From Candidatus Planktophila sp. (GTDB lineage Bacteria > Actinomycetota > Actinomycetes > Nanopelagicales > Nanopelagicaceae): 64,000 bases of DNA. The notes under the pieces are model-generated. The model was not told the DNA's origin. It made no database searches and saw nothing but the letters and a program-made list of their open reading frames with translations. Location of the stretch: positions 25,874 to 89,873 of the forward strand of contig JBIIQY010000001.1 of assembly GCA_044341805.1 (NCBI GenBank), in the 5' to 3' direction. Positions 1 to 64,000 of this stretch are shown here, piece by piece (positions within the stretch are counted from its first letter, which is position 1; each line of letters starts with the position of its first letter). A program made the translations under genes and the position numbers.

Positions 1-9
1 CTCGCTCAT
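1..9 (-). CDS. 5' end of a divergent gene (M-S-E...) running off the window edge
   Basis: CAT at 7-9 (minus-strand ATG AGC GAG) with a minus-strand GAGGAG RBS (ctcctc 16-21); only 3 codons visible. Confidence 0.6.
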
Positions 10-32
10 TGAAATCTCCTCTTTGTGTGTGG

Positions 33-70
33 GGTTTACTGTATACAATTTAATGGCCCGAGGGTAGTCT
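33..70 (+). promoter_or_regulatory. Operator copy 1 overlapping the -35 of a sigma70-type promoter for the FAH-SDR-aldolase operon
   Basis: GGTTTACTGTATACAATTT (33-51); TATACA(42-47)-17 bp-TAGTCT(65-70). Confidence 0.7.
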
Positions 71-107
71 TACCGCTATCTATTTTTGAGCCTAGAAAGG
101 TGCTTTC

Positions 108-761
108 ATGAATCTTCCGCTACCAATGCCTGGAAAGGTAATCGCCGTCGGTCTTAACTATAAAGACCATGCAGCCGAGGCAAATGTCCCACTACCAGAA
201 GTTCCAGTCCTATTTACTAAGTGGACAACATCTTTGATTGCTCATGATGACAACATTGTGATCCCAGCCGGTGTAACACAGACAGACTGGGAAGCAGAGT
301 TCGCGGTAGTAATTGGCAAGAAAGCTGTTCGAGTATCAGAAGCCGATGCACTTAGCTATGTTTCTGGATATACCTGTATGAACGATGTAACAGATCGAGA
401 AGCACAGGGTAAAGATGGCCAGTGGGTGCGAAGTAAGTCATATGACACCTACGGTCCGATCGGTCCTCGCATTGTTCCGGCCAGTGAAATCGGTGATCCA
501 CACAATCTAAAGATTGAAGCTCGCTTGAATGGAAAGACGGTTCAGTCAAGCAATACCTCAAATCTAATTTTTAGTATCCCTTTCTTAATTTCATATATCT
601 CAGCACGCATCACCTTGGAACCGGGCGATGTAATCACCACCGGAACACCTCATGGAGTTGGTGCGTTCTCAAAGCCACCGCTATTTATGAAACCTGGAGA
701 TGTAATTGAAGTCGAGATCGAGAAGATCGGAATTCTAAGAAACAAAGTCGTAGGGGCTTAA
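108..761 (+). CDS. Fumarylacetoacetate hydrolase family protein
   Basis: VGLNYKDH, DWEAE, NDVT-R, QWVRSKSYDT, TGTP motifs; AAAGG RBS. Confidence 0.92.
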   Translation: MNLPLPMPGKVIAVGLNYKDHAAEANVPLPEVPVLFTKWTTSLIAHDDNIVIPAGVTQTDWEAEFAVVIGKKAVRVSEADALSYVSGYTCMNDVTDREAQGKDGQWVRSKSYDTYGPIGPRIVPASEIGDPHNLKIEARLNGKTVQSSNTSNLIFSIPFLISYISARITLEPGDVITTGTPHGVGAFSKPPLFMKPGDVIEVEIEKIGILRNKVVGA

Positions 762-763
762 TT

Positions 764-1531
764 GTGAGTTACAAAGGATCTTCGCAACCTCTTGCGGTAA
801 TCACCGGAGGAGCTAACGGAATTGGTTTGGCAACTGCGCATCAATTAGCAAAAGATGGCTACGACCTTTTCCTGATTGACAAAGATCTGTCTAACCTTGA
901 AGTTGCGCGAAATTCGTTGGGGATTCACAACCGCAAGGTCGAAATTCTAAATATTGACCTCTCTGATGGCGAGAATGTCCTACGCGAACTCGGCAAAAAG
1001 TTTAGTGAATTCGAAGTAGATGCCCTCGTAAATAACGCAGGTATTGGCTTTGCTAGAACTGTCGAGCAAACAACCCTAGAAGAGTGGGATCTAACCTTTG
1101 ATGTAAACATCAAGGCTACTTTTTTGATGTGCAAGTTGATTGTGCCTCAAATGGTTGCTCGTAAAAAGGGCGAAATAGTTAATGTGGCATCTGCTGGTGC
1201 CTTGGTTGGGCTTAAGAATAGAGTCGCCTACTGTGCATCTAAAGCTGCAGTGGTTGGTTTAACTCGTTGCATTGCAGCAGATCACGCACTCGATGGGATT
1301 CGAATCAATGCCATTGCACCCGGAACAGTTGATTCAACTTGGATCGGTCGAATACTTTCTGATGCCCCTGATCCTGTGGCCACGAGAAAGTTGATGGAGG
1401 CTCGTCAGCTTGATGGGAAGATGGGAACACCTGAAGAAGTTGCACATGGAATTGCGTTTCTCCTAAGTCCCGAAGCAAGATTTGTGAATGGCACTGTGTT
1501 TTCAATGGATGCCGGACTTACAGCGGTATGA
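764..1531 (+). CDS. SDR oxidoreductase, 2-keto-3-deoxy-sugar-acid dehydrogenase-like
   Basis: TGGANGIG, NNAG, YCASK; the NRVAY, PGTVDSTW and ARQ motifs resemble the 2-keto-3-deoxy-L-fuconate dehydrogenase group. Confidence 0.85.
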   Translation: MSYKGSSQPLAVITGGANGIGLATAHQLAKDGYDLFLIDKDLSNLEVARNSLGIHNRKVEILNIDLSDGENVLRELGKKFSEFEVDALVNNAGIGFARTVEQTTLEEWDLTFDVNIKATFLMCKLIVPQMVARKKGEIVNVASAGALVGLKNRVAYCASKAAVVGLTRCIAADHALDGIRINAIAPGTVDSTWIGRILSDAPDPVATRKLMEARQLDGKMGTPEEVAHGIAFLLSPEARFVNGTVFSMDAGLTAV

Positions 1532-2139
1532 AATCTGGTGTAATTGCTGTAATTCGAACTGATGATCCAGAGATTGCTCTAACGCTGGCTAGAGGTTTCA
1601 ATGCAACAAGTGTTGATGCCATTGAAGTCACCATGACGGTACCTAACGCACTGCAAGTTATTGAGAAATTGCTAGCAGAAGGTGTCACACGTTTAGGTGG
1701 TGGAACCGTTCGAACCATAGAACAAGTTCAAAGATTGCAATCTATGGGTGCTGCTTTTGGTGTTGCGCCAAATTTGGATGAAGCAATTCTTAAGGAAGCT
1801 GTGCGAGTAGGTTTGCCATTTACCCCGGGCACGTTAACTCCATCCGAAATGGTTCGAGCTCAACAACTCGGCGCAACAAGTCTGAAGGTTTTTCCAATAA
1901 GTGCGGTGGGTGGTATTGAATTTATCCATAGCGTTTTGGAGCCTCTTCCTGATTTAGCGCTGGTGGTATCCGGCGGGGTCCAACCGGCAGAAGTGCGCTC
2001 GTATATCGATGCAGGATGTGTTGGGGTGTGCATGGGTGGGGCGCTTTGGAGCCAAGAAATTGCCATGACCCATGATGTGAAAGCTGTTTACCACTATGCG
2101 TGTGCAGCCCTTGAAAGGATTGCCAACCCAACCCGATAA
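1528..2139 (+). CDS. KDPG/KHG aldolase family protein (Eda/DgoA-like)
   Basis: IAVIR, IEVT, GGGTV, PGTLTPSE, LKVFP (Schiff-base Lys); ATGA coupling to the SDR. Confidence 0.88.
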   Translation: MKSGVIAVIRTDDPEIALTLARGFNATSVDAIEVTMTVPNALQVIEKLLAEGVTRLGGGTVRTIEQVQRLQSMGAAFGVAPNLDEAILKEAVRVGLPFTPGTLTPSEMVRAQQLGATSLKVFPISAVGGIEFIHSVLEPLPDLALVVSGGVQPAEVRSYIDAGCVGVCMGGALWSQEIAMTHDVKAVYHYACAALERIANPTR

Positions 2140-2147
2140 AACACCTT

Positions 2148-2186
2148 TTGTATACTGTTTACAATTTGCCCCTTGGACATTACTCT
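2148..2186 (+). promoter_or_regulatory. Operator copy 2 overlapping the -35 of the ppdK-glpX promoter
   Basis: TTGTATACTGTTTACAATTT (2148-2167); TTTACA(2158-2163)-17 bp-TACTCT(2181-2186). Confidence 0.75.
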
Positions 2187-2217
2187 TCAGCCCTACGTTG
2201 TTTATGGGGAGTAAGAG

Positions 2218-4935
2218 ATGACAAAGGTTTCAGACTTTATCTATCCCTTTTCTTTTGGAGATAAGACACAGTCAGATCTTTTAGGTGGCAAAGGCGCAAA
2301 CTTGGCAGAAATGGTCAAGATCGGACTGCCGGTTCCACCTGGATTCACAATTACAACCCAAGCATGTCGAGAATTTTTACGTACTGGAACTCTCCCCCAA
2401 AAACTCATCACCGAATTAGATGCAGCGATCCATGAACTTGAAAGCTCTTTGGGTCGAACCTTTGGAGATCCCGATAACCCGCTAATCATCTCTGTTCGGT
2501 CTGGTGCAAAGTTTTCTATGCCGGGAATGATGGAAACTATTCTCAACGTTGGAATGACACCTGAAGTAGCACATGGTTTGGCTGAACAAACTGGTAATCC
2601 TGAATTTGCCTGGGATTCTTACAGAAGATTTATAGATCTGTATGGACGAATTGTGTGCGATATTCCTAAAGATAGTTTTGCAGATATTGATCATACCTAC
2701 TTGCAAGCGGCAAAGATTAAGACCGTCGACAAGTTAGGTTTTGAACAAACAAAATTGCTTATTGCTGAATACATACAGTTAATTGAAAAAGCCGAAGGTA
2801 AGTCATTTTCTCTTAATCCCCGCGATCATTTACTTCGTTCTGTTGAAGCTGTCTTTCATTCCTGGAATTCTGAACGGGCACAGCTTTACCGCCAGCGAGA
2901 AAGAATTCCCTCTGATCTAGGAACGGCTGTGAATATCCAGTCAATGGTCTTTGGAAATCTAAGTGATGACTCAGGCACAGGTGTTGCCTTTACCCGAAAT
3001 CCTTCCACTGGTGAAAGTGGAAACTATGGTGACTATCTTGAACGAGCTCAAGGTGAAGATGTAGTTGCGGGTATCCGAACCCCCATATCTCTTCATGAAT
3101 TTGCCCAGAAATACCCTTCTGTTTATGCAGATCTTGATTCAACAATGAGCCTCCTTGAAGACCACTATAGGGATCTATGCGACATTGAATTCACGGTCGA
3201 AAAAGGAAAGCTCTGGATTTTGCAAACAAGAGTTGGAAAAAGAACTGCTGAGGCGGCTTTTAGAATCGCTAGTCAATTAGTGGATGAAGGAAAAATCAAC
3301 ATAGATGAAGCACTGCTTCGAACATCGGGCGAACAATTAGTGCACTTGATGTTCCCGCAGTTTGATTTGTCTACAACAACTTTAGAAATTGCAAGGGGCA
3401 TTCCGGCCTCACCCGGGGCGGCTGTTGGTTCAGTTGTGTTTGATTCAAAAAGAGCTCACGATCTTTCCTTAAAGGGTGAGAAAGTGATTCTCGTTAGAAG
3501 AGAAACTAGCCCTGATGACCTTGTGGGCATGGTTGCCTCGGAAGGTATTTTGACAAGCCGAGGAGGCAAAACTTCTCATGCTGCTGTTGTAGCTAGGGGA
3601 ATGGGAAAAACGGCTGTTTGTGGTTGTGAAAGTATCAACGTAGATGAAAAATCAGGCAAGTTCTCTATTGATGATTACGTTGTCCATGAAGGCGACATAA
3701 TTTCGATTGATGGAAGCACAGGGGCGATCTACTTAGGAGAAGTGCCAGTGGTAGCTTCCCATGTAACTTCGTATTTAGAGGGACGACTTGTTGCAGACAA
3801 TCCCAATGCGCCTGCAGTTGTAAAAGCGGTTGACAGAATTCTTACTCATGCAGATACCGTACGTAAATTACGCATACACGCCAATGCAGATACCCCAGAA
3901 GATGCGGTCAGATCAAGAATTCTTGGTGCAGAAGGAGTCGGGTTATGCAGAACAGAGCACATGTTTTTGGGGCCACGAAGAAGTTACATTGAAAGATTAG
4001 TATTGGCAGAAAATGAAGAAGTTCAGAATGGCGTAATCGCCGAGATGGAACCCCTACAAAGAGCTGACTTCGTTGGAATCATGATGGCGATGTCCGGACA
4101 ACCGGTAACTGTGCGCTTGCTTGATCCCCCACTACATGAATTCCTACCGCCGCTTTCAACTCTGATGGCTGAAAAAGCCAGGTCTGAAGCACTTAACTTA
4201 GAAGTATCGGCTCGTGACACAGCAATATTCTCTGCAGTTCAAAGAATGCATGAAGCCAATCCAATGCTTGGATTACGTGGAGTAAGGCTAGGAATCTTGA
4301 TTCCTGAGTTGTATAAAATGCAAGTTCGCGCATTAGTGCATGCATTCATTGAAGTTCAAAGACTCGGTCATACCCCCCTTCCAGAAGTCATGATTCCGTT
4401 AGTAGCTACTCAGCGAGAATTACTCCACTTAAGAGAAACACTTGAGCAAGAGATAAAAGCAACATTTGCTCACGCCGGCCAAACAACAACTTTCCCCATT
4501 GGAACCATGATTGAAACTCCACGTGCTGCGATTACCGCTGATCGCCTTGTGCCGTATGCCGATTTCTTCTCATTTGGTACAAATGACTTAACTCAGTTGA
4601 CATGGGCATTTAGCAGAGATGATGTTGAATCCTCATTCTTACCTAGATACCTTGATTTAGAGTTACTGCCCTTTAACCCCTTCGAGTCACTTGATGAAGC
4701 GGGGGTCGGAATTCTTGTTAGAACCGCAGTAGAACATGCCAGACGACTTGATCCTCAATTCAAACTAGGCATCTGTGGTGAACATGGTGGAGATCCTCGC
4801 AGTATTCACTTCTTTAACTCGCTAGGAATTGATTATGTCTCATGTTCCCCATTTAGAGTTCCAATAGCTCGGCTAGAAAGCGGAAGAGCTTCAATAAGTG
4901 CTAATAATGCATCAGGGGTTAGCAATAATGCTTGA
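2218..4935 (+). CDS. ppdK: Pyruvate, phosphate dikinase
   Basis: LGGKGANLAEM, SVRSGAKFSMPGMM, TSHAAVVARG (phospho-His), GLCRTEHMF, FSFGTNDLTQ, GICGEHGG; 905 aa. Confidence 0.97.
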   Translation: MTKVSDFIYPFSFGDKTQSDLLGGKGANLAEMVKIGLPVPPGFTITTQACREFLRTGTLPQKLITELDAAIHELESSLGRTFGDPDNPLIISVRSGAKFSMPGMMETILNVGMTPEVAHGLAEQTGNPEFAWDSYRRFIDLYGRIVCDIPKDSFADIDHTYLQAAKIKTVDKLGFEQTKLLIAEYIQLIEKAEGKSFSLNPRDHLLRSVEAVFHSWNSERAQLYRQRERIPSDLGTAVNIQSMVFGNLSDDSGTGVAFTRNPSTGESGNYGDYLERAQGEDVVAGIRTPISLHEFAQKYPSVYADLDSTMSLLEDHYRDLCDIEFTVEKGKLWILQTRVGKRTAEAAFRIASQLVDEGKINIDEALLRTSGEQLVHLMFPQFDLSTTTLEIARGIPASPGAAVGSVVFDSKRAHDLSLKGEKVILVRRETSPDDLVGMVASEGILTSRGGKTSHAAVVARGMGKTAVCGCESINVDEKSGKFSIDDYVVHEGDIISIDGSTGAIYLGEVPVVASHVTSYLEGRLVADNPNAPAVVKAVDRILTHADTVRKLRIHANADTPEDAVRSRILGAEGVGLCRTEHMFLGPRRSYIERLVLAENEEVQNGVIAEMEPLQRADFVGIMMAMSGQPVTVRLLDPPLHEFLPPLSTLMAEKARSEALNLEVSARDTAIFSAVQRMHEANPMLGLRGVRLGILIPELYKMQVRALVHAFIEVQRLGHTPLPEVMIPLVATQRELLHLRETLEQEIKATFAHAGQTTTFPIGTMIETPRAAITADRLVPYADFFSFGTNDLTQLTWAFSRDDVESSFLPRYLDLELLPFNPFESLDEAGVGILVRTAVEHARRLDPQFKLGICGEHGGDPRSIHFFNSLGIDYVSCSPFRVPIARLESGRASISANNASGVSNNA

Positions 4936-5857
4936 AACACTTTCCTTCGAAGAGATTCAAAAAGTAACCAAGTCGGCAGCTGAAAGCGTCTTTGATCTTC
5001 ACGGCTCCATGGACAGAAATGCAATTGATGCGGCCGCTGTAAATGCGATGCGCAGTGTACTTAACTCAATTACCATGAATGGAACAGTAGTTATAGGTGA
5101 AGGCCAAAAAGATAACGCTCCGATGCTAAAAAATGGCGAGAAAGTAGGAAATGGCGCTGGTCTTGCATTTGATATAGCAGTTGATCCAATTGATGGAACA
5201 TCATTAGTGGCCAAAGGAAAAACTGGCGCTGTTAGTTTAATTGCACTTTCTCCAAGTAACACAATGTTTAATCCAGAAGACAATTTCTATATGTACAAAT
5301 TAGTTACAGGCCACGAAGCTGCTGCCAAGGTCTCTATTACTCGACCCTTAATAGAAAATCTACACATCATCGCAGAGGCAAAGTCCAAAGAAATCCAGGA
5401 ATTAGTCGTTAATGTCTTACGCCGGCCAAGGCATGAAAAATTGGCTTTAGAATTACAGGCAATTGGTATAAAGGTTAGATTTTTTGATGATGGCGATGTT
5501 ACAGCTGCATTGGCAACTTGTTTACCTGATACTGAAGTTGATGCAATGATCGGTATCGGAGGTTCGCCTGAAGCGGTGATTGCAGCTGCAGGAATAATCG
5601 CTTTAGGTGGAAACATTCAAACTCAACTTGTCTCAAAGAATGACATTGAGGTATTCACGGATAACCCCTTGAAACCACTTAATCTTCCAGTACTAACCAA
5701 ATATGATCTTATTCATTCAAATAATGTTTTGCTATCAATTACCGGCGTATCCGATAATGAACTTGTTAAAGGATTAAAGCGCGAGGGCTCGAAGATTATT
5801 TCAGACACATTAATCATCAGTCGGTTAAGTAACGGCCCCTTGATGCTCCATTTATAG
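4928..5857 (+). CDS. glpX: Fructose-1,6-bisphosphatase class II (GlpX), divergent
   Basis: VIGEGQKDNAPML, DIAVDPIDGT, RPRH, DGDV, GIGGSPE; ATG at 4928 overlaps the ppdK 3' end. Confidence 0.85.
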   Translation: MLETLSFEEIQKVTKSAAESVFDLHGSMDRNAIDAAAVNAMRSVLNSITMNGTVVIGEGQKDNAPMLKNGEKVGNGAGLAFDIAVDPIDGTSLVAKGKTGAVSLIALSPSNTMFNPEDNFYMYKLVTGHEAAAKVSITRPLIENLHIIAEAKSKEIQELVVNVLRRPRHEKLALELQAIGIKVRFFDDGDVTAALATCLPDTEVDAMIGIGGSPEAVIAAAGIIALGGNIQTQLVSKNDIEVFTDNPLKPLNLPVLTKYDLIHSNNVLLSITGVSDNELVKGLKREGSKIISDTLIISRLSNGPLMLHL

Positions 5858-5858
5858 T

Positions 5859-5877
5859 AATTGTTAACCGTTGACAA
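5859..5877 (-). promoter_or_regulatory. Operator copy 3 upstream of the SDR-ADC-like pair
   Basis: Reverse complement reads TTGTCAACGGTTAACAATT, matching copies 1, 2 and 4. Confidence 0.6.
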
Positions 5878-5905
5878 AACTCGAGAATAAAGGAAGGCTT
5901 TCTGC

Positions 5906-6715
5906 ATGAACTCATCTACTTCTTTATTTGACCTAACTGGCCGAAGCGTATTGATTACAGGTGGTGGTGGAGCACTTGGTAGTGCGATAGGCCTTGGACT
6001 ATCGCAAGCTGGTGCCGAAGTGATTATTGTCGATATCAACCTTGAGAATGCGAACAATGTTGTCAAAGCTATAAAAGCTACGGGTGGAGTTGCTCATGCT
6101 TTTGAAGGTGATTTAAGCCAAGAGTCAGAAGTCGAAGATTTATTTGCAAAGATCGACAAGATTACTACTGTAAACATTTTAGTAAATGCAATTTCAGCTC
6201 CGCAATATCGATCATCACCAGATGTAATGCCACTAAAGGATTGGGAGAAAACGATTTCTCATGACCTTACTAGTTTTTTTCTTACTTCTCGCGCTGCTGC
6301 ACAACGAATGATAAAGGCAGGTAAAGGTGGCAGCATCATAAACTTTAGTTCCATTGCTGGCGCATCAGCTCTAGGTCGAGGCAGCGTTGCCTATGGAGCA
6401 GCTAAGGCTGGAATAATTCAATTTACAAAAGATTGTGCTTTTGATTGGGCACGTCATGGCATTCGGGTAAATTCTATTTTGCCCTGCCAATTTGATAACG
6501 CGGGTTGGGCAGAATTCAAAAAAGACCCCATCAGAGCAAAATTAGTGGATCGTGTAATTTCGGGAATCCCTATGGGGCGCTTTGGAAGCCCTGAAGAAAT
6601 GGTGGGTCCTGTGCTTTTCCTTGCATCAGACGCGGCATCAATGGTGACCGGAATTGCGATGCCTGTCGATGGTGGAAATCTAGCGATGAACCCTGGTGGA
6701 AGTATTGATTGGTAA
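5906..6715 (+). CDS. SDR oxidoreductase (gluconate 5-dehydrogenase/KduD-like)
   Basis: LFDLTGR, TGGGGALG, YGAAK, IPMGRFG, VDGG. Confidence 0.88.
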   Translation: MNSSTSLFDLTGRSVLITGGGGALGSAIGLGLSQAGAEVIIVDINLENANNVVKAIKATGGVAHAFEGDLSQESEVEDLFAKIDKITTVNILVNAISAPQYRSSPDVMPLKDWEKTISHDLTSFFLTSRAAAQRMIKAGKGGSIINFSSIAGASALGRGSVAYGAAKAGIIQFTKDCAFDWARHGIRVNSILPCQFDNAGWAEFKKDPIRAKLVDRVISGIPMGRFGSPEEMVGPVLFLASDAASMVTGIAMPVDGGNLAMNPGGSIDW

Positions 6716-6748
6716 TTAATAACATAAGTATTACAAAGGAGAATTTAC

Positions 6749-7537
6749 ATGTCTGAACTTCATTATCTTCATAACATTCCATCACCTTATGATGCACATT
6801 CCGTTCCACTTGATACACCTCTAACTGGACCGCCTCCTGCACGATTTAAGGATAGTGAAGTTCTGGTTGCCCAATATCGCACCAACCCAGCTGCAATTGC
6901 GGCGTTAGTGCCTGAACCACTTGTACCAATTAGCGATGTTGTAATGGTGCAAATCGGCCGCTGGGGTGACGTTGCAGGCATGGGGGCCAATACCCAAGAG
7001 GTTAATGTGATGGTGCAAGTTGAATTCAATGGACCAAATGGAAAAGTGACAGGTGCATATTCACCATACTTTTACGTTGATAGTGATCGCGCGATGGCAG
7101 GCGGACGTGAGTTTCACGGGCAACCGAAGCGGTTTGCAAATGTGCAATTAGAAACCCGTGAGGATTTAATCGTAGGAACAATGCACCGAAATGGAATAAA
7201 TGTTTTCACTGCAACCTTGCCTTACAAAGCCAAGCCATGTGATATTTCAGAAGTTTCAAAACGGGTTAATTTCATCAAAAACATTAATTTGAAGTTAATT
7301 CCTCAAATTGATCGTACCCGCGGAATTAGGCAACTTACGGCCCGTGATTTCACTGATATAGAAGTTACTGAATGTTGGACTGGTCCCGTAACAAGTAGAA
7401 TTGAAGAAAATGCGCAAGCACCGATGTATCGACTGCCAGTTGTGCAGCATTTAGAGGGGTTTTACTGGAAAGGTGCGTTTTCATTGGTTGGCGGAGTAGT
7501 CCTCCATGAATATGAAGGAACCCCAGGGGTAAAGTAA
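6749..7537 (+). CDS. Acetoacetate decarboxylase-like superfamily protein
   Basis: YRTNPAAIAALVPEPL, GGREFHGQPKR (Schiff-base Lys motif), CWTGP; AAGGAG RBS. Confidence 0.85.
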   Translation: MSELHYLHNIPSPYDAHSVPLDTPLTGPPPARFKDSEVLVAQYRTNPAAIAALVPEPLVPISDVVMVQIGRWGDVAGMGANTQEVNVMVQVEFNGPNGKVTGAYSPYFYVDSDRAMAGGREFHGQPKRFANVQLETREDLIVGTMHRNGINVFTATLPYKAKPCDISEVSKRVNFIKNINLKLIPQIDRTRGIRQLTARDFTDIEVTECWTGPVTSRIEENAQAPMYRLPVVQHLEGFYWKGAFSLVGGVVLHEYEGTPGVK

Positions 7538-7543
7538 GTAATA

Positions 7544-9943
7544 CTAAGAGTTAAGACTCAATGCAGCTAATGCGCCATTGATGATCGACTCCGCATTCAA
7601 ATCATGGATGGCATACAAATCTGGGATATTTCCTGATTGTCCGAAATTATCCACGCCCATAGCAACTTGTGGCATCCCGAGCGCAGATCCTAACCATGCC
7701 ATGGCATGTGAAGAACCATCATGGATAGAAACTATTGGAGCTTTTTCGGTGAATGTAGTTCTTAAGACGCCAGGTAAAGATGGAGTCGTAGCAGTGCGAA
7801 TTCCCTGCTTTAAGGTTCGCTGCCAACTTCCAAAAACTCGGCCTAACGAAGTGATGTCAATGACGTGAGCGATAACGCCCTCTAAGGCGAGTTGTTTAGC
7901 TGCCGCTAGAACTTCTGGCATCACAGCGCCGCTACTAGCCAAGTAAACAACTGGTGCAAGATGATTATCCTGTTTTGTTAAAGCACTTCGACCGTCTACT
8001 AATTTATAAGCACCTGCAAGTACTTGTGAACGCAAGGTTGCTTCACCGATACGTTGTTTTGCTTCATAAAATGGTTGTTGGTCTATGGATCGTGTAGTTA
8101 GTCTGAAATAAAAAGCCAGTTCGTTAGGTCTAAGATCTGGTGCGGTATTTTTCTTTGCTCCAGCGACGTGTGCTAATGCATCACACAATAACCAATCAAG
8201 AGACTGAGCATACGCAGGCTCCATAAGTACTACACCTGGTAATTCAACTCCAACAGATGGCGTAATTGTTGATTGATGTGCCCCTCCTTCTGGAGCAAGT
8301 GTTATTCCTGATGGAGTGCCAGCAACTATAAACTTTGCGCCAGAATAAACGCTGTAGATAAATGCATCTAGTCCTCGCAAAACAAATGGATCATAAACAG
8401 TACCTATTGGAATGAGAGGCTGGTCTGAGATATCTCCTGAGATTCCGAGCTGGCCCAATAAAGTAAATAGATTCATCTCACTGATCCCAAGTTCGATGTG
8501 TTGGCCATTGGGACCTTCTACCCATTTTTGAATTGAGTTGTCATTCCACTCGCGTTTAACATCCTTGTTAAAGATTCCATGCCGATTTATGAATCCACCC
8601 AGATTTGTAGAAGTCGCAACATCCGGAGCCGTGGTGACCAAATACGGTCTAATTTCTTCATTCCTGCTGAGTTCGGTCAGTACGCGCCCAAAAGCCTCTT
8701 GGGAAGATGAGGATCCTGTCGGCGCTATGCCTGTCGAATGAGGAAACTCGGCCACGATTTCAGCTTTTTTGGAGGCCCGCTTCAGCGAGTGAGCTCTCGA
8801 TAAACAGAGAGAATCCTCTGCACTTCCAGGCTCAAACTTACTCCACTCATTTGATTCAGTTAATCCCGTCAAGTTCCGTAACTCATCAATCTGCTTTTTT
8901 GAAATTTGCGCTGAGTGATTTCTCTTGTCTCCGGCGATAGGTAGATGCCATCCTTTGATTGTGTAAGCAAACACAACACTTGGCTTGTCTTCTACTTCAT
9001 CACATTCTTTAAATGTTTCTAGCAGTGATGAAATATCATGTCCACCTAAGTCAGTTAGAATCTCGAAAAGTTCTTCATTATTGTATTTTTCTAAAAACTT
9101 GCTCACGCCATCGGGTGAACCCTCTAAAAATCGAATTCGAGCTGCTTCAGGAGTGAGCCCAAAAAGTGATTGATACTGTTCGTTTGGAATCTGGTCAAAC
9201 CAGACTTTGAATTTATGGCTATCTGAATCTTCAAATACCCTATTTAACTTCGAACCATACTTCACTTCTTTAACATGCCAACCAGCCGCTTCAAATTGTG
9301 CTCTCCATTGTGCAATGCGAACTCCAGGAATTACACGATCCAGAGACTGTCTATTGAAATCCACAATCCACATTACGTTTCCTAAATTGGTGGTTATGGG
9401 ATCGGCGAGTGCTTCCCAAATATTTCCTTCATCTAATTCAGCATCACCAATCACCGAAATAAAACGAGATTTCGGCCTTGGTCCAAAATGTGAATCCACG
9501 TACTGCCTTGTAACTGCCGCAAACAAAGGTGCAACTGCACCTAAGCCAACCGATCCAGTTGAAAAATCAACTGTGTCCGGATCTTTTGTCCTTGAAGGAT
9601 AACTTTGTAAACCACCTGCTTCACGAAGCTTTTTTAAGTAATCCTGATCAAGATTTCCTAAAAGGTATTGAATGGAGTGAAAAACCGGAGATGCGTGAGG
9701 CTTAATGCTTATACGATCTTCGGAGTCCAGAAAATCAAAATATAAGGCAGTTAGAATCGAAGCCATCGACGCACTAGAAGCTTGATGCCCACCAACCTTT
9801 ATGCCGTCTACATTAGGCCTGTCGGAATTGGCATAGTCGATCATTCTGGTAGACAGCCATAAAACACGATCTTGAATAGCCTCTAATACTTCAAGTTCGC
9901 CCGTGTGATTTAACTCAGCCTTAACACCAATTTCAGAGTTCAT
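7544..9943 (-). CDS. ThDP-dependent AceE-like (pyruvate dehydrogenase E1 / transketolase family) enzyme
   Basis: VGGHQASSAS, KPHASP, STGSVGLG, GDAELDEG...NRQSLD ThDP motif, ELGISE, EGGAHQS, FGQSG. Confidence 0.9.
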   Translation of the reverse strand: MNSEIGVKAELNHTGELEVLEAIQDRVLWLSTRMIDYANSDRPNVDGIKVGGHQASSASMASILTALYFDFLDSEDRISIKPHASPVFHSIQYLLGNLDQDYLKKLREAGGLQSYPSRTKDPDTVDFSTGSVGLGAVAPLFAAVTRQYVDSHFGPRPKSRFISVIGDAELDEGNIWEALADPITTNLGNVMWIVDFNRQSLDRVIPGVRIAQWRAQFEAAGWHVKEVKYGSKLNRVFEDSDSHKFKVWFDQIPNEQYQSLFGLTPEAARIRFLEGSPDGVSKFLEKYNNEELFEILTDLGGHDISSLLETFKECDEVEDKPSVVFAYTIKGWHLPIAGDKRNHSAQISKKQIDELRNLTGLTESNEWSKFEPGSAEDSLCLSRAHSLKRASKKAEIVAEFPHSTGIAPTGSSSSQEAFGRVLTELSRNEEIRPYLVTTAPDVATSTNLGGFINRHGIFNKDVKREWNDNSIQKWVEGPNGQHIELGISEMNLFTLLGQLGISGDISDQPLIPIGTVYDPFVLRGLDAFIYSVYSGAKFIVAGTPSGITLAPEGGAHQSTITPSVGVELPGVVLMEPAYAQSLDWLLCDALAHVAGAKKNTAPDLRPNELAFYFRLTTRSIDQQPFYEAKQRIGEATLRSQVLAGAYKLVDGRSALTKQDNHLAPVVYLASSGAVMPEVLAAAKQLALEGVIAHVIDITSLGRVFGSWQRTLKQGIRTATTPSLPGVLRTTFTEKAPIVSIHDGSSHAMAWLGSALGMPQVAMGVDNFGQSGNIPDLYAIHDLNAESIINGALAALSLNS

Positions 9944-9949
9944 GATGAA

Positions 9950-10915
9950 TTACTTACCAAGTGCTTTCTTGATTCTACTTTCAAGTGGATATTCTTTGGG
10001 TTCTTTATTGGAACCCTTCATCCACCACTGGTAATACTCAGCAAGCATATCTTTGAGGTCGTATGCAGGAGCAAAACCTAATTGACTAAGAATTTTCTCT
10101 GAACTTAAAAACGCATTATTTTCTGGGAAAGGGAAAGCAACATTTTTTAGATCAAAGTTGAGAGTATCAATTTGAAAATCTTCAGGTTGATATGAAACTA
10201 CAATTGGTTCAATTCCACATACTTCTGCCGCCAAATCAACGAAACCGCGACTTGTTGTTGCTTGTGGTACTGCTAGGTTGAATTCCTCGCTGCCATTACT
10301 TCTCTTTAGACTTAAGATCCTGACAATGGCACTAGCTACATCGCCTGCATAAATGAATGAGTGGATCGACTTGCCGCCATTGGCTAAAAATATTGGCTGT
10401 TTGGCTAGCAGTCGACTAAATGCAAAGGATTCTCTGTCTTCGTAATTATCAGGTCCCATTACAAATGGAAGCCGTAGCGCGGTTGTATCAAAAGCGCCCT
10501 TTGCGTTGAATTCCCGGAGTAGTGATTCGGAACGGATTTTCTCTGCAGCATATGGAGCAAATGGATGCGGAGGTCCTTTAGGAAAATCTTCTGTTATAGG
10601 AAACGATTGACTGGATGTGTAGACAGCTCCTGTGGAAATAAAAATATAGCGAGATATCTTTCCAGCAAAAAAGTTTCCTGCCTCTTCAACCCAATCTGAT
10701 GCATAGGCTGAAAAATCTATGACCGCATCAAATTTGGAATCTTTGAATTGTTCCAGTGCCCCTGGTTGAGATCGATCACAAATAACGTTATGGGAACCTT
10801 TGTTCTCTTCGCGAGTTCCTCTATTTGCAATCGTGACTTCAACTCCGACATCTTTCAATGCGCGCAGAACATAACGGCCCATAAAACGAGTTCCACCAAA
10901 AATCAAAACATTCAT
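9950..10915 (-). CDS. NAD-dependent epimerase/dehydratase family (extended/atypical SDR)
   Basis: GGTRFMG, ANRG, ISTGAVY, YAAEK. Confidence 0.88.
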   Translation of the reverse strand: MNVLIFGGTRFMGRYVLRALKDVGVEVTIANRGTREENKGSHNVICDRSQPGALEQFKDSKFDAVIDFSAYASDWVEEAGNFFAGKISRYIFISTGAVYTSSQSFPITEDFPKGPPHPFAPYAAEKIRSESLLREFNAKGAFDTTALRLPFVMGPDNYEDRESFAFSRLLAKQPIFLANGGKSIHSFIYAGDVASAIVRILSLKRSNGSEEFNLAVPQATTSRGFVDLAAEVCGIEPIVVSYQPEDFQIDTLNFDLKNVAFPFPENNAFLSSEKILSQLGFAPAYDLKDMLAEYYQWWMKGSNKEPKEYPLESRIKKALGK

Positions 10916-10954
10916 TGTTCGTCCTTACGCTACGTGTCCCTGTGCATTATCAGT

Positions 10955-10994
10955 ATTGTAAACAGTTGACGATTGGATATCAAGGTACTAGCAT
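10955..10994 (+). promoter_or_regulatory. Operator copy 4 overlapping the -35 of the dehydratase-kinase-enolase promoter, in a divergent intergenic region
   Basis: ATTGTAAACAGTTGACGA (10955-10972; revcomp TCGTCAACTGTTTACAAT); TTGACG(10966-10971)-17 bp-TAGCAT(10989-10994). Confidence 0.75.
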
Positions 10995-11002
10995 CCGGTT
11001 TT

Positions 11003-12106
11003 ATGGATGCGATCAGCAGGATCCAAACTTATGAAGCTCGAGTTCCGCTTCCGCAACCGCTATCAGTAGGCACTGCGCAAATTACTCATCGGACTTACTC
11101 AGTTGTACGAATAACGACAAACGATGGTTTGGTAGGAATAGGTTATTGCTACAGCAGAGGTCTGCCAATCTCAAAATTAATCGATGACGTAATGACACCT
11201 GTTGCTATTGGTAAAGACTCAAAATCACCCGATGTCGTACGCAAACTCATTCTTGGATTTAACTGGCAATCTAGCGAACACGGCACGGTTACATCTGGAG
11301 TGAGTGCGATAGATATTGCGCTACATGACATAGCAGGAAAGCGTGCCGGAATTAGTGTCTCAAAAATGCTCGGCGGTACCGTGACTGAGGTTCCCATTTA
11401 TTCAGTTGTTGGATATCACTATGGCGAGAATGAAGTCGGACTTGAAGAAGAAATACACCATGCTTTAGAGCGGGGAATAAAATCATTTAAAATTGTTGTT
11501 GGGGCTAGAGATCCTCAAAGAGATGCCAATCGATTAAGGACTCTAAGAAGCCTGGTTGGCGACAGTGCATATATTGCAGTTGATGCATTTCGAACTTTTG
11601 GCACTTTAGAGAATGCAATTGCCAGAGTTAATCTAATCAAAGAGTATGGGATTTCCTTTGTTGAAGACCCTTTCCTAGAATCTGAAGGTAAATTAGCTAT
11701 TGCATTACGAGATGCCACCGGTGTTCCAGTTTCATTTGGAGAATCTCTTGCCTCTTCAAAAATGGCAGAGCAAGTCATTGATTACAACCAAGTAGATGTT
11801 CTGCGAATTGATGCATTGGTTATTGGTGGAGTAAATGAGTTCATCAAGGCTGCGAACTATGCCCACGCTAAAGGCAAGAGCTATGCAACGCATATTCATA
11901 GTGAAATACATGCTCAATTGGCTCCTTTGACCTCAAACATGTATCCAGGGGGCTTGGAGTACTTAGATCCACGGTATGAAATTGATCTATTCCATCATTT
12001 ATTGCTTAAACCACTTAAAATTAGGGATGGAAATGCAATCATTAGTTCAGAGCCTGGCTTTGGAATTGCTTGGGATATGGAAGCAGTGAAAAGATTTTCT
12101 TCGTGA
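11003..12106 (+). CDS. Mandelate racemase/muconate lactonizing enzyme family protein (probable acid dehydratase)
   Basis: SAIDIALHDIAGK; metal ligands VDA/VEDP/GES; D (RIDA), H (THIH), E (LEY). Start moved to ATG 11003 because the promoter covers the TTG at 10973. Confidence 0.9.
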   Translation: MDAISRIQTYEARVPLPQPLSVGTAQITHRTYSVVRITTNDGLVGIGYCYSRGLPISKLIDDVMTPVAIGKDSKSPDVVRKLILGFNWQSSEHGTVTSGVSAIDIALHDIAGKRAGISVSKMLGGTVTEVPIYSVVGYHYGENEVGLEEEIHHALERGIKSFKIVVGARDPQRDANRLRTLRSLVGDSAYIAVDAFRTFGTLENAIARVNLIKEYGISFVEDPFLESEGKLAIALRDATGVPVSFGESLASSKMAEQVIDYNQVDVLRIDALVIGGVNEFIKAANYAHAKGKSYATHIHSEIHAQLAPLTSNMYPGGLEYLDPRYEIDLFHHLLLKPLKIRDGNAIISSEPGFGIAWDMEAVKRFSS

Positions 12107-12135
12107 AATTGATTGCGAATTAGTGGAATTGGGTC

Positions 12136-13119
12136 ATGGAACTATTAACTGAAGAAACGGTGATTGATTACCTGAAGGATAAGAGTCTCTTTGCTCAGGA
12201 TGAAGAAATTAGAGTTGAAATCCTGACAGGTGGCGTTTCCAATACCGTTCTTGCAATTTCTACAACGAATAGGCATTTAGTTCTGAAGCAAGCTCTCCCT
12301 GCGCTAAAGGTAGCCGAACTGTGGGAAGCAGATCCCCGTAGAGCAATAGTTGAGGCAGATGCTTTAGATCTTTTCCATAGCCTTAATCCAGAGATTGTTC
12401 CCAAGTTAGTTTTTGTCGACCCCATTCGGTTTGTGGTCATTATGGAGAGAGTTCCGCTCTCAAGCAGAGTATGGAAATCAGATTTGCTTGAAGGGATCTA
12501 TCGGCCGCAAGTTGCTCACACTCTTGGGAAAACTCTCTCTCAGTGGCATAACTACGGTGCCTCAAATCCTGTTGCTCGCAAGAAGTTCATGGAAGACACC
12601 TTGTTTGATCAGCTAAGAATTGATCCTTTCTATCGATTTGTTGCAGCCAAGAATGCAAAATTACAAGATTCAATTCAGCATTTAATTGCTGAACTAGAGA
12701 GTGACAAATCAACAATAGTTCATGGAGATTTTTCTCCCAAGAATTTTATGGTCACAGAAGATGATCACGTCTATATCTTGGATTTTGAAGTAATGCATGT
12801 GGGGAACCCTGTATTTGATCTAGCATTCATATTGGCTCATCTGTTATGTAAGTTTTTCCACGCACCCAATGCGAAAGAAGCTGCTGAGTTATCAAATATT
12901 GCAAAAACCTTCTTGAACGCCTATCAAGAACAAACTGAGATTTCAGTATCTCTGGTGCTGCACACCGCCTTAATTGCACTTGCACGAGTCGAAGGTAAAT
13001 CACCAGTTAACTACTTAAGCACGTCTGAACAAGAAAAGATTCAACTGCTGACCAAGAAAGTGCTGTTTGATCAAGAAACACCGAATGTCTTGACTCTTTT
13101 TGATTTGAGTAAGCGATGA
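12136..13119 (+). CDS. APH/choline-kinase-fold phosphotransferase, methylthioribose-kinase-like
   Basis: LTGGVSN, VLKQALPALKV, HGDFSPKN, LDFE, GNPVFDL. Confidence 0.85.
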   Translation: MELLTEETVIDYLKDKSLFAQDEEIRVEILTGGVSNTVLAISTTNRHLVLKQALPALKVAELWEADPRRAIVEADALDLFHSLNPEIVPKLVFVDPIRFVVIMERVPLSSRVWKSDLLEGIYRPQVAHTLGKTLSQWHNYGASNPVARKKFMEDTLFDQLRIDPFYRFVAAKNAKLQDSIQHLIAELESDKSTIVHGDFSPKNFMVTEDDHVYILDFEVMHVGNPVFDLAFILAHLLCKFFHAPNAKEAAELSNIAKTFLNAYQEQTEISVSLVLHTALIALARVEGKSPVNYLSTSEQEKIQLLTKKVLFDQETPNVLTLFDLSKR

Positions 13120-14387
13120 AGATCAGCAAATTACTGGGGTTTCAGGTTTTGGATTCCAGGGGTAGACCAACTGTCGCTGCTTCAATCACTCTAGAAGATG
13201 GCACCACCCATACTGCACGTGTGCCGTCGGGAGCTTCGACTGGAAAGCATGAAGCTTTGGAATTACGCGATGGCGATACATTAGGTAAAAATTCTTTCTA
13301 CGGACCGCTTTCGGTTTCTGGGGCGGTCAGCAATATAAATCTACGAATTGCACCATTAGTGGTTGGGAAACAGGCTGACCTGAATTTCGTTGATGGTGTT
13401 ATTCGCGACATAGACACAACATCAAATTTTTCTTCACTTGGCGCTAATGCGACTCTGGCAGTTTCTTTAGCTTCGGCCAAAGCTTCGGCACATTCGCAAA
13501 ATCTGTCTCTGGCTCGATTTTTTCAACCACACGATAATTTGTTGATTCCGATGCCCATGGTGAATATTCTTTCCGGCGGAGCACACGCAAAACGATCACT
13601 TGATTTCCAAGATGTTCTCGTAATTCCAAACGGTGCAATTTCCTTCACAGAAGCCTTAGCCTGGATTGTTGCTATTCGAGAAACAGCTGCAAAACTTGGT
13701 AGCCAGGCTGGAATGGTCACGCACTTAGTTGCTGATGAAGGTGGCTTGGGAATAGCTTTTAATTCAATTGAATTAGCAATTGATTTTGTTGTTCAGGCAA
13801 TTGAAAAAGTCGGTCTAAAGCCAAAAACTCAAGTTTCATTTGCGCTAGATGTTGCCTCTACCCAGTTTTTCTCTAATGGGACATATAACTTAGCCGCTTC
13901 TAAAAAAACTTATGCATCGGGTGATTTTGTCTCTTACATACATGGGCTGGTTTCGAATTATCCAATAGTTTCGATTGAAGATCCCTTTGCAGAAGATGAT
14001 TGGCAGAGCTGGAGTTCCTTTATGGACATTGCCCCCAAGGATTTGCAAGTGCTTGGAGATGATCTATTAACAACTAATTCTGAGCGTTTGAAAAGAGCTA
14101 TCAAAGAGCAAGCTGCGAACTCAATTTTGATTAAACCAAATCAAAATGGATTAGTGACAAACACCCACAAAGTATTGATGGAAGCACAAAGTGCAGGGTT
14201 TAGGACCGTGGTCTCTGCACGTTCTGGTGAGACAGAAGACTCTTGGTTGTCTGATTTGGCAACTGGATGGCGAGCAGCTCAAATAAAAGTTGGCTCGACT
14301 CATGGTTCAGAACGAACAGCTAAATGGAACCGCTTGCTCGAATTAGAGCAGACCGAAAATGTGGAGTTCAGTAAACCGTTCAAGTGA
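13116..14387 (+). CDS. eno: Enolase paralog (phosphopyruvate hydratase-like), divergent
   Basis: DSRGRPTV, PSGASTG, ELRDG, DEGG, IEDP, GDDL, LIKPNQ, SARSGETED, QIK; ATGA-coupled to the kinase. Confidence 0.9.
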   Translation: MKISKLLGFQVLDSRGRPTVAASITLEDGTTHTARVPSGASTGKHEALELRDGDTLGKNSFYGPLSVSGAVSNINLRIAPLVVGKQADLNFVDGVIRDIDTTSNFSSLGANATLAVSLASAKASAHSQNLSLARFFQPHDNLLIPMPMVNILSGGAHAKRSLDFQDVLVIPNGAISFTEALAWIVAIRETAAKLGSQAGMVTHLVADEGGLGIAFNSIELAIDFVVQAIEKVGLKPKTQVSFALDVASTQFFSNGTYNLAASKKTYASGDFVSYIHGLVSNYPIVSIEDPFAEDDWQSWSSFMDIAPKDLQVLGDDLLTTNSERLKRAIKEQAANSILIKPNQNGLVTNTHKVLMEAQSAGFRTVVSARSGETEDSWLSDLATGWRAAQIKVGSTHGSERTAKWNRLLELEQTENVEFSKPFK

Positions 14388-14391
14388 TGCT

Positions 14392-14476
14392 TGGTGGCGG
14401 GTGAAGGATTTGAACCTTCGAAGGCAGAGCCGGGGGATTTACAGTCCCCTCCCATTGGCCGCTCGGGCAACCCGCC
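14392..14476 (-). tRNA. tRNA-Tyr (GTA)
   Basis: Revcomp GGCGGGTTGCCCGAGCGGCCAATGGGAGGGGA-CTGTAAA-TCCCCCGGCTCTGCCTTCGAAGGTTCAAATCCTTCACCCGCCACCA; long variable arm, encoded CCA. Confidence 0.97.
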
Positions 14477-14580
14477 AAGGTCGAACAAGTACTGCGGCAA
14501 TTATGGATAGTGCGAAGGGAAAGGATACCTTAGGCAAGTGCGCATACAAACCGCGCTTTTTCGAGTCAAGGAGTCCTTAA

Positions 14581-15072
14581 ATGGCAGCAGATGCAAGTTT
14601 TGACGTAACCTCCAAAATCGACCGTATGGAGCTGGATAACGCCATTAACCAGGCGGTCCGCGAGATCGAGACCCGCTTTGATTTCAAGAACACCGGTTCC
14701 AAAATTGAACTGGAAGGCGATAAGGTTTTGATTGAAGCAGATACCGAAGAGCGCGCGAAGGCGGCGCTAGATGTTGTAAAGGACAAGATGATCAAGCGTG
14801 GTGTTTCTTTGAAGCATCTAGATGCAGGTACTCCGCAGTTGTCAGGAAAGATTTACAAGATTGCAGCACCTTTGAAGGAAGGCATCTCCACTGAGAATGC
14901 AAAGAAGATTGCAAAGAAGATTCGTGATGAGGGCCCAAAGTCTGTTAAGACTCAAATTCAAGGTGACGAACTCCGCGTTACTTCAAAGAGTCGTGATGAT
15001 CTTCAAGAAACAATGGCCATGATCAAAGATGGTGGCTGGGATTTTGCCGTTCAATTCACGAACTTTAGATAA
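14581..15072 (+). CDS. yajQ: YajQ family nucleotide (c-di-GMP)-binding protein
   Basis: [34 protein letters not shown]. Confidence 0.95.
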
Positions 15073-15963
15073 TTGAGTAAAAATAAGCTCGGTCTTTTAT
15101 TTGGTGTAAGTGCTTACACCTTGTGGGGATTGTTTCCGCTGTACTGGCTACTGTTGGCTAAAGCTAATCCTCTTGAGATTGTTTCACACCGTGCTGTGTG
15201 GACTCTCGTTTTTTGTCTTATCGTCTTGGCCGGAACAAAGGCATTGAAATCAACTCTATTGACGTTACAGCGCCCCATGGTTGCGGCAAAACTCTTTCTA
15301 TCATCCATTTTAGTGTCAGTTAACTGGTTAGTTTATATCTGGGCAACAAACAATGAGCATGTTGTTGAAGCATCGTTGGGTTACTACATAAATCCATTAG
15401 TCATTATTGGTTTTGGTGTTATCTTGCTAAAGGAGAAAATGCGGAGACTTCAATGGGCTGCTGTCACAATCGCAACGATTGGTGTTTTGGTTTTAACAAT
15501 TGATTATGGAAGATTTCCATGGATCGCATTTGCGCTGGCAGTTTCATGGGGTAGCTACGGTGTGGTTAAAAAGCAGTTGGGCCTGGGGGCGCTGGAAGGT
15601 CTAGCTATTGAAACCTTTATTTCCAGCTTCTTTTATCTGGGATACCTGATTTACATTGGCAATCAAGGCACTGGCCAGTTTGGTCAGGAATGGGGATTTA
15701 CGGCACTTCTCATAAGCGCAGGTGCAATCACAGCAATTCCTCTATTGCTGTTTAACGGCTCAACAAACAGACTTCCATTTACAACAATTGGTTTACTGCA
15801 ATACATAACACCAACGATTCAATTTTCAATTGGTGTCTGGATACTTCAGGAAGATATGCCGACAGCGCGATGGATTGGTTTCTTGATTATCTGGGCAGCC
15901 TTGGTAACGCTAGCTTTAGATTTGATTAGATCAAGCAGAACGGTCGATAACAGCGTCGCATAG
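15073..15963 (+). CDS. rarD: EamA family transporter RarD
   Basis: AYTLWGLFPLY, EIVSHR, EASLGYYINP, GLLQYITPT; hydrophobic. Confidence 0.93.
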   Translation: MSKNKLGLLFGVSAYTLWGLFPLYWLLLAKANPLEIVSHRAVWTLVFCLIVLAGTKALKSTLLTLQRPMVAAKLFLSSILVSVNWLVYIWATNNEHVVEASLGYYINPLVIIGFGVILLKEKMRRLQWAAVTIATIGVLVLTIDYGRFPWIAFALAVSWGSYGVVKKQLGLGALEGLAIETFISSFFYLGYLIYIGNQGTGQFGQEWGFTALLISAGAITAIPLLLFNGSTNRLPFTTIGLLQYITPTIQFSIGVWILQEDMPTARWIGFLIIWAALVTLALDLIRSSRTVDNSVA

Positions 15964-16920
15964 CGATATAAGCGCACCCGTTGCATCATTGATTGGCAAT
16001 GGCCCCAGTGCTCCACGAGCTTCTTTGGCTACCTGAACCAATTGCTGACGGGACTGATCTAAAGCTTTGTGATTGCGAAGTGCTACTAAAACTTGCTGCA
16101 CAGTTGCTTCATCTTCAATTGGTGCGCTAAGAAGCCGCTTGAGATCAGCATCTGCAGAATCAGTGGATCTCATTACGTTGAGAGTTACTAATGTTGGAAC
16201 ACCTTCACGTAAATCTGTTCCTGGCGTCTTTCCAGATTGATTTGATTCGCTCGCAATATCAATAACATCGTCGGCTAATTGGAAAGCAACACCTATTTTT
16301 TCGCCAAAGATAGTTACGGTGTCGGTGATTTCTGCAGGTGCTTTAGAGATCATTCCACCGTAACGTGCAGATGCTGCAATCAAGGATCCAGTCTTATCTG
16401 CAACAACCTTTAGATAATGCTCTAGCGGATCTTGACCAGGGTTTGGACCCTGGGTTTCCATGATCTGGCCAATAACTAAACGCTCAAATGTTCGTGCTTG
16501 TAAGCGAACAGCTGCAGGACCAAGATCGGCCAATAGATCTGACGACTTTGCAAAAAGAAAATCTCCGGTCAAAATTGCAATCGTGTTTCCCCAACGCATG
16601 TTGGCACTTTCCACTCCGCGACGAAGTGGCGCTTCATCCATCACATCATCGTGATACAGGGTTGCAAGGTGTGTAATTTCGCAAGCAACCGCAGCGGCAA
16701 TAACGCCTTCAGCGTTCGGATCGCCATATTGCGCAGTTAAAAGGGTTAATAAGGGGCGTAAACGCTTGCCACCAGCTGCCACCAGGTGGTGGGCGGTCTC
16801 ATCAACAAATGGGTATTCGCTACGAGTGTGGCTGCGCAGAAGTGATTCCACTTGGGCCATTTGGCTTACAAGTTGCGTCTCTAACGCTGGCGCAACGTTG
16901 GGAATGCCAAATGTGGACAT
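15931..16920 (-). CDS. Polyprenyl diphosphate synthase (HepT/GrcC-like)
   Basis: GGKRLRP, HDDVMD, RRG, DKTG, FQLADD, GKTPGTDLREG. Confidence 0.95.
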   Translation of the reverse strand: MSTFGIPNVAPALETQLVSQMAQVESLLRSHTRSEYPFVDETAHHLVAAGGKRLRPLLTLLTAQYGDPNAEGVIAAAVACEITHLATLYHDDVMDEAPLRRGVESANMRWGNTIAILTGDFLFAKSSDLLADLGPAAVRLQARTFERLVIGQIMETQGPNPGQDPLEHYLKVVADKTGSLIAASARYGGMISKAPAEITDTVTIFGEKIGVAFQLADDVIDIASESNQSGKTPGTDLREGVPTLVTLNVMRSTDSADADLKRLLSAPIEDEATVQQVLVALRNHKALDQSRQQLVQVAKEARGALGPLPINDATGALISLCDAVIDRSA

Positions 16921-18440
16921 TAGCGAATAAATATAGCTAGGTCGGTAATGAAATCAAGCACTGGCGCTGGGTAAACACCCAATACCAATGTAATTACCGC
17001 CGCGATAACAATTGTTGCACGGGTAAGAATTGATGGAACTTCAACTGCGGTTCCATCTTCAACCGCATCTGTAAAGAACATCAAGACAATAACGCGGATG
17101 TAGAAGAATGCTGCAACCGCACTTGAAAGCACGCCTGTGATAACAACGGCTGTCGCGCCATTTTCATAGGCGGCAGAAAAGATTGAAAACTTTCCGATGA
17201 ATCCGCTGGTAAGTGGAATTCCGGCAAAGGCAAGTAAGAAGAGTGCAAATGCCGAAGCTGCAAATGGTGAACGCTTGCCAAGACCCTTCCAACGATTTAG
17301 ATCTGTAACTTCACCAGATGAATCACGGACTAAAGTAACTACTGCAAATCCACCAACGGTTGCAACGCCGTAAGCAAACAAGTAGAAGATAGTTGCATCT
17401 AGTCCAGCCTTGTTAAGCGCGATAATTCCTGAGAGTAAGAAGCCAGCGTGTGCAATCGATGAATAAGCCAACATTCTTTTTACATCGCGTTGGGAAATTG
17501 CAACAAGTGAACCCAAAATCATGCTGACAATCGCAATGGCTGCAATAACTGGCATCCAAGACCATTCAGCATTTGCAAAAACTGTGTAGTAAATGCGAAG
17601 CATTGCACCGAAAGCTGCAACCTTTGTTGCCGCTGCCATGAAGGCTGTGATCGGAGTTGGTGCACCTTGGTAAACATCAGGTGACCAAGAGTGGAATGGG
17701 ACTGCACCAATCTTGAAGAGCAAACCAATTGATAGAAATGACATACCAATCAGAAGAAGAACATCGTTTCCGGTGCCACCTACTATCGCTGCCTGAATTC
17801 CTGAGAAAGTGATTGAGCCCGAGAAACCATACAAATACGCGGCTCCGAAGAGAAAAAAGGCTGAAGCAAATGAGCCTAGAAGGAAGTACTTGAGCGCTGA
17901 CTCTTGTGATGCCAGGCGACGGCGACGTGAGAGTCCTGCCATCAAGTACAACGGCAAAGACAATACTTCGAGTGCAACAAAGAGCATGATCAAATCAGTT
18001 GCAACCGGGAAAATCATCATTCCTGAAACTGCAAACAATGTAAGTGGGTAGACCTCAGTTACCTGCTTGCCAGCTTGCGCCGCTTCACGCTCTTCAGCAG
18101 AGCCCGGAAGAGCTGCAGCAAGCGGAGTGAAGTGTTCCGTATCTGCGATTAAGAAAATTGAAATGATCGCAATGATCAAAATGGATCCCTGAATCAGAAC
18201 CGCAGCACCATCAAATACCAATGAACCCATCGCAGGAGTCAACGATTCTTCTCCGCGAATTCTCCACAATTGCATCAAAGAAAGGAGCAGTGTTCCCAGT
18301 GAAAGTGTTAACTGAATTGCCGGGCGACGTTCCTTGGATGCAAAAGCTTCAACAAGAACACCAATCAGTGCTCCAGCTAGCAAGATCAAAATAGGTGAAA
18401 GTAATGAGTATGAAAGAACTGGTGTTGTAAATGTTGTCAT
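16920..18440 (-). CDS. nuoN: NADH-quinone oxidoreductase subunit N
   Basis: ESALKYFLLG, FKIGAVPFHSW-PDVYQGAP, KRMLAYSSIAH. Confidence 0.96.
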   Translation of the reverse strand: MTTFTTPVLSYSLLSPILILLAGALIGVLVEAFASKERRPAIQLTLSLGTLLLSLMQLWRIRGEESLTPAMGSLVFDGAAVLIQGSILIIAIISIFLIADTEHFTPLAAALPGSAEEREAAQAGKQVTEVYPLTLFAVSGMMIFPVATDLIMLFVALEVLSLPLYLMAGLSRRRRLASQESALKYFLLGSFASAFFLFGAAYLYGFSGSITFSGIQAAIVGGTGNDVLLLIGMSFLSIGLLFKIGAVPFHSWSPDVYQGAPTPITAFMAAATKVAAFGAMLRIYYTVFANAEWSWMPVIAAIAIVSMILGSLVAISQRDVKRMLAYSSIAHAGFLLSGIIALNKAGLDATIFYLFAYGVATVGGFAVVTLVRDSSGEVTDLNRWKGLGKRSPFAASAFALFLLAFAGIPLTSGFIGKFSIFSAAYENGATAVVITGVLSSAVAAFFYIRVIVLMFFTDAVEDGTAVEVPSILTRATIVIAAVITLVLGVYPAPVLDFITDLAIFIR

Positions 18441-19948
18441 TACTTGCCCCCATTGGTTGGTGCAGGATCAGTGAAACCCATTTGCGAGACCACGTGTTTA
18501 GCCGCCGGATTGATTACATTCAACAACGGTGACGGGTAGAAGCCCAAGACCACGATGATTGCAATAACTGGAGCGATTACAACCTTTTCACGAAGGTTGA
18601 GATCCTTAAGATTTTCATTGCCTGGTGTTGTTGGACCATGCAGCGCTTTTTGAACTGGAATCAAAATGTAGAGCGCAGCTAAAACAATTCCGAAGGTTGC
18701 GATGATTGCATGCACTGGGTAACGAGTGAATGTTCCAACTAGAACTAAGAACTCGCTTACGAAGCTTGAAAGCCCTGGCAAGGCCAGTGATGACAAACCT
18801 GCAATAAAGAAGCTCCACGCCATAATTGGAGTAACTCTTTGTAAACCACCAAAGTCTGCAATTGTTGAAGATCCGCGACGTGCAATCATCCAGCCAGCCA
18901 CTACGAATAGCGCTGCAGTAGAGAAACCATGGTTAAACATGTACAAAATCGCGCCACTTTGGGCTTGGCTTGTCATGGCAAAGATACCCATGGTGATGAA
19001 ACCAAAGTGAGAGATAGATGTATATGCGATCAGACGCTTAATGTCTTTTGCACCAATTGCTAAAAAGGCACCATAAACAATCGAAATAACCGCAAGGATC
19101 ATAATCAAAGGTGTGAAAGTCTTACTTGCATCTGGGAACAAAGTTAGGCAATAACGGATCATTCCGAAAGTACCAACCTTGTCCAGAACACCTAGCAGTA
19201 GCACTGATGTACCCGGAGTTGCTGACTTTGCAGCATCTGGCAACCAGGTATGGAAAGGCCACAGTGGAGCCTTGATCGCAAAGGCAATAAAGAATCCAAG
19301 GAACAACAAGTTCTGAGTTGTTGAACTCATTTCAAGCTGTGCCAGCTTGTCGATATCGAAAGTATGTCCACCTTGTGCACCTGACATCACATACAACGCA
19401 ATGATTGATGCCAGCATCATTAATCCACCAAACAATGAGTACAGCAAGAACTTAACCGCAGCTGCTGCGCGCTCCCCTGTTCCGTATCCACCAATAAGGA
19501 AGTACACCGGAATCAACATTGCTTCAAAGATTACGTAAAACAGGAATAAGTCTGTCGCGGCAAATACACCGATCATCATTGTCTCTAGAACAAGAATAAG
19601 GATGTAAAAAGTCTTAACGCTCCAACGGCCGCCATGTGCTTCATCCCAACCAGCAAGAACAACAATCGGAGCAAGAATCACTGACATCAAAATCAAGACA
19701 AGTGCAATTGCATCTACACCTAATGAGAAGTTGATTCCAAAGCTTGGGATCCATGCGTAATTTTCAACAAACTGCAGCTCCACGTTGTCACGTTGGAAGC
19801 CAACCGCCATTGCGATGGTGACAGCCATTACGACAAGCGTCGTACCAAGCGCAGCTTGCTTAGCCGCTTTTTCATTGCTCTTTGGCAGTGCAGAAATAAT
19901 TGCAGCACCGGCTAGAGGTAGCAGCATTAATAGTGATAACCACTTCAT
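18440..19948 (-). CDS. nuoM: NADH-quinone oxidoreductase subunit M
   Basis: IKAPLWPFHTWLPDA, KRLIAYTSISH; start taken at ATG 19948 just after the nuoL stop. Confidence 0.96.
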   Translation of the reverse strand: MKWLSLLMLLPLAGAAIISALPKSNEKAAKQAALGTTLVVMAVTIAMAVGFQRDNVELQFVENYAWIPSFGINFSLGVDAIALVLILMSVILAPIVVLAGWDEAHGGRWSVKTFYILILVLETMMIGVFAATDLFLFYVIFEAMLIPVYFLIGGYGTGERAAAAVKFLLYSLFGGLMMLASIIALYVMSGAQGGHTFDIDKLAQLEMSSTTQNLLFLGFFIAFAIKAPLWPFHTWLPDAAKSATPGTSVLLLGVLDKVGTFGMIRYCLTLFPDASKTFTPLIMILAVISIVYGAFLAIGAKDIKRLIAYTSISHFGFITMGIFAMTSQAQSGAILYMFNHGFSTAALFVVAGWMIARRGSSTIADFGGLQRVTPIMAWSFFIAGLSSLALPGLSSFVSEFLVLVGTFTRYPVHAIIATFGIVLAALYILIPVQKALHGPTTPGNENLKDLNLREKVVIAPVIAIIVVLGFYPSPLLNVINPAAKHVVSQMGFTDPAPTNGGK

Positions 19949-19950
19949 GA

Positions 19951-21840
19951 CTAAACCACCACCCAAATAGCTGCAATGAGCGCAATTGCGCCCACCAAAA
20001 TCATTGCTGCATAGCTTCGAACATATCCATTTTGTAGGCCTCGTAGCGCTGATCCTGAACCCATAGCTACCTGTCCAACACCACGAACTGCGCCATCAAC
20101 AACTACTTCATCGGCTGCAACCAAGGTTGCAGTTAATCCCTGGCCTGGACGCATGAATACCGCTTCATTGAATCGATCTTGCATCAAATCTTGACGTGCA
20201 ACTTTTGTAAAGATTGAGACATCTTCTGGGGCCACTGCTGGAACATCTTGACGTGCATACTTGAAGTAAGCAATTGCAACGCCGATGGAAACCATAGTTA
20301 AGGCAAGTGCAGAAACCACAATTGGTTCTAGCAAGTGCTTTTGGTACTCATCGCTGTGATTAAACAACGGGTGTAACCAGTTTTCTAACGCATCGCCACG
20401 ATGAAGTAGATATCCCGATGAAACTGAACCAATTGCAAGAATTGCCATTGGAAGCCACATCAACCATGGGGATTCGTGTGGGTGGGCATCTTCATCCCAG
20501 CGCTTTGTTCCGGTAAAGGTAAGGATCATTACGCGGGTCATGTAGAAAGCAGTTATTGCTGCACCAATCAAAGTTGTTATACCAAGAATAATTCCCTTGG
20601 CACCGCCTGCATCAAATGCAGTTTCAATGATCATGTCCTTTGAATAGAAACCAGCAAATGGTGGAACACCTAAAATTGCAAGATAGCCAAGACCAAAGGT
20701 TATAAATGTGATTGGCATGAACTTACGAAGTGCTCCGTACTTGCGCATGTTTACTTCATCATTCATTCCATGCATTACAGAACCAGCACCCAAGAACATG
20801 CCTGCCTTAAAGAAACCGTGAGTGAGTAAGTGCATGATTGCAAATGCGTAACCAACTGGACCTAATCCTGCAGCAAGCGTCATGTAACCAATCTGTGACA
20901 TCGTTGAAGCTGCAAGGGCTTTCTTGATGTCATCTTTAGCGGTACCGATTACAGCACCAAACATCAAGGTAATTGCGCCAACGATTACAACCAATAGTTG
21001 CGCAGTTGGTGCTGCATCAAATACAAAGTTTGATCGAGTAATTAAGTACACGCCTGCGGTAACCATTGTTGCGGCGTGAATAAGTGCTGAAACTGGGGTT
21101 GGGCCGGCCATCGCATCGCCAAGCCAGGCCTGCAGAGGGAACTGCGCAGACTTTCCTGCGGCTGCAACAAGAAGCATGATTCCCATACCGGTCAGCGCTG
21201 CTTCTGATGTGTTGTTTACCTGCTCTTGAACACCGGCAAATGAAACAGTTCCCATAGTTGCAAAAGCGATCATGATCGCAAAGGACAATCCCATATCACC
21301 AACACGGTTCATTACAAAAGCTTTTTTAGAAGCGGTTGCATATGCAGGCTTTTGATTCCAGAAACCAATAAGTAGGTAAGAAGCCAGACCTACGCCTTCC
21401 CAACCAACATAAAGACTGAGGTAGCTATCGCCAAGTACTAGAACCAACATCGCTACAATAAAGAGGTTTAAGTAGGCAAAGAATCGGCGACGATCTTTGT
21501 CTTCAGACATATAAGAGATCGAATAAATGTGAATCAAAGTTCCAACACCAGTAATCAGAAGCACGAAGCAGATCGAAAGCTGATCAAGCAATAAACCTGC
21601 ATCAACTTTGAAATCACCTACGTTGATCCACTCAAAAAGCTTTTGTGAAATTGGGCGCTGCTCCGTTGGGCGATCGAGCATCAACATTAATTGATACAGG
21701 CCGACACCAAATGCCGAAGCTGACATCGCAGTTCCAAGTAGATGTCCCCACTTGTCAGTGCGACGTCCACCCAGCAGAAGAATTGCTGCACCAGCCAGTG
21801 GCAGTGCAATCAAATAAACCAATGAAGTTGAGGTAGTCAT
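19951..21840 (-). CDS. nuoL: NADH-quinone oxidoreductase subunit L
   Basis: [38 protein letters not shown]. Confidence 0.97.
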
Positions 21841-21842
21841 TG

Positions 21843-22142
21843 TTATCGCTTCAACAAACTAGCATCATCGACAGATGCTGATCGGCGTGAACGATAAATC
21901 GTCACAATAATTGCAAGGCCTACTACTACTTCGCAGGCAGCAACAACCATCGTAAAGAAAGCCATAACTTGACCATCTAGATTGCCGTTGATGCGTGAAA
22001 AAGTTACAAATGAAAGGTTTGCGGCGTTGAGCATCAGCTCAATGCACATGAAAACAACGATTGCGTTGCGGCGAACAACTACGCCAACGGCTCCGATAGT
22101 AAAGAGGAGCGCTGAAATATAGAGGTAATTGGAGGCGTCCAT
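21843..22142 (-). CDS. nuoK: NADH-quinone oxidoreductase subunit K
   Basis: [28 protein letters not shown]. Confidence 0.96.
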
Positions 22143-22933
22143 TATTTCTCCTCCTCAATCTGAGTATTTACTTCAGCAAGGTCAAAGCTCTTGTAATCCA
22201 ACATATCTCCGCGAGCTTCAAGGCTGGCGTTAACCGATGTTGGTGCAGGCGTTCCATCTGGAAGAAGAGCTGGAACATCTACTGCGTTATGGCGAGCATA
22301 AACTCCAGGACCAGGAAGTCCGGCTGCGCTGCCTAATGACTTACCGCGGAAACGGTTAATTGAAAGTTGGCGCTGAGTTGGTCGAGCGGTTGTGCGCTGA
22401 CTGTGTGCAAGGATCATCGCACCCATTGCCGCAGTGATCAATAATGCAGAAACAACTTCAAATGGGAAAACGTAAGTTGAGAATAATTTAAATGCAATGC
22501 CTTCGACATTTCCATTTGCATTTGCTGCAGATAAACCAACCGCGTCGCGACCCAAAGTTGCGCGTCCCAATAGTGCAACCATTAATCCACCGAAGCCAAC
22601 AGCAGCTGTAATGGCAATTGGTCGAAGTCCTGCAATAGTTTCAGTTAATGAATCGGATGTATCAACACCGACCAACATCAAGATAAAGAGGAAGAGCATC
22701 ATTACTGCTCCGGTGTAAACAACTACTTGGACAATTCCAAGGAAAACTGCATCTTGTGCGATGTAGAAGATTGCCAAAACAACCATTACAAATGCCATCA
22801 AGATTGCCGAATGAACTGCTTTCTTAACGAGCAACATTCCAAGAGCTGCAATAACAGCCATTGGTCCAAGGATCCAAAACATAACCGCTTCAGGTTTAGC
22901 TGTTTGGCCAACCTCTAGTGCTAACTGCATCAT
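22142..22933 (-). CDS. nuoJ: NADH-quinone oxidoreductase subunit J
   Basis: [26 protein letters not shown]. Confidence 0.95.
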
Positions 22934-23559
22934 GACTGAATATCCCCCGGGTTTTTAGCCTGTGATGGATGTGCACCTTTCACATCACCGTTGTAATAGT
23001 TGGTATCTGTCATATCTGGATACATTGGATGAGGTGGCATAAGCATTCCCTGGCGCAATGGAGCCAACAGATCCTGCTTTTCAAAGATCAACTTTGCACG
23101 AGAATCATCGGCAAGTTCGTACTCATTTGTCATTGTCAATGCACGCGTTGGGCAAGCTTCAATACACAATCCGCAGAAAACACAACGAAGGTAGTTGATT
23201 TGATACACCTTGCCGTAACGCTCACCTGGAGACATACGATTTTCTTCGGTGTTGCTTTCACCTTCAACATAAATCGCATCTGCTGGACATGCCCATGCAC
23301 AGAGTTCGCAACCGATGCACTTTTCTAATCCATCTGGATGGCGATTAAGTTGGTGACGACCATGGAAGCGGTCTTCAGTTGGAGCTTTAACTTCTGGATA
23401 CTCAACCGTCAAAGGCTTCTTGAAGATTGTTGAGAAGGTAACCCAAAACCCCTTCATTGCACCAAGGAAGCCCACCGGAGGTGTTTGCTCTACTTCATAA
23501 AATTCAACATCGTTAATACCAAGATCCTTTGGCTTTAACGGTTCGAGGTTTTCAGCCAC
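22930..23559 (-). CDS. nuoI: NADH-quinone oxidoreductase subunit I
   Basis: [12 protein letters not shown] and [12 protein letters not shown] clusters; GTG start at 23559 with AGGGGG RBS. Confidence 0.95.
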
Positions 23560-24802
23560 GGTCGCCCCCTGTGCTCTTTGAGACATTAATAGTTGAAACC
23601 TCCATAGGTAATGAAGGAACAGCAAAGGATGGTGCTTCTTTGTTGTCGCCATCCGGGACAGCAGCTTCCTTTTTCTTCTTTGAGTTTTCGAAACCAATAT
23701 TGACCGCCATGATCAGAACCACGACGGTGCTTGCAAACGCGATTACCACTGAACGTGGAGCTCCTTGTAGTGAAAGAACACGCAAAGTTGCAACGACCAA
23801 GATCCAAAGAATTGAGACTGGAATCAAAACTTTCCAACCAAACTGCATGAACTGGTCGTAACGAAGACGTGGCAAAGTTCCACGAAGCCACACGAATACG
23901 AAGAAGAAGGTAATTACCTTGGCGAAGAACCACACTGCGGTAAACCAGCCACCCAGCCAAGCTTCAGTGAAACCAAGCCCTGGAGGCGCTTTGTAGCCAC
24001 CCAAGAACAAGGTGGTTGCAAGGGCAGATACCGCAACAATGTTGATGTATTCAGCGAGGAAGAAGAGTGCGAACTTAAGTGATGAGTATTCAGTGTGGAA
24101 ACCACCAACTAGTTCACCTTCGGCTTCTGCAAGGTCAAAAGGTGCTCGGTTAGTTTCACCAACCATTGAAATCGCATAGATCGCAAATGATGGGAAGAGC
24201 ACAACTGCATACCACCAAGAAGATTGTGCAGCTACGATCTCTGATGTTGACATCGAACCTGCGTAGATAAAGACGGCAACAAGTGAAAGTCCCATAGCAA
24301 TTTCATATGAAATAACTTGGGCGCTTGAACGTAAACCACCAAGCAATGGATAGGTAGAACCAGAAGACCATCCCGCTAAAACAATTCCGTAAACACCAAC
24401 TGATGCAACCGCCAAAATGTAAAGAACTCCGACCGGCAAATCAGTTAGCTGCATTGCAGTCTGCTTGCCAAACAAAGTAACTTCGCCAGTAATTGGAATT
24501 ACTGCAAATGCCATGAATGCTGTTGTTGCGCTGATGATTGGAGCAATGACGAAAACAATTTTGTCCGCTGCGGTAGGAATGATGTCTTCCTTAAGTGCAA
24601 GCTTTACTCCATCAGCTAAAGATTGAATCAAACCAAATGGTCCTACACGGTTAGGTCCTGGGCGTTGTTGCATGCGACCTACAAGACGTCGCTCGCCCCA
24701 AACTGCCAACAATGTCAGTACTACGCACCCTGCAAAAACCAGTAGTGCTTTGACGAGAATGAGCCAGCCTGGATCTGCTGCAATTAGCTGTGCATTTGTC
24801 AT
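23552..24802 (-). CDS. nuoH: NADH-quinone oxidoreductase subunit H
   Basis: [34 protein letters not shown]. Confidence 0.97.
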
Positions 24803-27147
24803 GCTTTCACCACCGTAACTACTGCGCCATGTGCGACGCCTAGGTTTGCCAACAATTGAGAACCGCGTGAGTTACGAGGAGCCCAGACCGCATCATCATG
24901 AATGTTTTCGACCAGCGCTGAAAGCGTTACTGAGCCTTGAGTTGTTGAAATCTTTAATTGATCGCCATCAACTACACCCATTGCTTGAGCGCGCTTTGGC
25001 GAGATAACAGCAACGGTTCTGCGAGCCGTACCAGCAAGGTGTTCTTCACCCTCTTGCAAAGTTCCAAGATCTAGCAGACGGCGCCAAGAAGTAATCAACG
25101 CTTGATCATTGTTAAGCGATGGCTGTGTTTGCGGTGCAACTTTATTGAAGTTTGCACGAGCACCATCCCAAGTACCAAGAGAGGCAATCTCTTTAGCCGC
25201 TGCAGTTACTGTTCCAAGATTTAAAGAGATGCCCATTTCTTCGGCGATCATTGAAAGAATTCGCAAATCGCTGCGGTTAAGTGATTCGGCAACTGCTGCA
25301 TCAAATGAACGTGGGCGACCTTCCCAGTTAAGGAACGAGCCAGACTTTTCAGTAACTGCTGCAACTGGCAAAACAACATTTGCACGAGCAGTCACTTCAC
25401 TTGGTGCAATTTCAAGAGAAACCACAAATGCTTTTTCAAGAGCTAAAAGTGCGGCTTGGCTGTTTTCGCCATCCAGTGGATCGACTCCACCAACTAATAG
25501 CGCACCGATCTGGCCTGCATTTACTGCATCAATAATTTGATGTGTTGAACGGCCAATTTCGGAAGGAATCGATTCGGTATTCCAAGCAGCTGCGATATCA
25601 ACTCGTGCTGCTGCATCAGTTACTGGACGACCACCAGGCAACAGATTTCCAATTGCGCCAGCTTCGATCGCACCGCGCTCACCTGCACGACGTGGAATCC
25701 AAGCAAGTTTTGCACCTGTTGAATCTGCAAGGGTGGCGACTGCACTAAGTGCTCCCGCGCTTTCGGCAGCACGTTCACCAACCAGAATCACTGACTTATC
25801 AGTCAGTTTTTGCCCAGCAATTGCTGCTGCTTCTTGTCCAGGAGCAACCTTTACAAACTCAGCCTTCAGCTTGTCAACTGCAATAGATTTCTTTGAACCG
25901 ATTGAAATAACTTTCAAAGCACGCTTGCGGAACTGCTTATTGATGCGCAAGAAAACAATTGGTGACTCTTCTTCTGGTTCAAAGCCGACTAGTAGAACCT
26001 GATCGGCCTTATCGATGTCTCGGTAAGTTGTAGTTGAACCAACAACGCGTGATGCAATGAATTCACGTTCTTCATCAGATGAAACACGTGAACGGAAATC
26101 AATGTCATTTGTACCAAGCGCAACGCGTGCAAACTTGCTGTAACCATATGCATCTTCATGAGTTGCACGACCACCAACAAGGACTGCCGCCTTTGCCGAC
26201 TTAAGTCCTTCAGCAGCAACGGCTAGCGCTTCTGGCCATGATGCTTCAACGAGTTCACCTGAAGCGTTACGAATCATTGGATTCTTAAGACGATCAACTG
26301 CGGTTACATACTTAAATGCCCAACGGCCCTTATCGCAGTTCCACTCTTCGTTAACTGATGCATCTTCTCCAGCTAAACGACGCAAAGTCTTTCCGCGACG
26401 AACATCGGTACGCATATCGCAACCAGATGCACAGTGCTCACACGCTGATGGTGTTGACACTAAATCAAATGGACGTGCACGGAAACGGTAAGCGGCACCT
26501 GTTAGTGCACCTACTGGACAGATCTGAACTGTGTTTCCAGAAAAGTATGACTCGAATGGTTGGTTCTCGTAGATACCAACTTGTTGCAATGCACCACGCT
26601 CATTCAAGGTAATGAATGGATCGCTAGCAATCTGCTCAGAAAAACGAGTACAACGTGCACAAAGAACGCAACGTTCGCGATCAAGAAGCACCTGTGAAGA
26701 AATATTGATTGGCTTTTCAAATGTGCGCTTAACGCCTTCAAAACGTGACGCACCTTGTCCATTGCTCATTGCTTGGTTCTGCAGTGGGCACTCGCCACCC
26801 TTGTCGCATACTGGGCAATCAAGTGGGTGGTTTACAAGCAAAAGCTCCATAACTCCACGCTGTGCTTTTTCAGCGACAGGTGAGGTTAATTGCGTCTTTA
26901 CGATCATTCCTGTTTCAACAGGAATTGTGCAAGAGGCTTGTGGCTTTGGAAAAGCGCGACCATTAATTTCGATATCAACTAAACACTGACGACATGCACC
27001 AACTGGATCAAGCAGCGGGTGATCGCAAAAACGTGGAATCTGAATACCAAGTTGTTCTGCAGCACGAATTACAAGTGTTCCCTTCGGAACAGTAACTTCG
27101 AAACCGTCGATTACGACAGTGATCATCTCTGAAACTTCAGTACTCAC
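24799..27147 (-). CDS. nuoG: NADH-quinone oxidoreductase subunit G
   Basis: [46 protein letters not shown]. Confidence 0.97.
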
Positions 27148-28428
27148 TTATGCACCAGCCCCAACAAATAGTGTTGATGCAACTGGATCAAATGGGCATG
27201 AACCATTTGTTACGTGTGCAATGTATTCGTCACGGAAATACTTAATTGAAGATGTGATTGGGCTAGTTGCACCATCACCAAGAGCGCAGAACGAACGGCC
27301 CATGATGTTGTCGCAAAGATCAAGTAACTTGGCAAGATCTGCTTCTGTTCCCTTACCTTCTTCAAGATCACGAAGAATCTGTACCAACCACCAAGTACCT
27401 TCACGGCAAGGTGTGCACTTTCCACATGATTCGTGCTTGTAGAACTCGGTCCAGCGAAGAACTGCACGCACGACGCAAGTTGTTTCATCAAAGATTTGAA
27501 GAGCTTTAGTTCCAAGCATCGAACCAGCCGCAGCAACACCTTCGTAATCCAGTGGAACATCAAGGTGTGCATCTGTAAACAACGGAGTTGATGATCCGCC
27601 TGGTGTCCAGAACTTCAACTTGTGTCCCGGGCGAACTCCGCCTGCAAGATCCAAAATTTCACGAAGTGTGATTCCTAATGGTGCTTCAAACTGTCCTGGG
27701 TTAACAACATGTCCTGACAATGAATACAAGGTTGTTCCCTTGCTCTTTTCAGTTCCCATTGATTGGTACCACTCGGCACCATTCATAACAATTGCTGGAA
27801 CAGAAGCAATGGATTCGACATTGTTCACAACTGTTGGGCGGGCATAAAGTCCAGCAATAGCTGGGAAAGGTGGGCGCAAACGTGGCTGTCCGCGGAAGCC
27901 TTCTAGTGAATCAAGAAGAGCGGTTTCTTCACCACAAATGTAAGCGCCTGCTCCAACGTGCAAAACAACATCGATTCCATTTCCAAGAATTCCTGCTGCG
28001 TACGCATCAGCGATTGCTTGGTTTACTCGGCGTGCAACGTGTGTGATTTCACCGCGGATATAAATAAATGCATGCTTTGCACGAATTGCGTGACACGCGA
28101 TGATGCAACCTTCGATAAGAACATGCGGATTCGCCATCAGCAATGGAGTGTCTTTGCAGGTTCCTGGCTCTGACTCATCAGCGTTAACAACTAAGTAGTG
28201 ATCCTTGTTATCGCCTTGTGGAATAAATCCCCACTTCATGCCTGTTGGGAAACCTGCACCACCACGACCGCGAAGTCCTGAATCCTTAACAAGTTGAATA
28301 ACTGCATCTGGATCCATTGTTAAAGCTTTTTCAGCAGCCTTGTAACCACCATGACGCTTGTAACCTTCTAGGGTAAAGGAATCCTTTTCATCCCAGTGCG
28401 CAGATAAAACTGGAGCTAGCTTTGTCAT
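27148..28428 (-). CDS. nuoF: NADH-quinone oxidoreductase subunit F
   Basis: GLRGRGGAGFP, NADESEPG, GAYICGEETAL, ESCGKCTPCREG. Confidence 0.97.
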   Translation of the reverse strand: MTKLAPVLSAHWDEKDSFTLEGYKRHGGYKAAEKALTMDPDAVIQLVKDSGLRGRGGAGFPTGMKWGFIPQGDNKDHYLVVNADESEPGTCKDTPLLMANPHVLIEGCIIACHAIRAKHAFIYIRGEITHVARRVNQAIADAYAAGILGNGIDVVLHVGAGAYICGEETALLDSLEGFRGQPRLRPPFPAIAGLYARPTVVNNVESIASVPAIVMNGAEWYQSMGTEKSKGTTLYSLSGHVVNPGQFEAPLGITLREILDLAGGVRPGHKLKFWTPGGSSTPLFTDAHLDVPLDYEGVAAAGSMLGTKALQIFDETTCVVRAVLRWTEFYKHESCGKCTPCREGTWWLVQILRDLEEGKGTEADLAKLLDLCDNIMGRSFCALGDGATSPITSSIKYFRDEYIAHVTNGSCPFDPVASTLFVGAGA

Positions 28429-29054
28429 TACTTGCCCTCTTTCGAAAGTTTCAAGCCAAGTAATGTTGGCTCACCAGCTTGAACACCTTCGTGTGCAAGT
28501 CCGTCATTTAAACCAGCAAGAACCGCTGAAGCTTCTTTGTAAGTAACCAATCGACTTGGTCCACGTGTTGGTGGCTTTGGATTACCCGCACGCATTGAAT
28601 CAACTAAATCTTTTGCAGACTCGACTGTCTGGTTGTCGTAGAACTCCCAGTTAGCCATAACAACAGGTGCGTAATCACAAGCAGCGTTACATTCGATATG
28701 TTCCAATGAAACTTTTCCATCAGCTGTGACTTCATCATTACCAATTCCAAGGTGATCCTTGAGGGATGCAAAAATCGCATCTCCGCCCATGATTGCGCAC
28801 AAAGTATTTGTACAAACTCCTACGTGGTATTCACCAACCGGAGTTGGCTTGTACTGGGTGTAAAAGGTAGATACAGCAGTGACTTCGGCGGACTCTAGAT
28901 CTAGCAGCTGTGCGATTACTTCGATGCCTTCATTTGTTACATACCCCGCCTTTGATTGCACAAAGTGAAGCAAAGGCATGATTGCAGAACGAGAACGTGG
29001 ATAACGCTTAATGATCGAATCCATGATTTGTAGATCTTCAGATGAAAATGCCAT
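28428..29054 (-). CDS. nuoE: NADH-quinone oxidoreductase subunit E
   Basis: CTNTLC and ECNAACDYAP 2Fe-2S ligands. Confidence 0.96.
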   Translation of the reverse strand: MAFSSEDLQIMDSIIKRYPRSRSAIMPLLHFVQSKAGYVTNEGIEVIAQLLDLESAEVTAVSTFYTQYKPTPVGEYHVGVCTNTLCAIMGGDAIFASLKDHLGIGNDEVTADGKVSLEHIECNAACDYAPVVMANWEFYDNQTVESAKDLVDSMRAGNPKPPTRGPSRLVTYKEASAVLAGLNDGLAHEGVQAGEPTLLGLKLSKEGK

Positions 29055-30391
29055 TAGCGATCAACGCCTCCCATAACTGGATCGATCGAAGCTACTGCGC
29101 CAATAATGTCAGCGACCATTCCGCCTTCACTCATTGCAGCTGTTGCTTGCAAATTATTAAATGATGGCTCACGGAAGTGAACTCGGTATGGCTTTGTTCC
29201 GCCATCTGACACAACTGATGCACCAAGTTCTCCACGAGGAGATTCGATTGCAACATATGCCTGACCAGCAGGAACATGGAAACCTTCTGTGACAAGTTTG
29301 AAGTGGTGAATCAATGACTCCATTGAAGTACCCATGATTTGGCGAATGTGATCAAGTGAATTACCAAGTCCATCGCCACCAAGTGCAAGTTGTGCCGGCC
29401 ATGCAATCTTCTTATCTGCAACCATCACTGGTGCACCTTCAAGCTTTTCTAGCTTGTCGACACACTGTTCGACGATACGAAGTGATTGCTCTAGTTCGTT
29501 CATACGAATCAAGAAGCGACCGTAAACATCGCAAGTATCAGCGGTAACAACATCAAAGTTATAGTTTTCATAACCACAGTACGGCTGTAACTTACGAAGA
29601 TCCCAAGGCATGCCAGTTGCACGAAGAACTGGGCCGGTGACTCCAAGAGTTGTACAACCTGCTAGATCTAGGTAACCAATTCCTTGTGTGCGCTTCATCC
29701 AAATTGAGTTACCAATTAGCAGCGTTGCATTGTCCTTAAAGTTCTTGCGCATCAACTTAACGCCATCGCGAATCTTTGTTAAAGCACCCTCTGGCAGATC
29801 CTGAGCGACTCCGCCGGGACGTATATACGCCATGTTCATACGAAGACCAGTAATCATTTCGAAGATCTCTAAAACAGTTTCGCGGTCACGGAAAGCAAAG
29901 AACATAGGGCCCATAGCGCCTAGTTCTAGGGCTCCTGTGCCCAACGCAACCATGTGTGAAGAAATACGGTTGAGCTCCATCATCATTACGCGAATTACAG
30001 ATGCACGCTCTGGAACATCATTAGTAATTCCCAAAAGCTTTTCAACTGCAAGGCAGTAAGCGGTTTCGTTGTGCAAAGGTCCTAGGTAATCCATTCGAGT
30101 TACAAATGTTGTTCCCTGAGTCCAGCTGCGGTATTCCATATTCTTTTCAATACCTGTGTGTAGGTATCCAATTCCGCAACGAGCTTCGGTAATTGTTTCG
30201 CCTTCTAGTTCTAGAACTAGGCGAAGCACACCATGAGTTGAAGGGTGCTGAGGTCCCATGTTGACGACAACGCGCTCTTCTTTGGCTGCACCAATTTCTT
30301 GTACAAGTGCATCCCAGTCTCCGCCAGTAACAGAGAAAACTTTTCCTTCAGTTGTATCGCGCGAAGGTGCGTATGGATCAAAAGTTGTCAC
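29054..30391 (-). CDS. nuoD: NADH-quinone oxidoreductase subunit D
   Basis: [34 protein letters not shown]. Confidence 0.97.
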
Positions 30392-31014
30392 TTGTAGCTC
30401 CTTCTTTCACTAGGAGGAGGCGTTGTTGCGCCCTTGTACTCAACTGCGATTCCGCCAAGTGAGTAATCCTTACGTTGCGGGTGACCTTCCCAGTCATCTG
30501 GCATCAAGATGCGAGTTAATCCTGGGTGACCATCAAAAATAATTCCGAACATGTCGTATGTCTCGCGTTCGTGCCAGTTATTGCCAGCCCAAACTTCAAC
30601 CACAGATGGAATGTGTGAATCTGAATCTGGAACAGAAACCTCTAAACGAATGCGCTGATTCTTTGACATCGAAAGCAATGGGTAAACCGCATGCATTTCG
30701 CGACCAGTTTGTTCTGGGTAATGAACGCCATTAACACCCATACACATTTCAAACTTCAACTTATCGCGCAGAATAAAAGCAACTTCGACTAACTTTTCTC
30801 GCTTTACATGAAGAGTTAATTCGCCGCGATCAACAACTACGCGCTCGATCGCATCAGAAAATTCTGGATAAGCGCGCTCAAGATCATCAGTTACTTCATC
30901 AAAATATGAGCCATATGGACGCTCGGAAGAGCCAAAATTGGCGGCCTGGCGAACTAATCCGCCGTAACCTGAAGTATCTCCTGTGCCCTTTGCGCCAAAC
31001 ATTCCGTCAGTCAT
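30388..31014 (-). CDS. nuoC: NADH-quinone oxidoreductase subunit C
   Basis: [19 protein letters not shown]. Confidence 0.96.
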
Positions 31015-31571
31015 TATGCAAGCAAACCCTTCATTTCATGGGTTGGCTTTGCATTCATTGCAGCAAGTTCAACTTCCTTAATGACCTGTGCGCGGTTTGC
31101 ACCAAGCTTTGTGTCACTGATTTGTTCATGTAACTTCAAAATTGCATCAAGCAACATTTCAGGACGTGGTGGACAGCCTGGCAAGTAAATATCAACTGGA
31201 ACAACGTGATCTACACCTTGCACAATTGCGTAGTTGTTAAACATTCCACCTGAAGATGCACACGCACCCATTGCAATAACCCACTTTGGTGCCGACATTT
31301 GATCGTAAATCTGTCGCAAAACTGGGGCCATCTTGTTTGAAACACGACCAGCAACAATCATCAGATCTGCTTGACGTGGGGATGCACGGAAAACTTCTCC
31401 ACCAAAACGAGCGATGTCATACTTTGCAGCTGAGCCGACAGCCATCATTTCAATTGCACAACATGCAAGACCAAATGTTGCTGGCCATAGCGAGTTTTTG
31501 CGCATGTAACCTGCAAGTTTTTCAACTGAGGTTAAGACAAACCCACTTGGGATTTTCTCTTCAAGACCCAT
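31014..31571 (-). CDS. nuoB: NADH-quinone oxidoreductase subunit B
   Basis: [25 protein letters not shown]. Confidence 0.97.
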
Positions 31572-31574
31572 TTT

Positions 31575-31940
31575 TTAGTCCCATTCCAATCCGCCGCGGC
31601 GCCAAACGTACGCAAATGCAACAAAAACTGTTCCGATAAAGATCACCATTTCAACCAAACCAAAAATTCCAAGAGAATCAAAAGCAACTGCCCATGGATA
31701 CAAAAAGACGATTTCAATATCAAAAATGATGAACAACATCGCAGTTAAGAAGTACTTAACTGGGAAACGACCACCTTCGGCAGCTTGCGGAGAAGGTTCA
31801 ATTCCACATTCATACGCATCTAACTTGGCCCGGTTGTAACGCTTTGGACCTGCGAGCGCTCCGGCGACGACCGAGAAAACCGCGAAGCCTAAGCCGATCG
31901 CGCCGATCACCAAGATTGGGATGTATGGATTGGATGTCAC
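31575..31940 (-). CDS. nuoA: NADH-quinone oxidoreductase subunit A
   Basis: YECG, LFIIFDIEIVFLYPW, GGLEWD; GTG start at 31940 is 7 nt from a TAGGAT -10 (31948-31953). Confidence 0.95.
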   Translation of the reverse strand: MTSNPYIPILVIGAIGLGFAVFSVVAGALAGPKRYNRAKLDAYECGIEPSPQAAEGGRFPVKYFLTAMLFIIFDIEIVFLYPWAVAFDSLGIFGLVEMVIFIGTVFVAFAYVWRRGGLEWD

Positions 31941-31980
31941 GGTCGAAATCCTAAGGTGGAAAGGCGTATGCCCTCGACCG

Positions 31981-32673
31981 CTAGCCCTTAATCCCGCTGT
32001 GAACTGCAACAACACCAAAAGTCAGGTTTTTCCAGGTGACCCCAGTCCAGCCTGCTTTTTCCATTCGAGCGGCAAGCGCCGCCTGATCGGGCCAGGCTCT
32101 GATCGATTCAGCCAGATACACATAGGCATCTGGGTTGGAACTTGTTCTCTTGGCGATCATCGGCAGTAGTTTCATCAGGTATTCGGTATAAATGGTACGA
32201 AACGGACGCCAGGTTGGGTGGCTGAACTCAACGACGACCATTCGGCCACCAGGCTTTGTGACCCGTCGGGCTTCGGCCAGCGCCTTATCGAAATCAGCCG
32301 TGTTTCGCAGGCCATAGGAAATGGTAACTACATCAAAGCGGTCCGCCTCGAAGGGCAGATTCAGGGCGTCGGCCTTGGAAAAGTTCAGATACGGGCGAGC
32401 TTTTCGGCCCTGTGCCAGCATTCCCTCACTGAAATCGGTGGCAAAAACGGTGGCCCCGGCCTTAAACAAGGGTTCTGATGAAGATCCAGGTCCTGCCGCC
32501 AAATCCAGGATCACCATTCCGGGTACTGGAGCGATGATCTTTGTCGCCGCTTTGCGCCAGGCCTTGGTTCGGCCCAAACTCAAAAGATCATTAACCAGGT
32601 CATACCGCTTGGCGACTCCATCAAACATAGCCGCGACTTCATCGGGATCTTTGTTCAGATTAGCGCGGGACAT
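31981..32673 (-). CDS. menG: Demethylmenaquinone methyltransferase
   Basis: [37 protein letters not shown]; AGGGAG RBS. Confidence 0.95.
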
Positions 32674-32757
32674 GCGCATATTCTCCCTTGAAGTAGGCTC
32701 ATCCACAACTCAACGCCACATCAACAAAGGCACGATTTAGAGGAGAGTTTTTCCCCG

Positions 32758-33978
32758 ATGGTTCAACTGGTTCCGGTAACAACGACCCGCCTTGGCGAGC
32801 ATTTGCCGTTGCTGGATTTACTTCCAGATACCCAACCTCTTGCATGGGTGCGCAGCGGTGAAGGTTTAGTTGGTTGGGGAACTTACGCGACAACAACAGT
32901 TAGTGGCCCACACAGATTTGCCGATGCGCGTCATTGGTGGCAAAAGCAGTTAGAAAAGTTAACCATTAACAACACGGTGCACGGAAGTGGCACTGGTCCA
33001 GTTTTGTTTGCATCTTTTTCATTTGCACCTGAAGATGTTTCAGTTCTAGTTATTCCACAAGTAGTTGTTGGAACAAAGAGTGGCAAGTCATGGATTACCT
33101 GGATCGGTTCAGATTCGCAACCAGATCTGAAAACAACACCAGATCATTTTTCAAATGGTGAAATGAAATGGGATGAACAACCACATGCCAACGAAATATG
33201 GAAAGAAAGAGTTGCGACAGCCGTATCTCGAATTCAAAAGGGCGACTTGGACAAAGTAGTTCTTGCGCGCGACATAACTGTTACATCAAGCAAAGCTATT
33301 GATCCACGTTCTATTTTGAACAAGCTTGCACTTGAGTATCCAACAACCTGGAAGTTTGCGATCTCGGGATTAGTTGGAGCAACTCCAGAACTATTGCTAC
33401 GCCTTTCAAGGGGCATGATTACTTCACGTGTTCTTGCGGGAACAATTAGCAAGACCGGCGATGATGCAAAAGATCTTGCTCTGGCGGGCTCGCTCGCCCG
33501 TTCTTCAAAAGATCTTGCTGAACATGAATATGCGGTGCGTTCGGTTGCAGACGCCATCGAACCTTTCTGTTCTTCCACAAATGTTCCAGAATCTCCATTT
33601 GTATTACACCTTGCAAATGTCATGCACCTTGCAACAGATGTGACTGGTGCTTTAGTTGAAACGCTTTCGCATGTTGATGCTTTTACAATTTTGGAACAGC
33701 TTCATCCTTCAGCTGCTGTGTGTGGAACTCCACGTCCACAAGCTGCCAAGTTGATCGCTGAAATAGAAGGAATGCCAAGAGGTCGCTATGCGGGACCGGT
33801 TGGTTGGATTGACGCTGCCGGAGACGGAGAACTTGGAATCGCGTTGCGTTGTGGGCAGATAAATGGTGATTCAATTCGAATTTTTGCTGGATGCGGAATC
33901 GTAGATGGTTCAGATCCTGAAGTTGAGCTAGCTGAAACTTATGCAAAGTTTGCTCCAATGCGGAGCGCGCTTACATAG
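32758..33978 (+). CDS. menF: Isochorismate synthase
   Basis: KVVLAR, GATPELL, LAGT, EH, LHPSAAVCG, YAGPVG, AGCGIV; lies in the men cluster. Confidence 0.92.
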   Translation: MVQLVPVTTTRLGEHLPLLDLLPDTQPLAWVRSGEGLVGWGTYATTTVSGPHRFADARHWWQKQLEKLTINNTVHGSGTGPVLFASFSFAPEDVSVLVIPQVVVGTKSGKSWITWIGSDSQPDLKTTPDHFSNGEMKWDEQPHANEIWKERVATAVSRIQKGDLDKVVLARDITVTSSKAIDPRSILNKLALEYPTTWKFAISGLVGATPELLLRLSRGMITSRVLAGTISKTGDDAKDLALAGSLARSSKDLAEHEYAVRSVADAIEPFCSSTNVPESPFVLHLANVMHLATDVTGALVETLSHVDAFTILEQLHPSAAVCGTPRPQAAKLIAEIEGMPRGRYAGPVGWIDAAGDGELGIALRCGQINGDSIRIFAGCGIVDGSDPEVELAETYAKFAPMRSALT

Positions 33979-33988
33979 AACTGTGACT

Positions 33989-35563
33989 TTAGAAGGACTT
34001 TAGCGATTCATAAATTGCTTTTAGGTTATCTGCATTGCTTTCTCGATCTGGAGCATCACAAACAACAACACTGATTCCTGAAATTGGTGACTTAACTTCT
34101 GCTTCAAGTTCTTTGATAGAAGAAATCTGCTTTGCTGAAACTCCCATGGATTTAGCAATTTCTGCTGGGTTAAGTCCATGTGGAGTTCCAAAGACTGTTT
34201 CGAAGCCTTCTGAACCTCGTTGCGGCAAGGTTGAAAAAATACCGCCACCATCATTGTTGATGACAATAAATCGGCAGTTGATATCTTCTTTATTTATCAA
34301 TCCAGTTAAGTCATACAAGAATGAAAGATCTCCCAAAACCGCAATGGTTGCTTTATGCGCATAAGCAATTCCAAGGGCGGTAGAGATGTTTCCATCAATT
34401 CCAGCTAAGCCTCGGTTGGCGTAGGTGGTAACGCCACCACGAGGAACGGCGAAACCTTCAAGGTCTCGTATTGGTCTAGAGGATGAAACAAATAGCGCAA
34501 TTTCATTAGGGATTGCTGCGGCGATTGTGCGCGCAATAACCGCTTCATTCCAACCATCAAGTGATGCAACCAGTTTTTTGGTTCGTTCAGAAACTTTGTT
34601 CCAGGTAGCGATCCAATCATCGGATTGAATAACACCTTGTAAATCAGGAAGCGAAGTAAAAACACGATCGGCCTGGCGATCGGTATCAACTGTTGCTGTG
34701 CGGGGATCCACAACATATGTAATCGGACTTAATTTAATGAATGCATTTATTGAACGTGAAAGCGTGGTTCTACCAATCACTAAAACAGATTGTGGAATCA
34801 ACGTACTTCTAATCTCTTGAGAAGTTAAGAAAATAGATGCGTGGGCGATTGCATCAGGAAATGACAAAGGATCTTCGGCAATAACCGGCCAGCCAAGAGT
34901 TTTTGTGAACTTGGTGATTTCTTCGACTGTTAATCCCCCGCGATCGTGACCGATTACAACAACTCCTCGTGCGCCTACCAATCGCAAGGTTGCTGATTTA
35001 GCTCGATTCACAAAACTCTTTGGTGCGACAACAATTTCAGATAGCCAGTCAGTTGAATCATCAGGCAGTAATGGTTCATCAAATTGAAGGTTTAAGTGAA
35101 CTGGCCCTGTTCTCAAACTATCTAGTGGTAACTCCATCGGATAAACAGGCCCATCAACATCTGCGAAATAACGCACCGCTTTGCCAAAAATACGAGCTTG
35201 CTCTGTTGTTTGGTTTGCACCGGTTCTGCGCAACATCGCTGGACGATCTGCGGTTAAAACAAGCAGTGGTGTATTTGTGTGATGGGCTTCTAGAACTACT
35301 GGGTGATAGTTAGCTACTGCTGTACCGCTAGTGCAGACAACTGCAACGGGACGGTCAGTTGCCTTAATGATTCCTAACGCAAAGAAAGCTGCGGTGCGCT
35401 CATCAATGCGCACATGAATTTTGATCAGTTTTTGTTCTGCGGCGGCAAAAAATGCCAGTGATAAAGGCGCGTTACGCGATCCAGGTGAGATCACAACATC
35501 TGTAATTCCAGATTCAATTATTTGACGGACGACAACGCGAGCCAGAGAGGTTGAGTTATTCAC
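33989..35563 (-). CDS. menD: SEPHCHC synthase
   Basis: SPGSRNAPL, IDER, TSGTA, NRGLAGIDG, GDLSF, NNDGGGIF, TPH; GTG start coupled to the menC stop. Confidence 0.95.
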   Translation of the reverse strand: MNNSTSLARVVVRQIIESGITDVVISPGSRNAPLSLAFFAAAEQKLIKIHVRIDERTAAFFALGIIKATDRPVAVVCTSGTAVANYHPVVLEAHHTNTPLLVLTADRPAMLRRTGANQTTEQARIFGKAVRYFADVDGPVYPMELPLDSLRTGPVHLNLQFDEPLLPDDSTDWLSEIVVAPKSFVNRAKSATLRLVGARGVVVIGHDRGGLTVEEITKFTKTLGWPVIAEDPLSFPDAIAHASIFLTSQEIRSTLIPQSVLVIGRTTLSRSINAFIKLSPITYVVDPRTATVDTDRQADRVFTSLPDLQGVIQSDDWIATWNKVSERTKKLVASLDGWNEAVIARTIAAAIPNEIALFVSSSRPIRDLEGFAVPRGGVTTYANRGLAGIDGNISTALGIAYAHKATIAVLGDLSFLYDLTGLINKEDINCRFIVINNDGGGIFSTLPQRGSEGFETVFGTPHGLNPAEIAKSMGVSAKQISSIKELEAEVKSPISGISVVVCDAPDRESNADNLKAIYESLKSF

Positions 35564-36489
35564 TGTAAAAGCTCCGCGGTTCTCATAATCCGATTCTTCC
35601 ACCATTCGAAGCGATCTGGTGCCACATCTAATCCGTCTAACTGTGGTTCAAACTCAGAAATTTCGATTTTTCCATCAACGATTGGCAAATGAGCCACATC
35701 AGCTGCAAGCAAGGACCCGGTACCAAGACCACAATCAAAGTTCATTTCTTCAAAGGATGCAGCAAGAGTTAAACCATAATTAATTCCTACAGCGCTTTCG
35801 AGCGCACTTGAAACTACAACAGGCAGGTTGTGATGTTCTGCAAGCGCATGCGCACGCTTAATTCCACCCAATGGCTGAACCTTGAGCATTAAGTAATCAA
35901 TTGCACCCTTTAAATCAACTTTAAAAGGGTCCGCAGCTTTTCGAAGAATCTCATCTCCGACAATCTTGACTGAAGTTCTACCTTTTAGTTCGCGCAATTC
36001 TGCAATAGTTGCACAGGGTTGTTCGGCATATTCAATTTCTCCGGCTGCATTCAAAAATGTTTCCGCTTGATCAACACTCCACAATCCATTGACATCAATT
36101 CGTATCTTTGCTTGTGGTTGCAATTGTCGAATAACATCAATGCGCGTCAAATCTTCGGCAAGGTTGGTACCCACTTTTACCTTAAAAGTATTGACCCCCG
36201 GAAATGAATCAACAACTTTCTTTAAATCACCTGGGTCATTAAGTGCTGGAATAGTTCCGTTTATAGCTAGGGATGTGCGATAAAGCTGAGGTTTTGGCGT
36301 AGTGGCTGCTTCTAGCGCACTTGCTAACCATGGTGCTGATTCGGCTTCGTCGTATTCTAGAAAGGGTGAGAACTCTGCCCAACCGTATTCCCCTTTAATC
36401 AGTGCAACTTCACGAACAGATATACCACGAAATTTAGTTTTCATTGGCAGCGCGATTACGCGCAAAGTGTCCAGAAGTTGTTGATCCAT
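35560..36489 (-). CDS. menC: o-succinylbenzoate synthase
   Basis: EFSPF, FKVKVG, RIDVNG, EQP, DE, KVQPLGG. Confidence 0.94.
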   Translation of the reverse strand: MDQQLLDTLRVIALPMKTKFRGISVREVALIKGEYGWAEFSPFLEYDEAESAPWLASALEAATTPKPQLYRTSLAINGTIPALNDPGDLKKVVDSFPGVNTFKVKVGTNLAEDLTRIDVIRQLQPQAKIRIDVNGLWSVDQAETFLNAAGEIEYAEQPCATIAELRELKGRTSVKIVGDEILRKAADPFKVDLKGAIDYLMLKVQPLGGIKRAHALAEHHNLPVVVSSALESAVGINYGLTLAASFEEMNFDCGLGTGSLLAADVAHLPIVDGKIEISEFEPQLDGLDVAPDRFEWWKNRIMRTAELLQ

Positions 36490-36492
36490 AAA

Positions 36493-37371
36493 TTAGGGGC
36501 GCTTAGGAAATTTTCCGAAGTCAGGCTTTCGCTTTTCTTGATACGCATCGCGACCTTCTTGGCCTTCTTCAGTCATATAAAACAGAAGTGTTGCATCGCC
36601 AGCTAATTGCTGAACACCAGCTAAACCATCAGTTGCCGCGTTCAAACTAGCCTTTAGCAAACGTAGCGCCATTGGTGAGTTGCGAAGCATCTCGCGACAC
36701 CATGAAACTGTTTCAGCTTCTAGTTCGGCAACAGGAACAACTGTGTTTACTAATCCCATATCTAAAGCTTCTTGTGCACTGTATTCGCGGGTCATAAACC
36801 AAATCTCACGTGCCTTCTTTTGGCCAACATGTTCTGCCAATAGTCCAGCACCATAACCACCATCAAAAGATCCGACCATTGGGCCGGTCTGACCAAACTT
36901 TGCATTGTCTGCTGCAACAGTTAAGTCGCACACGACGTGAAGCACATGTCCACCACCGATTGCCCAACCTGCAACCATTGCAACAATTGGTTTAGGTGTG
37001 CGACGGATTTGAACTTGAAGATCTAGAACATTGAGGCGACCAATACCTTTTTTCGCCAACTTGTCTTCGCCTAGGTATCCGTCATCACCACGCACACTGA
37101 TGTCTCCACCAGAGCAAAACGCTTCGGTTCCTTCACCAGTAAAGATGATGACTCCGACTTCTTCATTATCGCGAGCCAGATTAAATGCTTCGATTAATTC
37201 AATAATTGTTTGGGGGCGAAATGCGTTTCGAACCTGTGGTCGATTAATCGTGATCTTGGCAATTCCATCGCCCATTTGATATCTGATATCTACGAAATCT
37301 TCTCCACCAGGTGCGGTTACCCATTGTGGAATCTCACGGCTACCAAATTCGCGCTTGATCGGCTTGCTCAC
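36493..37371 (-). CDS. menB: 1,4-dihydroxy-2-naphthoyl-CoA synthase
   Basis: [35 protein letters not shown]. Confidence 0.97.
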
Positions 37372-37412
37372 ATTTCCCCCATCGTCGTTGCTAGCGATAG
37401 CCTACGACGGCA

Positions 37413-38465
37413 ATGGATAACTCGTCACAACGAAAAATTCTGCGGGTCAGCCCGGCATGCGAAACTCCTCTTTTAGCGAGGGACATCACAGCAGCTCTCG
37501 CAGGCAATGGCCCCACCCTTGGATTTGGTGAGGTCAATTCAGAGTTCGGTCCCACACAAGCCGCGGTCGTAATTGGCACTTCGGGCACAACCGGTGCACC
37601 CAAGGAAATCTTTTTGTCATCGCACGCTTTGATTTCATCTGCACGTGCCTCTAACGCATTTGTCGGAGCAAAACCTGGTGACACCTGGTCGCTTCTATTG
37701 CCATTGACTCATGTCGCTGCGGTCAATGTTTTTGTTCGAGCTTTTGAATTAGGAACAATACCCGTCGATCTTCGCAATCATTCGGGTGAATATCCACGCG
37801 TTAACTTCACGGCAATTGTTCCAACACAACTATTCCGTGCCTTAAATGGCGATGATCACTTACTGAAGCATTTACAAGGAGCTCAGAAAGTTTTGGTGGG
37901 TGGTGCTGCACTTTCAAGCGCAATCCGAAACCAAGCAACTGCTGCCGGAATAAATGTTGTCACCACTTATGGAATGAGTGAAACTTCAGGTGGATGCGTT
38001 TACAACGGTGAAATTCTTGAAGGAACTGAAGTTGAAGTTCGTGGCGGTGCTATTTTTATTCGCGGCAGTATTCTGGCTTTAAATCTTGATTTATCAGATG
38101 GTTGGTTTGAGACTAATGATTTAGGCGAGTTTGTAGATGAGAAACTTGTTGTCATCGGTCGATCAGATGATGTAATCATTTCTGGCGGCGAAAATCTCTC
38201 ACTCAATAGTGTCGAAAGCATTCTCAATGAAAGCTTTCCTGGTACCCAGTGCGCGGCTTTTTCAGTGGATGATCCACAATGGGGGCAAACCTTGCACATC
38301 GCATTTGTTGGGCAGGCAGATAGAGAAGCCATTGCAACGGTACTTGAAAGTAAAATTGGCACTTTTGCAAAACCAAAAGGTATTCATTTCGTAAACTCGC
38401 TACCCTTGCTCGGTATTGGAAAAGTTGATCGCAAGAGATTGGCACAAGAGTTATCAAATGAATAA
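37413..38465 (+). CDS. menE: o-succinylbenzoate-CoA ligase (short actinobacterial type)
   Basis: TSGTTGAPK, VPTQL, TYGMSET, GRSDDVIISGGE, GKVDR. Confidence 0.92.
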   Translation: MDNSSQRKILRVSPACETPLLARDITAALAGNGPTLGFGEVNSEFGPTQAAVVIGTSGTTGAPKEIFLSSHALISSARASNAFVGAKPGDTWSLLLPLTHVAAVNVFVRAFELGTIPVDLRNHSGEYPRVNFTAIVPTQLFRALNGDDHLLKHLQGAQKVLVGGAALSSAIRNQATAAGINVVTTYGMSETSGGCVYNGEILEGTEVEVRGGAIFIRGSILALNLDLSDGWFETNDLGEFVDEKLVVIGRSDDVIISGGENLSLNSVESILNESFPGTQCAAFSVDDPQWGQTLHIAFVGQADREAIATVLESKIGTFAKPKGIHFVNSLPLLGIGKVDRKRLAQELSNE

Positions 38466-39306
38466 ATGGATACTGGGCGCACGCCCTCGCACTCTTCCTG
38501 CTGCAATCGCACCAGTCGTTGTTGCCACCGCCCTGGTGGGTGCTGATTTCAATTGGTTTCGTGCGCTCTTAGCTTTAAAGGTAGCGGTGTGGCTTCAGAT
38601 CGGCGTGAACTTTGCCAACGATTACAGCGATGGAGTTAAGGGAACAGATGCTGACCGCGTTGGTCCTATTCGCTTAGTCGCTAGCGGTATGGCTTCAGCT
38701 AAATCTGTAAAAGCTGCAGCATTTATTTCTTTTACGATTGCAAGTGTTGCCGGTACTTGGCTGGCGTTCTTAACCTCACCATTGCTAATTCTGGTTGGAA
38801 TCATCTCTATCGCCGCTGCTTGGGGGTACACCGGAGGCAAGAACCCTTATGGCTATAAAGGGTTGGGCGAATTATCCGTATTTCTCTTCTTCGGTGTAAT
38901 CGCGACAATGGGTTCTTACTACGTTCAAACCGAAGAACTCACTCTTTTAAGTTTTATTGTCTCTATACCAATGGGCGCGCTTTCATGCGCGATTCTTGCA
39001 ATCAATAATCTTCGCGACAGACCTAAGGATGAACTAGTTGGCAAATTGACTCTTGCTGTCCGCATAGGCGATCGCAAAGCTCGACTTATGTATGTAGGGC
39101 TTTTGATGCTTGCTCACATTGCAGCGGTTGCCACATTGATCCCAACTGCACTGATAACTTTGTTGGCTTTACCTATGAGCTACTCAATCTCAAGGCAAGT
39201 TTTAAGTGGTATTTCAGGTAAGGATTTGATTCCAGTCCTTGGTAAAACCGCAAAACTGCAAATGATTTTTGCTCTCTTGCTTGCTGTTGGCTTAGGGATA
39301 CAATAG
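38458..39306 (+). CDS. menA: 1,4-dihydroxy-2-naphthoate polyprenyltransferase
   Basis: ARPRTL, NFANDYSDG, NNLRD, GKLTLAV. Confidence 0.95.
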   Translation: MNKWILGARPRTLPAAIAPVVVATALVGADFNWFRALLALKVAVWLQIGVNFANDYSDGVKGTDADRVGPIRLVASGMASAKSVKAAAFISFTIASVAGTWLAFLTSPLLILVGIISIAAAWGYTGGKNPYGYKGLGELSVFLFFGVIATMGSYYVQTEELTLLSFIVSIPMGALSCAILAINNLRDRPKDELVGKLTLAVRIGDRKARLMYVGLLMLAHIAAVATLIPTALITLLALPMSYSISRQVLSGISGKDLIPVLGKTAKLQMIFALLLAVGLGIQ

Positions 39307-39310
39307 GAAC

Positions 39311-39574
39311 ATGTCCAGAGTCGTCCTACTTGTTTTAGTTTTTGGATTCACTATCTATGCATTGATTGACTGTGCTCGTGCAGATGAATCGCAGATTAAA
39401 AACTTGCCTAAATGGGGTTGGCTATTAATTATCATTCTCTTGGGACCAGCACTGTTTGCAATAGGTCCAATCTCATATTTGATTGCTGGTCGTAACAAGC
39501 CGAAGAGAGGTAAGGGGCCTAAGCGCCGCATACTTCCTCCAGATGATGATCCTGATTTCTTAAGGAAGCTCTAG
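39311..39574 (+). CDS. PLDc N-terminal domain small membrane protein
   Basis: YALIDC...LPKWGW...PDDDPDFL, typical actinobacterial family next to menA. Confidence 0.85.
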   Translation: MSRVVLLVLVFGFTIYALIDCARADESQIKNLPKWGWLLIIILLGPALFAIGPISYLIAGRNKPKRGKGPKRRILPPDDDPDFLRKL

Positions 39575-40461
39575 AGCCCTGAATACGTGTGCTTTCCAGT
39601 TCCCCAAATATTTATGTAAACATAGTTAAACAAAAATGTGGAACCAGCAAATAGGCAAAGCCATGCAGCTCGTCGGCCGCGCCAACCAATAGTTACGCGG
39701 GCATGTAAATACGCTGCGTATGCAACCCACGTAATAAAAGCCCAAGTCTCTTTTGGATCCCAACCCCAGTAACGCCCCCAAGCACTTTCTGCCCAAATCG
39801 CTCCTGAAATAACTGAAAATGTCCATAGTGGAAATACAAATGCCACTAGGCGATAAGACAATAGATCAAGTGTCTCTAGCTCTGGCAAACGTTTAGCCCA
39901 TGGTGTTCGCTCGCCCTTTTTCTCCATGCGGTCTAAATACAAGTATGCAGATGCGATTACATTTGAAAGTAAGAACACTCCACCAGAAATAATTGCAGTT
40001 GAAACGTGAATTACTAGCCATTCAGACTTAAGGGCAGGCACCAATGGCGCGCTTGGTACATACAAAACTGTGATGGCAGTTCCAAGAGTTAATAGAACAG
40101 AGACTGAAACCAAAAGTCCCAACCAACGAAGGTCGTACTTTCGAAGCGCCAAAAGATATGCGCCAGAAAAAGCTAAAGCTCCAGTAATTGAGAACTCGTA
40201 CATGTTTCCCCATGGCACTCTTCCGGCAGAAATACCTCGTGCAATTACTCCTGCAAATAGAAGTAGAAAACCTAGAATCATCAATGCAGTCGCAATTCGA
40301 GCAACTTTTTCAGTGCGCTTGTAATCTAATACTGCATTTTTGTCTGTGGGCACTTTTACCGCCCAAGCAGTTTCAATTAAGTGCGCTAGAAATGAGATTG
40401 CATAGACAGCCATCGCTGAGTACACCAAATAATTTGATGCAAAAGCCCACGAACGTGACAT
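39571..40461 (-). CDS. ccsB: Cytochrome c biogenesis protein CcsA/CcsB (ResC)
   Basis: WAESAWGRYWGWDPKETW (WWD domain), PWGNMYE, WLVIH. Confidence 0.95.
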   Translation of the reverse strand: MSRSWAFASNYLVYSAMAVYAISFLAHLIETAWAVKVPTDKNAVLDYKRTEKVARIATALMILGFLLLFAGVIARGISAGRVPWGNMYEFSITGALAFSGAYLLALRKYDLRWLGLLVSVSVLLTLGTAITVLYVPSAPLVPALKSEWLVIHVSTAIISGGVFLLSNVIASAYLYLDRMEKKGERTPWAKRLPELETLDLLSYRLVAFVFPLWTFSVISGAIWAESAWGRYWGWDPKETWAFITWVAYAAYLHARVTIGWRGRRAAWLCLFAGSTFLFNYVYINIWGTGKHTYSGL

Positions 40462-41931
40462 CTATTTCTCTCCCTTTAACATCTTCACAAAACCCTGCAT
40501 TTCAACTTCTAAGCCCGGAGCTGCATTCTTGGCCAACGCCGCAACTTCGACTTGATCTCCTACTCGTATCCAAATCCTTCGTCTGCGAGTAAAGAGAGAA
40601 GCTAGCAACCCAAGGATGGCAACAATACCCCCAAGCAATGCAAGGTGCTTTCCAGGATCTGCCACAAAGTTAAGGTTTACCCATTGCACATAACCTTCAA
40701 AAGTTATTGACCCGCCTTCATATTCATAACTTTCACCAGGCTTTAAACCCTTTAAACCAATCTGCGTCATATCCGTTGTATCAAGTCGATAGACAGATTG
40801 AGGAATTCCTGAGTCCAAACCTAAATCACCGCTCCAAACCGAAAGCAACAAACGTGGATTTAGAGCTTTAGGAAAAGCACTTGCTCCGCCATTTTCTCCA
40901 TCGCGCACATAAGTTGGAAGGAAAGATCCTAAGAATCCAACTTGCGGAACCGCATCTGGAACTTTAATCGCACCGATCGAACGAAGGTTTGCATCTTGCG
41001 GCAAGAAAGTCACGGGACCTTGGAATGCAACATCACCTTTTGAATCTCTAACTGTTACAACTGGTGCATAACCATTGGCTTGTAAGTAGATGCGCGTCAT
41101 TCCAATGGTCATCGGACTATTAACTTTGATTGTTTTCTTTTCTATTTTCGTAGAACCATCTCGAAGTAAAGAAACGTCAAGGGTGTAATCCTCTGGAGCA
41201 CTGGTTTCCAGGTTGTACTGTGCATCAAACTTATCAGCGGTCAACATGAATGTAGGAATATTTGAATCTCGGAAAAGCTTTCCACGCATTAACGTGTCGT
41301 AACTAGTTGAAGTATTAACAAATCGCTCACCAACGTTAATAATTGCTTCACCGCGCATTCCAAAAAGTGAGCTAAAGCTAATTCCTAACAGAATCAAAAT
41401 TAGAGCTAAGTGAAAGAATAGATTTCCAGTCTCGCGAGTAAAACCTTTTTCAGCCGAGATAGAACCATTAGTTTCTAGAACTCTAAAGCGCTTTGACTCA
41501 AACCAGTCGCGAGCAAGGTCAAGTTCATCACCTTGGGCGCTCCACGATTCGTGATGTTCTAAGCGAGATAAATTCTTTGGCGTAGCAGGGGGCAAGGCTC
41601 GCGCAGCCTTAAAGTGTTCAAATGTGCGTGGAAGTACACAACCAATCAGTGAAATAAAAAGCAGAATGTAAATCGCACTAAACCAAGGTGATCCGTAAAC
41701 ATCAAACAAATAGAAGCGATCCATCCAACGTGCTTGTTCTGGTGAATCTTTGAAGTATTGCCCTACCTGAAGTGGGTTTTGAGTTCTTTGTGGGACCAAT
41801 GATCCCGGGATAGCAGCAATACCAACTAGAAGAAGCAGAATTAAAGCTGTCCGCATACTAGTTAGCTGTCTCCACGCGAAGCGAAGCAAGCCAACATTGT
41901 CTAGTTCAGGAATTTGAGTTTGCTGGCTCAT
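40462..41931 (-). CDS. resB: Cytochrome c biogenesis protein ResB
   Basis: LTSMRTALILL, PGSLVPQR, FDVYGSPWF, GNLFFH. Confidence 0.93.
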   Translation of the reverse strand: MSQQTQIPELDNVGLLRFAWRQLTSMRTALILLLLVGIAAIPGSLVPQRTQNPLQVGQYFKDSPEQARWMDRFYLFDVYGSPWFSAIYILLFISLIGCVLPRTFEHFKAARALPPATPKNLSRLEHHESWSAQGDELDLARDWFESKRFRVLETNGSISAEKGFTRETGNLFFHLALILILLGISFSSLFGMRGEAIINVGERFVNTSTSYDTLMRGKLFRDSNIPTFMLTADKFDAQYNLETSAPEDYTLDVSLLRDGSTKIEKKTIKVNSPMTIGMTRIYLQANGYAPVVTVRDSKGDVAFQGPVTFLPQDANLRSIGAIKVPDAVPQVGFLGSFLPTYVRDGENGGASAFPKALNPRLLLSVWSGDLGLDSGIPQSVYRLDTTDMTQIGLKGLKPGESYEYEGGSITFEGYVQWVNLNFVADPGKHLALLGGIVAILGLLASLFTRRRRIWIRVGDQVEVAALAKNAAPGLEVEMQGFVKMLKGEK

Positions 41932-42656
41932 TAGATCACCGGAATAAAGTCAGAGATTACAGATCGCATTGAGTTCATTATCTGACTCCAGAAACCTAAA
42001 ACTTGCATCAAACCAATCGCAATCAGGAATACTCCACCAATTTTCGAGATTACATCACCGCGGCGGTAAATCAATGAACGAAGCTTTGCCGACTTATCTA
42101 ATGACAATCCTGACAAAATAAATGGAAGCCCTAAACCTAGGCAATAACCAAATGACAAAATCGCTCCACGTACCGCGCTTGATTCTTGAAAAGCCAAAGT
42201 TTGAACCGCAGCAAGTGCGGGTCCGATACATGGCGTCCAACCAATTCCAAAAAGAATACCGAGCATCGGCGCACCCAATAGGCCACCGGTTGTCCGCATC
42301 TTTGGACGAATCGTTGGTGAAAATGGAAAGCGACCATAAAAAACAAAACCAAGGAAAATGGTCAAAATTCCTAATATTCTCGAAATCAATTCTTCATTTG
42401 CAGAGAGTTGATTTCCTAGGCCGCCAAATACTGCGCCATATGAAACAAAGACCAAACTAAAACCTAAAACAAATAACACTGAGCCAAGCAATACCTTGCC
42501 ACGGCTGGCGGAAAATCCTGCAGCAAAAGATAGATAGCCCGGAACAAGTGGCAGGACACAAGGAGAAAGAAATGAAATTACGCCGGCGATAAATGCGAAG
42601 GGAAAAGCCGTGACTACAAAGCCCGAAAAGATTTGCTCGACAAAGAACTCTCTCAT
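41931..42656 (-). CDS. ccdA: Cytochrome c biogenesis protein CcdA
   Basis: SFLSPCVLPLVPGY, GWTPCIGP. Confidence 0.95.
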   Translation of the reverse strand: MREFFVEQIFSGFVVTAFPFAFIAGVISFLSPCVLPLVPGYLSFAAGFSASRGKVLLGSVLFVLGFSLVFVSYGAVFGGLGNQLSANEELISRILGILTIFLGFVFYGRFPFSPTIRPKMRTTGGLLGAPMLGILFGIGWTPCIGPALAAVQTLAFQESSAVRGAILSFGYCLGLGLPFILSGLSLDKSAKLRSLIYRRGDVISKIGGVFLIAIGLMQVLGFWSQIMNSMRSVISDFIPVI

Positions 42657-43189
42657 TCTGCAGCGACCTTCTCAATCAATTCAGAAAGTGATGCGACCGT
42701 AACAACGCCAGAGATTCTGGCAGCAACCAGCCCCGATTTATCCAGAATGACTGTCGTGGGAATTGCATTTGCCGGTAATGAGCCTTTAAAACCAAGCAGA
42801 ATTGAGTCATCAATAACTGTTGGGTAAGGAATATTAAATCTACGTTCGAAAGCTTCAGCGTTAGCTGGATTATCGCGAGTCAGGATTCCAATGAAGGCAA
42901 CATCTGTATATTTGTTTGCCAAAGCAACCAAGGTTGGAGCTTCTGCGCGACAAGGTGAACACCATGACGCCCAAACATTAACCACAGCAACTCGGTCTTT
43001 GTTGTATGTGTAATTCTCTCCGGACAAGGTCATTCCAGTAATTGCAGGTGCAATCTTTCGATCTGAAATCTTGATGAATGTCGTAGATCCATCACCTGAG
43101 ACAAAACTTTCTTCAGAAGTTGAACTGCCGCCGCCGCCACATGCCGTTAATGCGAATGCGAGCACCAAGAATGCGGCGAATCTTTTCAT
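42653..43189 (-). CDS. TlpA/ResA thiol-disulfide oxidoreductase lipoprotein
   Basis: Lipobox LTAC, NVWASWCSPCRAE, IPTT. Confidence 0.93.
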   Translation of the reverse strand: MKRFAAFLVLAFALTACGGGGSSTSEESFVSGDGSTTFIKISDRKIAPAITGMTLSGENYTYNKDRVAVVNVWASWCSPCRAEAPTLVALANKYTDVAFIGILTRDNPANAEAFERRFNIPYPTVIDDSILLGFKGSLPANAIPTTVILDKSGLVAARISGVVTVASLSELIEKVAAE

Positions 43190-43812
43190 TACTTCTTCTC
43201 AGGCAATAAATGGCCAGCAGGCTCTGAATATGAAAGACCAGAAATCATTCCTTCGTCATCAAAGTGAACACTTGTCACAGATGCCAAGCTGCACTCTCGT
43301 TTACGAGGATCATGAAGTAGCCGACGATTTTCAATTGCACTTCTTAAGATCCAGATAGGAAGTTGGTGAGATACACAAATTGCATCTTTACCATTGGCAG
43401 CTTTGTTTGCTGCAAAGATTGCTGCAAGCATCCGAGAGATCTGTTCCTCGTATGGTTCTCCCCACGAAGGTTTCCAGGGATTCCACAAATGTTTCCACGC
43501 TGCGGGATGACGCAAAACTCCATCACCAACTCCAAATGGTTTTCCTTCAAAAATGTTTGCTGCTTCAATTAAACGATCGTCTGTAGTAATCGAAATGTTG
43601 TGCGCGGCGGCAATAGGTGCTGCGGTTTCTTGAGCACGCTGAAGGGGTGAGACGTGAAGAGCACCTAGATTTAAACTCTTAGACCATTCGCCGATTGTTT
43701 GTGCCATCTCTTGCCCACGCTCAGACAATCTCCAACCAGGCTGGCGACCATACAAAATCTTGTCAGGATTATGGACTTCACCATGACGAACTACATGCAC
43801 CGTTGAACTCAT
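43189..43812 (-). CDS. Histidine phosphatase (phosphoglycerate mutase family)
   Basis: VRHGEV, SPLQRAQET, VSHQ; leaderless TATGCT-N6-ATG. Confidence 0.92.
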   Translation of the reverse strand: MSSTVHVVRHGEVHNPDKILYGRQPGWRLSERGQEMAQTIGEWSKSLNLGALHVSPLQRAQETAAPIAAAHNISITTDDRLIEAANIFEGKPFGVGDGVLRHPAAWKHLWNPWKPSWGEPYEEQISRMLAAIFAANKAANGKDAICVSHQLPIWILRSAIENRRLLHDPRKRECSLASVTSVHFDDEGMISGLSYSEPAGHLLPEKK

Positions 43813-43862
43813 TGGTAAAGCATAAAGCGTCCCTAAAGCACTTCTCTCGCTAAGGTAGTGAC

Positions 43863-44630
43863 ATGGCACTCACGAGCAAACGGGCTGCCTTCTTTGATGT
43901 CGATAACACGCTTATCCGCGGTTCAGTAATTTACTTCTTGGGCCGAGGTATGTATCAGCGTGGTTACTTCACCAAGAAGGATATTTCTCGATTTGTTTTA
44001 GCCAACCTGAGATTTCGCTTAACGGGCAAAGAGAACACCGAAGAGATCCAAAGATTTCAAGATGCCGCGACAGATTTCATTGGTGGGCACAACGTAAAAG
44101 ATATCGAAGCAATTGCTCAAGAAATTTATGATGAATATGTTTCGCCAGCAATTTGGCAAGGAACAATTGATATTGCTCAATCTTTAGTTGCCGAAGGCAT
44201 TGAAGTCTATTTAGTTACAGCGGCTCCAGAAGATATGGCAGTGATCATCGCGGAACGTTTAGGTCTGACAGGTGCGCTTGGCAGTAAAGCAGAAATTAGC
44301 GATGGGATTTATACCGGTCGTATGAATGGTGCGTTGTTGCACGGCAAAGAGAAAGCGGTTGCAGTTACCCAGCTTGCAAAAGAAAAGGGCTTTGATTTAA
44401 CTGAATGTCTAGCTTTTTCAGATAGCAATAATGATCTTCCGCTCTTGCAATGTGTTGGACATCCATCAGCAATTAATCCCGATGCCCTGCTTGGTTTGCG
44501 TGCAATGGCAGAGGGTTGGCCGATCCACGATTTTCGTAAGGCACGATTTATTGGTAAAGCTATCTCGCCAATTGTTGTTCGACTGGCAGCTCTTGGAACC
44601 TGGCTTACCCCGCGTAAACGTAGAGGCTAA
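43863..44630 (+). CDS. HAD-IB family hydrolase (SerB-like)
   Basis: FFDVDNT, VTA, K, SDSNNDLP, NPD. Confidence 0.92.
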   Translation: MALTSKRAAFFDVDNTLIRGSVIYFLGRGMYQRGYFTKKDISRFVLANLRFRLTGKENTEEIQRFQDAATDFIGGHNVKDIEAIAQEIYDEYVSPAIWQGTIDIAQSLVAEGIEVYLVTAAPEDMAVIIAERLGLTGALGSKAEISDGIYTGRMNGALLHGKEKAVAVTQLAKEKGFDLTECLAFSDSNNDLPLLQCVGHPSAINPDALLGLRAMAEGWPIHDFRKARFIGKAISPIVVRLAALGTWLTPRKRRG

Positions 44631-44670
44631 TTAACAAGAACACCCAATATGCCAGTAATGTAGGCAAGTT

Positions 44671-46866
44671 ATGGAAATGCGCTCCTTCTCCGACTACTTA
44701 CGTAGCGTTGATGATGCTGCCTTCTTAAATCTTTTCAACACACGACCTGATCTGATTACCCCGGTACCTTCTGACATTGCATCCCTTGCGGTTCGTGCCT
44801 GTTCTGCGCCAAGTCTTGCGCGAGCGATTGATTCGCTCAACCAATGGCAGTACCAAGTACTAGAAGCTGCTGCATCCATCAATGAACCTTTCACCGAAAA
44901 ACAAGTCGTGGCATTGACCGAAAAAGAAGCGAAATCTGCGCTAGCTCATTTGGTAATGATTGGTTTGATCTATCCATCAGATGATGGAATGCGCTTACCT
45001 ACACAATTACGCGAAGTAATGGGTGCAGAGCCAGCAGGTCTTGGGCCATCATCCTTAGCAAAACTGAAATTGAGTGAGATCGATGATGCACCAGCGGATG
45101 CAAAGAAAGTTTTGGAGCGATTAACGTGGGGACCTCCACGTGGCAGTGTTGGTGATATTAAAAATCCAGGTCCTGGAGTTGCTTGGCTTCTTGATCAAAA
45201 GTTCTTAGTTCCACTTGATCAGCGAACAGTGATCTTGACCCGCGAAGTTGCAATTCATCTTCGTGGAGGAAAAGTTCATAAAGAGCGATTTGTTAATCAG
45301 CCGAAGTTGAGCGGTAGTAAGCGCGATGAAAAACAAGTAAATCTTGCAGCAATTGCAAATGTTTCAACTGTGCTTCGTTGGGTTGAAGAGTTACTTAACT
45401 TCTGGGCAGATGAACCTGCCGATGCATTAAGAGCAGGTGGTCTTGGTGTTAGAGAACTGAAAATTATTTCAAATCACTTAGGTGTCGATGAATCTTGTAC
45501 AGCTTTCATTGCAGAACTTGCCTACCTTGCATCACTTGTAAGTATTGATGCGGATGAAAGAATTTTACCAAGCAACAAATTTGATATCTGGTTGATGCAA
45601 ACTCCGGCCGATCGTTGGCAAATGTTGGCATCTCAGTGGTTGATTACCTCGCGTGTAAGTGGATTAGTAGGTCGAGCAGAGGCCAAAAATGTTGCCGCAC
45701 TTGGCCCAGAACTTGACCGAGTTAATGCCGCTCGTGTGCGCGCTTTAACGCTAGATCTCTTGCGTGAAAACATAGGTATTGCTCCAGAATGGAAGAGTTT
45801 CAAAGAGGTTATCTCTTGGCGGGCTCCTGTGCGTAGAAACTCTTCCTTGCAAGAAGAGTTAGCTGAATGGACGCTGCGAGAAGCCGAATGGTTGGGCATT
45901 ACCGGTCAAGGTGCGATCTCTAAGTTTGGTCTGGAATTTCTGAACGGTGATGATCTCAGTTCAATAAACGAGGATCTTCCAAAGACAGTTGATCACATTT
46001 TGATTCAAAGCGATAACACCGCAATTGCGCCGGGACCATTAGAGCACGAGATTTCTCAAGCGCTAGCAATGATGGCTGAAATTGAAAGTCGCGGAGGCGC
46101 AACTGTTTATCGATTTACCGAAGCAACAATTCGTCGGGCTTTAGATCATGGCAAAACTGGTGATGAGATTAAGAGTTTTCTTGTTAAGACTTCAAAAACA
46201 CCAATGCCACAACCTCTTGAATATCTGATTGCCGATGTTGCAAAAAAGCATGGAAAACTTCGCGTTGGAAACACATCATCATTTATTCGCTGCGAAGATA
46301 CAGCTTTAATTTCTCAAATCATGAATGACAAAAAATTAGAAATATTGTCTTTGCGACGCATCGCACCCGAAGTTGTTATCTGCGACATGGATGCAACCGA
46401 TGCGATGCGAGTCTTAAGAGAAACAGGTTACTTGCCTGCCGGTGAGTCGGCCAGCGGAATGGTGTTGACCGGACCGAAATCAAACCGATCAATTGCTAAG
46501 CCAAGACCACCACGCATAATTGGTGAAATTGAAACTCCAACAGAAGATGCAATTAGTGCGGCAATCCGAGTTTTACGCACCGGCGAAAAATCAACACATC
46601 GCCAATCTAAACTTCGCCAAGTTGCCAGTGAAGCTTTAGGGCAGCTGCCGCGAACAACTGCAAATGAAACTATGGAAATTCTTAATCAATTCATCACTGA
46701 TGAAAAAACCCTGTCTATCGGTTATGCCGATAACAATGGTGGAGTTACGCATCGAATAATCGATCCGATCCGCATTAGCGCTGGGGCCTTAATTGCCAAG
46801 GATCATGCAACGGGCGAGGTCCAATCCTTCAGAATTCCACGCATCACCGGCGTAGCACCGCTATAG
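44671..46866 (+). CDS. Helicase-associated domain protein with C-terminal WYL-like region (Rv0862c-like partner of XPB)
   Basis: RPDL, LRAGGLGVRELK, QSDNTAIAPGPL, ESRGGATVYRF, PQPLEYLI, C-terminal IGYAD...RIIDP...FRIPRI. Confidence 0.85.
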   Translation: MEMRSFSDYLRSVDDAAFLNLFNTRPDLITPVPSDIASLAVRACSAPSLARAIDSLNQWQYQVLEAAASINEPFTEKQVVALTEKEAKSALAHLVMIGLIYPSDDGMRLPTQLREVMGAEPAGLGPSSLAKLKLSEIDDAPADAKKVLERLTWGPPRGSVGDIKNPGPGVAWLLDQKFLVPLDQRTVILTREVAIHLRGGKVHKERFVNQPKLSGSKRDEKQVNLAAIANVSTVLRWVEELLNFWADEPADALRAGGLGVRELKIISNHLGVDESCTAFIAELAYLASLVSIDADERILPSNKFDIWLMQTPADRWQMLASQWLITSRVSGLVGRAEAKNVAALGPELDRVNAARVRALTLDLLRENIGIAPEWKSFKEVISWRAPVRRNSSLQEELAEWTLREAEWLGITGQGAISKFGLEFLNGDDLSSINEDLPKTVDHILIQSDNTAIAPGPLEHEISQALAMMAEIESRGGATVYRFTEATIRRALDHGKTGDEIKSFLVKTSKTPMPQPLEYLIADVAKKHGKLRVGNTSSFIRCEDTALISQIMNDKKLEILSLRRIAPEVVICDMDATDAMRVLRETGYLPAGESASGMVLTGPKSNRSIAKPRPPRIIGEIETPTEDAISAAIRVLRTGEKSTHRQSKLRQVASEALGQLPRTTANETMEILNQFITDEKTLSIGYADNNGGVTHRIIDPIRISAGALIAKDHATGEVQSFRIPRITGVAPL

Positions 46867-46875
46867 ACTTATCCC

Positions 46876-47937
46876 ATGTTGGCCGACCTCGAAGCGTTAG
46901 TTAAGTTGGAATCACCAACTGAAGATCTTCAGGCATGCCGCGATGTCATCGCATTGGCAAATGACATTGCAGCACGCGTCTTAGGAAAGTCCGCTGAAAT
47001 CCGTGAAGTAAATGGTCGTCCTGTTTTTTGGTGGGGTTCTTCAACTCCTGATGTAATCGTGCTTGCACATTTAGATACGGTGTGGCCAAAGGGTTCATTT
47101 CAACCTTTGTGGCAGGTAGATGGCATTGCTGCACGTGGCCCAGGAGTTTTCGATATGAAGGCAGGATTCATTCAAGCTTTGTATGCGATGAAGGGAATCA
47201 CTGGCAACGCCGCGCTCATTGCAACAACCGATGAAGAAACTGGTAGCGCAACCAGTAAAGAGTTCATCAAAGAGATTTCTGCAAAAGCAAAAGCTGTCTT
47301 GGTTTTAGAGGCAACTCTTAATGGAAAAGTTAAGACCGGAAGAAAAGGTACAGCGATGTACCAAGTCAAAATTCATGGCAAGGCTTCACATGCAGGTCTG
47401 GAACCAGAAAAGGGCGTTAACGCAACAACTGAAATTGCACATGCGGTTTTAGCAATTGCAGCCATGGAGAATCCAGAGCACGGAACAACAGTTGTTCCAA
47501 CAACTTTACGTGCCGGAAATACAACAAACACTGTTCCCGATTTAGCTGTACTAGATATTGATATTCGTTCTTATTCAATGGCAGATCTGCAACGTGTAGA
47601 TGCTGCAATCAAAGCTTTGAAACCAGTAAATGCAGCTACTCGTTATGAAGTTACCGGTGGTTTCAATCGCCCCCCACTAGAAACTTCAGCAACTATGGCT
47701 TTATACGAGCGTGCTGAAAAAGTTGCTCAGTCACTTGGAATGCCACCATTGGGCCATGTATCCGTGGGCGGTGCGAGTGATGGAAACTTTGCTGCAGCTG
47801 CGGGCGCACAAGTTCTAGATGGTCTGGGTGCAGTTGGAGATGGAGCGCACGCCGCGCATGAATGGGTAGACATCAGTACCCTTGAAGATCGCAGCAAACT
47901 ATTACATGCGCTAATAAAGGATTTACTTAATGACTGA
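46876..47937 (+). CDS. M20 family metallopeptidase (carboxypeptidase G2-like)
   Basis: HLDTV, GPGVFDMKAG, DEETG, HAG, GASDGN, GAHA. Confidence 0.9.
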   Translation: MLADLEALVKLESPTEDLQACRDVIALANDIAARVLGKSAEIREVNGRPVFWWGSSTPDVIVLAHLDTVWPKGSFQPLWQVDGIAARGPGVFDMKAGFIQALYAMKGITGNAALIATTDEETGSATSKEFIKEISAKAKAVLVLEATLNGKVKTGRKGTAMYQVKIHGKASHAGLEPEKGVNATTEIAHAVLAIAAMENPEHGTTVVPTTLRAGNTTNTVPDLAVLDIDIRSYSMADLQRVDAAIKALKPVNAATRYEVTGGFNRPPLETSATMALYERAEKVAQSLGMPPLGHVSVGGASDGNFAAAAGAQVLDGLGAVGDGAHAAHEWVDISTLEDRSKLLHALIKDLLND

Positions 47938-49579
47938 TGGTCCACTAATTGTTCAGAGCGACAAGACGCTTCTGCTCGATATCGACCATCCAATGTCAGT
48001 TGAATGTCGTCGAGCAATCGCTCCATTTGCCGAGTTAGAGCGCTCCCCCGAACACATTCATACTTATCGTTTGACTCCACTTGGATTGTGGAACGCACGT
48101 GCTGCAGGACATGATGCAGAGCAGGTCATTGACACCTTGATTAAGTATTCAAGGTATGCCGTACCTCATTCAATTCTGATTGATGTTGCCGAAACAATGT
48201 CAAGGTATGGACGCTTGCGACTTGAAATGGATCCAGTTCATGGATTGATTTTGATAACAACCGATACTGCAGTTTTAGAAGAAGTAATTCGAGCAAAGAA
48301 AATAGCTCCGCTGCTTGGCGCACGCATTGATGCTGAAACAATTACCGTCCTGCCAAGTCAACGCGGTCAGATCAAGCAATCACTCTTGCGTCTGGGTTGG
48401 CCAGCTGAAGACTTCGCGGGCTACGTAGATGGACAAGCTCATGAGATTAGTTTGGTGCAAAAGGATTGGAAGATTCGTCCGTACCAAGAGTTAGCTGCTG
48501 AAGGATTCTGGCATGGTGGTTCAGGTGTAGTTGTTCTTCCGTGTGGTGCAGGAAAAACAATTGTCGGAGCCGCCGCCATGGCACACGCCAAGGCAACAAC
48601 GTTGATCTTGGTAACCAACACTGTTGCTGCACGTCAATGGCGTGATGAATTACTAAAGCGCACTACCTTAAATGAGGATGAAATTGGCGAGTATTCAGGT
48701 TCAAAGAAAGAGATTCGCCCTGTAACTATTGCTACTTACCAAGTTATGACAAAGAAAAAGAATGGCGTTTATGCCCACTTAGATCTCTTTGATTCATATG
48801 ACTGGGGTTTGATTATTTATGATGAAGTTCATCTACTGCCTGCTCCAATCTTCCGTTTTACTGCAGACATTCAATCTCGCCGCCGTTTAGGTCTGACCGC
48901 AACTTTGGTAAGAGAAGATGGCATGGAAGGTGAAGTCTTCTCACTTATTGGTCCCAAAAGATTTGATGTCCCTTGGAAAGAGATCGAAGCGCAGGGCTAT
49001 ATAGCTCCGGCTGAATGCATTGAAGTTCGAGTAAATCTGACTGAAACTGAGCGGCTAGCGTATGCAACTGCCGAACCCGAGAACCGCTACAGAAACTGTG
49101 CGACTACACGCACAAAGCGTGATGTAGTTGAAGCCCTGGTTGAAAAACACGTTGATGATCAGGTCTTGGTAATTGGCCAATACATCGATCAACTAGATGA
49201 GTTGTCCGAAGTTCTAGGTGCACCTTTGATTAAAGGTGAAACGCCCATTAAAGAGCGAGAGATTCTATTCAATAAGTTTAGAACTGGCGAGATTAAGTGT
49301 TTGGTAGTTTCTAAAGTAGCGAACTTTTCGATTGATTTACCAGATGCAACCATTGCAATTCAGGTCTCAGGTGCATTTGGTAGCCGTCAAGAAGAAGCAC
49401 AACGTTTAGGTCGAATCCTGCGTCCTAAATCAGATGGCCGCGGGGCTAAGTTTTATTCTGTAATTTCACGTGACACTATCGATCAAGATTTTGCACAGAA
49501 TCGTCAGCGCTTTTTAGCTGAACAAGGTTATTCTTACAAAATTATTGACGCTGACGATGTTTTTCAAGGGAAGATCTAA
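47930..49579 (+). CDS. xpb: DNA repair helicase XPB
   Basis: LPCGAGKT, DEVH, GLTATLVRED, SRQEEAQRLGRILR. Confidence 0.95.
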   Translation: MTDGPLIVQSDKTLLLDIDHPMSVECRRAIAPFAELERSPEHIHTYRLTPLGLWNARAAGHDAEQVIDTLIKYSRYAVPHSILIDVAETMSRYGRLRLEMDPVHGLILITTDTAVLEEVIRAKKIAPLLGARIDAETITVLPSQRGQIKQSLLRLGWPAEDFAGYVDGQAHEISLVQKDWKIRPYQELAAEGFWHGGSGVVVLPCGAGKTIVGAAAMAHAKATTLILVTNTVAARQWRDELLKRTTLNEDEIGEYSGSKKEIRPVTIATYQVMTKKKNGVYAHLDLFDSYDWGLIIYDEVHLLPAPIFRFTADIQSRRRLGLTATLVREDGMEGEVFSLIGPKRFDVPWKEIEAQGYIAPAECIEVRVNLTETERLAYATAEPENRYRNCATTRTKRDVVEALVEKHVDDQVLVIGQYIDQLDELSEVLGAPLIKGETPIKEREILFNKFRTGEIKCLVVSKVANFSIDLPDATIAIQVSGAFGSRQEEAQRLGRILRPKSDGRGAKFYSVISRDTIDQDFAQNRQRFLAEQGYSYKIIDADDVFQGKI

Positions 49580-49793
49580 ATCTTTCTGGATCTACTCGCC
49601 AATAATCATGGTGAATTCCATCAATGTGTGTAACGGGAATCTGTTCTCCATATAAAGCTTGTAACTCTTCGTTTCCATCAATCAGAATTTCTTCAATTTC
49701 AAAATTCAATTCAGCTTTAAGGGACTGTAAAACCTTTAATGCATCTTCACAAAGATGGCAACCAGTTCGGCCATAAATTGTCACGATGGTCAT
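49542..49793 (-). CDS. Glutaredoxin-like protein (DUF836 type)
   Basis: GCHLC, YGEQIPV, WRVD. Confidence 0.88.
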   Translation of the reverse strand: MTIVTIYGRTGCHLCEDALKVLQSLKAELNFEIEEILIDGNEELQALYGEQIPVTHIDGIHHDYWRVDPERFRSSLEKHRQRQ

Positions 49794-49888
49794 TAATTCG
49801 CCCTTTCGACCCTGCTAATTTGCATAGAGAATTGGTATTTCCTACCCCTGACCTTAAACCACGCTTAGAGCCCTGATAGCGTGTGACC

Positions 49889-52264
49889 ATGATGCGCTTA
49901 AAGAAAATGGGGCCTATTGCTCTTGCTGGCGCATTAATTCTTGCCCTGTTAACCGCACCTACTGCACCTGCACTGGCCTTCAAACAAATCCCTGCAACAA
50001 CGTGGGGGCATATCTACGCAGGTACGCAACCTGTAACAACGGTTCCAACTCCGACAAAAAGCAAGAATCTTGAAGTTAAATCTAATTTTCAGGTTAAGTA
50101 CAACAACTTTCCCGAATGGGCGAAGAAAGAGGTTCAAGCCTCGATTGATGTTTGGTCTGCAAACTTTAAATCTTCAGTTGTAATCTCAGTTGATGCTTCG
50201 TGGGGGCGTTCAAGTTCCTGGGGTGTTTTAGGTAGTGCGCGCCCAGGCAGCTTCTTCTCTGCATTTTCTGGCGCACCTGATCCATCTCTTTGGTATCCCT
50301 CAGCACTTGCAAATGCACTAGCAGGAAGAGATTTAGATAAAAAGAATCCAGAAATAATTATTCAAGTTAATTCTGCAGCCACATGGAATTCCAGAGGCGA
50401 TGGAGTTCCATCAAGTAGTGAATATGACTTGCAGTCTGTTTTCTTACACGAACTTGGTCACGGACTAGGTTTTCTCTCTAACGATGCTTACGATCCTTTT
50501 TTCGGTTTAGGAAGCCTGGATCAGCCAACTCCATTTGATGCTTACCTTCAAACCAGCGATGGTCGTCGATTAGCCGATCTTCCAACCCCATCTAAAGAAC
50601 TTGGCGTTGCCTTAACTACTTCTTTGGTGTGGTCAGGTGCACTAGGTGTAAAAGCAAATGGCGGAGTTAAGCCCAAGATGTACACACCCCCACGGTATGA
50701 AGCGGGATCATCAACTTCGCACTTGGACGAAGCTACTTTTTCAAAGTCAGGTGTGGATTCTGTAATGACTCCAAGCCTTGACCCTGGTGAAATATTTAAA
50801 GAGCCGGGACCACTGCTGCTAGCCATGATGGAAGATATGCGAAACAAGCCGCCTGCAGGCATTGCAACCGACCTTCCTTTTTCACCACGTAACGCACAAG
50901 CTTTCACATCAAATGCTTCAGCTTTGATTGCTTTTGATCCACCAGCAAATCTGCGGACAGCCCAAGTAACTGAATACATTGTTAAGAACTTAAAGACTGG
51001 CACGGAAAAAAAGGCTCAATCAAGTCCAGTTCTTATGACTGGATTAAAGAATGGAACTTCGTACACATTTAGTGTTATCGCTAAAAACTCACTTGGTAGT
51101 TCTGAACCCGCAATTACAAAACCTGTGATACCTCAAGCTGCTTGGACCAGTTCGGTTCTTGATAGCGCTGCTGATGGAAAAACTGTTGCAAGTACCACCT
51201 TTAATGGAAGACCGGCAATTGCATACACAGATACCAAGAGCGGTGACCTAAAGCTTGCAACATTTGATGGCAAGAGCTGGAGAAAAGTAACTGTTGATGG
51301 CGCTGGTGGCAGCAGTGGCAGAACTACTCACAACCTTTCTGGCGCAATCAGTATGTGTGTCAACGGCAGTGGCGTAAAGCAAACTTTGCACATTTTCTAT
51401 ACAGATGCCACTGAAAAAGATCTTCGATACTCGACTTTTAATGGCAAAAACTTCACTTTCGAAACTGTTGATGGAAACGGTCCCTCTGTAAACAACTACG
51501 AGGATCCAGTTCGAGTCCGGACATCTAGTGATGTAAGCGTGGCTAATGCCTGTGTGGCTTCTGCAAGTGCCGTTCAAGTCTTCTACCGTGATGAATCCCA
51601 AGGTGTTTTATTAGGCGCAGTTAAAACCAGAAGCGCTTCTTGGCGTTATGAATTAGTAGATGGTGATCGCAAGACTGATGGCCGAACAACTGGAGATGTC
51701 GGGTTCCATGTTCAGGCAATTTTTGATGGAAACACAACATACGTTGCTTATGATTCTGTCCTTTCGATGAATCAAAAGAAGGAAATAACTTCAGGTGCGA
51801 TTCGAATTGCAACGCGAAACACGATTGAGCCAACCGCTTGGCAGTATCAAACATTGGATATCTCAACTGAAGAAGCGTTGGTTTTTGGTTTTGATGTTGC
51901 ATTAGCCAGAACTTCTTCGGGTGTATTTGCAACCTGGCTGGCTGCTTCTGCGGCATCAGCGCCAAAGCCAAATCAAATCCGTTGGACTTGGCTCAAAGAT
52001 TCCACAAAGATTTACAAGCTGACCACTGAAAACTTCGGAACCCCAGATAAGTATTTAGCCACTGATGGAAAAACAATTATTTTCAATTGCCAAGAAAGAT
52101 TATGTGCTCTAGATACAAGCAAGAAGGATCTTGGCCAATCTGCTATCCGCTTAGTTAGCAGCACCCAAGGCCCTGAACCTACTCAGAGCGCTTGGGTGAC
52201 TGTAAACAAAGTTAAATATGTGCTTGCCACCATAAATGGCAAACTTGCACTTCTTAAACCGTAA
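49889..52264 (+). CDS. Secreted putative zinc metallopeptidase with fibronectin type III domain and C-terminal repeat region
   Basis: Signal peptide, HELGHGLGF, SHLDE, Fn3 (GLKNGTSYTFSVIAKNSLGSS), repeated W/F..vDG units; TAGCGT-N6-ATG start. Confidence 0.75.
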   Translation: MMRLKKMGPIALAGALILALLTAPTAPALAFKQIPATTWGHIYAGTQPVTTVPTPTKSKNLEVKSNFQVKYNNFPEWAKKEVQASIDVWSANFKSSVVISVDASWGRSSSWGVLGSARPGSFFSAFSGAPDPSLWYPSALANALAGRDLDKKNPEIIIQVNSAATWNSRGDGVPSSSEYDLQSVFLHELGHGLGFLSNDAYDPFFGLGSLDQPTPFDAYLQTSDGRRLADLPTPSKELGVALTTSLVWSGALGVKANGGVKPKMYTPPRYEAGSSTSHLDEATFSKSGVDSVMTPSLDPGEIFKEPGPLLLAMMEDMRNKPPAGIATDLPFSPRNAQAFTSNASALIAFDPPANLRTAQVTEYIVKNLKTGTEKKAQSSPVLMTGLKNGTSYTFSVIAKNSLGSSEPAITKPVIPQAAWTSSVLDSAADGKTVASTTFNGRPAIAYTDTKSGDLKLATFDGKSWRKVTVDGAGGSSGRTTHNLSGAISMCVNGSGVKQTLHIFYTDATEKDLRYSTFNGKNFTFETVDGNGPSVNNYEDPVRVRTSSDVSVANACVASASAVQVFYRDESQGVLLGAVKTRSASWRYELVDGDRKTDGRTTGDVGFHVQAIFDGNTTYVAYDSVLSMNQKKEITSGAIRIATRNTIEPTAWQYQTLDISTEEALVFGFDVALARTSSGVFATWLAASAASAPKPNQIRWTWLKDSTKIYKLTTENFGTPDKYLATDGKTIIFNCQERLCALDTSKKDLGQSAIRLVSSTQGPEPTQSAWVTVNKVKYVLATINGKLALLKP

Positions 52265-52268
52265 TTTT

Positions 52269-52367
52269 TTACTTAGCGTTACGGCGCTGAATGCGAGTCT
52301 TCTTCAGAAGCTTCTTGTGCTTCTTCTTCGCCATGCGCTTGCGTCGCTTCTTAATTACGGAACCCAT
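52269..52367 (-). CDS. 30S ribosomal protein bS22 (AURKAIP1/COX24 family)
   Basis: Manual translation [32 protein letters not shown]; conserved position downstream of proC; below the ORF-track cutoff. Confidence 0.95.
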
Positions 52368-52417
52368 ATGTCACGCTCTCATTTCTAATGTACGCACTGT
52401 GTGTGCGGGGGTTTAGG

Positions 52418-53608
52418 TTACCGCGTAATCAGGGTAAAAATCGAAACCGTATCTGCGCTTGCTGTGACCACTAAAAGCCCTAACTCCTTTGAAAGTATGG
52501 CTCCAAGGAGTTCTTTCTGCCCTATTGGCCCGCTATCGGCCGCTACAACCGTGCCTTTTGCATTAAAAGTCAGAAGTAGTGGTGTCGCAACCTTTGGGTT
52601 CCAGTTGAGTTGAGCCGTTGGACCTGTAGAGATAAATGCCGCATAAGTCGAACCAACTGTTACTGCCGGACCAGTCGAAGCAAAACGATAAGTCCAAGTT
52701 GGTGCAAAGGAAGTCGTAAATTTTGTTATCGCAGTTTCTGCTTTTCCGCCCGCAACAACTTCGCCACCTAATAGCAATGTAGATGTTGCGCTATTCCAGA
52801 TTCTTTTTCCTTTGACGGCTGAACTTCGAACGACGCTAGTAATTTTCAACGCCTTTGAAATTTTGATCAGAACGCCATCTGTCACGCCCGCAACTTTCTT
52901 GCCCGCTAAAGTTTCACTACTTGAACCTGCCACGGTGAAGCTTCCATCGGTATGCCGAACAACCGCATCTGCAGTTGTTGACGCCAAGCCAATTTGTAGA
53001 AGTTTGCCAAACAACCCAGCTTTATCAGTGTTAACAATGAATCCTGCGCTGCCTTTTTCGGTTCCGATGATTCCAACAATAGATGCACCATTTCGATCTA
53101 CCGAGATAGCTGTTGGAAATACAACTGAACTTGTTGGCAAAGTATTTGTTCCGGAAAGCACGCCCACAGCAGTTACTCTCCACAGTGTGACAGCCTGCAA
53201 ATTACCTATATTTGTTGTTGGAACTGCAGCAGCATTATCAGGATTTATCGGAGTTGCTACTGGACTCGGTGAAGTCAAACCCAGCGCTAAAGGTGTAGCA
53301 CCGGCAATCCAAATGTCGCCAACTGAATCAACTACTGCTGCGGTAGCGATAGATGCCAGAGATTGATCTAGTGAAAGATTCCACAGTTCTTTTCCAGTCG
53401 TATCTACAGCACGTGCATAAGCTTTAGCTGCTTTGCTTCCATAGACAATCAAACTCTTGCCAGAAGCAACTACTCCACTTACTTCTTCAGGTGTGCCTAC
53501 AGTTGTCATTAATTGAAGTGGCTTTACAGCAATCTTTTTTGGAGCTGCATGAGCCGCGGGAGCGACAAGAAAAGCTGCAATTAATACAAAGGAAAGTAAG
53601 CGTTTCAC
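52418..53608 (-). CDS. Secreted hypothetical protein, beta-rich
   Basis: Signal peptide ending AHA; GTGA-coupled to proC; no recognisable catalytic motif. Confidence 0.75.
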   Translation of the reverse strand: MKRLLSFVLIAAFLVAPAAHAAPKKIAVKPLQLMTTVGTPEEVSGVVASGKSLIVYGSKAAKAYARAVDTTGKELWNLSLDQSLASIATAAVVDSVGDIWIAGATPLALGLTSPSPVATPINPDNAAAVPTTNIGNLQAVTLWRVTAVGVLSGTNTLPTSSVVFPTAISVDRNGASIVGIIGTEKGSAGFIVNTDKAGLFGKLLQIGLASTTADAVVRHTDGSFTVAGSSSETLAGKKVAGVTDGVLIKISKALKITSVVRSSAVKGKRIWNSATSTLLLGGEVVAGGKAETAITKFTTSFAPTWTYRFASTGPAVTVGSTYAAFISTGPTAQLNWNPKVATPLLLTFNAKGTVVAADSGPIGQKELLGAILSKELGLLVVTASADTVSIFTLITR

Positions 53609-54408
53609 GCTAATTCCTGCGAACGATCGCGGGCCGCCTTCATTGCTTTAGCAACCATAGAATTCAAATTGTCACTACCAAAAGATGCAAGCGCAGCAGC
53701 GGTTGTGCCATTAGGGCTAGTTACATTTTCTCGCAAAGTCGTGGCGCTCTTTCCAGATTCTTCAAGCAAGGTCGCAGCGCCAAGCAGTGTTTGAACTGTA
53801 AGAGTTGTCGCATCTTTTTCAGAAAGCCCGAGTTCTTGTGCACCAGCAACCATCGCTTCGACAAAGGCAAAGAAGTAAGCAGGTCCAGAACCGCTTGTGG
53901 CAGTTACTGCATCTTGTAGATCTTCAGCAACTTCAATTACTGTGCCAGTTGCGGCTAGAAATCCGAGTACGAAGTCACGTTGTGCAGCTGAAACACCTGC
54001 GCCCATAGATGCTGCGGCCATACCTTTGCCAACCAGTGTCGGAGTATTTGGCATAACTCGAACAACAGGATTGCCTGTTCCAATGCCATTGCTAATAAAG
54101 GAAATTGTCTTGCCAGCAGCAAAGGTGATCACGACTGCTTTTGGATTGATTGAACCCTTAATTTCTTCAAGAACTGTTGCCATGTCTTGTGGTTTTACAA
54201 CCAATAAAAGTGCATCGGCATCTGAAACATTGGCGTTAAGTGCTGCAGCTTTAATTGAATACTTCGAAATCAGCTCTTGTACACGATCTTCGCGCTTTTC
54301 AGAGATTGTGATGTGATCCGGCTTAACTCCAGATGAAATCAAAGCGGCAATAAGGGCCTCACCCATTACACCGGCACCGATAACGGCAACCTTTGATTGC
54401 TGATCCAT
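53605..54408 (-). CDS. proC: Pyrroline-5-carboxylate reductase
   Basis: IGAGVMG, VKPQ, RVMPNTP, SGSGPAY, VTSPNGTT. Confidence 0.96.
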   Translation of the reverse strand: MDQQSKVAVIGAGVMGEALIAALISSGVKPDHITISEKREDRVQELISKYSIKAAALNANVSDADALLLVVKPQDMATVLEEIKGSINPKAVVITFAAGKTISFISNGIGTGNPVVRVMPNTPTLVGKGMAAASMGAGVSAAQRDFVLGFLAATGTVIEVAEDLQDAVTATSGSGPAYFFAFVEAMVAGAQELGLSEKDATTLTVQTLLGAATLLEESGKSATTLRENVTSPNGTTAAALASFGSDNLNSMVAKAMKAARDRSQELA

Positions 54409-54447
54409 GTAACAAGTCTATCCTTTATGCCTGTAGGCTCTGCGACT

Positions 54448-55260
54448 ATGTCAGAAGTTAAAGCAGGATTTGCGCGTGATTGGGTTGAATTCTTTGACCC
54501 CAACGATGAAGAGACAATCTTTAAGTGCGATCTCACTTGGTTAACTTCATACTGGACTTGTATTTATGGCGACGGTTGCCAAGGTGTCTTTAAGAATCAA
54601 CCAAATTCGGGCTGTTGTACCGAAGGTGCGATGTACACCGATGAAGATGATGAAGCGCGCACAGTTAAAGCTGCTGCTTACTTAACTCCAGATATGTGGC
54701 AGTACTACAACGAGGCTCGTCCAAAGAAGCCTGGTGGCCCATTAAGAATTTCAGAAAAAGATGAAGATGGTGAACGCAAAACTCGTCGCGTAGAAGATGG
54801 TTGTATTTTCTTGAACCGTAAAGGTTATGAAGCCGAAGGTTTCACTGGATCATTTGGTTGCGTGCTGCACCATGTTGCACAACGCGACGGAAAGCACTTT
54901 GCTGACACAAAGCCAGATGTTTGCTGGCAGTTGCCATTGCGTCGTAGCTTTGAAACGCGCGAATATGGCGAGCGTGAATATTCTGTAACTGTAATTGGTG
55001 AGTACGAACGTCTTGCATGGGGCGATGGCGGCGATGATTTCGACTGGTACTGCACAAGTAACAGTGATGCACACGTTGGCACACAGCCTGTTTATATCTC
55101 TAACAAGTATGAACTTGAATTGTTGATGGGTAAGGATGCCTACGCCGAATTAGCACGCTTGTGTGATGTCCGAATGGAACACATCCGAGATGCCGCTGCA
55201 CGCTCACTTCCACTATTTATCATTCAGCATCCAGCAACTTTGGCCGCCCAGAAGAAATAG
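54448..55260 (+). CDS. Conserved cysteine-rich actinobacterial protein (Rv0495c-like)
   Basis: DLTWLTSYWTCIYGDGC, GCC, CIFLNR, GCVLH, KPDVCWQLP, WYCT. Confidence 0.8.
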   Translation: MSEVKAGFARDWVEFFDPNDEETIFKCDLTWLTSYWTCIYGDGCQGVFKNQPNSGCCTEGAMYTDEDDEARTVKAAAYLTPDMWQYYNEARPKKPGGPLRISEKDEDGERKTRRVEDGCIFLNRKGYEAEGFTGSFGCVLHHVAQRDGKHFADTKPDVCWQLPLRRSFETREYGEREYSVTVIGEYERLAWGDGGDDFDWYCTSNSDAHVGTQPVYISNKYELELLMGKDAYAELARLCDVRMEHIRDAAARSLPLFIIQHPATLAAQKK

Positions 55261-55286
55261 TCAGTGCCTTGTCATAGGGTTACCTC

Positions 55287-56654
55287 ATGGCCAAGGTAGA
55301 AAAAGAACCATTCCGCTGCACCGAGTGCGGATGGACATCCCAAAAATGGGTTGGTCGCTGCGGTGAATGCCAAGCTTGGGGTTCAGTTGAAGAAATCGCA
55401 GCTCCGAAAAAACTTTCATTAGTCGCAGGAAATGTAACCGCTAAAGCAACTCCTATTGGCGATGTAGATCTATCGGCTGCACATGCACGTGCAACCGGAG
55501 TATCCGAATTAGATCGGGTGCTTGGTGGTGGATTAGTTCCAGGAGCTGCAATTTTGCTTGCTGGTGAACCAGGTGTTGGTAAATCAACGCTTTTGCTTTC
55601 AGTTGCAGCACAAACTGCGTCAAAAGGAATCCCTGCGTTGTATATCAGTGGTGAAGAATCAGCATCGCAGGTACGACTTCGCGCAGAGCGAATTAATGCA
55701 ATTGACCCACAATTATTTCTTGCATCCGAAACAGATTTGGGTGCAGTCATTGCGCACATCGATTCTGTTAAACCACAACTGTTGATTATTGACTCGGTAC
55801 AAACTATTGGCAGTTCGGCAGCAGATGGTGCGCCAGGTGGTGTAACTCAAGTTCGTGAAGTTGCGGGCGCGTTGATTCGTATTTGTAAAGATCGCGACAT
55901 CACTTTGCTACTAGTTGGACATGTAACTAAAGATGGATCAATTGCCGGCCCTCGCTTGCTAGAACACATTGTTGATGTTGTTTTACAGTTTGAAGGCGAA
56001 CGTCATTCACGTCTTCGCTTAATCCGTGCAATTAAGAATCGTTTTGGCGCATCGGATGAAGTTGGATGCTTTGACTTAAGTGACACCGGCATCGAATCAG
56101 TACTAGATCCAACAGGTTTGTTTACTTCGCGTCATGCCGAACCGGTTCCCGGAACCTGCGTAACCGTAACTCTCGAAGGTCGTCGTCCTTTGCTTGCCGA
56201 AATCCAAGCCTTGGTATCTGCAGGTCGTGAAAATGATTATGGAAACGCACGCCGAGTTGTATCTGGTTTGGACTCGGCCCGCACATCAATGACCCTTGCG
56301 GTCCTAGAACTACGCGCCAATATCCGCGTTGGTGGACGTGATGTTTATGCAGCAACTGTTGGTGGCATGAAAATGACCGAGCCAGCAGCTGATTTAGCTC
56401 TTGCTTTGGCGGTCGCATCTGCTGCAAAAGGTTTAGCACTTCCATCAGATTTGGTTGCAATTGGTGAAGTTGGTTTAGCTGGAGAAATCCGCAAGGTAAG
56501 CGGTGTAAATCGCAGGCTTCAAGAGGCCTACCGACTTGGCTTTAAGCGCGCGTTAGTTCCAACTGGATCAGATACAAAGATTGATGGCATGGAGATCGTT
56601 GAAGTTTCACGCCTTGATGCCGCACTAAAACGGGTAAAAATCACCGGCGAATGA
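55287..56654 (+). CDS. radA: DNA repair protein RadA/Sms
   Basis: CTECG...CGEC zinc finger, GEPGVGKST, KNRFG, GEVGLAGE. Confidence 0.97.
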   Translation: MAKVEKEPFRCTECGWTSQKWVGRCGECQAWGSVEEIAAPKKLSLVAGNVTAKATPIGDVDLSAAHARATGVSELDRVLGGGLVPGAAILLAGEPGVGKSTLLLSVAAQTASKGIPALYISGEESASQVRLRAERINAIDPQLFLASETDLGAVIAHIDSVKPQLLIIDSVQTIGSSAADGAPGGVTQVREVAGALIRICKDRDITLLLVGHVTKDGSIAGPRLLEHIVDVVLQFEGERHSRLRLIRAIKNRFGASDEVGCFDLSDTGIESVLDPTGLFTSRHAEPVPGTCVTVTLEGRRPLLAEIQALVSAGRENDYGNARRVVSGLDSARTSMTLAVLELRANIRVGGRDVYAATVGGMKMTEPAADLALALAVASAAKGLALPSDLVAIGEVGLAGEIRKVSGVNRRLQEAYRLGFKRALVPTGSDTKIDGMEIVEVSRLDAALKRVKITGE

Positions 56655-57502
56655 GCTCGCTAGAAAAACCAATTCTTACTTGGTTTAAGAAAAACAAACG
56701 AGATCTTCCTTGGCGTAACACAACACCATGGGGTGTGATGGTCAGCGAATACATGTTGCAACAAACTCCGGTTAATCGCGTGCTCCCGAAATGGCACGAA
56801 TGGATGCAACGCTGGCCAACTCCAAAAGATTTAGCAAAAGCAACACCGGCTCAAGTAATTACAGCTTGGGGGCGTCTGGGTTATCCACGTCGTGCACTTC
56901 GATTACATGCTGCTGCCCAAATCATTGCGGAAGATTTCAACAATCAAGTTCCAGAAGACCAAGAAACTCTTCAGTTGCTGCCAGGAATTGGTGAATACAC
57001 CGCTGCTGCAATTGCAGCTTTTGCTTTCGAACAACGATCTTTAGTTATGGATGTAAACATTAGACGCTTACTTGGACGTGCAATAGATGGCGAAGAACAT
57101 CCAAAACCAGCACCGACTGCAAAAGAAAAAGCGCGCCGCTTAGCAATTTTGCCTGAAAAGAATGCACATGTGTGGGCAGCTGCAACGATGGAGCTTGGTG
57201 CATTAGTCTGCACATCAAAGAATCCGACCTGTGAATTTTGTCCAATCATTGGTCAATGTAATTGGCGTAAAAACGGTTACCCAAAAACAGATCTAGTAAG
57301 AAAGTCTCAAGATTGGCATGGCACAGATCGCAAGTGTCGCGGAACAATTGTTCAAGCTTTGCGCGAGAATGAATCATTGACAGAGTCTGCGATCAAAAAG
57401 CTGTGGCCCAATGAATCACAGGTCGAAAAAGCGCTTAAAACACTGCTTGTAGACCAACTAATTCAGGCACTTCCCCGCAAGCGATATAGACTGCCGCAAT
57501 GA
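56651..57502 (+). CDS. mutY: A/G-specific adenine glycosylase
   Basis: RDLPWR, SEYMLQQT, LGYPRRA, LPGIGEYT, C-x6-C-x2-C-x5-C. Confidence 0.94.
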   Translation: MSSLEKPILTWFKKNKRDLPWRNTTPWGVMVSEYMLQQTPVNRVLPKWHEWMQRWPTPKDLAKATPAQVITAWGRLGYPRRALRLHAAAQIIAEDFNNQVPEDQETLQLLPGIGEYTAAAIAAFAFEQRSLVMDVNIRRLLGRAIDGEEHPKPAPTAKEKARRLAILPEKNAHVWAAATMELGALVCTSKNPTCEFCPIIGQCNWRKNGYPKTDLVRKSQDWHGTDRKCRGTIVQALRENESLTESAIKKLWPNESQVEKALKTLLVDQLIQALPRKRYRLPQ

Positions 57503-57966
57503 TTCGCTATGCAACTAAAGAGGATGTTCCACGTATACATCAGCTGATTAAGGACTTAGCTGAGTACGAGAAAGCTCCCCTAGAAGCCAAAGCAACACTC
57601 GAGCAGATTGAGCAATCAATCTTTAGTGACAATCCAGTTGCATATTGCCATGTTGCAGAAGATAACGGTCTTGTAGTTGGCATTTCTATTTGGTTCCTCA
57701 ATTACTCAACATGGGTTGGTAAACCAGGTATCTATCTTGAGGATCTCTACGTAGATCCTGCATATCGCGGCAAGGGTTACGGTTTAGCTTTCCTAAAAGA
57801 ATTAGGAAAGATTTGCGTAGAACGTGATTATGAAAGATTGCAGTGGTGGGTTCTGGATTGGAATCAACCAAGCATCGACTTCTACAAATCCCTAGGCGCA
57901 GTACCAATGGATGAGTGGACGGTCTATCGCGTTAGCGGCGACGCACTTAAAAAACTAGGTAGTTAA
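57499..57966 (+). CDS. GNAT N-acetyltransferase (spermidine/spermine acetyltransferase-like)
   Basis: LAEYEK, YSTW, YLEDLYV, RGKGYG, VLDWN, FYKSLGA. Confidence 0.9.
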   Translation: MIRYATKEDVPRIHQLIKDLAEYEKAPLEAKATLEQIEQSIFSDNPVAYCHVAEDNGLVVGISIWFLNYSTWVGKPGIYLEDLYVDPAYRGKGYGLAFLKELGKICVERDYERLQWWVLDWNQPSIDFYKSLGAVPMDEWTVYRVSGDALKKLGS

Positions 57967-60468
57967 TTAAGCGGTTGGTGCTTCAGCGAGATCTTCAGGA
58001 GTATCAGGCAGAGTTGCCTTAGGTGCTCCCTTGAAAGTAAAGGTCGCTTCCGCGCCAATGCCCTCAACATCTACAACGATGATCTCGCCTGGCTTTAGTT
58101 CACCAAACAAAATGCGCTCTGACAATCCATCTTCGATCTCGCGCTGAATTACACGACGCAATGGACGTGCGCCTAGCAATGGATCGTAACCACGCTCTGC
58201 AAGAAGATCCTTCGCAGCTGGGGTGAGCTCGATGCCCATGTCCTTTGCATGCAAACGATCATCAAGGTTCTTAAGCATCAAATCAACGATCTGAATGATT
58301 TGTGGCTTAGTCAACTGGTGGAACACGATGATGTCATCGATACGGTTGAGGAATTCAGGACGGAAGTGTGACTTAAGTTCGTCGCCAACCTTGGCCTTCA
58401 TGCGCTCGTAATTAGTTAGGTCATCATCGCTATTAGCAAAGCCAAGCCCGAGTGACTTAGAGATGTCACGAGTACCAAGGTTTGTTGTCATGATGATGAC
58501 GGTGTTCTTGAAATCTACTTTTCGCCCCTGCGAATCAGTTAAGTGACCTTCTTCAAGTACTTGTAGAAGTGAGTTGAAGATATCTGGGTGCGCCTTTTCA
58601 ATTTCATCGAAGAGAACAACTGAGAATGGACGGCGACGTACCTTTTCAGTGAGCTGTCCGCCCTCGTCATATCCGACATACCCCGGAGGTGCACCAAACA
58701 AACGAGATGCGGTGTGACGCTCTGAGTATTCAGACATATCAAGTTGAATCAATGCGTCTTGATCACCAAACAAGAATGAAGCAAGTGTGCGAGAAAGTTC
58801 GGTCTTACCAACACCTGAAGGACCAGCGAAGATAAATGATCCGCCTGGACGACGTGGATCCTTTAGACCTGCGCGAGTACGACGAATTGCTTGTGACAAC
58901 GCCTTGATCGCTTGATCCTGTCCGATAACACGATTGTGCAGTTCATCCTCCATGCGAAGCAAACGAGCAGTCTCTTCTTCTGTCAGTTTGAATACTGGAA
59001 TTCCAGTTGACAGTGAAAGCACCTGTGCGATGAGTTCTTCATCAACTTCGGTGACCTTATCTAGATCTGTTGCTTTCCAATTCTTTTCAGCCTCATGCTT
59101 TTCGGCGATCAAGTTCTTTTCCTTATCGCGAAGCGTTGCAGCTAATTCAAAATCCTGACCATCGATTGCAGACTCTTTTTCTTTACGAGCACTTGCGATC
59201 TTGTCATCAAATTCGCGAAGTTCAGCCGGTGCTGTCATGCGCTTAATGCGAAGTCGTGATCCCGCTTCATCAATGAGGTCGATCGCCTTGTCTGGCAAGA
59301 AACGATCTGAAACATAGCGATCAGCCATATTTGCAGCCGCTGCGAGCGCACCATCAGTAATTGATACACGGTGGTGAGTTTCGTAGCGATCGCGAAGACC
59401 CTTCAAAATTTCAATGGTGTGAGCAACTGATGGCTCCTTCACCTGAATTGGCTGGAAACGGCGCTCTAGCGCTGCATCCTTTTCGACATGCTTGCGGTAC
59501 TCATCAAGAGTTGTTGCACCAATTGTCTGTAGCTCACCGCGGGCAAGCATTGGCTTCAGGATGCTTGCGGCATCAATTGCACCTTCTGCAGCTCCTGCGC
59601 CTACAAGTGTGTGAATTTCATCGATGAAAAGAATGATGTCGCCGCGAGTTTTGATTTCTTTCAGAACCTTCTTTAGGCGCTCTTCGAAATCTCCACGGTA
59701 ACGACTTCCTGCAACAAGTGCACCCAAATCAAGTGAGTACAACTGCTTATCCTTCAAAGTTTCTGGAACATCATTCTTGTAAATTGCTTGTGCAAGGCCT
59801 TCAACAACCGCGGTCTTACCAACACCTGGTTCTCCGATTAGAACTGGGTTGTTTTTTGTACGACGTGAAAGAACCTGCATCACGCGCTCGATTTCATTCT
59901 CGCGACCAATGACTGGATCTAGCTTTCCTTCACGTGCTGCTTGTGTCAGATTGCGACCAAATTGATCAAGTACTAAAGATGTAGATGGAGTTCCTTCTGC
60001 TGGTCCACCAGTTTGTACAGCTTCTTTTCCTTGGTAACCAGAAAGAAGTTGGATAACTTGTTGGCGAACACGATTTAGATCTGCACCAAGCTTTACGAGA
60101 ACTTGTGCAGCAACGCCTTCACCTTCGCGGATCAATCCAAGCAGGATGTGTTCGGTTCCAATGTAGTTGTGACCTAACTGCAACGCTTCGCGAAGTGAGA
60201 GTTCAAGAACTTTCTTTGCGCGCGGAGTAAATGGAATGTGACCACTTGGAGCTTGCTGACCTTGGCCAATAATTTCTTCAACTTGTGCGCGCACGCCTTC
60301 GAGTGAGATGCCAAGTGCTTCTAGACCCTTTGCAGCAACGCCTTCACCTTCGTGGATTAATCCCAGCAGAATGTGCTCGGTGCCGATGTAGTTGTGGTTG
60401 AGCATGCGTGCTTCTTCTTGGGCCAGCACGACAACGCGACGGGCTCGGTCTGTAAAGCGCTCAAACAT
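57967..60468 (-). CDS. clpC: ATP-dependent Clp protease ATP-binding subunit ClpC1
   Basis: [44 protein letters not shown]. Confidence 0.98.
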
Positions 60469-60603
60469 GGGCGGTGCTCCTTTGGATCGTTCTTTCGTTA
60501 AGCCTAATACCTGCGGGGCTACGCTCGCGAGGCGGAATTGCTCTGTCCCTTATAACCCCAAATGTGGCGGTGTTATGCCCGAAATCGGACTAAATCTGGG
60601 CCC

Positions 60604-61095
60604 CTATAGCTTTTTGAGCATTCGGGTATTTCCCAGGGTATTGGGCTTTACCGACTCAAGATCCAAGAATTCGGCCACACCAGCATCGTAGGAACGCAGG
60701 AGTTCCTTATAAATCTCGGGTTCAACCGGTGTTCCTTCAATTACTTCAAAACCATGGCGACCGAAAAACTTTGTTTCAAATGTTAAGCAGAAAATTCTCT
60801 TAACTCCGATGTTCTGCGCGCGCTGAATGATTGAATCCAAGATTTGATGTCCAACACCTTTGCCACGAAGTTCTTCTGAAACAGCGACGGTACGAACTTC
60901 TGCTAAATCTTCCCAAAGAACGTGTAGTGCGCCGCAACCAACAACTTTGTCACCTTCAACTGCAACTGTGAATTCTTGAACGCTTTCATACAGAGTTACT
61001 GTTTCTTTTGAAAGCAAACGACCTTGCGGTGCATAAGAATCAATTAATTGGCGAATGCCTTTAATGTCGCTGGTACGCGCTGGACGAATCTGCAT
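60604..61095 (-). CDS. argA: Amino-acid N-acetyltransferase (short ArgA)
   Basis: GCGALHVLWEDLAEVRT, FCLTFE, FLDLESVKPNTLGNTRML. Confidence 0.9.
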   Translation of the reverse strand: MQIRPARTSDIKGIRQLIDSYAPQGRLLSKETVTLYESVQEFTVAVEGDKVVGCGALHVLWEDLAEVRTVAVSEELRGKGVGHQILDSIIQRAQNIGVKRIFCLTFETKFFGRHGFEVIEGTPVEPEIYKELLRSYDAGVAEFLDLESVKPNTLGNTRMLKKL

Positions 61096-61098
61096 TGG

Positions 61099-62604
61099 TT
61101 AATCAACTTCGGGCTTAACAAGTGGGAACAAAATAGTTTCACGAATACCAAGACCAGTAAGTGCCATGAGTAAACGATCTGCACCCATTCCCATTCCGCC
61201 AGTTGGAGGCATTGCAAATTCCATGGCACGCAAGAAATCTTCATCTACTTGCATCGCTTCTAAATCACCCTTTGAACCAAGTGATGCTTGTTCTACTAAA
61301 CGATCACGTTGCACAACTGGATCAATCAGCTCTGAATAACCTGTTGCAAGTTCAAATCCATCAATATATAAATCCCATTTTTCGGCAACACCCGGAAGTT
61401 CGCGGTGTGCACGTACTAGTGGTGATGTATCAACTGGGAAGCCCATAACAAATGTAGGTTCAACCAACAAGTGACGAGCAACATGTTCGAAGATCTCTTC
61501 TGCTAGTTTTCCTGTGATCCACTTTGGATCAATCTTCATGCCTAATTTTTCGGCAATCTTCTTCAAATCTGCATACGGGGTAAGGGCTGTAACGCTCTCG
61601 CCAACACCATTAGAAATAGCGTCGTACAAGGAGATTTGCTTCCACTGGCCACCTAGATCTGCTTGGCGACCATCGTGGTGGGTAACAACATGTGAACCAG
61701 CAACTGCCATAGCTGCGTTTTGAACCAGGGTACGAGTTAGGTCAGCGATCGACATCCAGTCGCCATAAGCCATGTAACTTTCAATCATCGCAAACTCTGG
61801 TGAGTGCGAAGAATCTGCGCCTTCGTTACGGAAGTTACGGTTGATCTCAAAAACACGTTCGATTCCACCTACTACGCAGCGCTTTAGGAAAAGCTCTGGC
61901 GCAATTCGTAGGTACAGATCCATGTCATATGCGTTTGAAAACGACTTGAATGGACGAGCCGCGGCTCCACCATGCATCACCTGAAGCATGGGAGTTTCAA
62001 CTTCAATGAAGTTAGCCTTATCAAAAGTATCGCGAAGAGATTTCATAACGGTAGGTCGCAAACGTGCATTACTGCGAGCCTCTGGTCGAACAATCAAATC
62101 TACATAACGCATACGAACGCGGGTTTCTTCTGACATTGGCTTGTGATCATTTGGCAATGGTCGCAATGACTTGGATGCCAAAGTCCATGAATTAGCCAAG
62201 ATAGAAAGCTCGCCACGCTTAGATGTAATGATCTCGCCAGTAATTGAAACGATGTCACCTAAATCAATATCTGATTTCCATGAATCAAGAACTTCTTGTC
62301 CGACCTTGTCCAAAGACAACATCGCTTGAAGTTCGGTGCCATCGCCTTCGCGTAGTGTTGCAAAACAGAGTTTTCCAGTATCACGCTTGAAGATAATTCG
62401 ACCAGTTAAGGATTCGACATCACCTGTTGCTACATCGATTTCTAGGCCAACATATTTTTCGCGAATCTCTTTCAAAGATTTTGTGCGAGGAACAGAGACT
62501 GGGTATGGCTCAACGTTGCGCTCTAGTAACGATGCACGCTTTTCACGTCGAATCCGGAGCTGCTCAGGCAGATCCTCTTCAGTAGGTAAGTTCTCTGTAC
62601 TCAT
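61099..62604 (-). CDS. lysS: Lysine--tRNA ligase (class II)
   Basis: GGAAARPF, LRIAPELFLKR, FRNEG, HSPEF, MPPTGGMG. Confidence 0.97.
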   Translation of the reverse strand: MSTENLPTEEDLPEQLRIRREKRASLLERNVEPYPVSVPRTKSLKEIREKYVGLEIDVATGDVESLTGRIIFKRDTGKLCFATLREGDGTELQAMLSLDKVGQEVLDSWKSDIDLGDIVSITGEIITSKRGELSILANSWTLASKSLRPLPNDHKPMSEETRVRMRYVDLIVRPEARSNARLRPTVMKSLRDTFDKANFIEVETPMLQVMHGGAAARPFKSFSNAYDMDLYLRIAPELFLKRCVVGGIERVFEINRNFRNEGADSSHSPEFAMIESYMAYGDWMSIADLTRTLVQNAAMAVAGSHVVTHHDGRQADLGGQWKQISLYDAISNGVGESVTALTPYADLKKIAEKLGMKIDPKWITGKLAEEIFEHVARHLLVEPTFVMGFPVDTSPLVRAHRELPGVAEKWDLYIDGFELATGYSELIDPVVQRDRLVEQASLGSKGDLEAMQVDEDFLRAMEFAMPPTGGMGMGADRLLMALTGLGIRETILFPLVKPEVD

Positions 62605-62624
62605 AGGTCGTGAAGTCTACCGAC

Positions 62625-63389
62625 TCATGCATTTCGTTCGTGAATCAAACGAAGCCCAATAAGCGTTAAATCAGGCTCGTGATGGTCGATAGTTTCTGAA
62701 ACCCCGATTATCAACGGTGCTAATCCACCCGTTGCAATCACCGTTGGCTTTTCAGAATAAGACTCTAGAAGTTCAGCTGTAATTCGATCCACTAACCCAT
62801 CAACCTGGCCAGCAAATCCATAGATAGTTCCGGATTGAAGCGCTTCAACTGTGTTTTTACCAATTACATTCTTAGGCCTGATCAACTCAACTTTACGAAG
62901 TTGCGCAGCACGTGATGCCAATGCATCCACTGAAATTTCAATTCCGGGTGCAAGCGCGCCGCCAAGGAATTCACCTTTTGGTGAAACCACATCAAGGTTG
63001 GTTGAGGTTCCAAAATCTACGACGATTGCTGGGCCACCAAAGAGTGTGTGGGCCGCCAAAGTATTCACAATACGATCGGCGCCGATTTCTTTTGGATTGT
63101 CTACCAAAAGTGGGACACCTGTTTTGATTCCTGGCTCGACAATTGTTACGCGAACATCAGAGAAATAGTCCGCAATCATGGTTCGCAACTCTCGTAGTGT
63201 TGCAGGAACAGTCGAACAGACAGATAGTCCTGTTAAGTTGTATTCGTCAATTAAGGCGCGATACTGCAGCCACAGTTCATCGGCTGTGCTTCGCGGATCA
63301 GTCTTAACTCGCCACGATCTAATCATTTCCTTGTCATCAAAGATTCCAAGTACTGTATTTGTGTTTCCGACATCAACTGTTAGTAACAT
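62625..63389 (-). CDS. coaX: Type III pantothenate kinase
   Basis: DVGNTN, IGADR, VDFGT, IATGG. Confidence 0.96.
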   Translation of the reverse strand: MLLTVDVGNTNTVLGIFDDKEMIRSWRVKTDPRSTADELWLQYRALIDEYNLTGLSVCSTVPATLRELRTMIADYFSDVRVTIVEPGIKTGVPLLVDNPKEIGADRIVNTLAAHTLFGGPAIVVDFGTSTNLDVVSPKGEFLGGALAPGIEISVDALASRAAQLRKVELIRPKNVIGKNTVEALQSGTIYGFAGQVDGLVDRITAELLESYSEKPTVIATGGLAPLIIGVSETIDHHEPDLTLIGLRLIHERNA

Positions 63390-63391
63390 AG

Positions 63392-64000
63392 CTATCTCCC
63401 TACCATCGGCATATTGTCTAGTAAACGAACTCCTTCAACCCAACCAGCAATAATTGCTCTGCGGTTTTCTGTACCCTCATGGGCAGGTGAAAAATCCTTG
63501 TCATCAATAATCGTTGCGTAATCCTTATCAAAACCAGGTTCAGTTGCTAACGTTGAATTGAGTACTTCTTGAGCGATTTCTACCGTTGGGGCAAGCTTTG
63601 CTGCTGCCAGTGCACGGTGAATAACCAGCGCCGTGATTCTTCCAGCTTCACTTAACCGAACATTGCGTGAAGACAACGCCAAACCATCAAACTCGCGAAC
63701 CGTAGGTACTGCGACAATTTCTACCTTGCTCTTCATTGCTTTAATGATTGTTAGTTGTTGAAAGTCTTTTTCACCAAAGACCGCCTTATCTGGTTTGGCG
63801 ATTGCAAATAAACGATCTACAACAGTGACAACGCCATCAAAATGACCAGGACGAGATGCGCCTTCAAACTTGTTTCCTAATGGGCCAGCACTAAGCGTTT
63901 GAAATCCTTCTGGATACAAATCTTCGTACTCGGGAAACCAAACCTCATTCGCACCCGCAATTGTTGCAATTTCAATGTCGCGTTGCGGAGTTCTTGGATA
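63392..64000 (-). CDS. panC: Pantoate--beta-alanine ligase (5' part outside window)
   Basis: YPRT, SRPGHFDGV, FGEKDFQQ, DGLALSSRN, RLLDN; frame open to the window edge. Confidence 0.93.
   Translation of the reverse strand, partial: YPRTPQRDIEIATIAGANEVWFPEYEDLYPEGFQTLSAGPLGNKFEGASRPGHFDGVVTVVDRLFAIAKPDKAVFGEKDFQQLTIIKAMKSKVEIVAVPTVREFDGLALSSRNVRLSEAGRITALVIHRALAAAKLAPTVEIAQEVLNSTLATEPGFDKDYATIIDDKDFSPAHEGTENRRAIIAGWVEGVRLLDNMPMVGR

What the first reader, a model, noticed from the sequence alone, without database searches (positions are those of the whole stretch)
1..14387. Co-regulated 12-gene catabolic island for an unidentified acid substrate, carrying its own paralogs of central-carbon enzymes
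Seen in sequence: five compact transcription units, namely FAH-SDR-aldolase, ppdK-glpX, SDR-ADC-like, epimerase-AceE-like (minus strand) and dehydratase-kinase-enolase. They share one operator and end 4 bp from the tRNA-Tyr CCA. Established: FAH + SDR + MR-family dehydratase + KDPG-type aldolase are the building blocks of non-phosphorylative sugar-acid routes such as the L-fuconate/L-rhamnonate diketo-hydrolase type. I know no described pathway that adds an MtnK-like kinase, a mutated enolase, an ADC-like protein, an orphan E1-like ThDP enzyme, PPDK and GlpX. Inference: an undescribed catabolic pathway with its own gluconeogenic exit. The regulator and transporter probably lie left of the window.
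Basis: partly seen in the sequence, partly recalled or inferred. Interest (0 to 1): 0.85.

Follow-up and report, generated by a model that had tools for sequence, protein, structure and literature searches.

The report
Undescribed sugar-breakdown regulon with altered enolase
A freshwater actinobacterium carries a 23-gene block at a tRNA gene whose core recurs as one compact cluster in distant soil actinobacteria, and it likely breaks down a still unidentified sugar, probably using a kinase and an enolase copy with an altered substrate pocket in a step I found no description of.

Summary
The 12 genes, strands, operator and 4-bp gap to tRNA-Tyr are real. The unit is larger: 23 genes over about 25 kb, including a GntR/FadR regulator left of the window. 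This population lacks the ABC transporter, which a same-genus genome (G405) keeps.

The block is a composite. Six window genes (SDR2, ADC, epimerase-like SDR, MR enzyme, kinase, enolase variant), usually with FAH, recur with E1α/β and a 2-hydroxyacid dehydrogenase as a compact cluster in 12 soil-type actinobacterial loci, several beside a monosaccharide transporter. PPDK, GlpX, aldolase, SDR1 and the AceE-like gene are absent from those loci.

PPDK and GlpX are single copies, not paralogs. The enolase keeps its catalytic base, acid and metal ligands but has three smaller pocket residues in every covered homolog. It follows the kinase in 66 of 80 loci. This scan found that pair earlier on other DNA; the wider regulon and soil cluster were not in my look-ups.

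Best reading: oxidative sugar catabolism in which kinase plus variant enolase dehydrate a glycerate-like acid with a larger C3 group. The substrate is unidentified and co-induction is untested.

The parts
1..9 (-). Start of a D-2-hydroxyacid dehydrogenase, first gene of the leftward operon (lipoyl-only protein, E1 alpha, E1 beta, SDR follow). The regulon continues 10.7 kb left, G000:C89:15262-25882: GntR/FCD regulator, Ldh_2 dehydrogenase, second MR enzyme, FGGY kinase, FMN hydroxy-acid dehydrogenase, KduD-like SDR
38..49 (.). Operator-like palindrome between the divergent 2-hydroxyacid dehydrogenase and FAH genes
   Evidence: same site in 5 of 5 relatives
108..761 (+). FAH-family hydrolase; 50-55% to the FAH of the soil cluster
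   Evidence: PF01557; NF053535 238 bits vs cut-off 500
764..1531 (+). SDR1, short-chain dehydrogenase (accessory: 0 of 12 soil loci)
1528..2139 (+). KDPG/KHG-type aldolase (accessory)
   Evidence: PF01081; TIGR01182 140 vs 156
2147..2165 (.). Two overlapping operator-like sites before ppdK
   Evidence: kept in G405
2218..4935 (+). Pyruvate, phosphate dikinase; the only copy found
   Evidence: TIGR01828 1190 vs 843
4928..5857 (+). GlpX class II fructose-1,6-bisphosphatase; the only copy found; start chosen by the G405 ortholog
   Evidence: TIGR00330 276 vs 259
5860..5871 (.). Degenerate operator-like site before SDR2-ADC (weak)
5906..6715 (+). SDR2, hexonate/gluconate 5-dehydrogenase-like (core)
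   Evidence: 12 of 12 soil loci at 43-49%
6749..7537 (+). Acetoacetate-decarboxylase-family protein with the Schiff-base lysine aligned (core in soil loci, often lost in lake variants)
   Evidence: NF002614 157 vs 150
7544..9943 (-). AceE-like ThDP enzyme; its alignment starts at residue 64 of the E. coli E1 chain (accessory)
   Evidence: TIGR00759 212 vs 860
9950..10915 (-). Extended SDR ('epimerase' family), partner of the MR enzyme (core)
   Evidence: PF01370
10955..10966 (.). Operator-like palindrome overlapping the predicted -10 of the minus promoter and touching the -35 of the plus promoter
   Evidence: conserved in relatives
11003..12106 (+). MR2, mandelate-racemase-subgroup enzyme: metal ligands and His-Asp pair kept, second lysine of KxK absent (core); longest ORF starts at 10973
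12136..13119 (+). APH-fold small-molecule kinase, distantly MtnK-like; overlaps the enolase start
   Evidence: PF01636; TIGR01767 97 vs 275
13116..14387 (+). Variant enolase (S153, D166, A368 where housekeeping enolases have N, E, H); 44% to the genome's own housekeeping enolase
14392..14476 (-). tRNA-Tyr whose 3' end borders the island; right boundary

Best explanation
The block is a real 23-gene cluster at tRNA-Tyr that is likely one FadR-repressed regulon for oxidative breakdown of an unidentified monosaccharide or its acid, in which the kinase and variant enolase probably phosphorylate and then dehydrate a glycerate-like acid with a larger group on carbon 3. Proposed flow (all steps inferred): ABC uptake; SDR oxidation to the aldonate; the one-base MR enzyme eliminates the C3 group to give a 2-keto-3-deoxy acid; an SDR plus FAH, or the aldolase, cleave off pyruvate; ADC removes CO2 from a 3-oxo acid made by an SDR. 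The leftover short (2R)-2,3-dihydroxy acid, best guess a tetronate such as L-threonate or D-erythronate, is 2-phosphorylated and dehydrated to an enol phosphate, whose 2-oxo acid is split by an aldolase or oxidised by the E1 enzymes. PPDK and GlpX are add-ons that would let a genome otherwise lacking them make sugar phosphates from pyruvate. Shown: genes, families, residues, operator-like sites, co-occurrence, modular gain and loss. Not shown: any substrate, reaction or co-induction.
For: Regulon: conserved sites; an FCD-type GntR with its own site at contig 21769; the motif fits the GntR consensus and TKGT/ACMA boxes given in PMC4494728 (passages). One pathway core: MR2, ADC, SDR2, extended SDR, kinase, 2-hydroxyacid dehydrogenase, E1 alpha and beta in 12 of 12 soil-type loci (10 distinct MR2 sequences), enolase in 11, FAH in 6. 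In the 4 whose genomes I extended, a monosaccharide-type ABC ATPase lies beside the cluster; a DUF4432 gene is in 7 of 12. In the family sample, 17 of 400 genomes have the solute-binding protein and 22 of 400 have MR2; all 17 are among the 22, across 5 genera, usually on separate contigs. Kinase-enolase: variant enolase in 67 of 80 kinase loci, directly downstream in 66; D for E in 65 of 65 covered, A/G for H in 63 of 63, S/G for N in 65 of 65, with base, acid, metal and phosphate ligands unchanged; 9 of 9 housekeeping copies canonical. Of 12 long kinase homologs scanned, one is fused to this enolase and three to a PEP-hydrolase-like domain. An RraA-type aldolase precedes the enolase in L064 (same arrangement in L068). 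Known-type glycerate kinases lie beside the pair in L103 and L140, which argues that the kinase is not a plain D-glycerate kinase.
Against: No enzyme has a close characterised relative among my searches; nearly all pathway-specific HMMs are below cut-off. The kinase-enolase pair is generic: 135 of 400 family genomes have the kinase but only 22 have MR2, and 4 of those 22 have no kinase match; it also sits in L-arabinonate-dehydratase, aromatic and anaerobe clusters. PEP carboxylase and PPDK as neighbours fit PEP itself as the product. MR1 and the lactonase-like gene were not found in the 4 soil genomes with the compact cluster, so the lake regulon may serve more than one substrate. The soil cluster has a LacI regulator, not FadR. 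This population lacks the transporter and lactonase-like genes (genome 55% complete). Family members are kin, so co-occurrence counts overstate independence. The pocket argument rests on sequence and recalled enolase structure; I made no model.
Confidence: 0.45

Rival explanations
1. Same regulon, but the kinase is a new-fold D-glycerate 2-kinase and the variant enolase is an ordinary enolase: hexonate to pyruvate plus D-glycerate to PEP, as in non-phosphorylative Entner-Doudoroff routes.
For: The enolase passes TIGR01060 (416 vs 300) and keeps base, acid and metal ligands. The order FAH, D-2-hydroxyacid dehydrogenase, kinase, enolase recurs. ppc precedes dehydrogenase and kinase in Rhizobium. 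G070 and G177 have a GlxK-like gene by the transporter and no kinase match.
Against: A housekeeping enolase would suffice, yet the variant accompanies the kinase in 67 of 80 loci with three invariant changes. Known-type glycerate kinases co-occur with the pair.
Confidence: 0.2
2. The pair handles L-glycerate or a 3-O-substituted glycerate (for example from L-hexonates or O-methyl sugars) and releases PEP itself, the wider pocket fitting the other enantiomer or a larger leaving group.
For: PEP-using neighbours. A lactate-racemase-family gene and a URO-D-family gene flank the pair in L131. An FMN L-hydroxy-acid dehydrogenase is in the island.
Against: The general base lysine is unchanged, which favours D-glycerate-like geometry at C2 (inference). 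Aldolase neighbours and PEP-hydrolase-like fusions suggest a product other than PEP.
Confidence: 0.2
3. The block is not one pathway but a scavenging collection of several small modules for different acids, gathered under one repressor at a tRNA hot spot.
For: Variants at the same site lack ADC, SDR2, or kinase-enolase. The same operator also precedes a second sugar ABC system and a DHDPS-like gene in relatives, and an FAD-oxidase/ADC/SDR unit on contig C44. Other genomes carry other cargo at this tRNA. This rival is partly true for the accessory genes in any case.
Against: An 8-gene core stays together in 12 of 12 soil-type loci at 34-57% identity under a different regulator.
Confidence: 0.15

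Closest known systems
Non-phosphorylative L-fucose / L-rhamnose route with diketo-hydrolase (SDR, lactonase, FucD or RhmD dehydratase, SDR, FAH), outlined for SAR202 in PMC10444878 (passages)
   Same: FAH next to an SDR, MR-family enzymes, an FMN hydroxy-acid dehydrogenase, pyruvate as likely product.
   Different: MR2 is not FucD- or RhmD-like (RhmD model 52 vs 393; partial, weak match to solved FucD; no second KxK lysine). No amidohydrolase lactonase. Adds ADC, kinase, variant enolase and E1 enzymes.
Glycolytic enolase (EC 4.2.1.11, TIGR01060)
   Same: Passes the family cut-off; keeps S39, H159, Q167, E211, D246, E295, D320, K345, R374, S375, K396 (yeast numbering, mapped by recalled motifs; roles of S39, E211, K345 from PMC4450660 passages).
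   Different: N152S/G, E168D, H373A/G in all covered members; tied or fused to a kinase; 44% to the genome's own housekeeping copy.
Non-phosphorylative Entner-Doudoroff end module (glycerate 2-kinase plus enolase; recalled; PMC2063504 seen as listing and abstract start only)
   Same: A kinase making a 2-phospho acid followed by an enolase, downstream of sugar-acid cleavage.
   Different: The kinase is APH-fold, not MOFRL or GlxK, and a dedicated altered enolase is kept with it.
L-ascorbate / 3-keto-L-gulonate catabolism (UlaG lactonase, YiaK Ldh_2 reductase, LyxK FGGY kinase, decarboxylase; recalled)
   Same: Lake versions have an UlaG-like metallo-hydrolase, an Ldh_2 enzyme, an FGGY kinase and a beta-keto acid decarboxylase; threonate is an ascorbate breakdown product (recalled).
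   Different: All matches are far below cut-off (UlaG 72 vs 306, YiaK 141 vs 316); no SgbH/SgbU/SgbE; these genes are absent from the soil core.
tRNA-flanked additive genomic islands of Planktophila (GI2-GI4 in PMC12817590, section 17 read)
   Same: Variable cargo beside a tRNA in a streamlined freshwater actinobacterium.
   Different: That section names no such pathway; 'enolase', 'sugar acid' and 'gluconeogenesis' do not occur in the main text. Its supplementary island table was not read.

Membership tests
L-fucose/L-rhamnose diketo-hydrolase pathway | FucD- or RhmD-type dehydratase | tested here: not met
   MR2: RhmD model 52 vs 393, best model 155 vs 500; L-fuconate dehydratase 2hxu only E 6e-15 over residues 152-375; second KxK lysine absent in 10 of 10 aligned. 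MR1: RhmD 126 vs 393.
L-fucose/L-rhamnose diketo-hydrolase pathway | FAH-family 2,4-diketo-3-deoxy-aldonate hydrolase beside an SDR | tested here: inconclusive
   Arrangement present and NF053535 is the best model, but 238 vs 500.
L-fucose/L-rhamnose diketo-hydrolase pathway | Amidohydrolase-type lactonase | tested here: not met
   None among the 23 genes; relatives have an UlaG-like metallo-hydrolase instead.
L-fucose/L-rhamnose diketo-hydrolase pathway | Growth on or induction by the sugar | not testable with these tools
   Needs culture.
Glycolytic enolase | Family HMM and Mg, base, acid and phosphate ligands | tested here: met
   416 vs 300; residues.
Glycolytic enolase | E168 and H373 in the C3 pocket | tested here: not met
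   D and A in the window; 65 of 65 and 63 of 63 covered homologs changed; 9 of 9 housekeeping copies canonical.
Glycolytic enolase | 2-phosphoglycerate dehydratase activity | not testable with these tools
   Needs assay.
Methylthioribose kinase MtnK | TIGR01767 cut-off and an mtnA neighbour | tested here: not met
   97 vs 275; no isomerase among island genes; only weak matches to solved MtnK.
Acetoacetate decarboxylase family | Subfamily HMM and Schiff-base lysine | tested here: met
   NF002614 157 vs 150; lysine motif aligned with 3bgt and 3bh2. Substrate not tested.
Homodimeric pyruvate dehydrogenase E1 (AceE) | TIGR00759 cut-off, N-terminal region and an E2 gene beside it | tested here: not met
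   212 vs 860; alignment starts at residue 64 of 1l8a; a separate housekeeping AceE is on C20. The ThDP-binding motif is present.
PPDK and GlpX | Equivalog cut-offs and catalytic motifs | tested here: met
   1190 vs 843 and 276 vs 259; motifs located (motifs recalled).
PPDK and GlpX as paralogs | A second, housekeeping copy in the genome | tested here: not met
   One copy each in G000 (55% complete) and G405 (94% complete); GlpX not found in complete G014 and G145.
FadR-subfamily regulon | GT-N-AC palindrome in promoters and a GntR+FCD regulator in the block | tested here: met
FadR-subfamily regulon | Binding and co-induction | not testable with these tools
   Only assembled RNA-library contigs were available.
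Integrative tRNA-anchored mobile island | Integrase and duplicated tRNA 3' end | tested here: not met
   The tRNA 3' 16-mer occurs once in the assembly; no integrase among the genes.
Integrative tRNA-anchored mobile island | Empty site or other cargo in relatives | tested here: met
   In complete G308 the amino-acid ABC gene that flanks the island here lies about 130 bp from tRNA-Tyr; G007, G145, G077 and G014 carry other cargo.

The most novel reading that the evidence does not exclude
A whole undescribed monosaccharide catabolic pathway, kept from soil Gaiellales-type actinobacteria to streamlined lake bacteria, that contains a second reaction for the enolase subgroup: ATP-primed dehydration of a sugar-derived acid longer than glycerate by a kinase plus remodelled enolase, coupled to an ADC-type decarboxylase and a dedicated 2-oxoacid dehydrogenase. 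Databases label the enzyme plain 'eno'.
Probability: 0.5. Interest if true: 0.75.

Novelty: new variant of a known kind. Interest (0 to 1): 0.55.

Why it matters
The enolase subgroup is generally taken to catalyse one reaction (recalled). A widespread branch with a remodelled pocket and its own kinase would be a new activity hidden under a wrong annotation; RefSeq plasmid records call it phosphopyruvate hydratase. The compact soil cluster, with its own regulator and transporter, gives a small, complete gene set for finding the substrate. That would name a carbon source for some of the most abundant lake bacteria. The series of variants at one tRNA, from empty site to full block, also shows how such a regulon is assembled and trimmed.

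Tried and rejected
Repeat finder on 1-14600 gave only chance-like repeats; the operator was found by reading intergenic DNA. Generic promoter and terminator scans were below shuffle levels. No att duplication or integrase. GC is only slightly low, 44.0% vs 45.7-45.8% in the flanks.

Solved-structure searches for the kinase, MR2, MR1, SDR1, SDR2, ADC, extended SDR, AceE-like protein, enolase and G405 binding protein gave no close characterised match. The nearest to MR1 are structural-genomics entries (4dx3, 2pod). The ESM Atlas gave only APH clusters. The enolase homolog search returned only close relatives in its top 120.

RNA-library contigs cover parts of the island but cannot show transcription, strand or co-induction; not used as evidence. 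An assembly artefact for the missing transporter was rejected: contigs of runs X16 and X17 bridge the junction.

Sulfolactate as enolase substrate was considered because of the neighbouring sulfoquinovose-like genes and rejected: I saw no sulfonate genes in the kinase loci I listed, and the pocket stays acidic. 3,6-anhydro-galactonate cycloisomerase is MR2's best solved match but has the second lysine that MR2 lacks. Apionate and ascorbate products remain untested guesses.

Paper searches found no description of the cluster or pair. The library lacks most subscription papers, where much enolase-superfamily work is published, and I read no supplements. No structure or complex prediction was run.

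Full report
Setting. The window is G000:C89:25874-89873 of an 858-kb, 55%-complete assembly. The closest named kinase records are Ca. Nanopelagicus and Ca. Planktophila, and the DNA is held by lake metagenomes, so the host is a freshwater Nanopelagicaceae (acI) bacterium; the genus is my inference.

Twelve ORFs, their strands and families, and the 4-bp gap to tRNA-Tyr are as described. The palindrome ACTGTWWACAAT occurs three times in the window against 0.03 expected. At 10955 it overlaps the predicted -10 of one promoter and touches the -35 of the divergent one. Because the pattern came from these sites, I tested it elsewhere: five related genomes hold 16 exact copies against 4 for the reversed control. 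Eleven are at promoters orthologous to the island's, one precedes the binding-protein gene, and four precede other transport or catabolic genes. The site at 5860 is weak. The motif fits the GntR consensus in PMC4494728 (passages).

The unit is larger. Left of the window lie eleven more genes: D-2-hydroxyacid dehydrogenase, an 82-aa lipoyl-only protein, E1 alpha, E1 beta, SDR, GntR/FCD regulator, Ldh_2 dehydrogenase, a second MR enzyme (MR1), FGGY kinase, FMN hydroxy-acid dehydrogenase and a KduD-like SDR. Operator-like sites stand at contig 15230, 19962 and 21769. The left border is a SAM-IV-led amino-acid ABC operon. G405 has the same block in the same order at 82-98% identity, without ADC. 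It also has five genes missing here: binding protein, two permeases, an UlaG-like hydrolase and a Sua5-like gene. The binding protein, hydrolase and Sua5-like gene were not found in G000. The two flanking genes overlap at their stop codons, and contigs from two runs not flagged as a source bridge that junction, so the loss is real in this population.

The site is a hot spot, not a self-mobile element. There is no integrase and no tRNA-end duplication. Complete G308 has the empty site; G007 and G145 carry a different sugar-acid cluster there; G077 and G014 carry other cargo. Metagenome contigs show a series: L251 and L258 hold 11 of the 12 window genes in order (FAH lies beyond the fetched edge), L253 lacks ADC, L248 lacks SDR2 and ADC, and L263 and L264 keep only PPDK, GlpX, AceE-like, extended SDR and MR2.

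Core and accessory genes. In a 400-genome family sample MR2 was found in 22 and the binding protein in 17; all 17 are among the 22, in five genera, mostly on different contigs. In those I fetched, the transporter block and the MR2-kinase-enolase block are separate loci under the same motif. Far outside the family, four named or uncultured actinobacterial genomes (L108 is a Gaiellaceae record) and eight metagenome contigs hold a compact cluster. I picked these 12 loci by eye; two pairs have identical MR2, so 10 are distinct. MR2, ADC, 2-hydroxyacid dehydrogenase, SDR2, extended SDR, kinase, E1 alpha, E1 beta and a LacI regulator are in 12 of 12, the enolase in 11, a full E2 in 8, DUF4432 in 7 and FAH in 6, some loci being cut short. 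SDR1, aldolase, PPDK, GlpX, AceE-like, MR1, FGGY, FMN dehydrogenase, Ldh_2 and GntR are in 0 of 12. In the four genomes I extended, a monosaccharide-type ABC ATPase adjoins the cluster. MR1 and the hydrolase were not found in those four, and AceE-like in one, on another contig. So a real pathway core exists, and its input is likely a simple sugar (inference from transporter type, LacI and DUF4432, whose mutarotase-like fold is recalled).

PPDK and GlpX pass their cut-offs but are single copies in G000 and G405. PPDK was found in 36 of 112 genomes of the genus; GlpX was not found in complete G014 and G145. They cover the two irreversible steps from pyruvate to sugar phosphate (established knowledge), which fits a route ending in pyruvate. 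'Gluconeogenic exit' is reasonable; 'paralogs' is not. The AceE-like protein does have a housekeeping counterpart on C20 and travels with FAH, SDR1 and PPDK in another genus.

The kinase-enolase pair. The kinase was found in 135 of 400 family genomes. Among the 80 best of 596 GTDB loci, 67 have the variant enolase and 66 have it directly downstream; of the 13 without, three end within 260 bases of the kinase. The three pocket changes are invariant where covered, and all other catalytic residues are kept. The nine housekeeping controls include L013 from unpublished genome G042; the other eight give the same result. Roles of S39, E211 and K345 are from PMC4450660 (passages); the yeast numbering and the roles of N152, E168 and H373 are recalled. 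Fusions to the enolase and to a PEP-hydrolase-like domain occur (12 of the 150 listed proteins scanned). The pair also sits in unrelated clusters, so its substrate is probably a small common end product. Tight linkage implies the housekeeping enolase cannot use the kinase's product; three smaller residues imply a larger C3 group. Aldolase neighbours and hydrolase fusions point to a product of four or more carbons, while ppc and ppdK neighbours point to PEP. I favour a tetronate-like acid, but not strongly. Earlier notes of this scan describe the same pair and the lipoyl-only protein; my look-ups returned none on the whole regulon or the soil cluster.

MR2 keeps three metal ligands and the His-Asp pair but not the second lysine of KxK in 10 of 10 aligned sequences. 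That fits an eliminase rather than a racemase (inference) and separates it from L-fuconate dehydratase. ADC keeps its lysine and is closer to true acetoacetate decarboxylases than to MppR-like proteins.

Verdict. The feature is real and conserved, and I found no description of it in eight targeted searches of an open-access library that misses most subscription enzymology. It works like a non-phosphorylative sugar-acid route but fails membership of the fucose/rhamnose type. It is best filed as a new variant with an unassigned substrate; the altered enolase is the part a specialist would find surprising.

Noticed in passing
L002:524-5873 and L001:1-5404 (G000:C89:524-11277): Cluster of Gfo/Idh/MocA oxidoreductase, LacD-type aldolase, PfkB kinase, GntR, sugar ABC, an isomerase whose best model is sulfoquinovose isomerase (265 vs 700) and a split UxaA-like pair. 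It looks like an actinobacterial sulfoglycolysis variant with a sulfolactate lyase (recalled). Also present in G077 and, at least in part, G014.
   Followed up: partly
L001:9144-9256 (minus): SAM-IV riboswitch ahead of an amino-acid ABC transporter; marks the island's left border.
   Followed up: yes
G000:C44:9594-12522: A perfect operator-like site precedes an FAD-oxidase-like gene, a second ADC (34%) and an SDR; this unit joins the transporter block in other genomes. Probably a second locus of the regulon.
   Followed up: partly
G000:C2:25686-27672 and C51:359-2869: An MhpD-like hydratase plus Ldh_2 pair, and an 836-aa unannotated protein, each behind an operator-like site. The pair sits next to MR2-kinase-enolase in other genomes.
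   Followed up: partly
G000:C89:24642-24890: 82-aa lipoyl-only protein beside E1 alpha/beta; the soil cluster has a full E2 at this place.
   Followed up: partly
L293:9978-19785 (G007) and L294 (G145): A different sugar-acid cluster at the same tRNA-Tyr site: an MR enzyme resembling L-fuconate dehydratase (recalled; 23% to MR2), amidohydrolase lactonase-like gene, FAH, SDR and sugar ABC.
   Followed up: partly
L060:7591-8523: A 310-aa protein with only a weak U32 match precedes SDR-kinase-enolase in 17 of 35 acI-like loci; role unexplained, not found in G000.
   Followed up: no
L070:5479-6135: A Sua5/YrdC-domain gene below cut-off is a steady member of the transporter block, odd for a sugar cluster.
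   Followed up: no
L061:4497-11725 (G325) and G014: Minimal arrangement: arabinose isomerase, then binding protein, two permeases, kinase and variant enolase only. Its binding protein is a simple handle on the kinase substrate.
   Followed up: no
L294 and L297: G145 and G014 have a second copy of the tRNA-Tyr 3' end 1.7 and 6.3 kb away, a sign of integration at this tRNA in other strains.
   Followed up: no
window 14581-21840: Core genes right of the tRNA: YajQ, RarD, polyprenyl synthase-like gene and NADH dehydrogenase-like subunits; ordinary.
   Followed up: no

Follow-up and report, generated by a model that had tools for sequence, protein, structure and literature searches.

True enolases are regarded as single-reaction enzymes. 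The enolase homologue of phosphinothricin biosynthesis, PhpH/BcpE, resembles the enzyme described here in being a true-enolase paralog with a substrate other than free 2-phosphoglycerate (2-PG); it differs in being biosynthetic and in acting on a phosphonoformyl-modified glycerate, and we know of no APH kinase partner for it. Glycerate kinases are divided into classes I-III, as defined after PMC2063504. In canonical enolase, the glutamate of the QE motif is Glu163 in the numbering of PMC10619443, where the E163A enzyme is reported to be non-functional. A literature search for a pair of the kind described below, for an L-glycerate kinase and for an L-2-PG enolase found no description, subscription journals and bioRxiv supplements aside.

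The window, that is, the whole stretch of 64,000 nucleotides of Candidatus Planktophila sp. DNA that was analysed, contains a small-molecule kinase gene followed by a gene for a variant enolase. The relevant features are as follows.

108..2139, forward strand: FAH hydrolase, SDR and KDPG-type aldolase; orthologues 61-83% identical in the sister clusters L150 and L146
2218..5857, forward strand: pyruvate phosphate dikinase (PPDK) and GlpX; PEP-handling, gluconeogenic genes of the same cluster
10973..12106, forward strand: mandelate-racemase-family (MR) enzyme, Pfam MR_MLE; directly upstream of the kinase, 29 nt gap
12136..13119, forward strand: APH/MtnK-like small-molecule kinase, 327 aa; Pfam APH PF01636, E 8.8e-18
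12229, forward strand: GGVS loop of the kinase (Gly loop motif)
12721-12744, forward strand: HGDFSPKN motif of the kinase
12781-12789, forward strand: DFE motif of the kinase
13116..13119, forward strand: ATGA stop/start overlap of kinase and enolase, seen in the sequence
13116..14387, forward strand: variant enolase, 423 aa; Pfam Enolase_N and Enolase_C
13572..13574, forward strand: S153, a clade-specific change (N in 95/100 canonical enolases, S/G in 134/136 variants)
13611..13613, forward strand: D166 (codon 166, GAT), replacing the QE glutamate
13731..13739, forward strand: A206-D207-E208, a clade-specific Ala (G in 100/100 canonical enolases) beside the kept acid catalyst E208
14133..14135, forward strand: K340, the catalytic lysine, kept in 136/136 variants
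14217..14219, forward strand: A368 (codon 368, GCA), replacing the SHRSG histidine
14286..14315, forward strand: KVGSTHGSER loop; V392 and S394 clade-enriched, G397 family-private

The initial annotation had reported the ATGA overlap, the QD and SARSG changes at codons 166 and 368, and the positions of PSGAS, GGAH, DEGG, LIK, SARSGET, QIK and HGSER; all of these were found in the sequence as described. The overlap suggests that the two genes are translationally coupled. The variant enolase has the two-domain enolase fold and matches the family HMM, scoring 415.8 bits with TIGR01060 (cut-off 300); therefore, databases call it eno. A single-sequence fold prediction (pLDDT 31.5) was discarded in favour of an alignment-based AlphaFold model (pLDDT 96.4), which matched solved enolases in Foldseek with TM 0.92-0.95. 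In the alignment with solved enolases, D166 corresponded to the QE glutamate and A368 to the SHRSG histidine, which we take to be the equivalents of yeast E168 and H373. The Mg ligands D/E/D, S41, H157, the base K340, the acid E208, R369/S370 and K391 are kept. Residues H157, Q165, D245, E288, D315, K340, R369, S370 and K391 were conserved in 135-136 of the 136 variants and E208 in 135; a hydroxide or alkoxide as the leaving group would be consistent with the retention of E208.

The canonical glutamate and histidine around the C3 hydroxyl were replaced in 136 variants, as against 100 E+H sequences. Among 145 near-full-length representatives at 50% identity, 35 carried D+A, 99 E+H and 9 other pairs; since there was only 1 D+H and 1 E+A, the D+A pairing is not due to chance. 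In a tree built with six diagnostic columns removed, a 143-tip clade (support 0.98) held 135/136 variants and 0/100 canonical enolases, so that the variant enolase did not group with housekeeping enolases. The expectation that QD and SARSG enolases would form a clade was thus borne out, and the changes are not private to this strain. Further marks of the clade are N153 to S/G, GDEGG to ADEGG and KTG to K[VI]GS. The HGSER change, also pointed out in the initial annotation, is present but is private to the enzyme's own freshwater actinobacterial family rather than a mark of the clade; outside that family, variants mostly retain Arg at this site (TRSER, ARSER, FSRSER). The clade is under strong purifying selection, dN/dS of the variant enolase being about 0.07-0.08 against three relatives; pseudogenisation, which had been named as a possible refutation, was not observed, and the catalytic residues are conserved. 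A canonical QE/SHRSG enolase, 44% identical to the variant, was found elsewhere in the genome, on contig C48, as had been anticipated. Every tested member of the clade scored above the curated cut-off, and a large enolase clade is probably mis-annotated as eno.

The kinase carries the Gly loop, the catalytic Lys (motif lysine K51), HGDxxxxN and DxE of the APH/choline-kinase-like superfamily, and its motifs were invariant across 26 homologues. PF02595, MOFRL and P-loop folds gave no Pfam match at E <= 0.001. The top PDB matches were the MTR kinases 2pyw and 2olc (E 9e-11 and 8e-8). However, the kinase does not belong to MtnK: its TIGR01767 profile score was 96.8 bits against a cut-off of 275, and its context is not methionine salvage, genes of which were absent among the recurring neighbours of kinase loci.

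Members of this one kinase family have the variant enolase beside them, or fused to them, across actinobacteria, proteobacteria, Bacteroidota and haloarchaea. Paracoccus seriniphilus, Azospirillum brasilense Sp7 and Rhodococcus opacus PD630 are among the cultured organisms that have the pair. The two were adjacent in 21/21 plasmid loci fetched (out of 33 records) and in 64/80 metagenome loci, and the enolase was present in 78/82 kinase-bearing genomes from a sample of 200 of the same family. The initial annotation had envisaged that the enolase always lies beside an HGDFSPKN-type kinase; the linkage is indeed tight and includes four kinase-enolase fusion proteins, but 16/80 metagenome loci lacked the enolase, 11 of them at a contig end. 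Four further proteins join the kinase to the true D-mannonate dehydratase UxuA, whereas the long representatives P0175, P0198, P0223, P0249 and P0258 proved not to be kinase fusions. A scan of genome contigs with a single kinase query gave 4 loci only. The kinase and paralog are kept even in genomes of 1.0-1.5 Mb that have a canonical enolase. Kinase and altered enolase form a fixed two-gene unit.

The MR enzyme gave 3,6-anhydro-L-galactonate cycloisomerase (E 5e-32) and L-talarate/galactarate dehydratase as its best PDB matches, and the order MR enzyme-kinase-enolase was repeated in related loci; judging from these matches, it probably dehydrates a sugar acid and belongs to one operon with the kinase. 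The FAH/SDR/aldolase arm likely releases a three-carbon acid. Applied to a hexonate, the FAH/SDR diketo route gives pyruvate and glycerate, and the FAH and SDR genes beside the pair may, by analogy, do the same. The pair stands first in the operons of L018, L025, L028 and L029, which also contain FAH and SDR genes; for L028, the closest match of the FAH was L-2,4-diketo-3-deoxyrhamnonate hydrolase (8GSR, E 2e-81), and the SDR came closest to 9JVE, 9KQ1 and 6D9Y, the last a putative L-KDR 4-dehydrogenase according to PMC11199699. In L023, an isomerase, a PfkB kinase, a class II aldolase and an aldehyde dehydrogenase precede the pair. Lactonase, FAH, SDR and aldolases recurred as sugar-acid neighbours. 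For the GlcD/GlcF-kinase operons, a glycolate-glyoxylate-glycerate reading was rejected, as five of five genomes had no glyoxylate carboligase above cut-off and no malate synthase. A U32-like neighbour matched only unnamed U32-like clusters in an atlas search. Twenty-two lake or freshwater metatranscriptome runs shared words with the operon, and in the three that were aligned to it, short contigs at >=99% identity covered parts of the MR, kinase and enolase genes and of their neighbours; these matches were not counted as expression because the neighbours also matched, depth was 2-5 and DNA carry-over is possible.

The position of the pair can be compared with that of the ordinary glycerate kinase GlxK. 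Each gene of the window's left arm has a counterpart (57-83% identity) in L150 and L146, where GlxK directly follows the aldolase. L137 reads FAH-GlxK-SDR, its FAH and SDR being 55-68% identical to the pair-adjacent ones. GlxK was present in 10/82 kinase-positive and 44/118 kinase-negative genomes, with a genus-stratified odds ratio of 0.30 that overstates the effect because kin are not independent, and it was fragmented or split in 4/10 of the kinase-positive carriers. Class II glycerate kinase was found in 0/201 genomes of the family, which leaves D-glycerate without another known outlet in those that lack GlxK. None of 20 GlxK loci had an extra enolase. Since GlxK goes without an enolase partner and the kinase almost never does, the kinase product is probably not D-2-PG. 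L050 holds the kinase, the variant enolase and GlxK in one run; therefore, the two kinases are not simply redundant.

The conserved clade, the kinase linkage with its fusions, the separate housekeeping enolase and the lack of pseudogenisation together indicate a route on a substrate other than ordinary 2-phospho-D-glycerate, and to this extent the phosphorylate-then-eliminate logic first proposed holds. We infer that the housekeeping enolase does not accept the kinase product and that stereochemistry at C2 is the reason. Our preferred, though tentative, reading is that the pair disposes of a three-carbon tail acid, in the likeliest case L-glycerate, which is left by sugar-acid cleavage and cannot be handled by the housekeeping enolase. 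Sugar acids would be split by the FAH/SDR/aldolase arm to leave this acid; after its phosphorylation at the C2 hydroxyl by the kinase, dehydration by the variant enolase would yield ordinary phosphoenolpyruvate (PEP). Replacement of Glu by Asp and of His by Ala would make room in the pocket for the mirror-image substrate to seat its carboxylate and phosphate in the usual places; speculatively, the lysine and glutamate may swap acid and base roles. The pair may accept D-glycerate too, which would explain the decay of the ordinary glycerate kinase where the pair is present. Accordingly worded, the clade may be a mirror-image enolase acting on 2-phospho-L-glycerate from a fourth, APH-fold class of glycerate kinase, two pocket changes inverting the stereospecificity, although the chances are somewhat below even.

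A glycerate-sized substrate is supported by the GlxK placement in L150, L146 and L137 and by the depletion of GlxK. The preferred reading is also supported by PEP carboxylase in 4 and PPDK in 3 pair-bearing loci out of 129 kinase loci (PPDK also in one further genus), by a LarA-type racemase before the kinase in L100 (above cut-off) and L102, and by the clusters of genera g258 and g261, in which D-hexonates are already served by homologues of KDG kinase and KDPG aldolase and the pair is kept nonetheless. LarA-type enzymes racemise glycerate far better than tetronates, according to PMC11770544. However, if the kinase takes the D form, such a racemase would remove the need for an L-specific enolase, GlxK depletion is most easily read as shared use of D-glycerate, and a 4R-specific dehydrogenase would also take D-KDGal, releasing D-glycerate. 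A D-configured acid is likewise suggested by the UxuA fusions and by genes of the D-specific 2-hydroxyacid dehydrogenase family in 20/129 kinase loci, frequently as the gene just before the kinase, for which a PDB search gave general matches within that family only. Class II glycerate kinases reportedly have 13-34% activity with L-glycerate (PMC2063504), and five metagenome loci with room have no enolase next to the kinase, a partner that G501, with its intact kinase, lacks as well. These dehydrogenase neighbours would suit a 3-substituted lactate of D configuration, such as sulfolactate or a glycerate carrying a 3-O-methyl or another 3-O-substituent, which would arise from hexoses substituted at C6 or from substituted 2-oxo acids, with PEP again as the product. 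The enlarged pocket, with smaller side chains at both positions, would let a bulkier leaving group depart and accept plain D-glycerate as well, K340 and E208 would stay in their canonical roles, and this would account for the depletion of GlxK as well as for why a second enolase is needed; O-demethylase-like genes lie near the pair in L011 and L122. This is nevertheless unlikely, since very diverse contexts would all require such substituted sugars. As for sulfolactate, sulfoquinovose isomerase and sulfolactate dehydrogenase were best matches upstream of the window and in L023, but far below cut-off (265 and 159 against 700; 247 against 500); an SftI-like gene occurred in 1/5 complete pair-bearing genomes, and TauE genes in 5/5, none in the pair's locus. 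The sulfolactate form was therefore set aside, this evidence being uninformative to weakly against it.

Somewhat more doubtful still is a reading in which a new APH-fold D-glycerate 2-kinase is co-regulated with a paralog that is simply a 2-PG enolase of the ordinary kind, its two changes offsetting each other. The in-place GlxK swap, GlxK depletion, the UxuA fusions, the absence of class II kinase from the family genomes and the TIGR01060 score all fit, but against it stand the extra enolase beside nearly every kinase, even in the 1.0-1.5 Mb genomes that have a canonical one, and its absence from all 20 GlxK loci; L050 holds both kinases, and canonical enolase needs Glu163 (PMC10619443). Taken over L-glycerate, substituted D-lactates and plain D-glycerate, true PEP is the probable product. 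The initial annotation had instead proposed that a C3-substituted 2-phospho acid is dehydrated to a PEP analogue, yielding a 2-keto-3-deoxy acid for the aldolase/SDR/FAH arm; on this route a tetronate, 4-deoxytetronate or pentonate would be C2-phosphorylated and the PEP analogue would be C3-substituted. Pocket enlargement, as judged from the residues, the hydrophobic V/I392 and the sugar-acid neighbours would fit such a substrate, and the 2-oxoacid dehydrogenase E1 genes and PPDK of window-type clusters could take a 2-oxobutyrate-type product. This route is rather improbable because a third enzyme would be needed to remove the phosphate and none recurs: a crude screen found the pyruvate-kinase motif in 0/149 loci, PPDK or PEP carboxylase occur in a minority, and no phosphatase family recurred among pair loci (a HAD-phosphatase motif screen also found nothing, but it was weak and missed an annotated HAD gene in L013). 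Moreover, IlvD-, MR- or UxuA-type dehydratases in many loci do the step without ATP, the neighbours consume true PEP, and the sister clusters put glycerate kinase in the slot while keeping the E1 genes without the pair. The context appears reversed: the arm would release a three-carbon acid and the pair would dispose of it. That the paralog is catalytically dead or decaying, with a binding or regulatory role only, is very improbable; two normally invariant catalytic-site residues are changed and a few copies are broken (L029 frameshift, G570 stop), but the low dN/dS and the nine conserved residues named above argue against it.

If the L-glycerate reading is true, a catabolic enolase clade with another substrate, above all an enantiomer, would be new enzymology, in which two pocket changes are enough to reverse the stereospecificity of an enzyme central to glycolysis. 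An orphan kinase family would gain a named function, and the gap in the use of L-glycerate that comes from acids of L-sugar and uronate origin would be closed. The mirror-image enolase would be carried by about 4 in 10 genomes of a dominant lake-actinobacteria family. Metabolic models of these streamlined freshwater actinobacteria miss a step, the kinase being present in 82/200 sampled genomes. PEP can be read at 240 nm. Both enantiomers of 2-phosphoglycerate are commercially sold, according to bioRxiv 10.64898/2026.05.18.725363.

Among known systems, MtnK (TIGR01767; PDB 2OLC, 2PYW) comprises the nearest characterised kinases, with the N-lobe and the HGD/DxE motifs in common, but the kinase described here is about 70 residues shorter. 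With its APH fold it also lies outside all three classes of known glycerate kinases (GlxK/GarK class I, MOFRL class II). The L-rhamnose and L-fucose diketo-hydrolase routes (LRA5/LRA6, FucF/FucG) are nearest to the pair-adjacent SDR and FAH; they differ in ending in pyruvate and L-lactate or glycolate, and PMC11199699 describes no kinase/enolase step for them. The lower branch formed by GlxK and enolase in the non-phosphorylative Entner-Doudoroff, glucarate and tartrate pathways (PMC2063504) likely follows the same logic, from acid to 2-phospho acid to PEP, and GlxK takes the matching place in the sister clusters; however, the kinase described here comes with an altered enolase of its own, and there is none in GlxK loci. 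Canonical enolase (EC 4.2.1.11; TIGR01060; PF03952 and PF00113; PDB 4ROP, 7CLL, 1E9I) shares with the variant its fold, 40-44% identity, three Mg ligands, the phosphate-binding residues and the catalytic Lys and Glu. The variant differs in QD, SARSG, N153S/G, G206A and K[VI]GS, forms a separate clade, and is an accessory enzyme that occurs together with a canonical one and is bound to a single kinase family.

The two genes of the pair were located in the window as follows.

12136-13119, + strand: kinase ORF
13116-14387, + strand: enolase ORF, sharing an ATGA overlap with the kinase ORF

The overlap, D166, A368 and the enolase motifs listed in the initial annotation were all borne out by the sequence. 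A canonical eno, sought elsewhere in the genome (857,629 bases, 55% complete), was present on contig C48, with 44% identity to the paralog; contig C61 (1236-1880) encoded a second, weak homologue of the kinase (25% identity, E 2e-5). The closest named relative among the fetched loci was a Candidatus Planktophila record (83%), which suggests that the host is a freshwater actinobacterium belonging to that family. The paralog passed the TIGR01060 profile, and an enolase fold was predicted for it (model pLDDT 96.4; TM 0.92-0.95 with solved enolases). In the alignment to solved structures, D166 replaced the glutamate of QE and A368 the histidine of SHRSG. By yeast enolase numbering, these positions correspond to E168 and H373, and the histidine lies near the C3 leaving group. 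In canonical enolase, according to PMC10619443, a lysine is the base, the C3 hydroxyl is removed by the DEGG glutamate, and the E163A mutant is non-functional.

Among 248 near-full-length enolases from the fetched loci and from 50%-identity representatives, 136 had D at position 166 with A or V at 368 and 100 had E with H, mixed states being rare. S41, H157, Q165, E208, D245, E288, D315, K340, R369, S370 and K391 were retained in 135-136 of the 136 variants, which commonly shared further changes (N153 to S or G, G206 to A, V or I at 392, and S394). In a FastTree tree built after removal of six diagnostic columns, one 143-tip clade (support 0.98) contained 135 of the 136 variants and no canonical sequence; a single representative protein, P0142, was the variant placed outside it. 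Thus, the two substitutions are not private to this strain and mark one clade. The change of S-R-S-E-R to HGSER was also present in the paralog, but HGSER and HGADR were restricted to its own family, Nanopelagicaceae. Comparison with three relatives gave a dN/dS of 0.07-0.08 (enolase) and 0.04-0.07 (kinase); dS was close to saturation in these comparisons.

Tblastn with the kinase as query matched 33 plasmid records, 21 of which were fetched; these spanned actinobacteria, alpha-, beta- and gammaproteobacteria, Bacteroidota and haloarchaea. In every one of these, an enolase lay at most 6 kb from the kinase, with QD and SARSG in 20 and a more divergent sequence in one. Four kinase matches were found among 400 phylum genomes, each with an adjoining enolase. 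For metagenomes, the best 80 of 572 loci included 64 with an enolase, carrying QD and S[AV]RSG at every covered site; in 11 of the other 16 the contig ended less than 500 bases from the kinase, and five had room yet no adjoining enolase. Four proteins were kinase-enolase fusions (P0128, P0154, P0141 and P0276). The linkage proposed in the initial annotation is therefore conserved. Among 200 own-family genomes, the kinase was found in 82 and a close paralog of the variant enolase in 65. Of these 82, 77 had either the close paralog or another enolase match; 13 genomes were counted through the latter, with variant motifs confirmed in 4 of the 13. The enolase of one further genome was interrupted by a contig end. 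The enolase was lost at the kinase locus in genomes G501 and G587, the G587 kinase having an internal stop; in G453, a stop lay inside the kinase and the enolase was present.

Several unusual loci were observed. Beside the kinase of G501 and G587 (L167, L169), both enolase and FAH were absent, and a nearby block, as read from sequence, resembled a membrane hydrogenase. Genera g258 and g261 (L156-L166) had another kinase subtype, more distant at 36-39% identity, which followed GlcD/GlcF-like genes; here the variant enolase came after an ABC transporter gene and one resembling RraA. On an Enterobacter plasmid (L030:8193-18826), the kinase and a U32-like gene lay in a biosynthetic-looking cluster (aminotransferase, iron-containing redox enzymes, peptidase, MFS); the enolase there was far more altered (QD, CEKGG, AGRSI) and had no DEGG acid. 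In P0272-P0275, a true D-mannonate dehydratase UxuA (above cut-off) was fused to the kinase. In P0271 (7 cluster members), the kinase followed a domain weakly matching D-proline reductase PrdB, which could be read-through of two genes rather than a fusion.

Neighbours were counted by ORF clustering and family scans in 129 kinase loci, which are not independent: SDR in 40, FAH in 31, MR-family enzymes in 26, D-2-hydroxyacid dehydrogenase and U32-like protein in 20 each, IlvD-type dehydratase in 15, lactonase in 13, a VOC dioxygenase cluster in 8, PPDK in 5 (two of them without enolase) and PEP carboxylase in 4. Because these contexts are varied catabolic funnels, a small common product is suggested. 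The FAH/SDR route converts a 2-keto-3-deoxy acid to pyruvate and a tail acid, a hexonate giving glycerate. Four proteobacterial loci had the order kinase, enolase, FAH, SDR, and L023 carried an aldolase-plus-aldehyde-dehydrogenase version of the acid-releasing route. At L028, the FAH was nearest to L-2,4-diketo-3-deoxyrhamnonate hydrolase and the SDR to the 6D9Y group, 6D9Y being a putative L-KDR 4-dehydrogenase in PMC11199699. A LarA-type racemase lay before the kinase in two loci; this group racemises glycerate, according to PMC11770544.

The U32-like protein (L037:6591-7523, 19 other loci, also L156-L171) was a TIM-barrel protein without conserved cysteines. In many own-family genomes, its gene is co-transcribed with those of the pair and of lactonase and SDR. 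Since no recognised aldonate dehydratase was found in the g258/g261 cluster, the protein could represent a novel lyase or dehydratase there. Another cluster recurred with the pair (L015, L017, L020, L022, L024, L027, L031, L014), comprising an extradiol-type VOC dioxygenase, cupin, Zn dehydrogenase, FAH and 2-hydroxyacid dehydrogenase; PEP carboxylase and acyl-CoA genes frequently accompanied it.

The following features also belong to the window's own cluster or its edge.

7544-9943, - strand: AceE-like thiamine enzyme gene, mid-cluster on the opposite strand
10973-12106: MR-family enzyme, second KxK lysine absent, strand-7 histidine kept
14392-14476, - strand: tRNA-Tyr, starting 4 bases past the enolase stop

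Judged by its KxK lysine and strand-7 histidine positions, the MR-family enzyme is more likely a dehydratase than a racemase. Among relatives, the AceE-like gene occurred only in L002 and L003. Relatives diverged right at tRNA-Tyr; therefore, insertion at this tRNA may have brought in the catabolic cluster as an island. Upstream of the window, L001:4004-5404 and 14130-15137 had sulfoquinovose isomerase and L-sulfolactate dehydrogenase as best family matches, both far below cut-off.

The ordinary glycerate kinase GlxK (PF02595) was present in 54 of 201 own-family genomes; a class II glycerate kinase was detected in none of the 201. GlxK was rarer alongside the kinase (10 of 82 genomes, versus 44 of 118 without it); the genus-stratified odds ratio was 0.30, or 0.21 with only full-length single-piece matches, and the p-values overstate this depletion because relatives are not independent. 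Two of the 20 GlxK loci fetched for comparison, L150 and L146, matched the window's cluster along its left arm at 57-83% identity (Ldh2-type dehydrogenase, GntR, SDR, E1 beta, E1 alpha, 2-hydroxyacid dehydrogenase, FAH, SDR), and the L150 aldolase was 61% identical to the window's. There, GlxK and a second 2-hydroxyacid dehydrogenase came straight after the aldolase; in the window, the pair was located further along the cluster, and no GlxK was seen in the incomplete assembly of the window's genome. L137 had the order FAH-GlxK-SDR, its FAH and SDR being 55-68% identical to those beside the pair elsewhere. One run in L050 held kinase, variant enolase and GlxK.

In the proposed mechanism, upstream enzymes would free a three-carbon 2-hydroxy acid, the kinase would phosphorylate its C2 hydroxyl with ATP as donor, and the paralog would eliminate the C3 group to give PEP. 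This PEP would then be consumed by PPDK, by PEP carboxylase or by the housekeeping enzymes. No further dedicated enzyme would be needed, in keeping with a crude motif screen in which neither a phosphatase nor pyruvate kinase recurred at the loci. Since the kinase, unlike GlxK, retains a dedicated enolase even where the genome is as small as 1.0-1.5 Mb, the housekeeping enolase probably does not accept the kinase product.

L-glycerate is tentatively favoured as the substrate because, of the tail acids glycolate, D-/L-lactate and D-/L-glycerate, it alone has, to our knowledge, no known direct route; none was found in the literature covered. A 3-substituted D-lactate is unlikely and plain D-glycerate less likely again, and both stay alive on four counts against L-glycerate: a D-specific dehydrogenase often lies immediately upstream of the kinase, the kinase also occurs fused to UxuA, GlxK is itself depleted, and L-glycerate side activity is reported for class II kinases in PMC2063504. 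The longer aldonate of the initial annotation, whose 2-phospho derivative would be dehydrated to a PEP analogue, is the least probable of these substrates.

The pair was not described in the literature covered, including PMC12994016 and bioRxiv 10.64898/2026.05.18.725363, most subscription papers lying outside this coverage. It may be concluded that the pair is real and widespread and follows, in variant form, the glycerate-kinase/enolase logic, with a putative substrate. It differs in its kinase, which belongs to a new family, and in its enolase, whose pocket is remodelled; whereas enolase was absent from all 20 GlxK loci, the kinase of the pair brings its own variant enolase.
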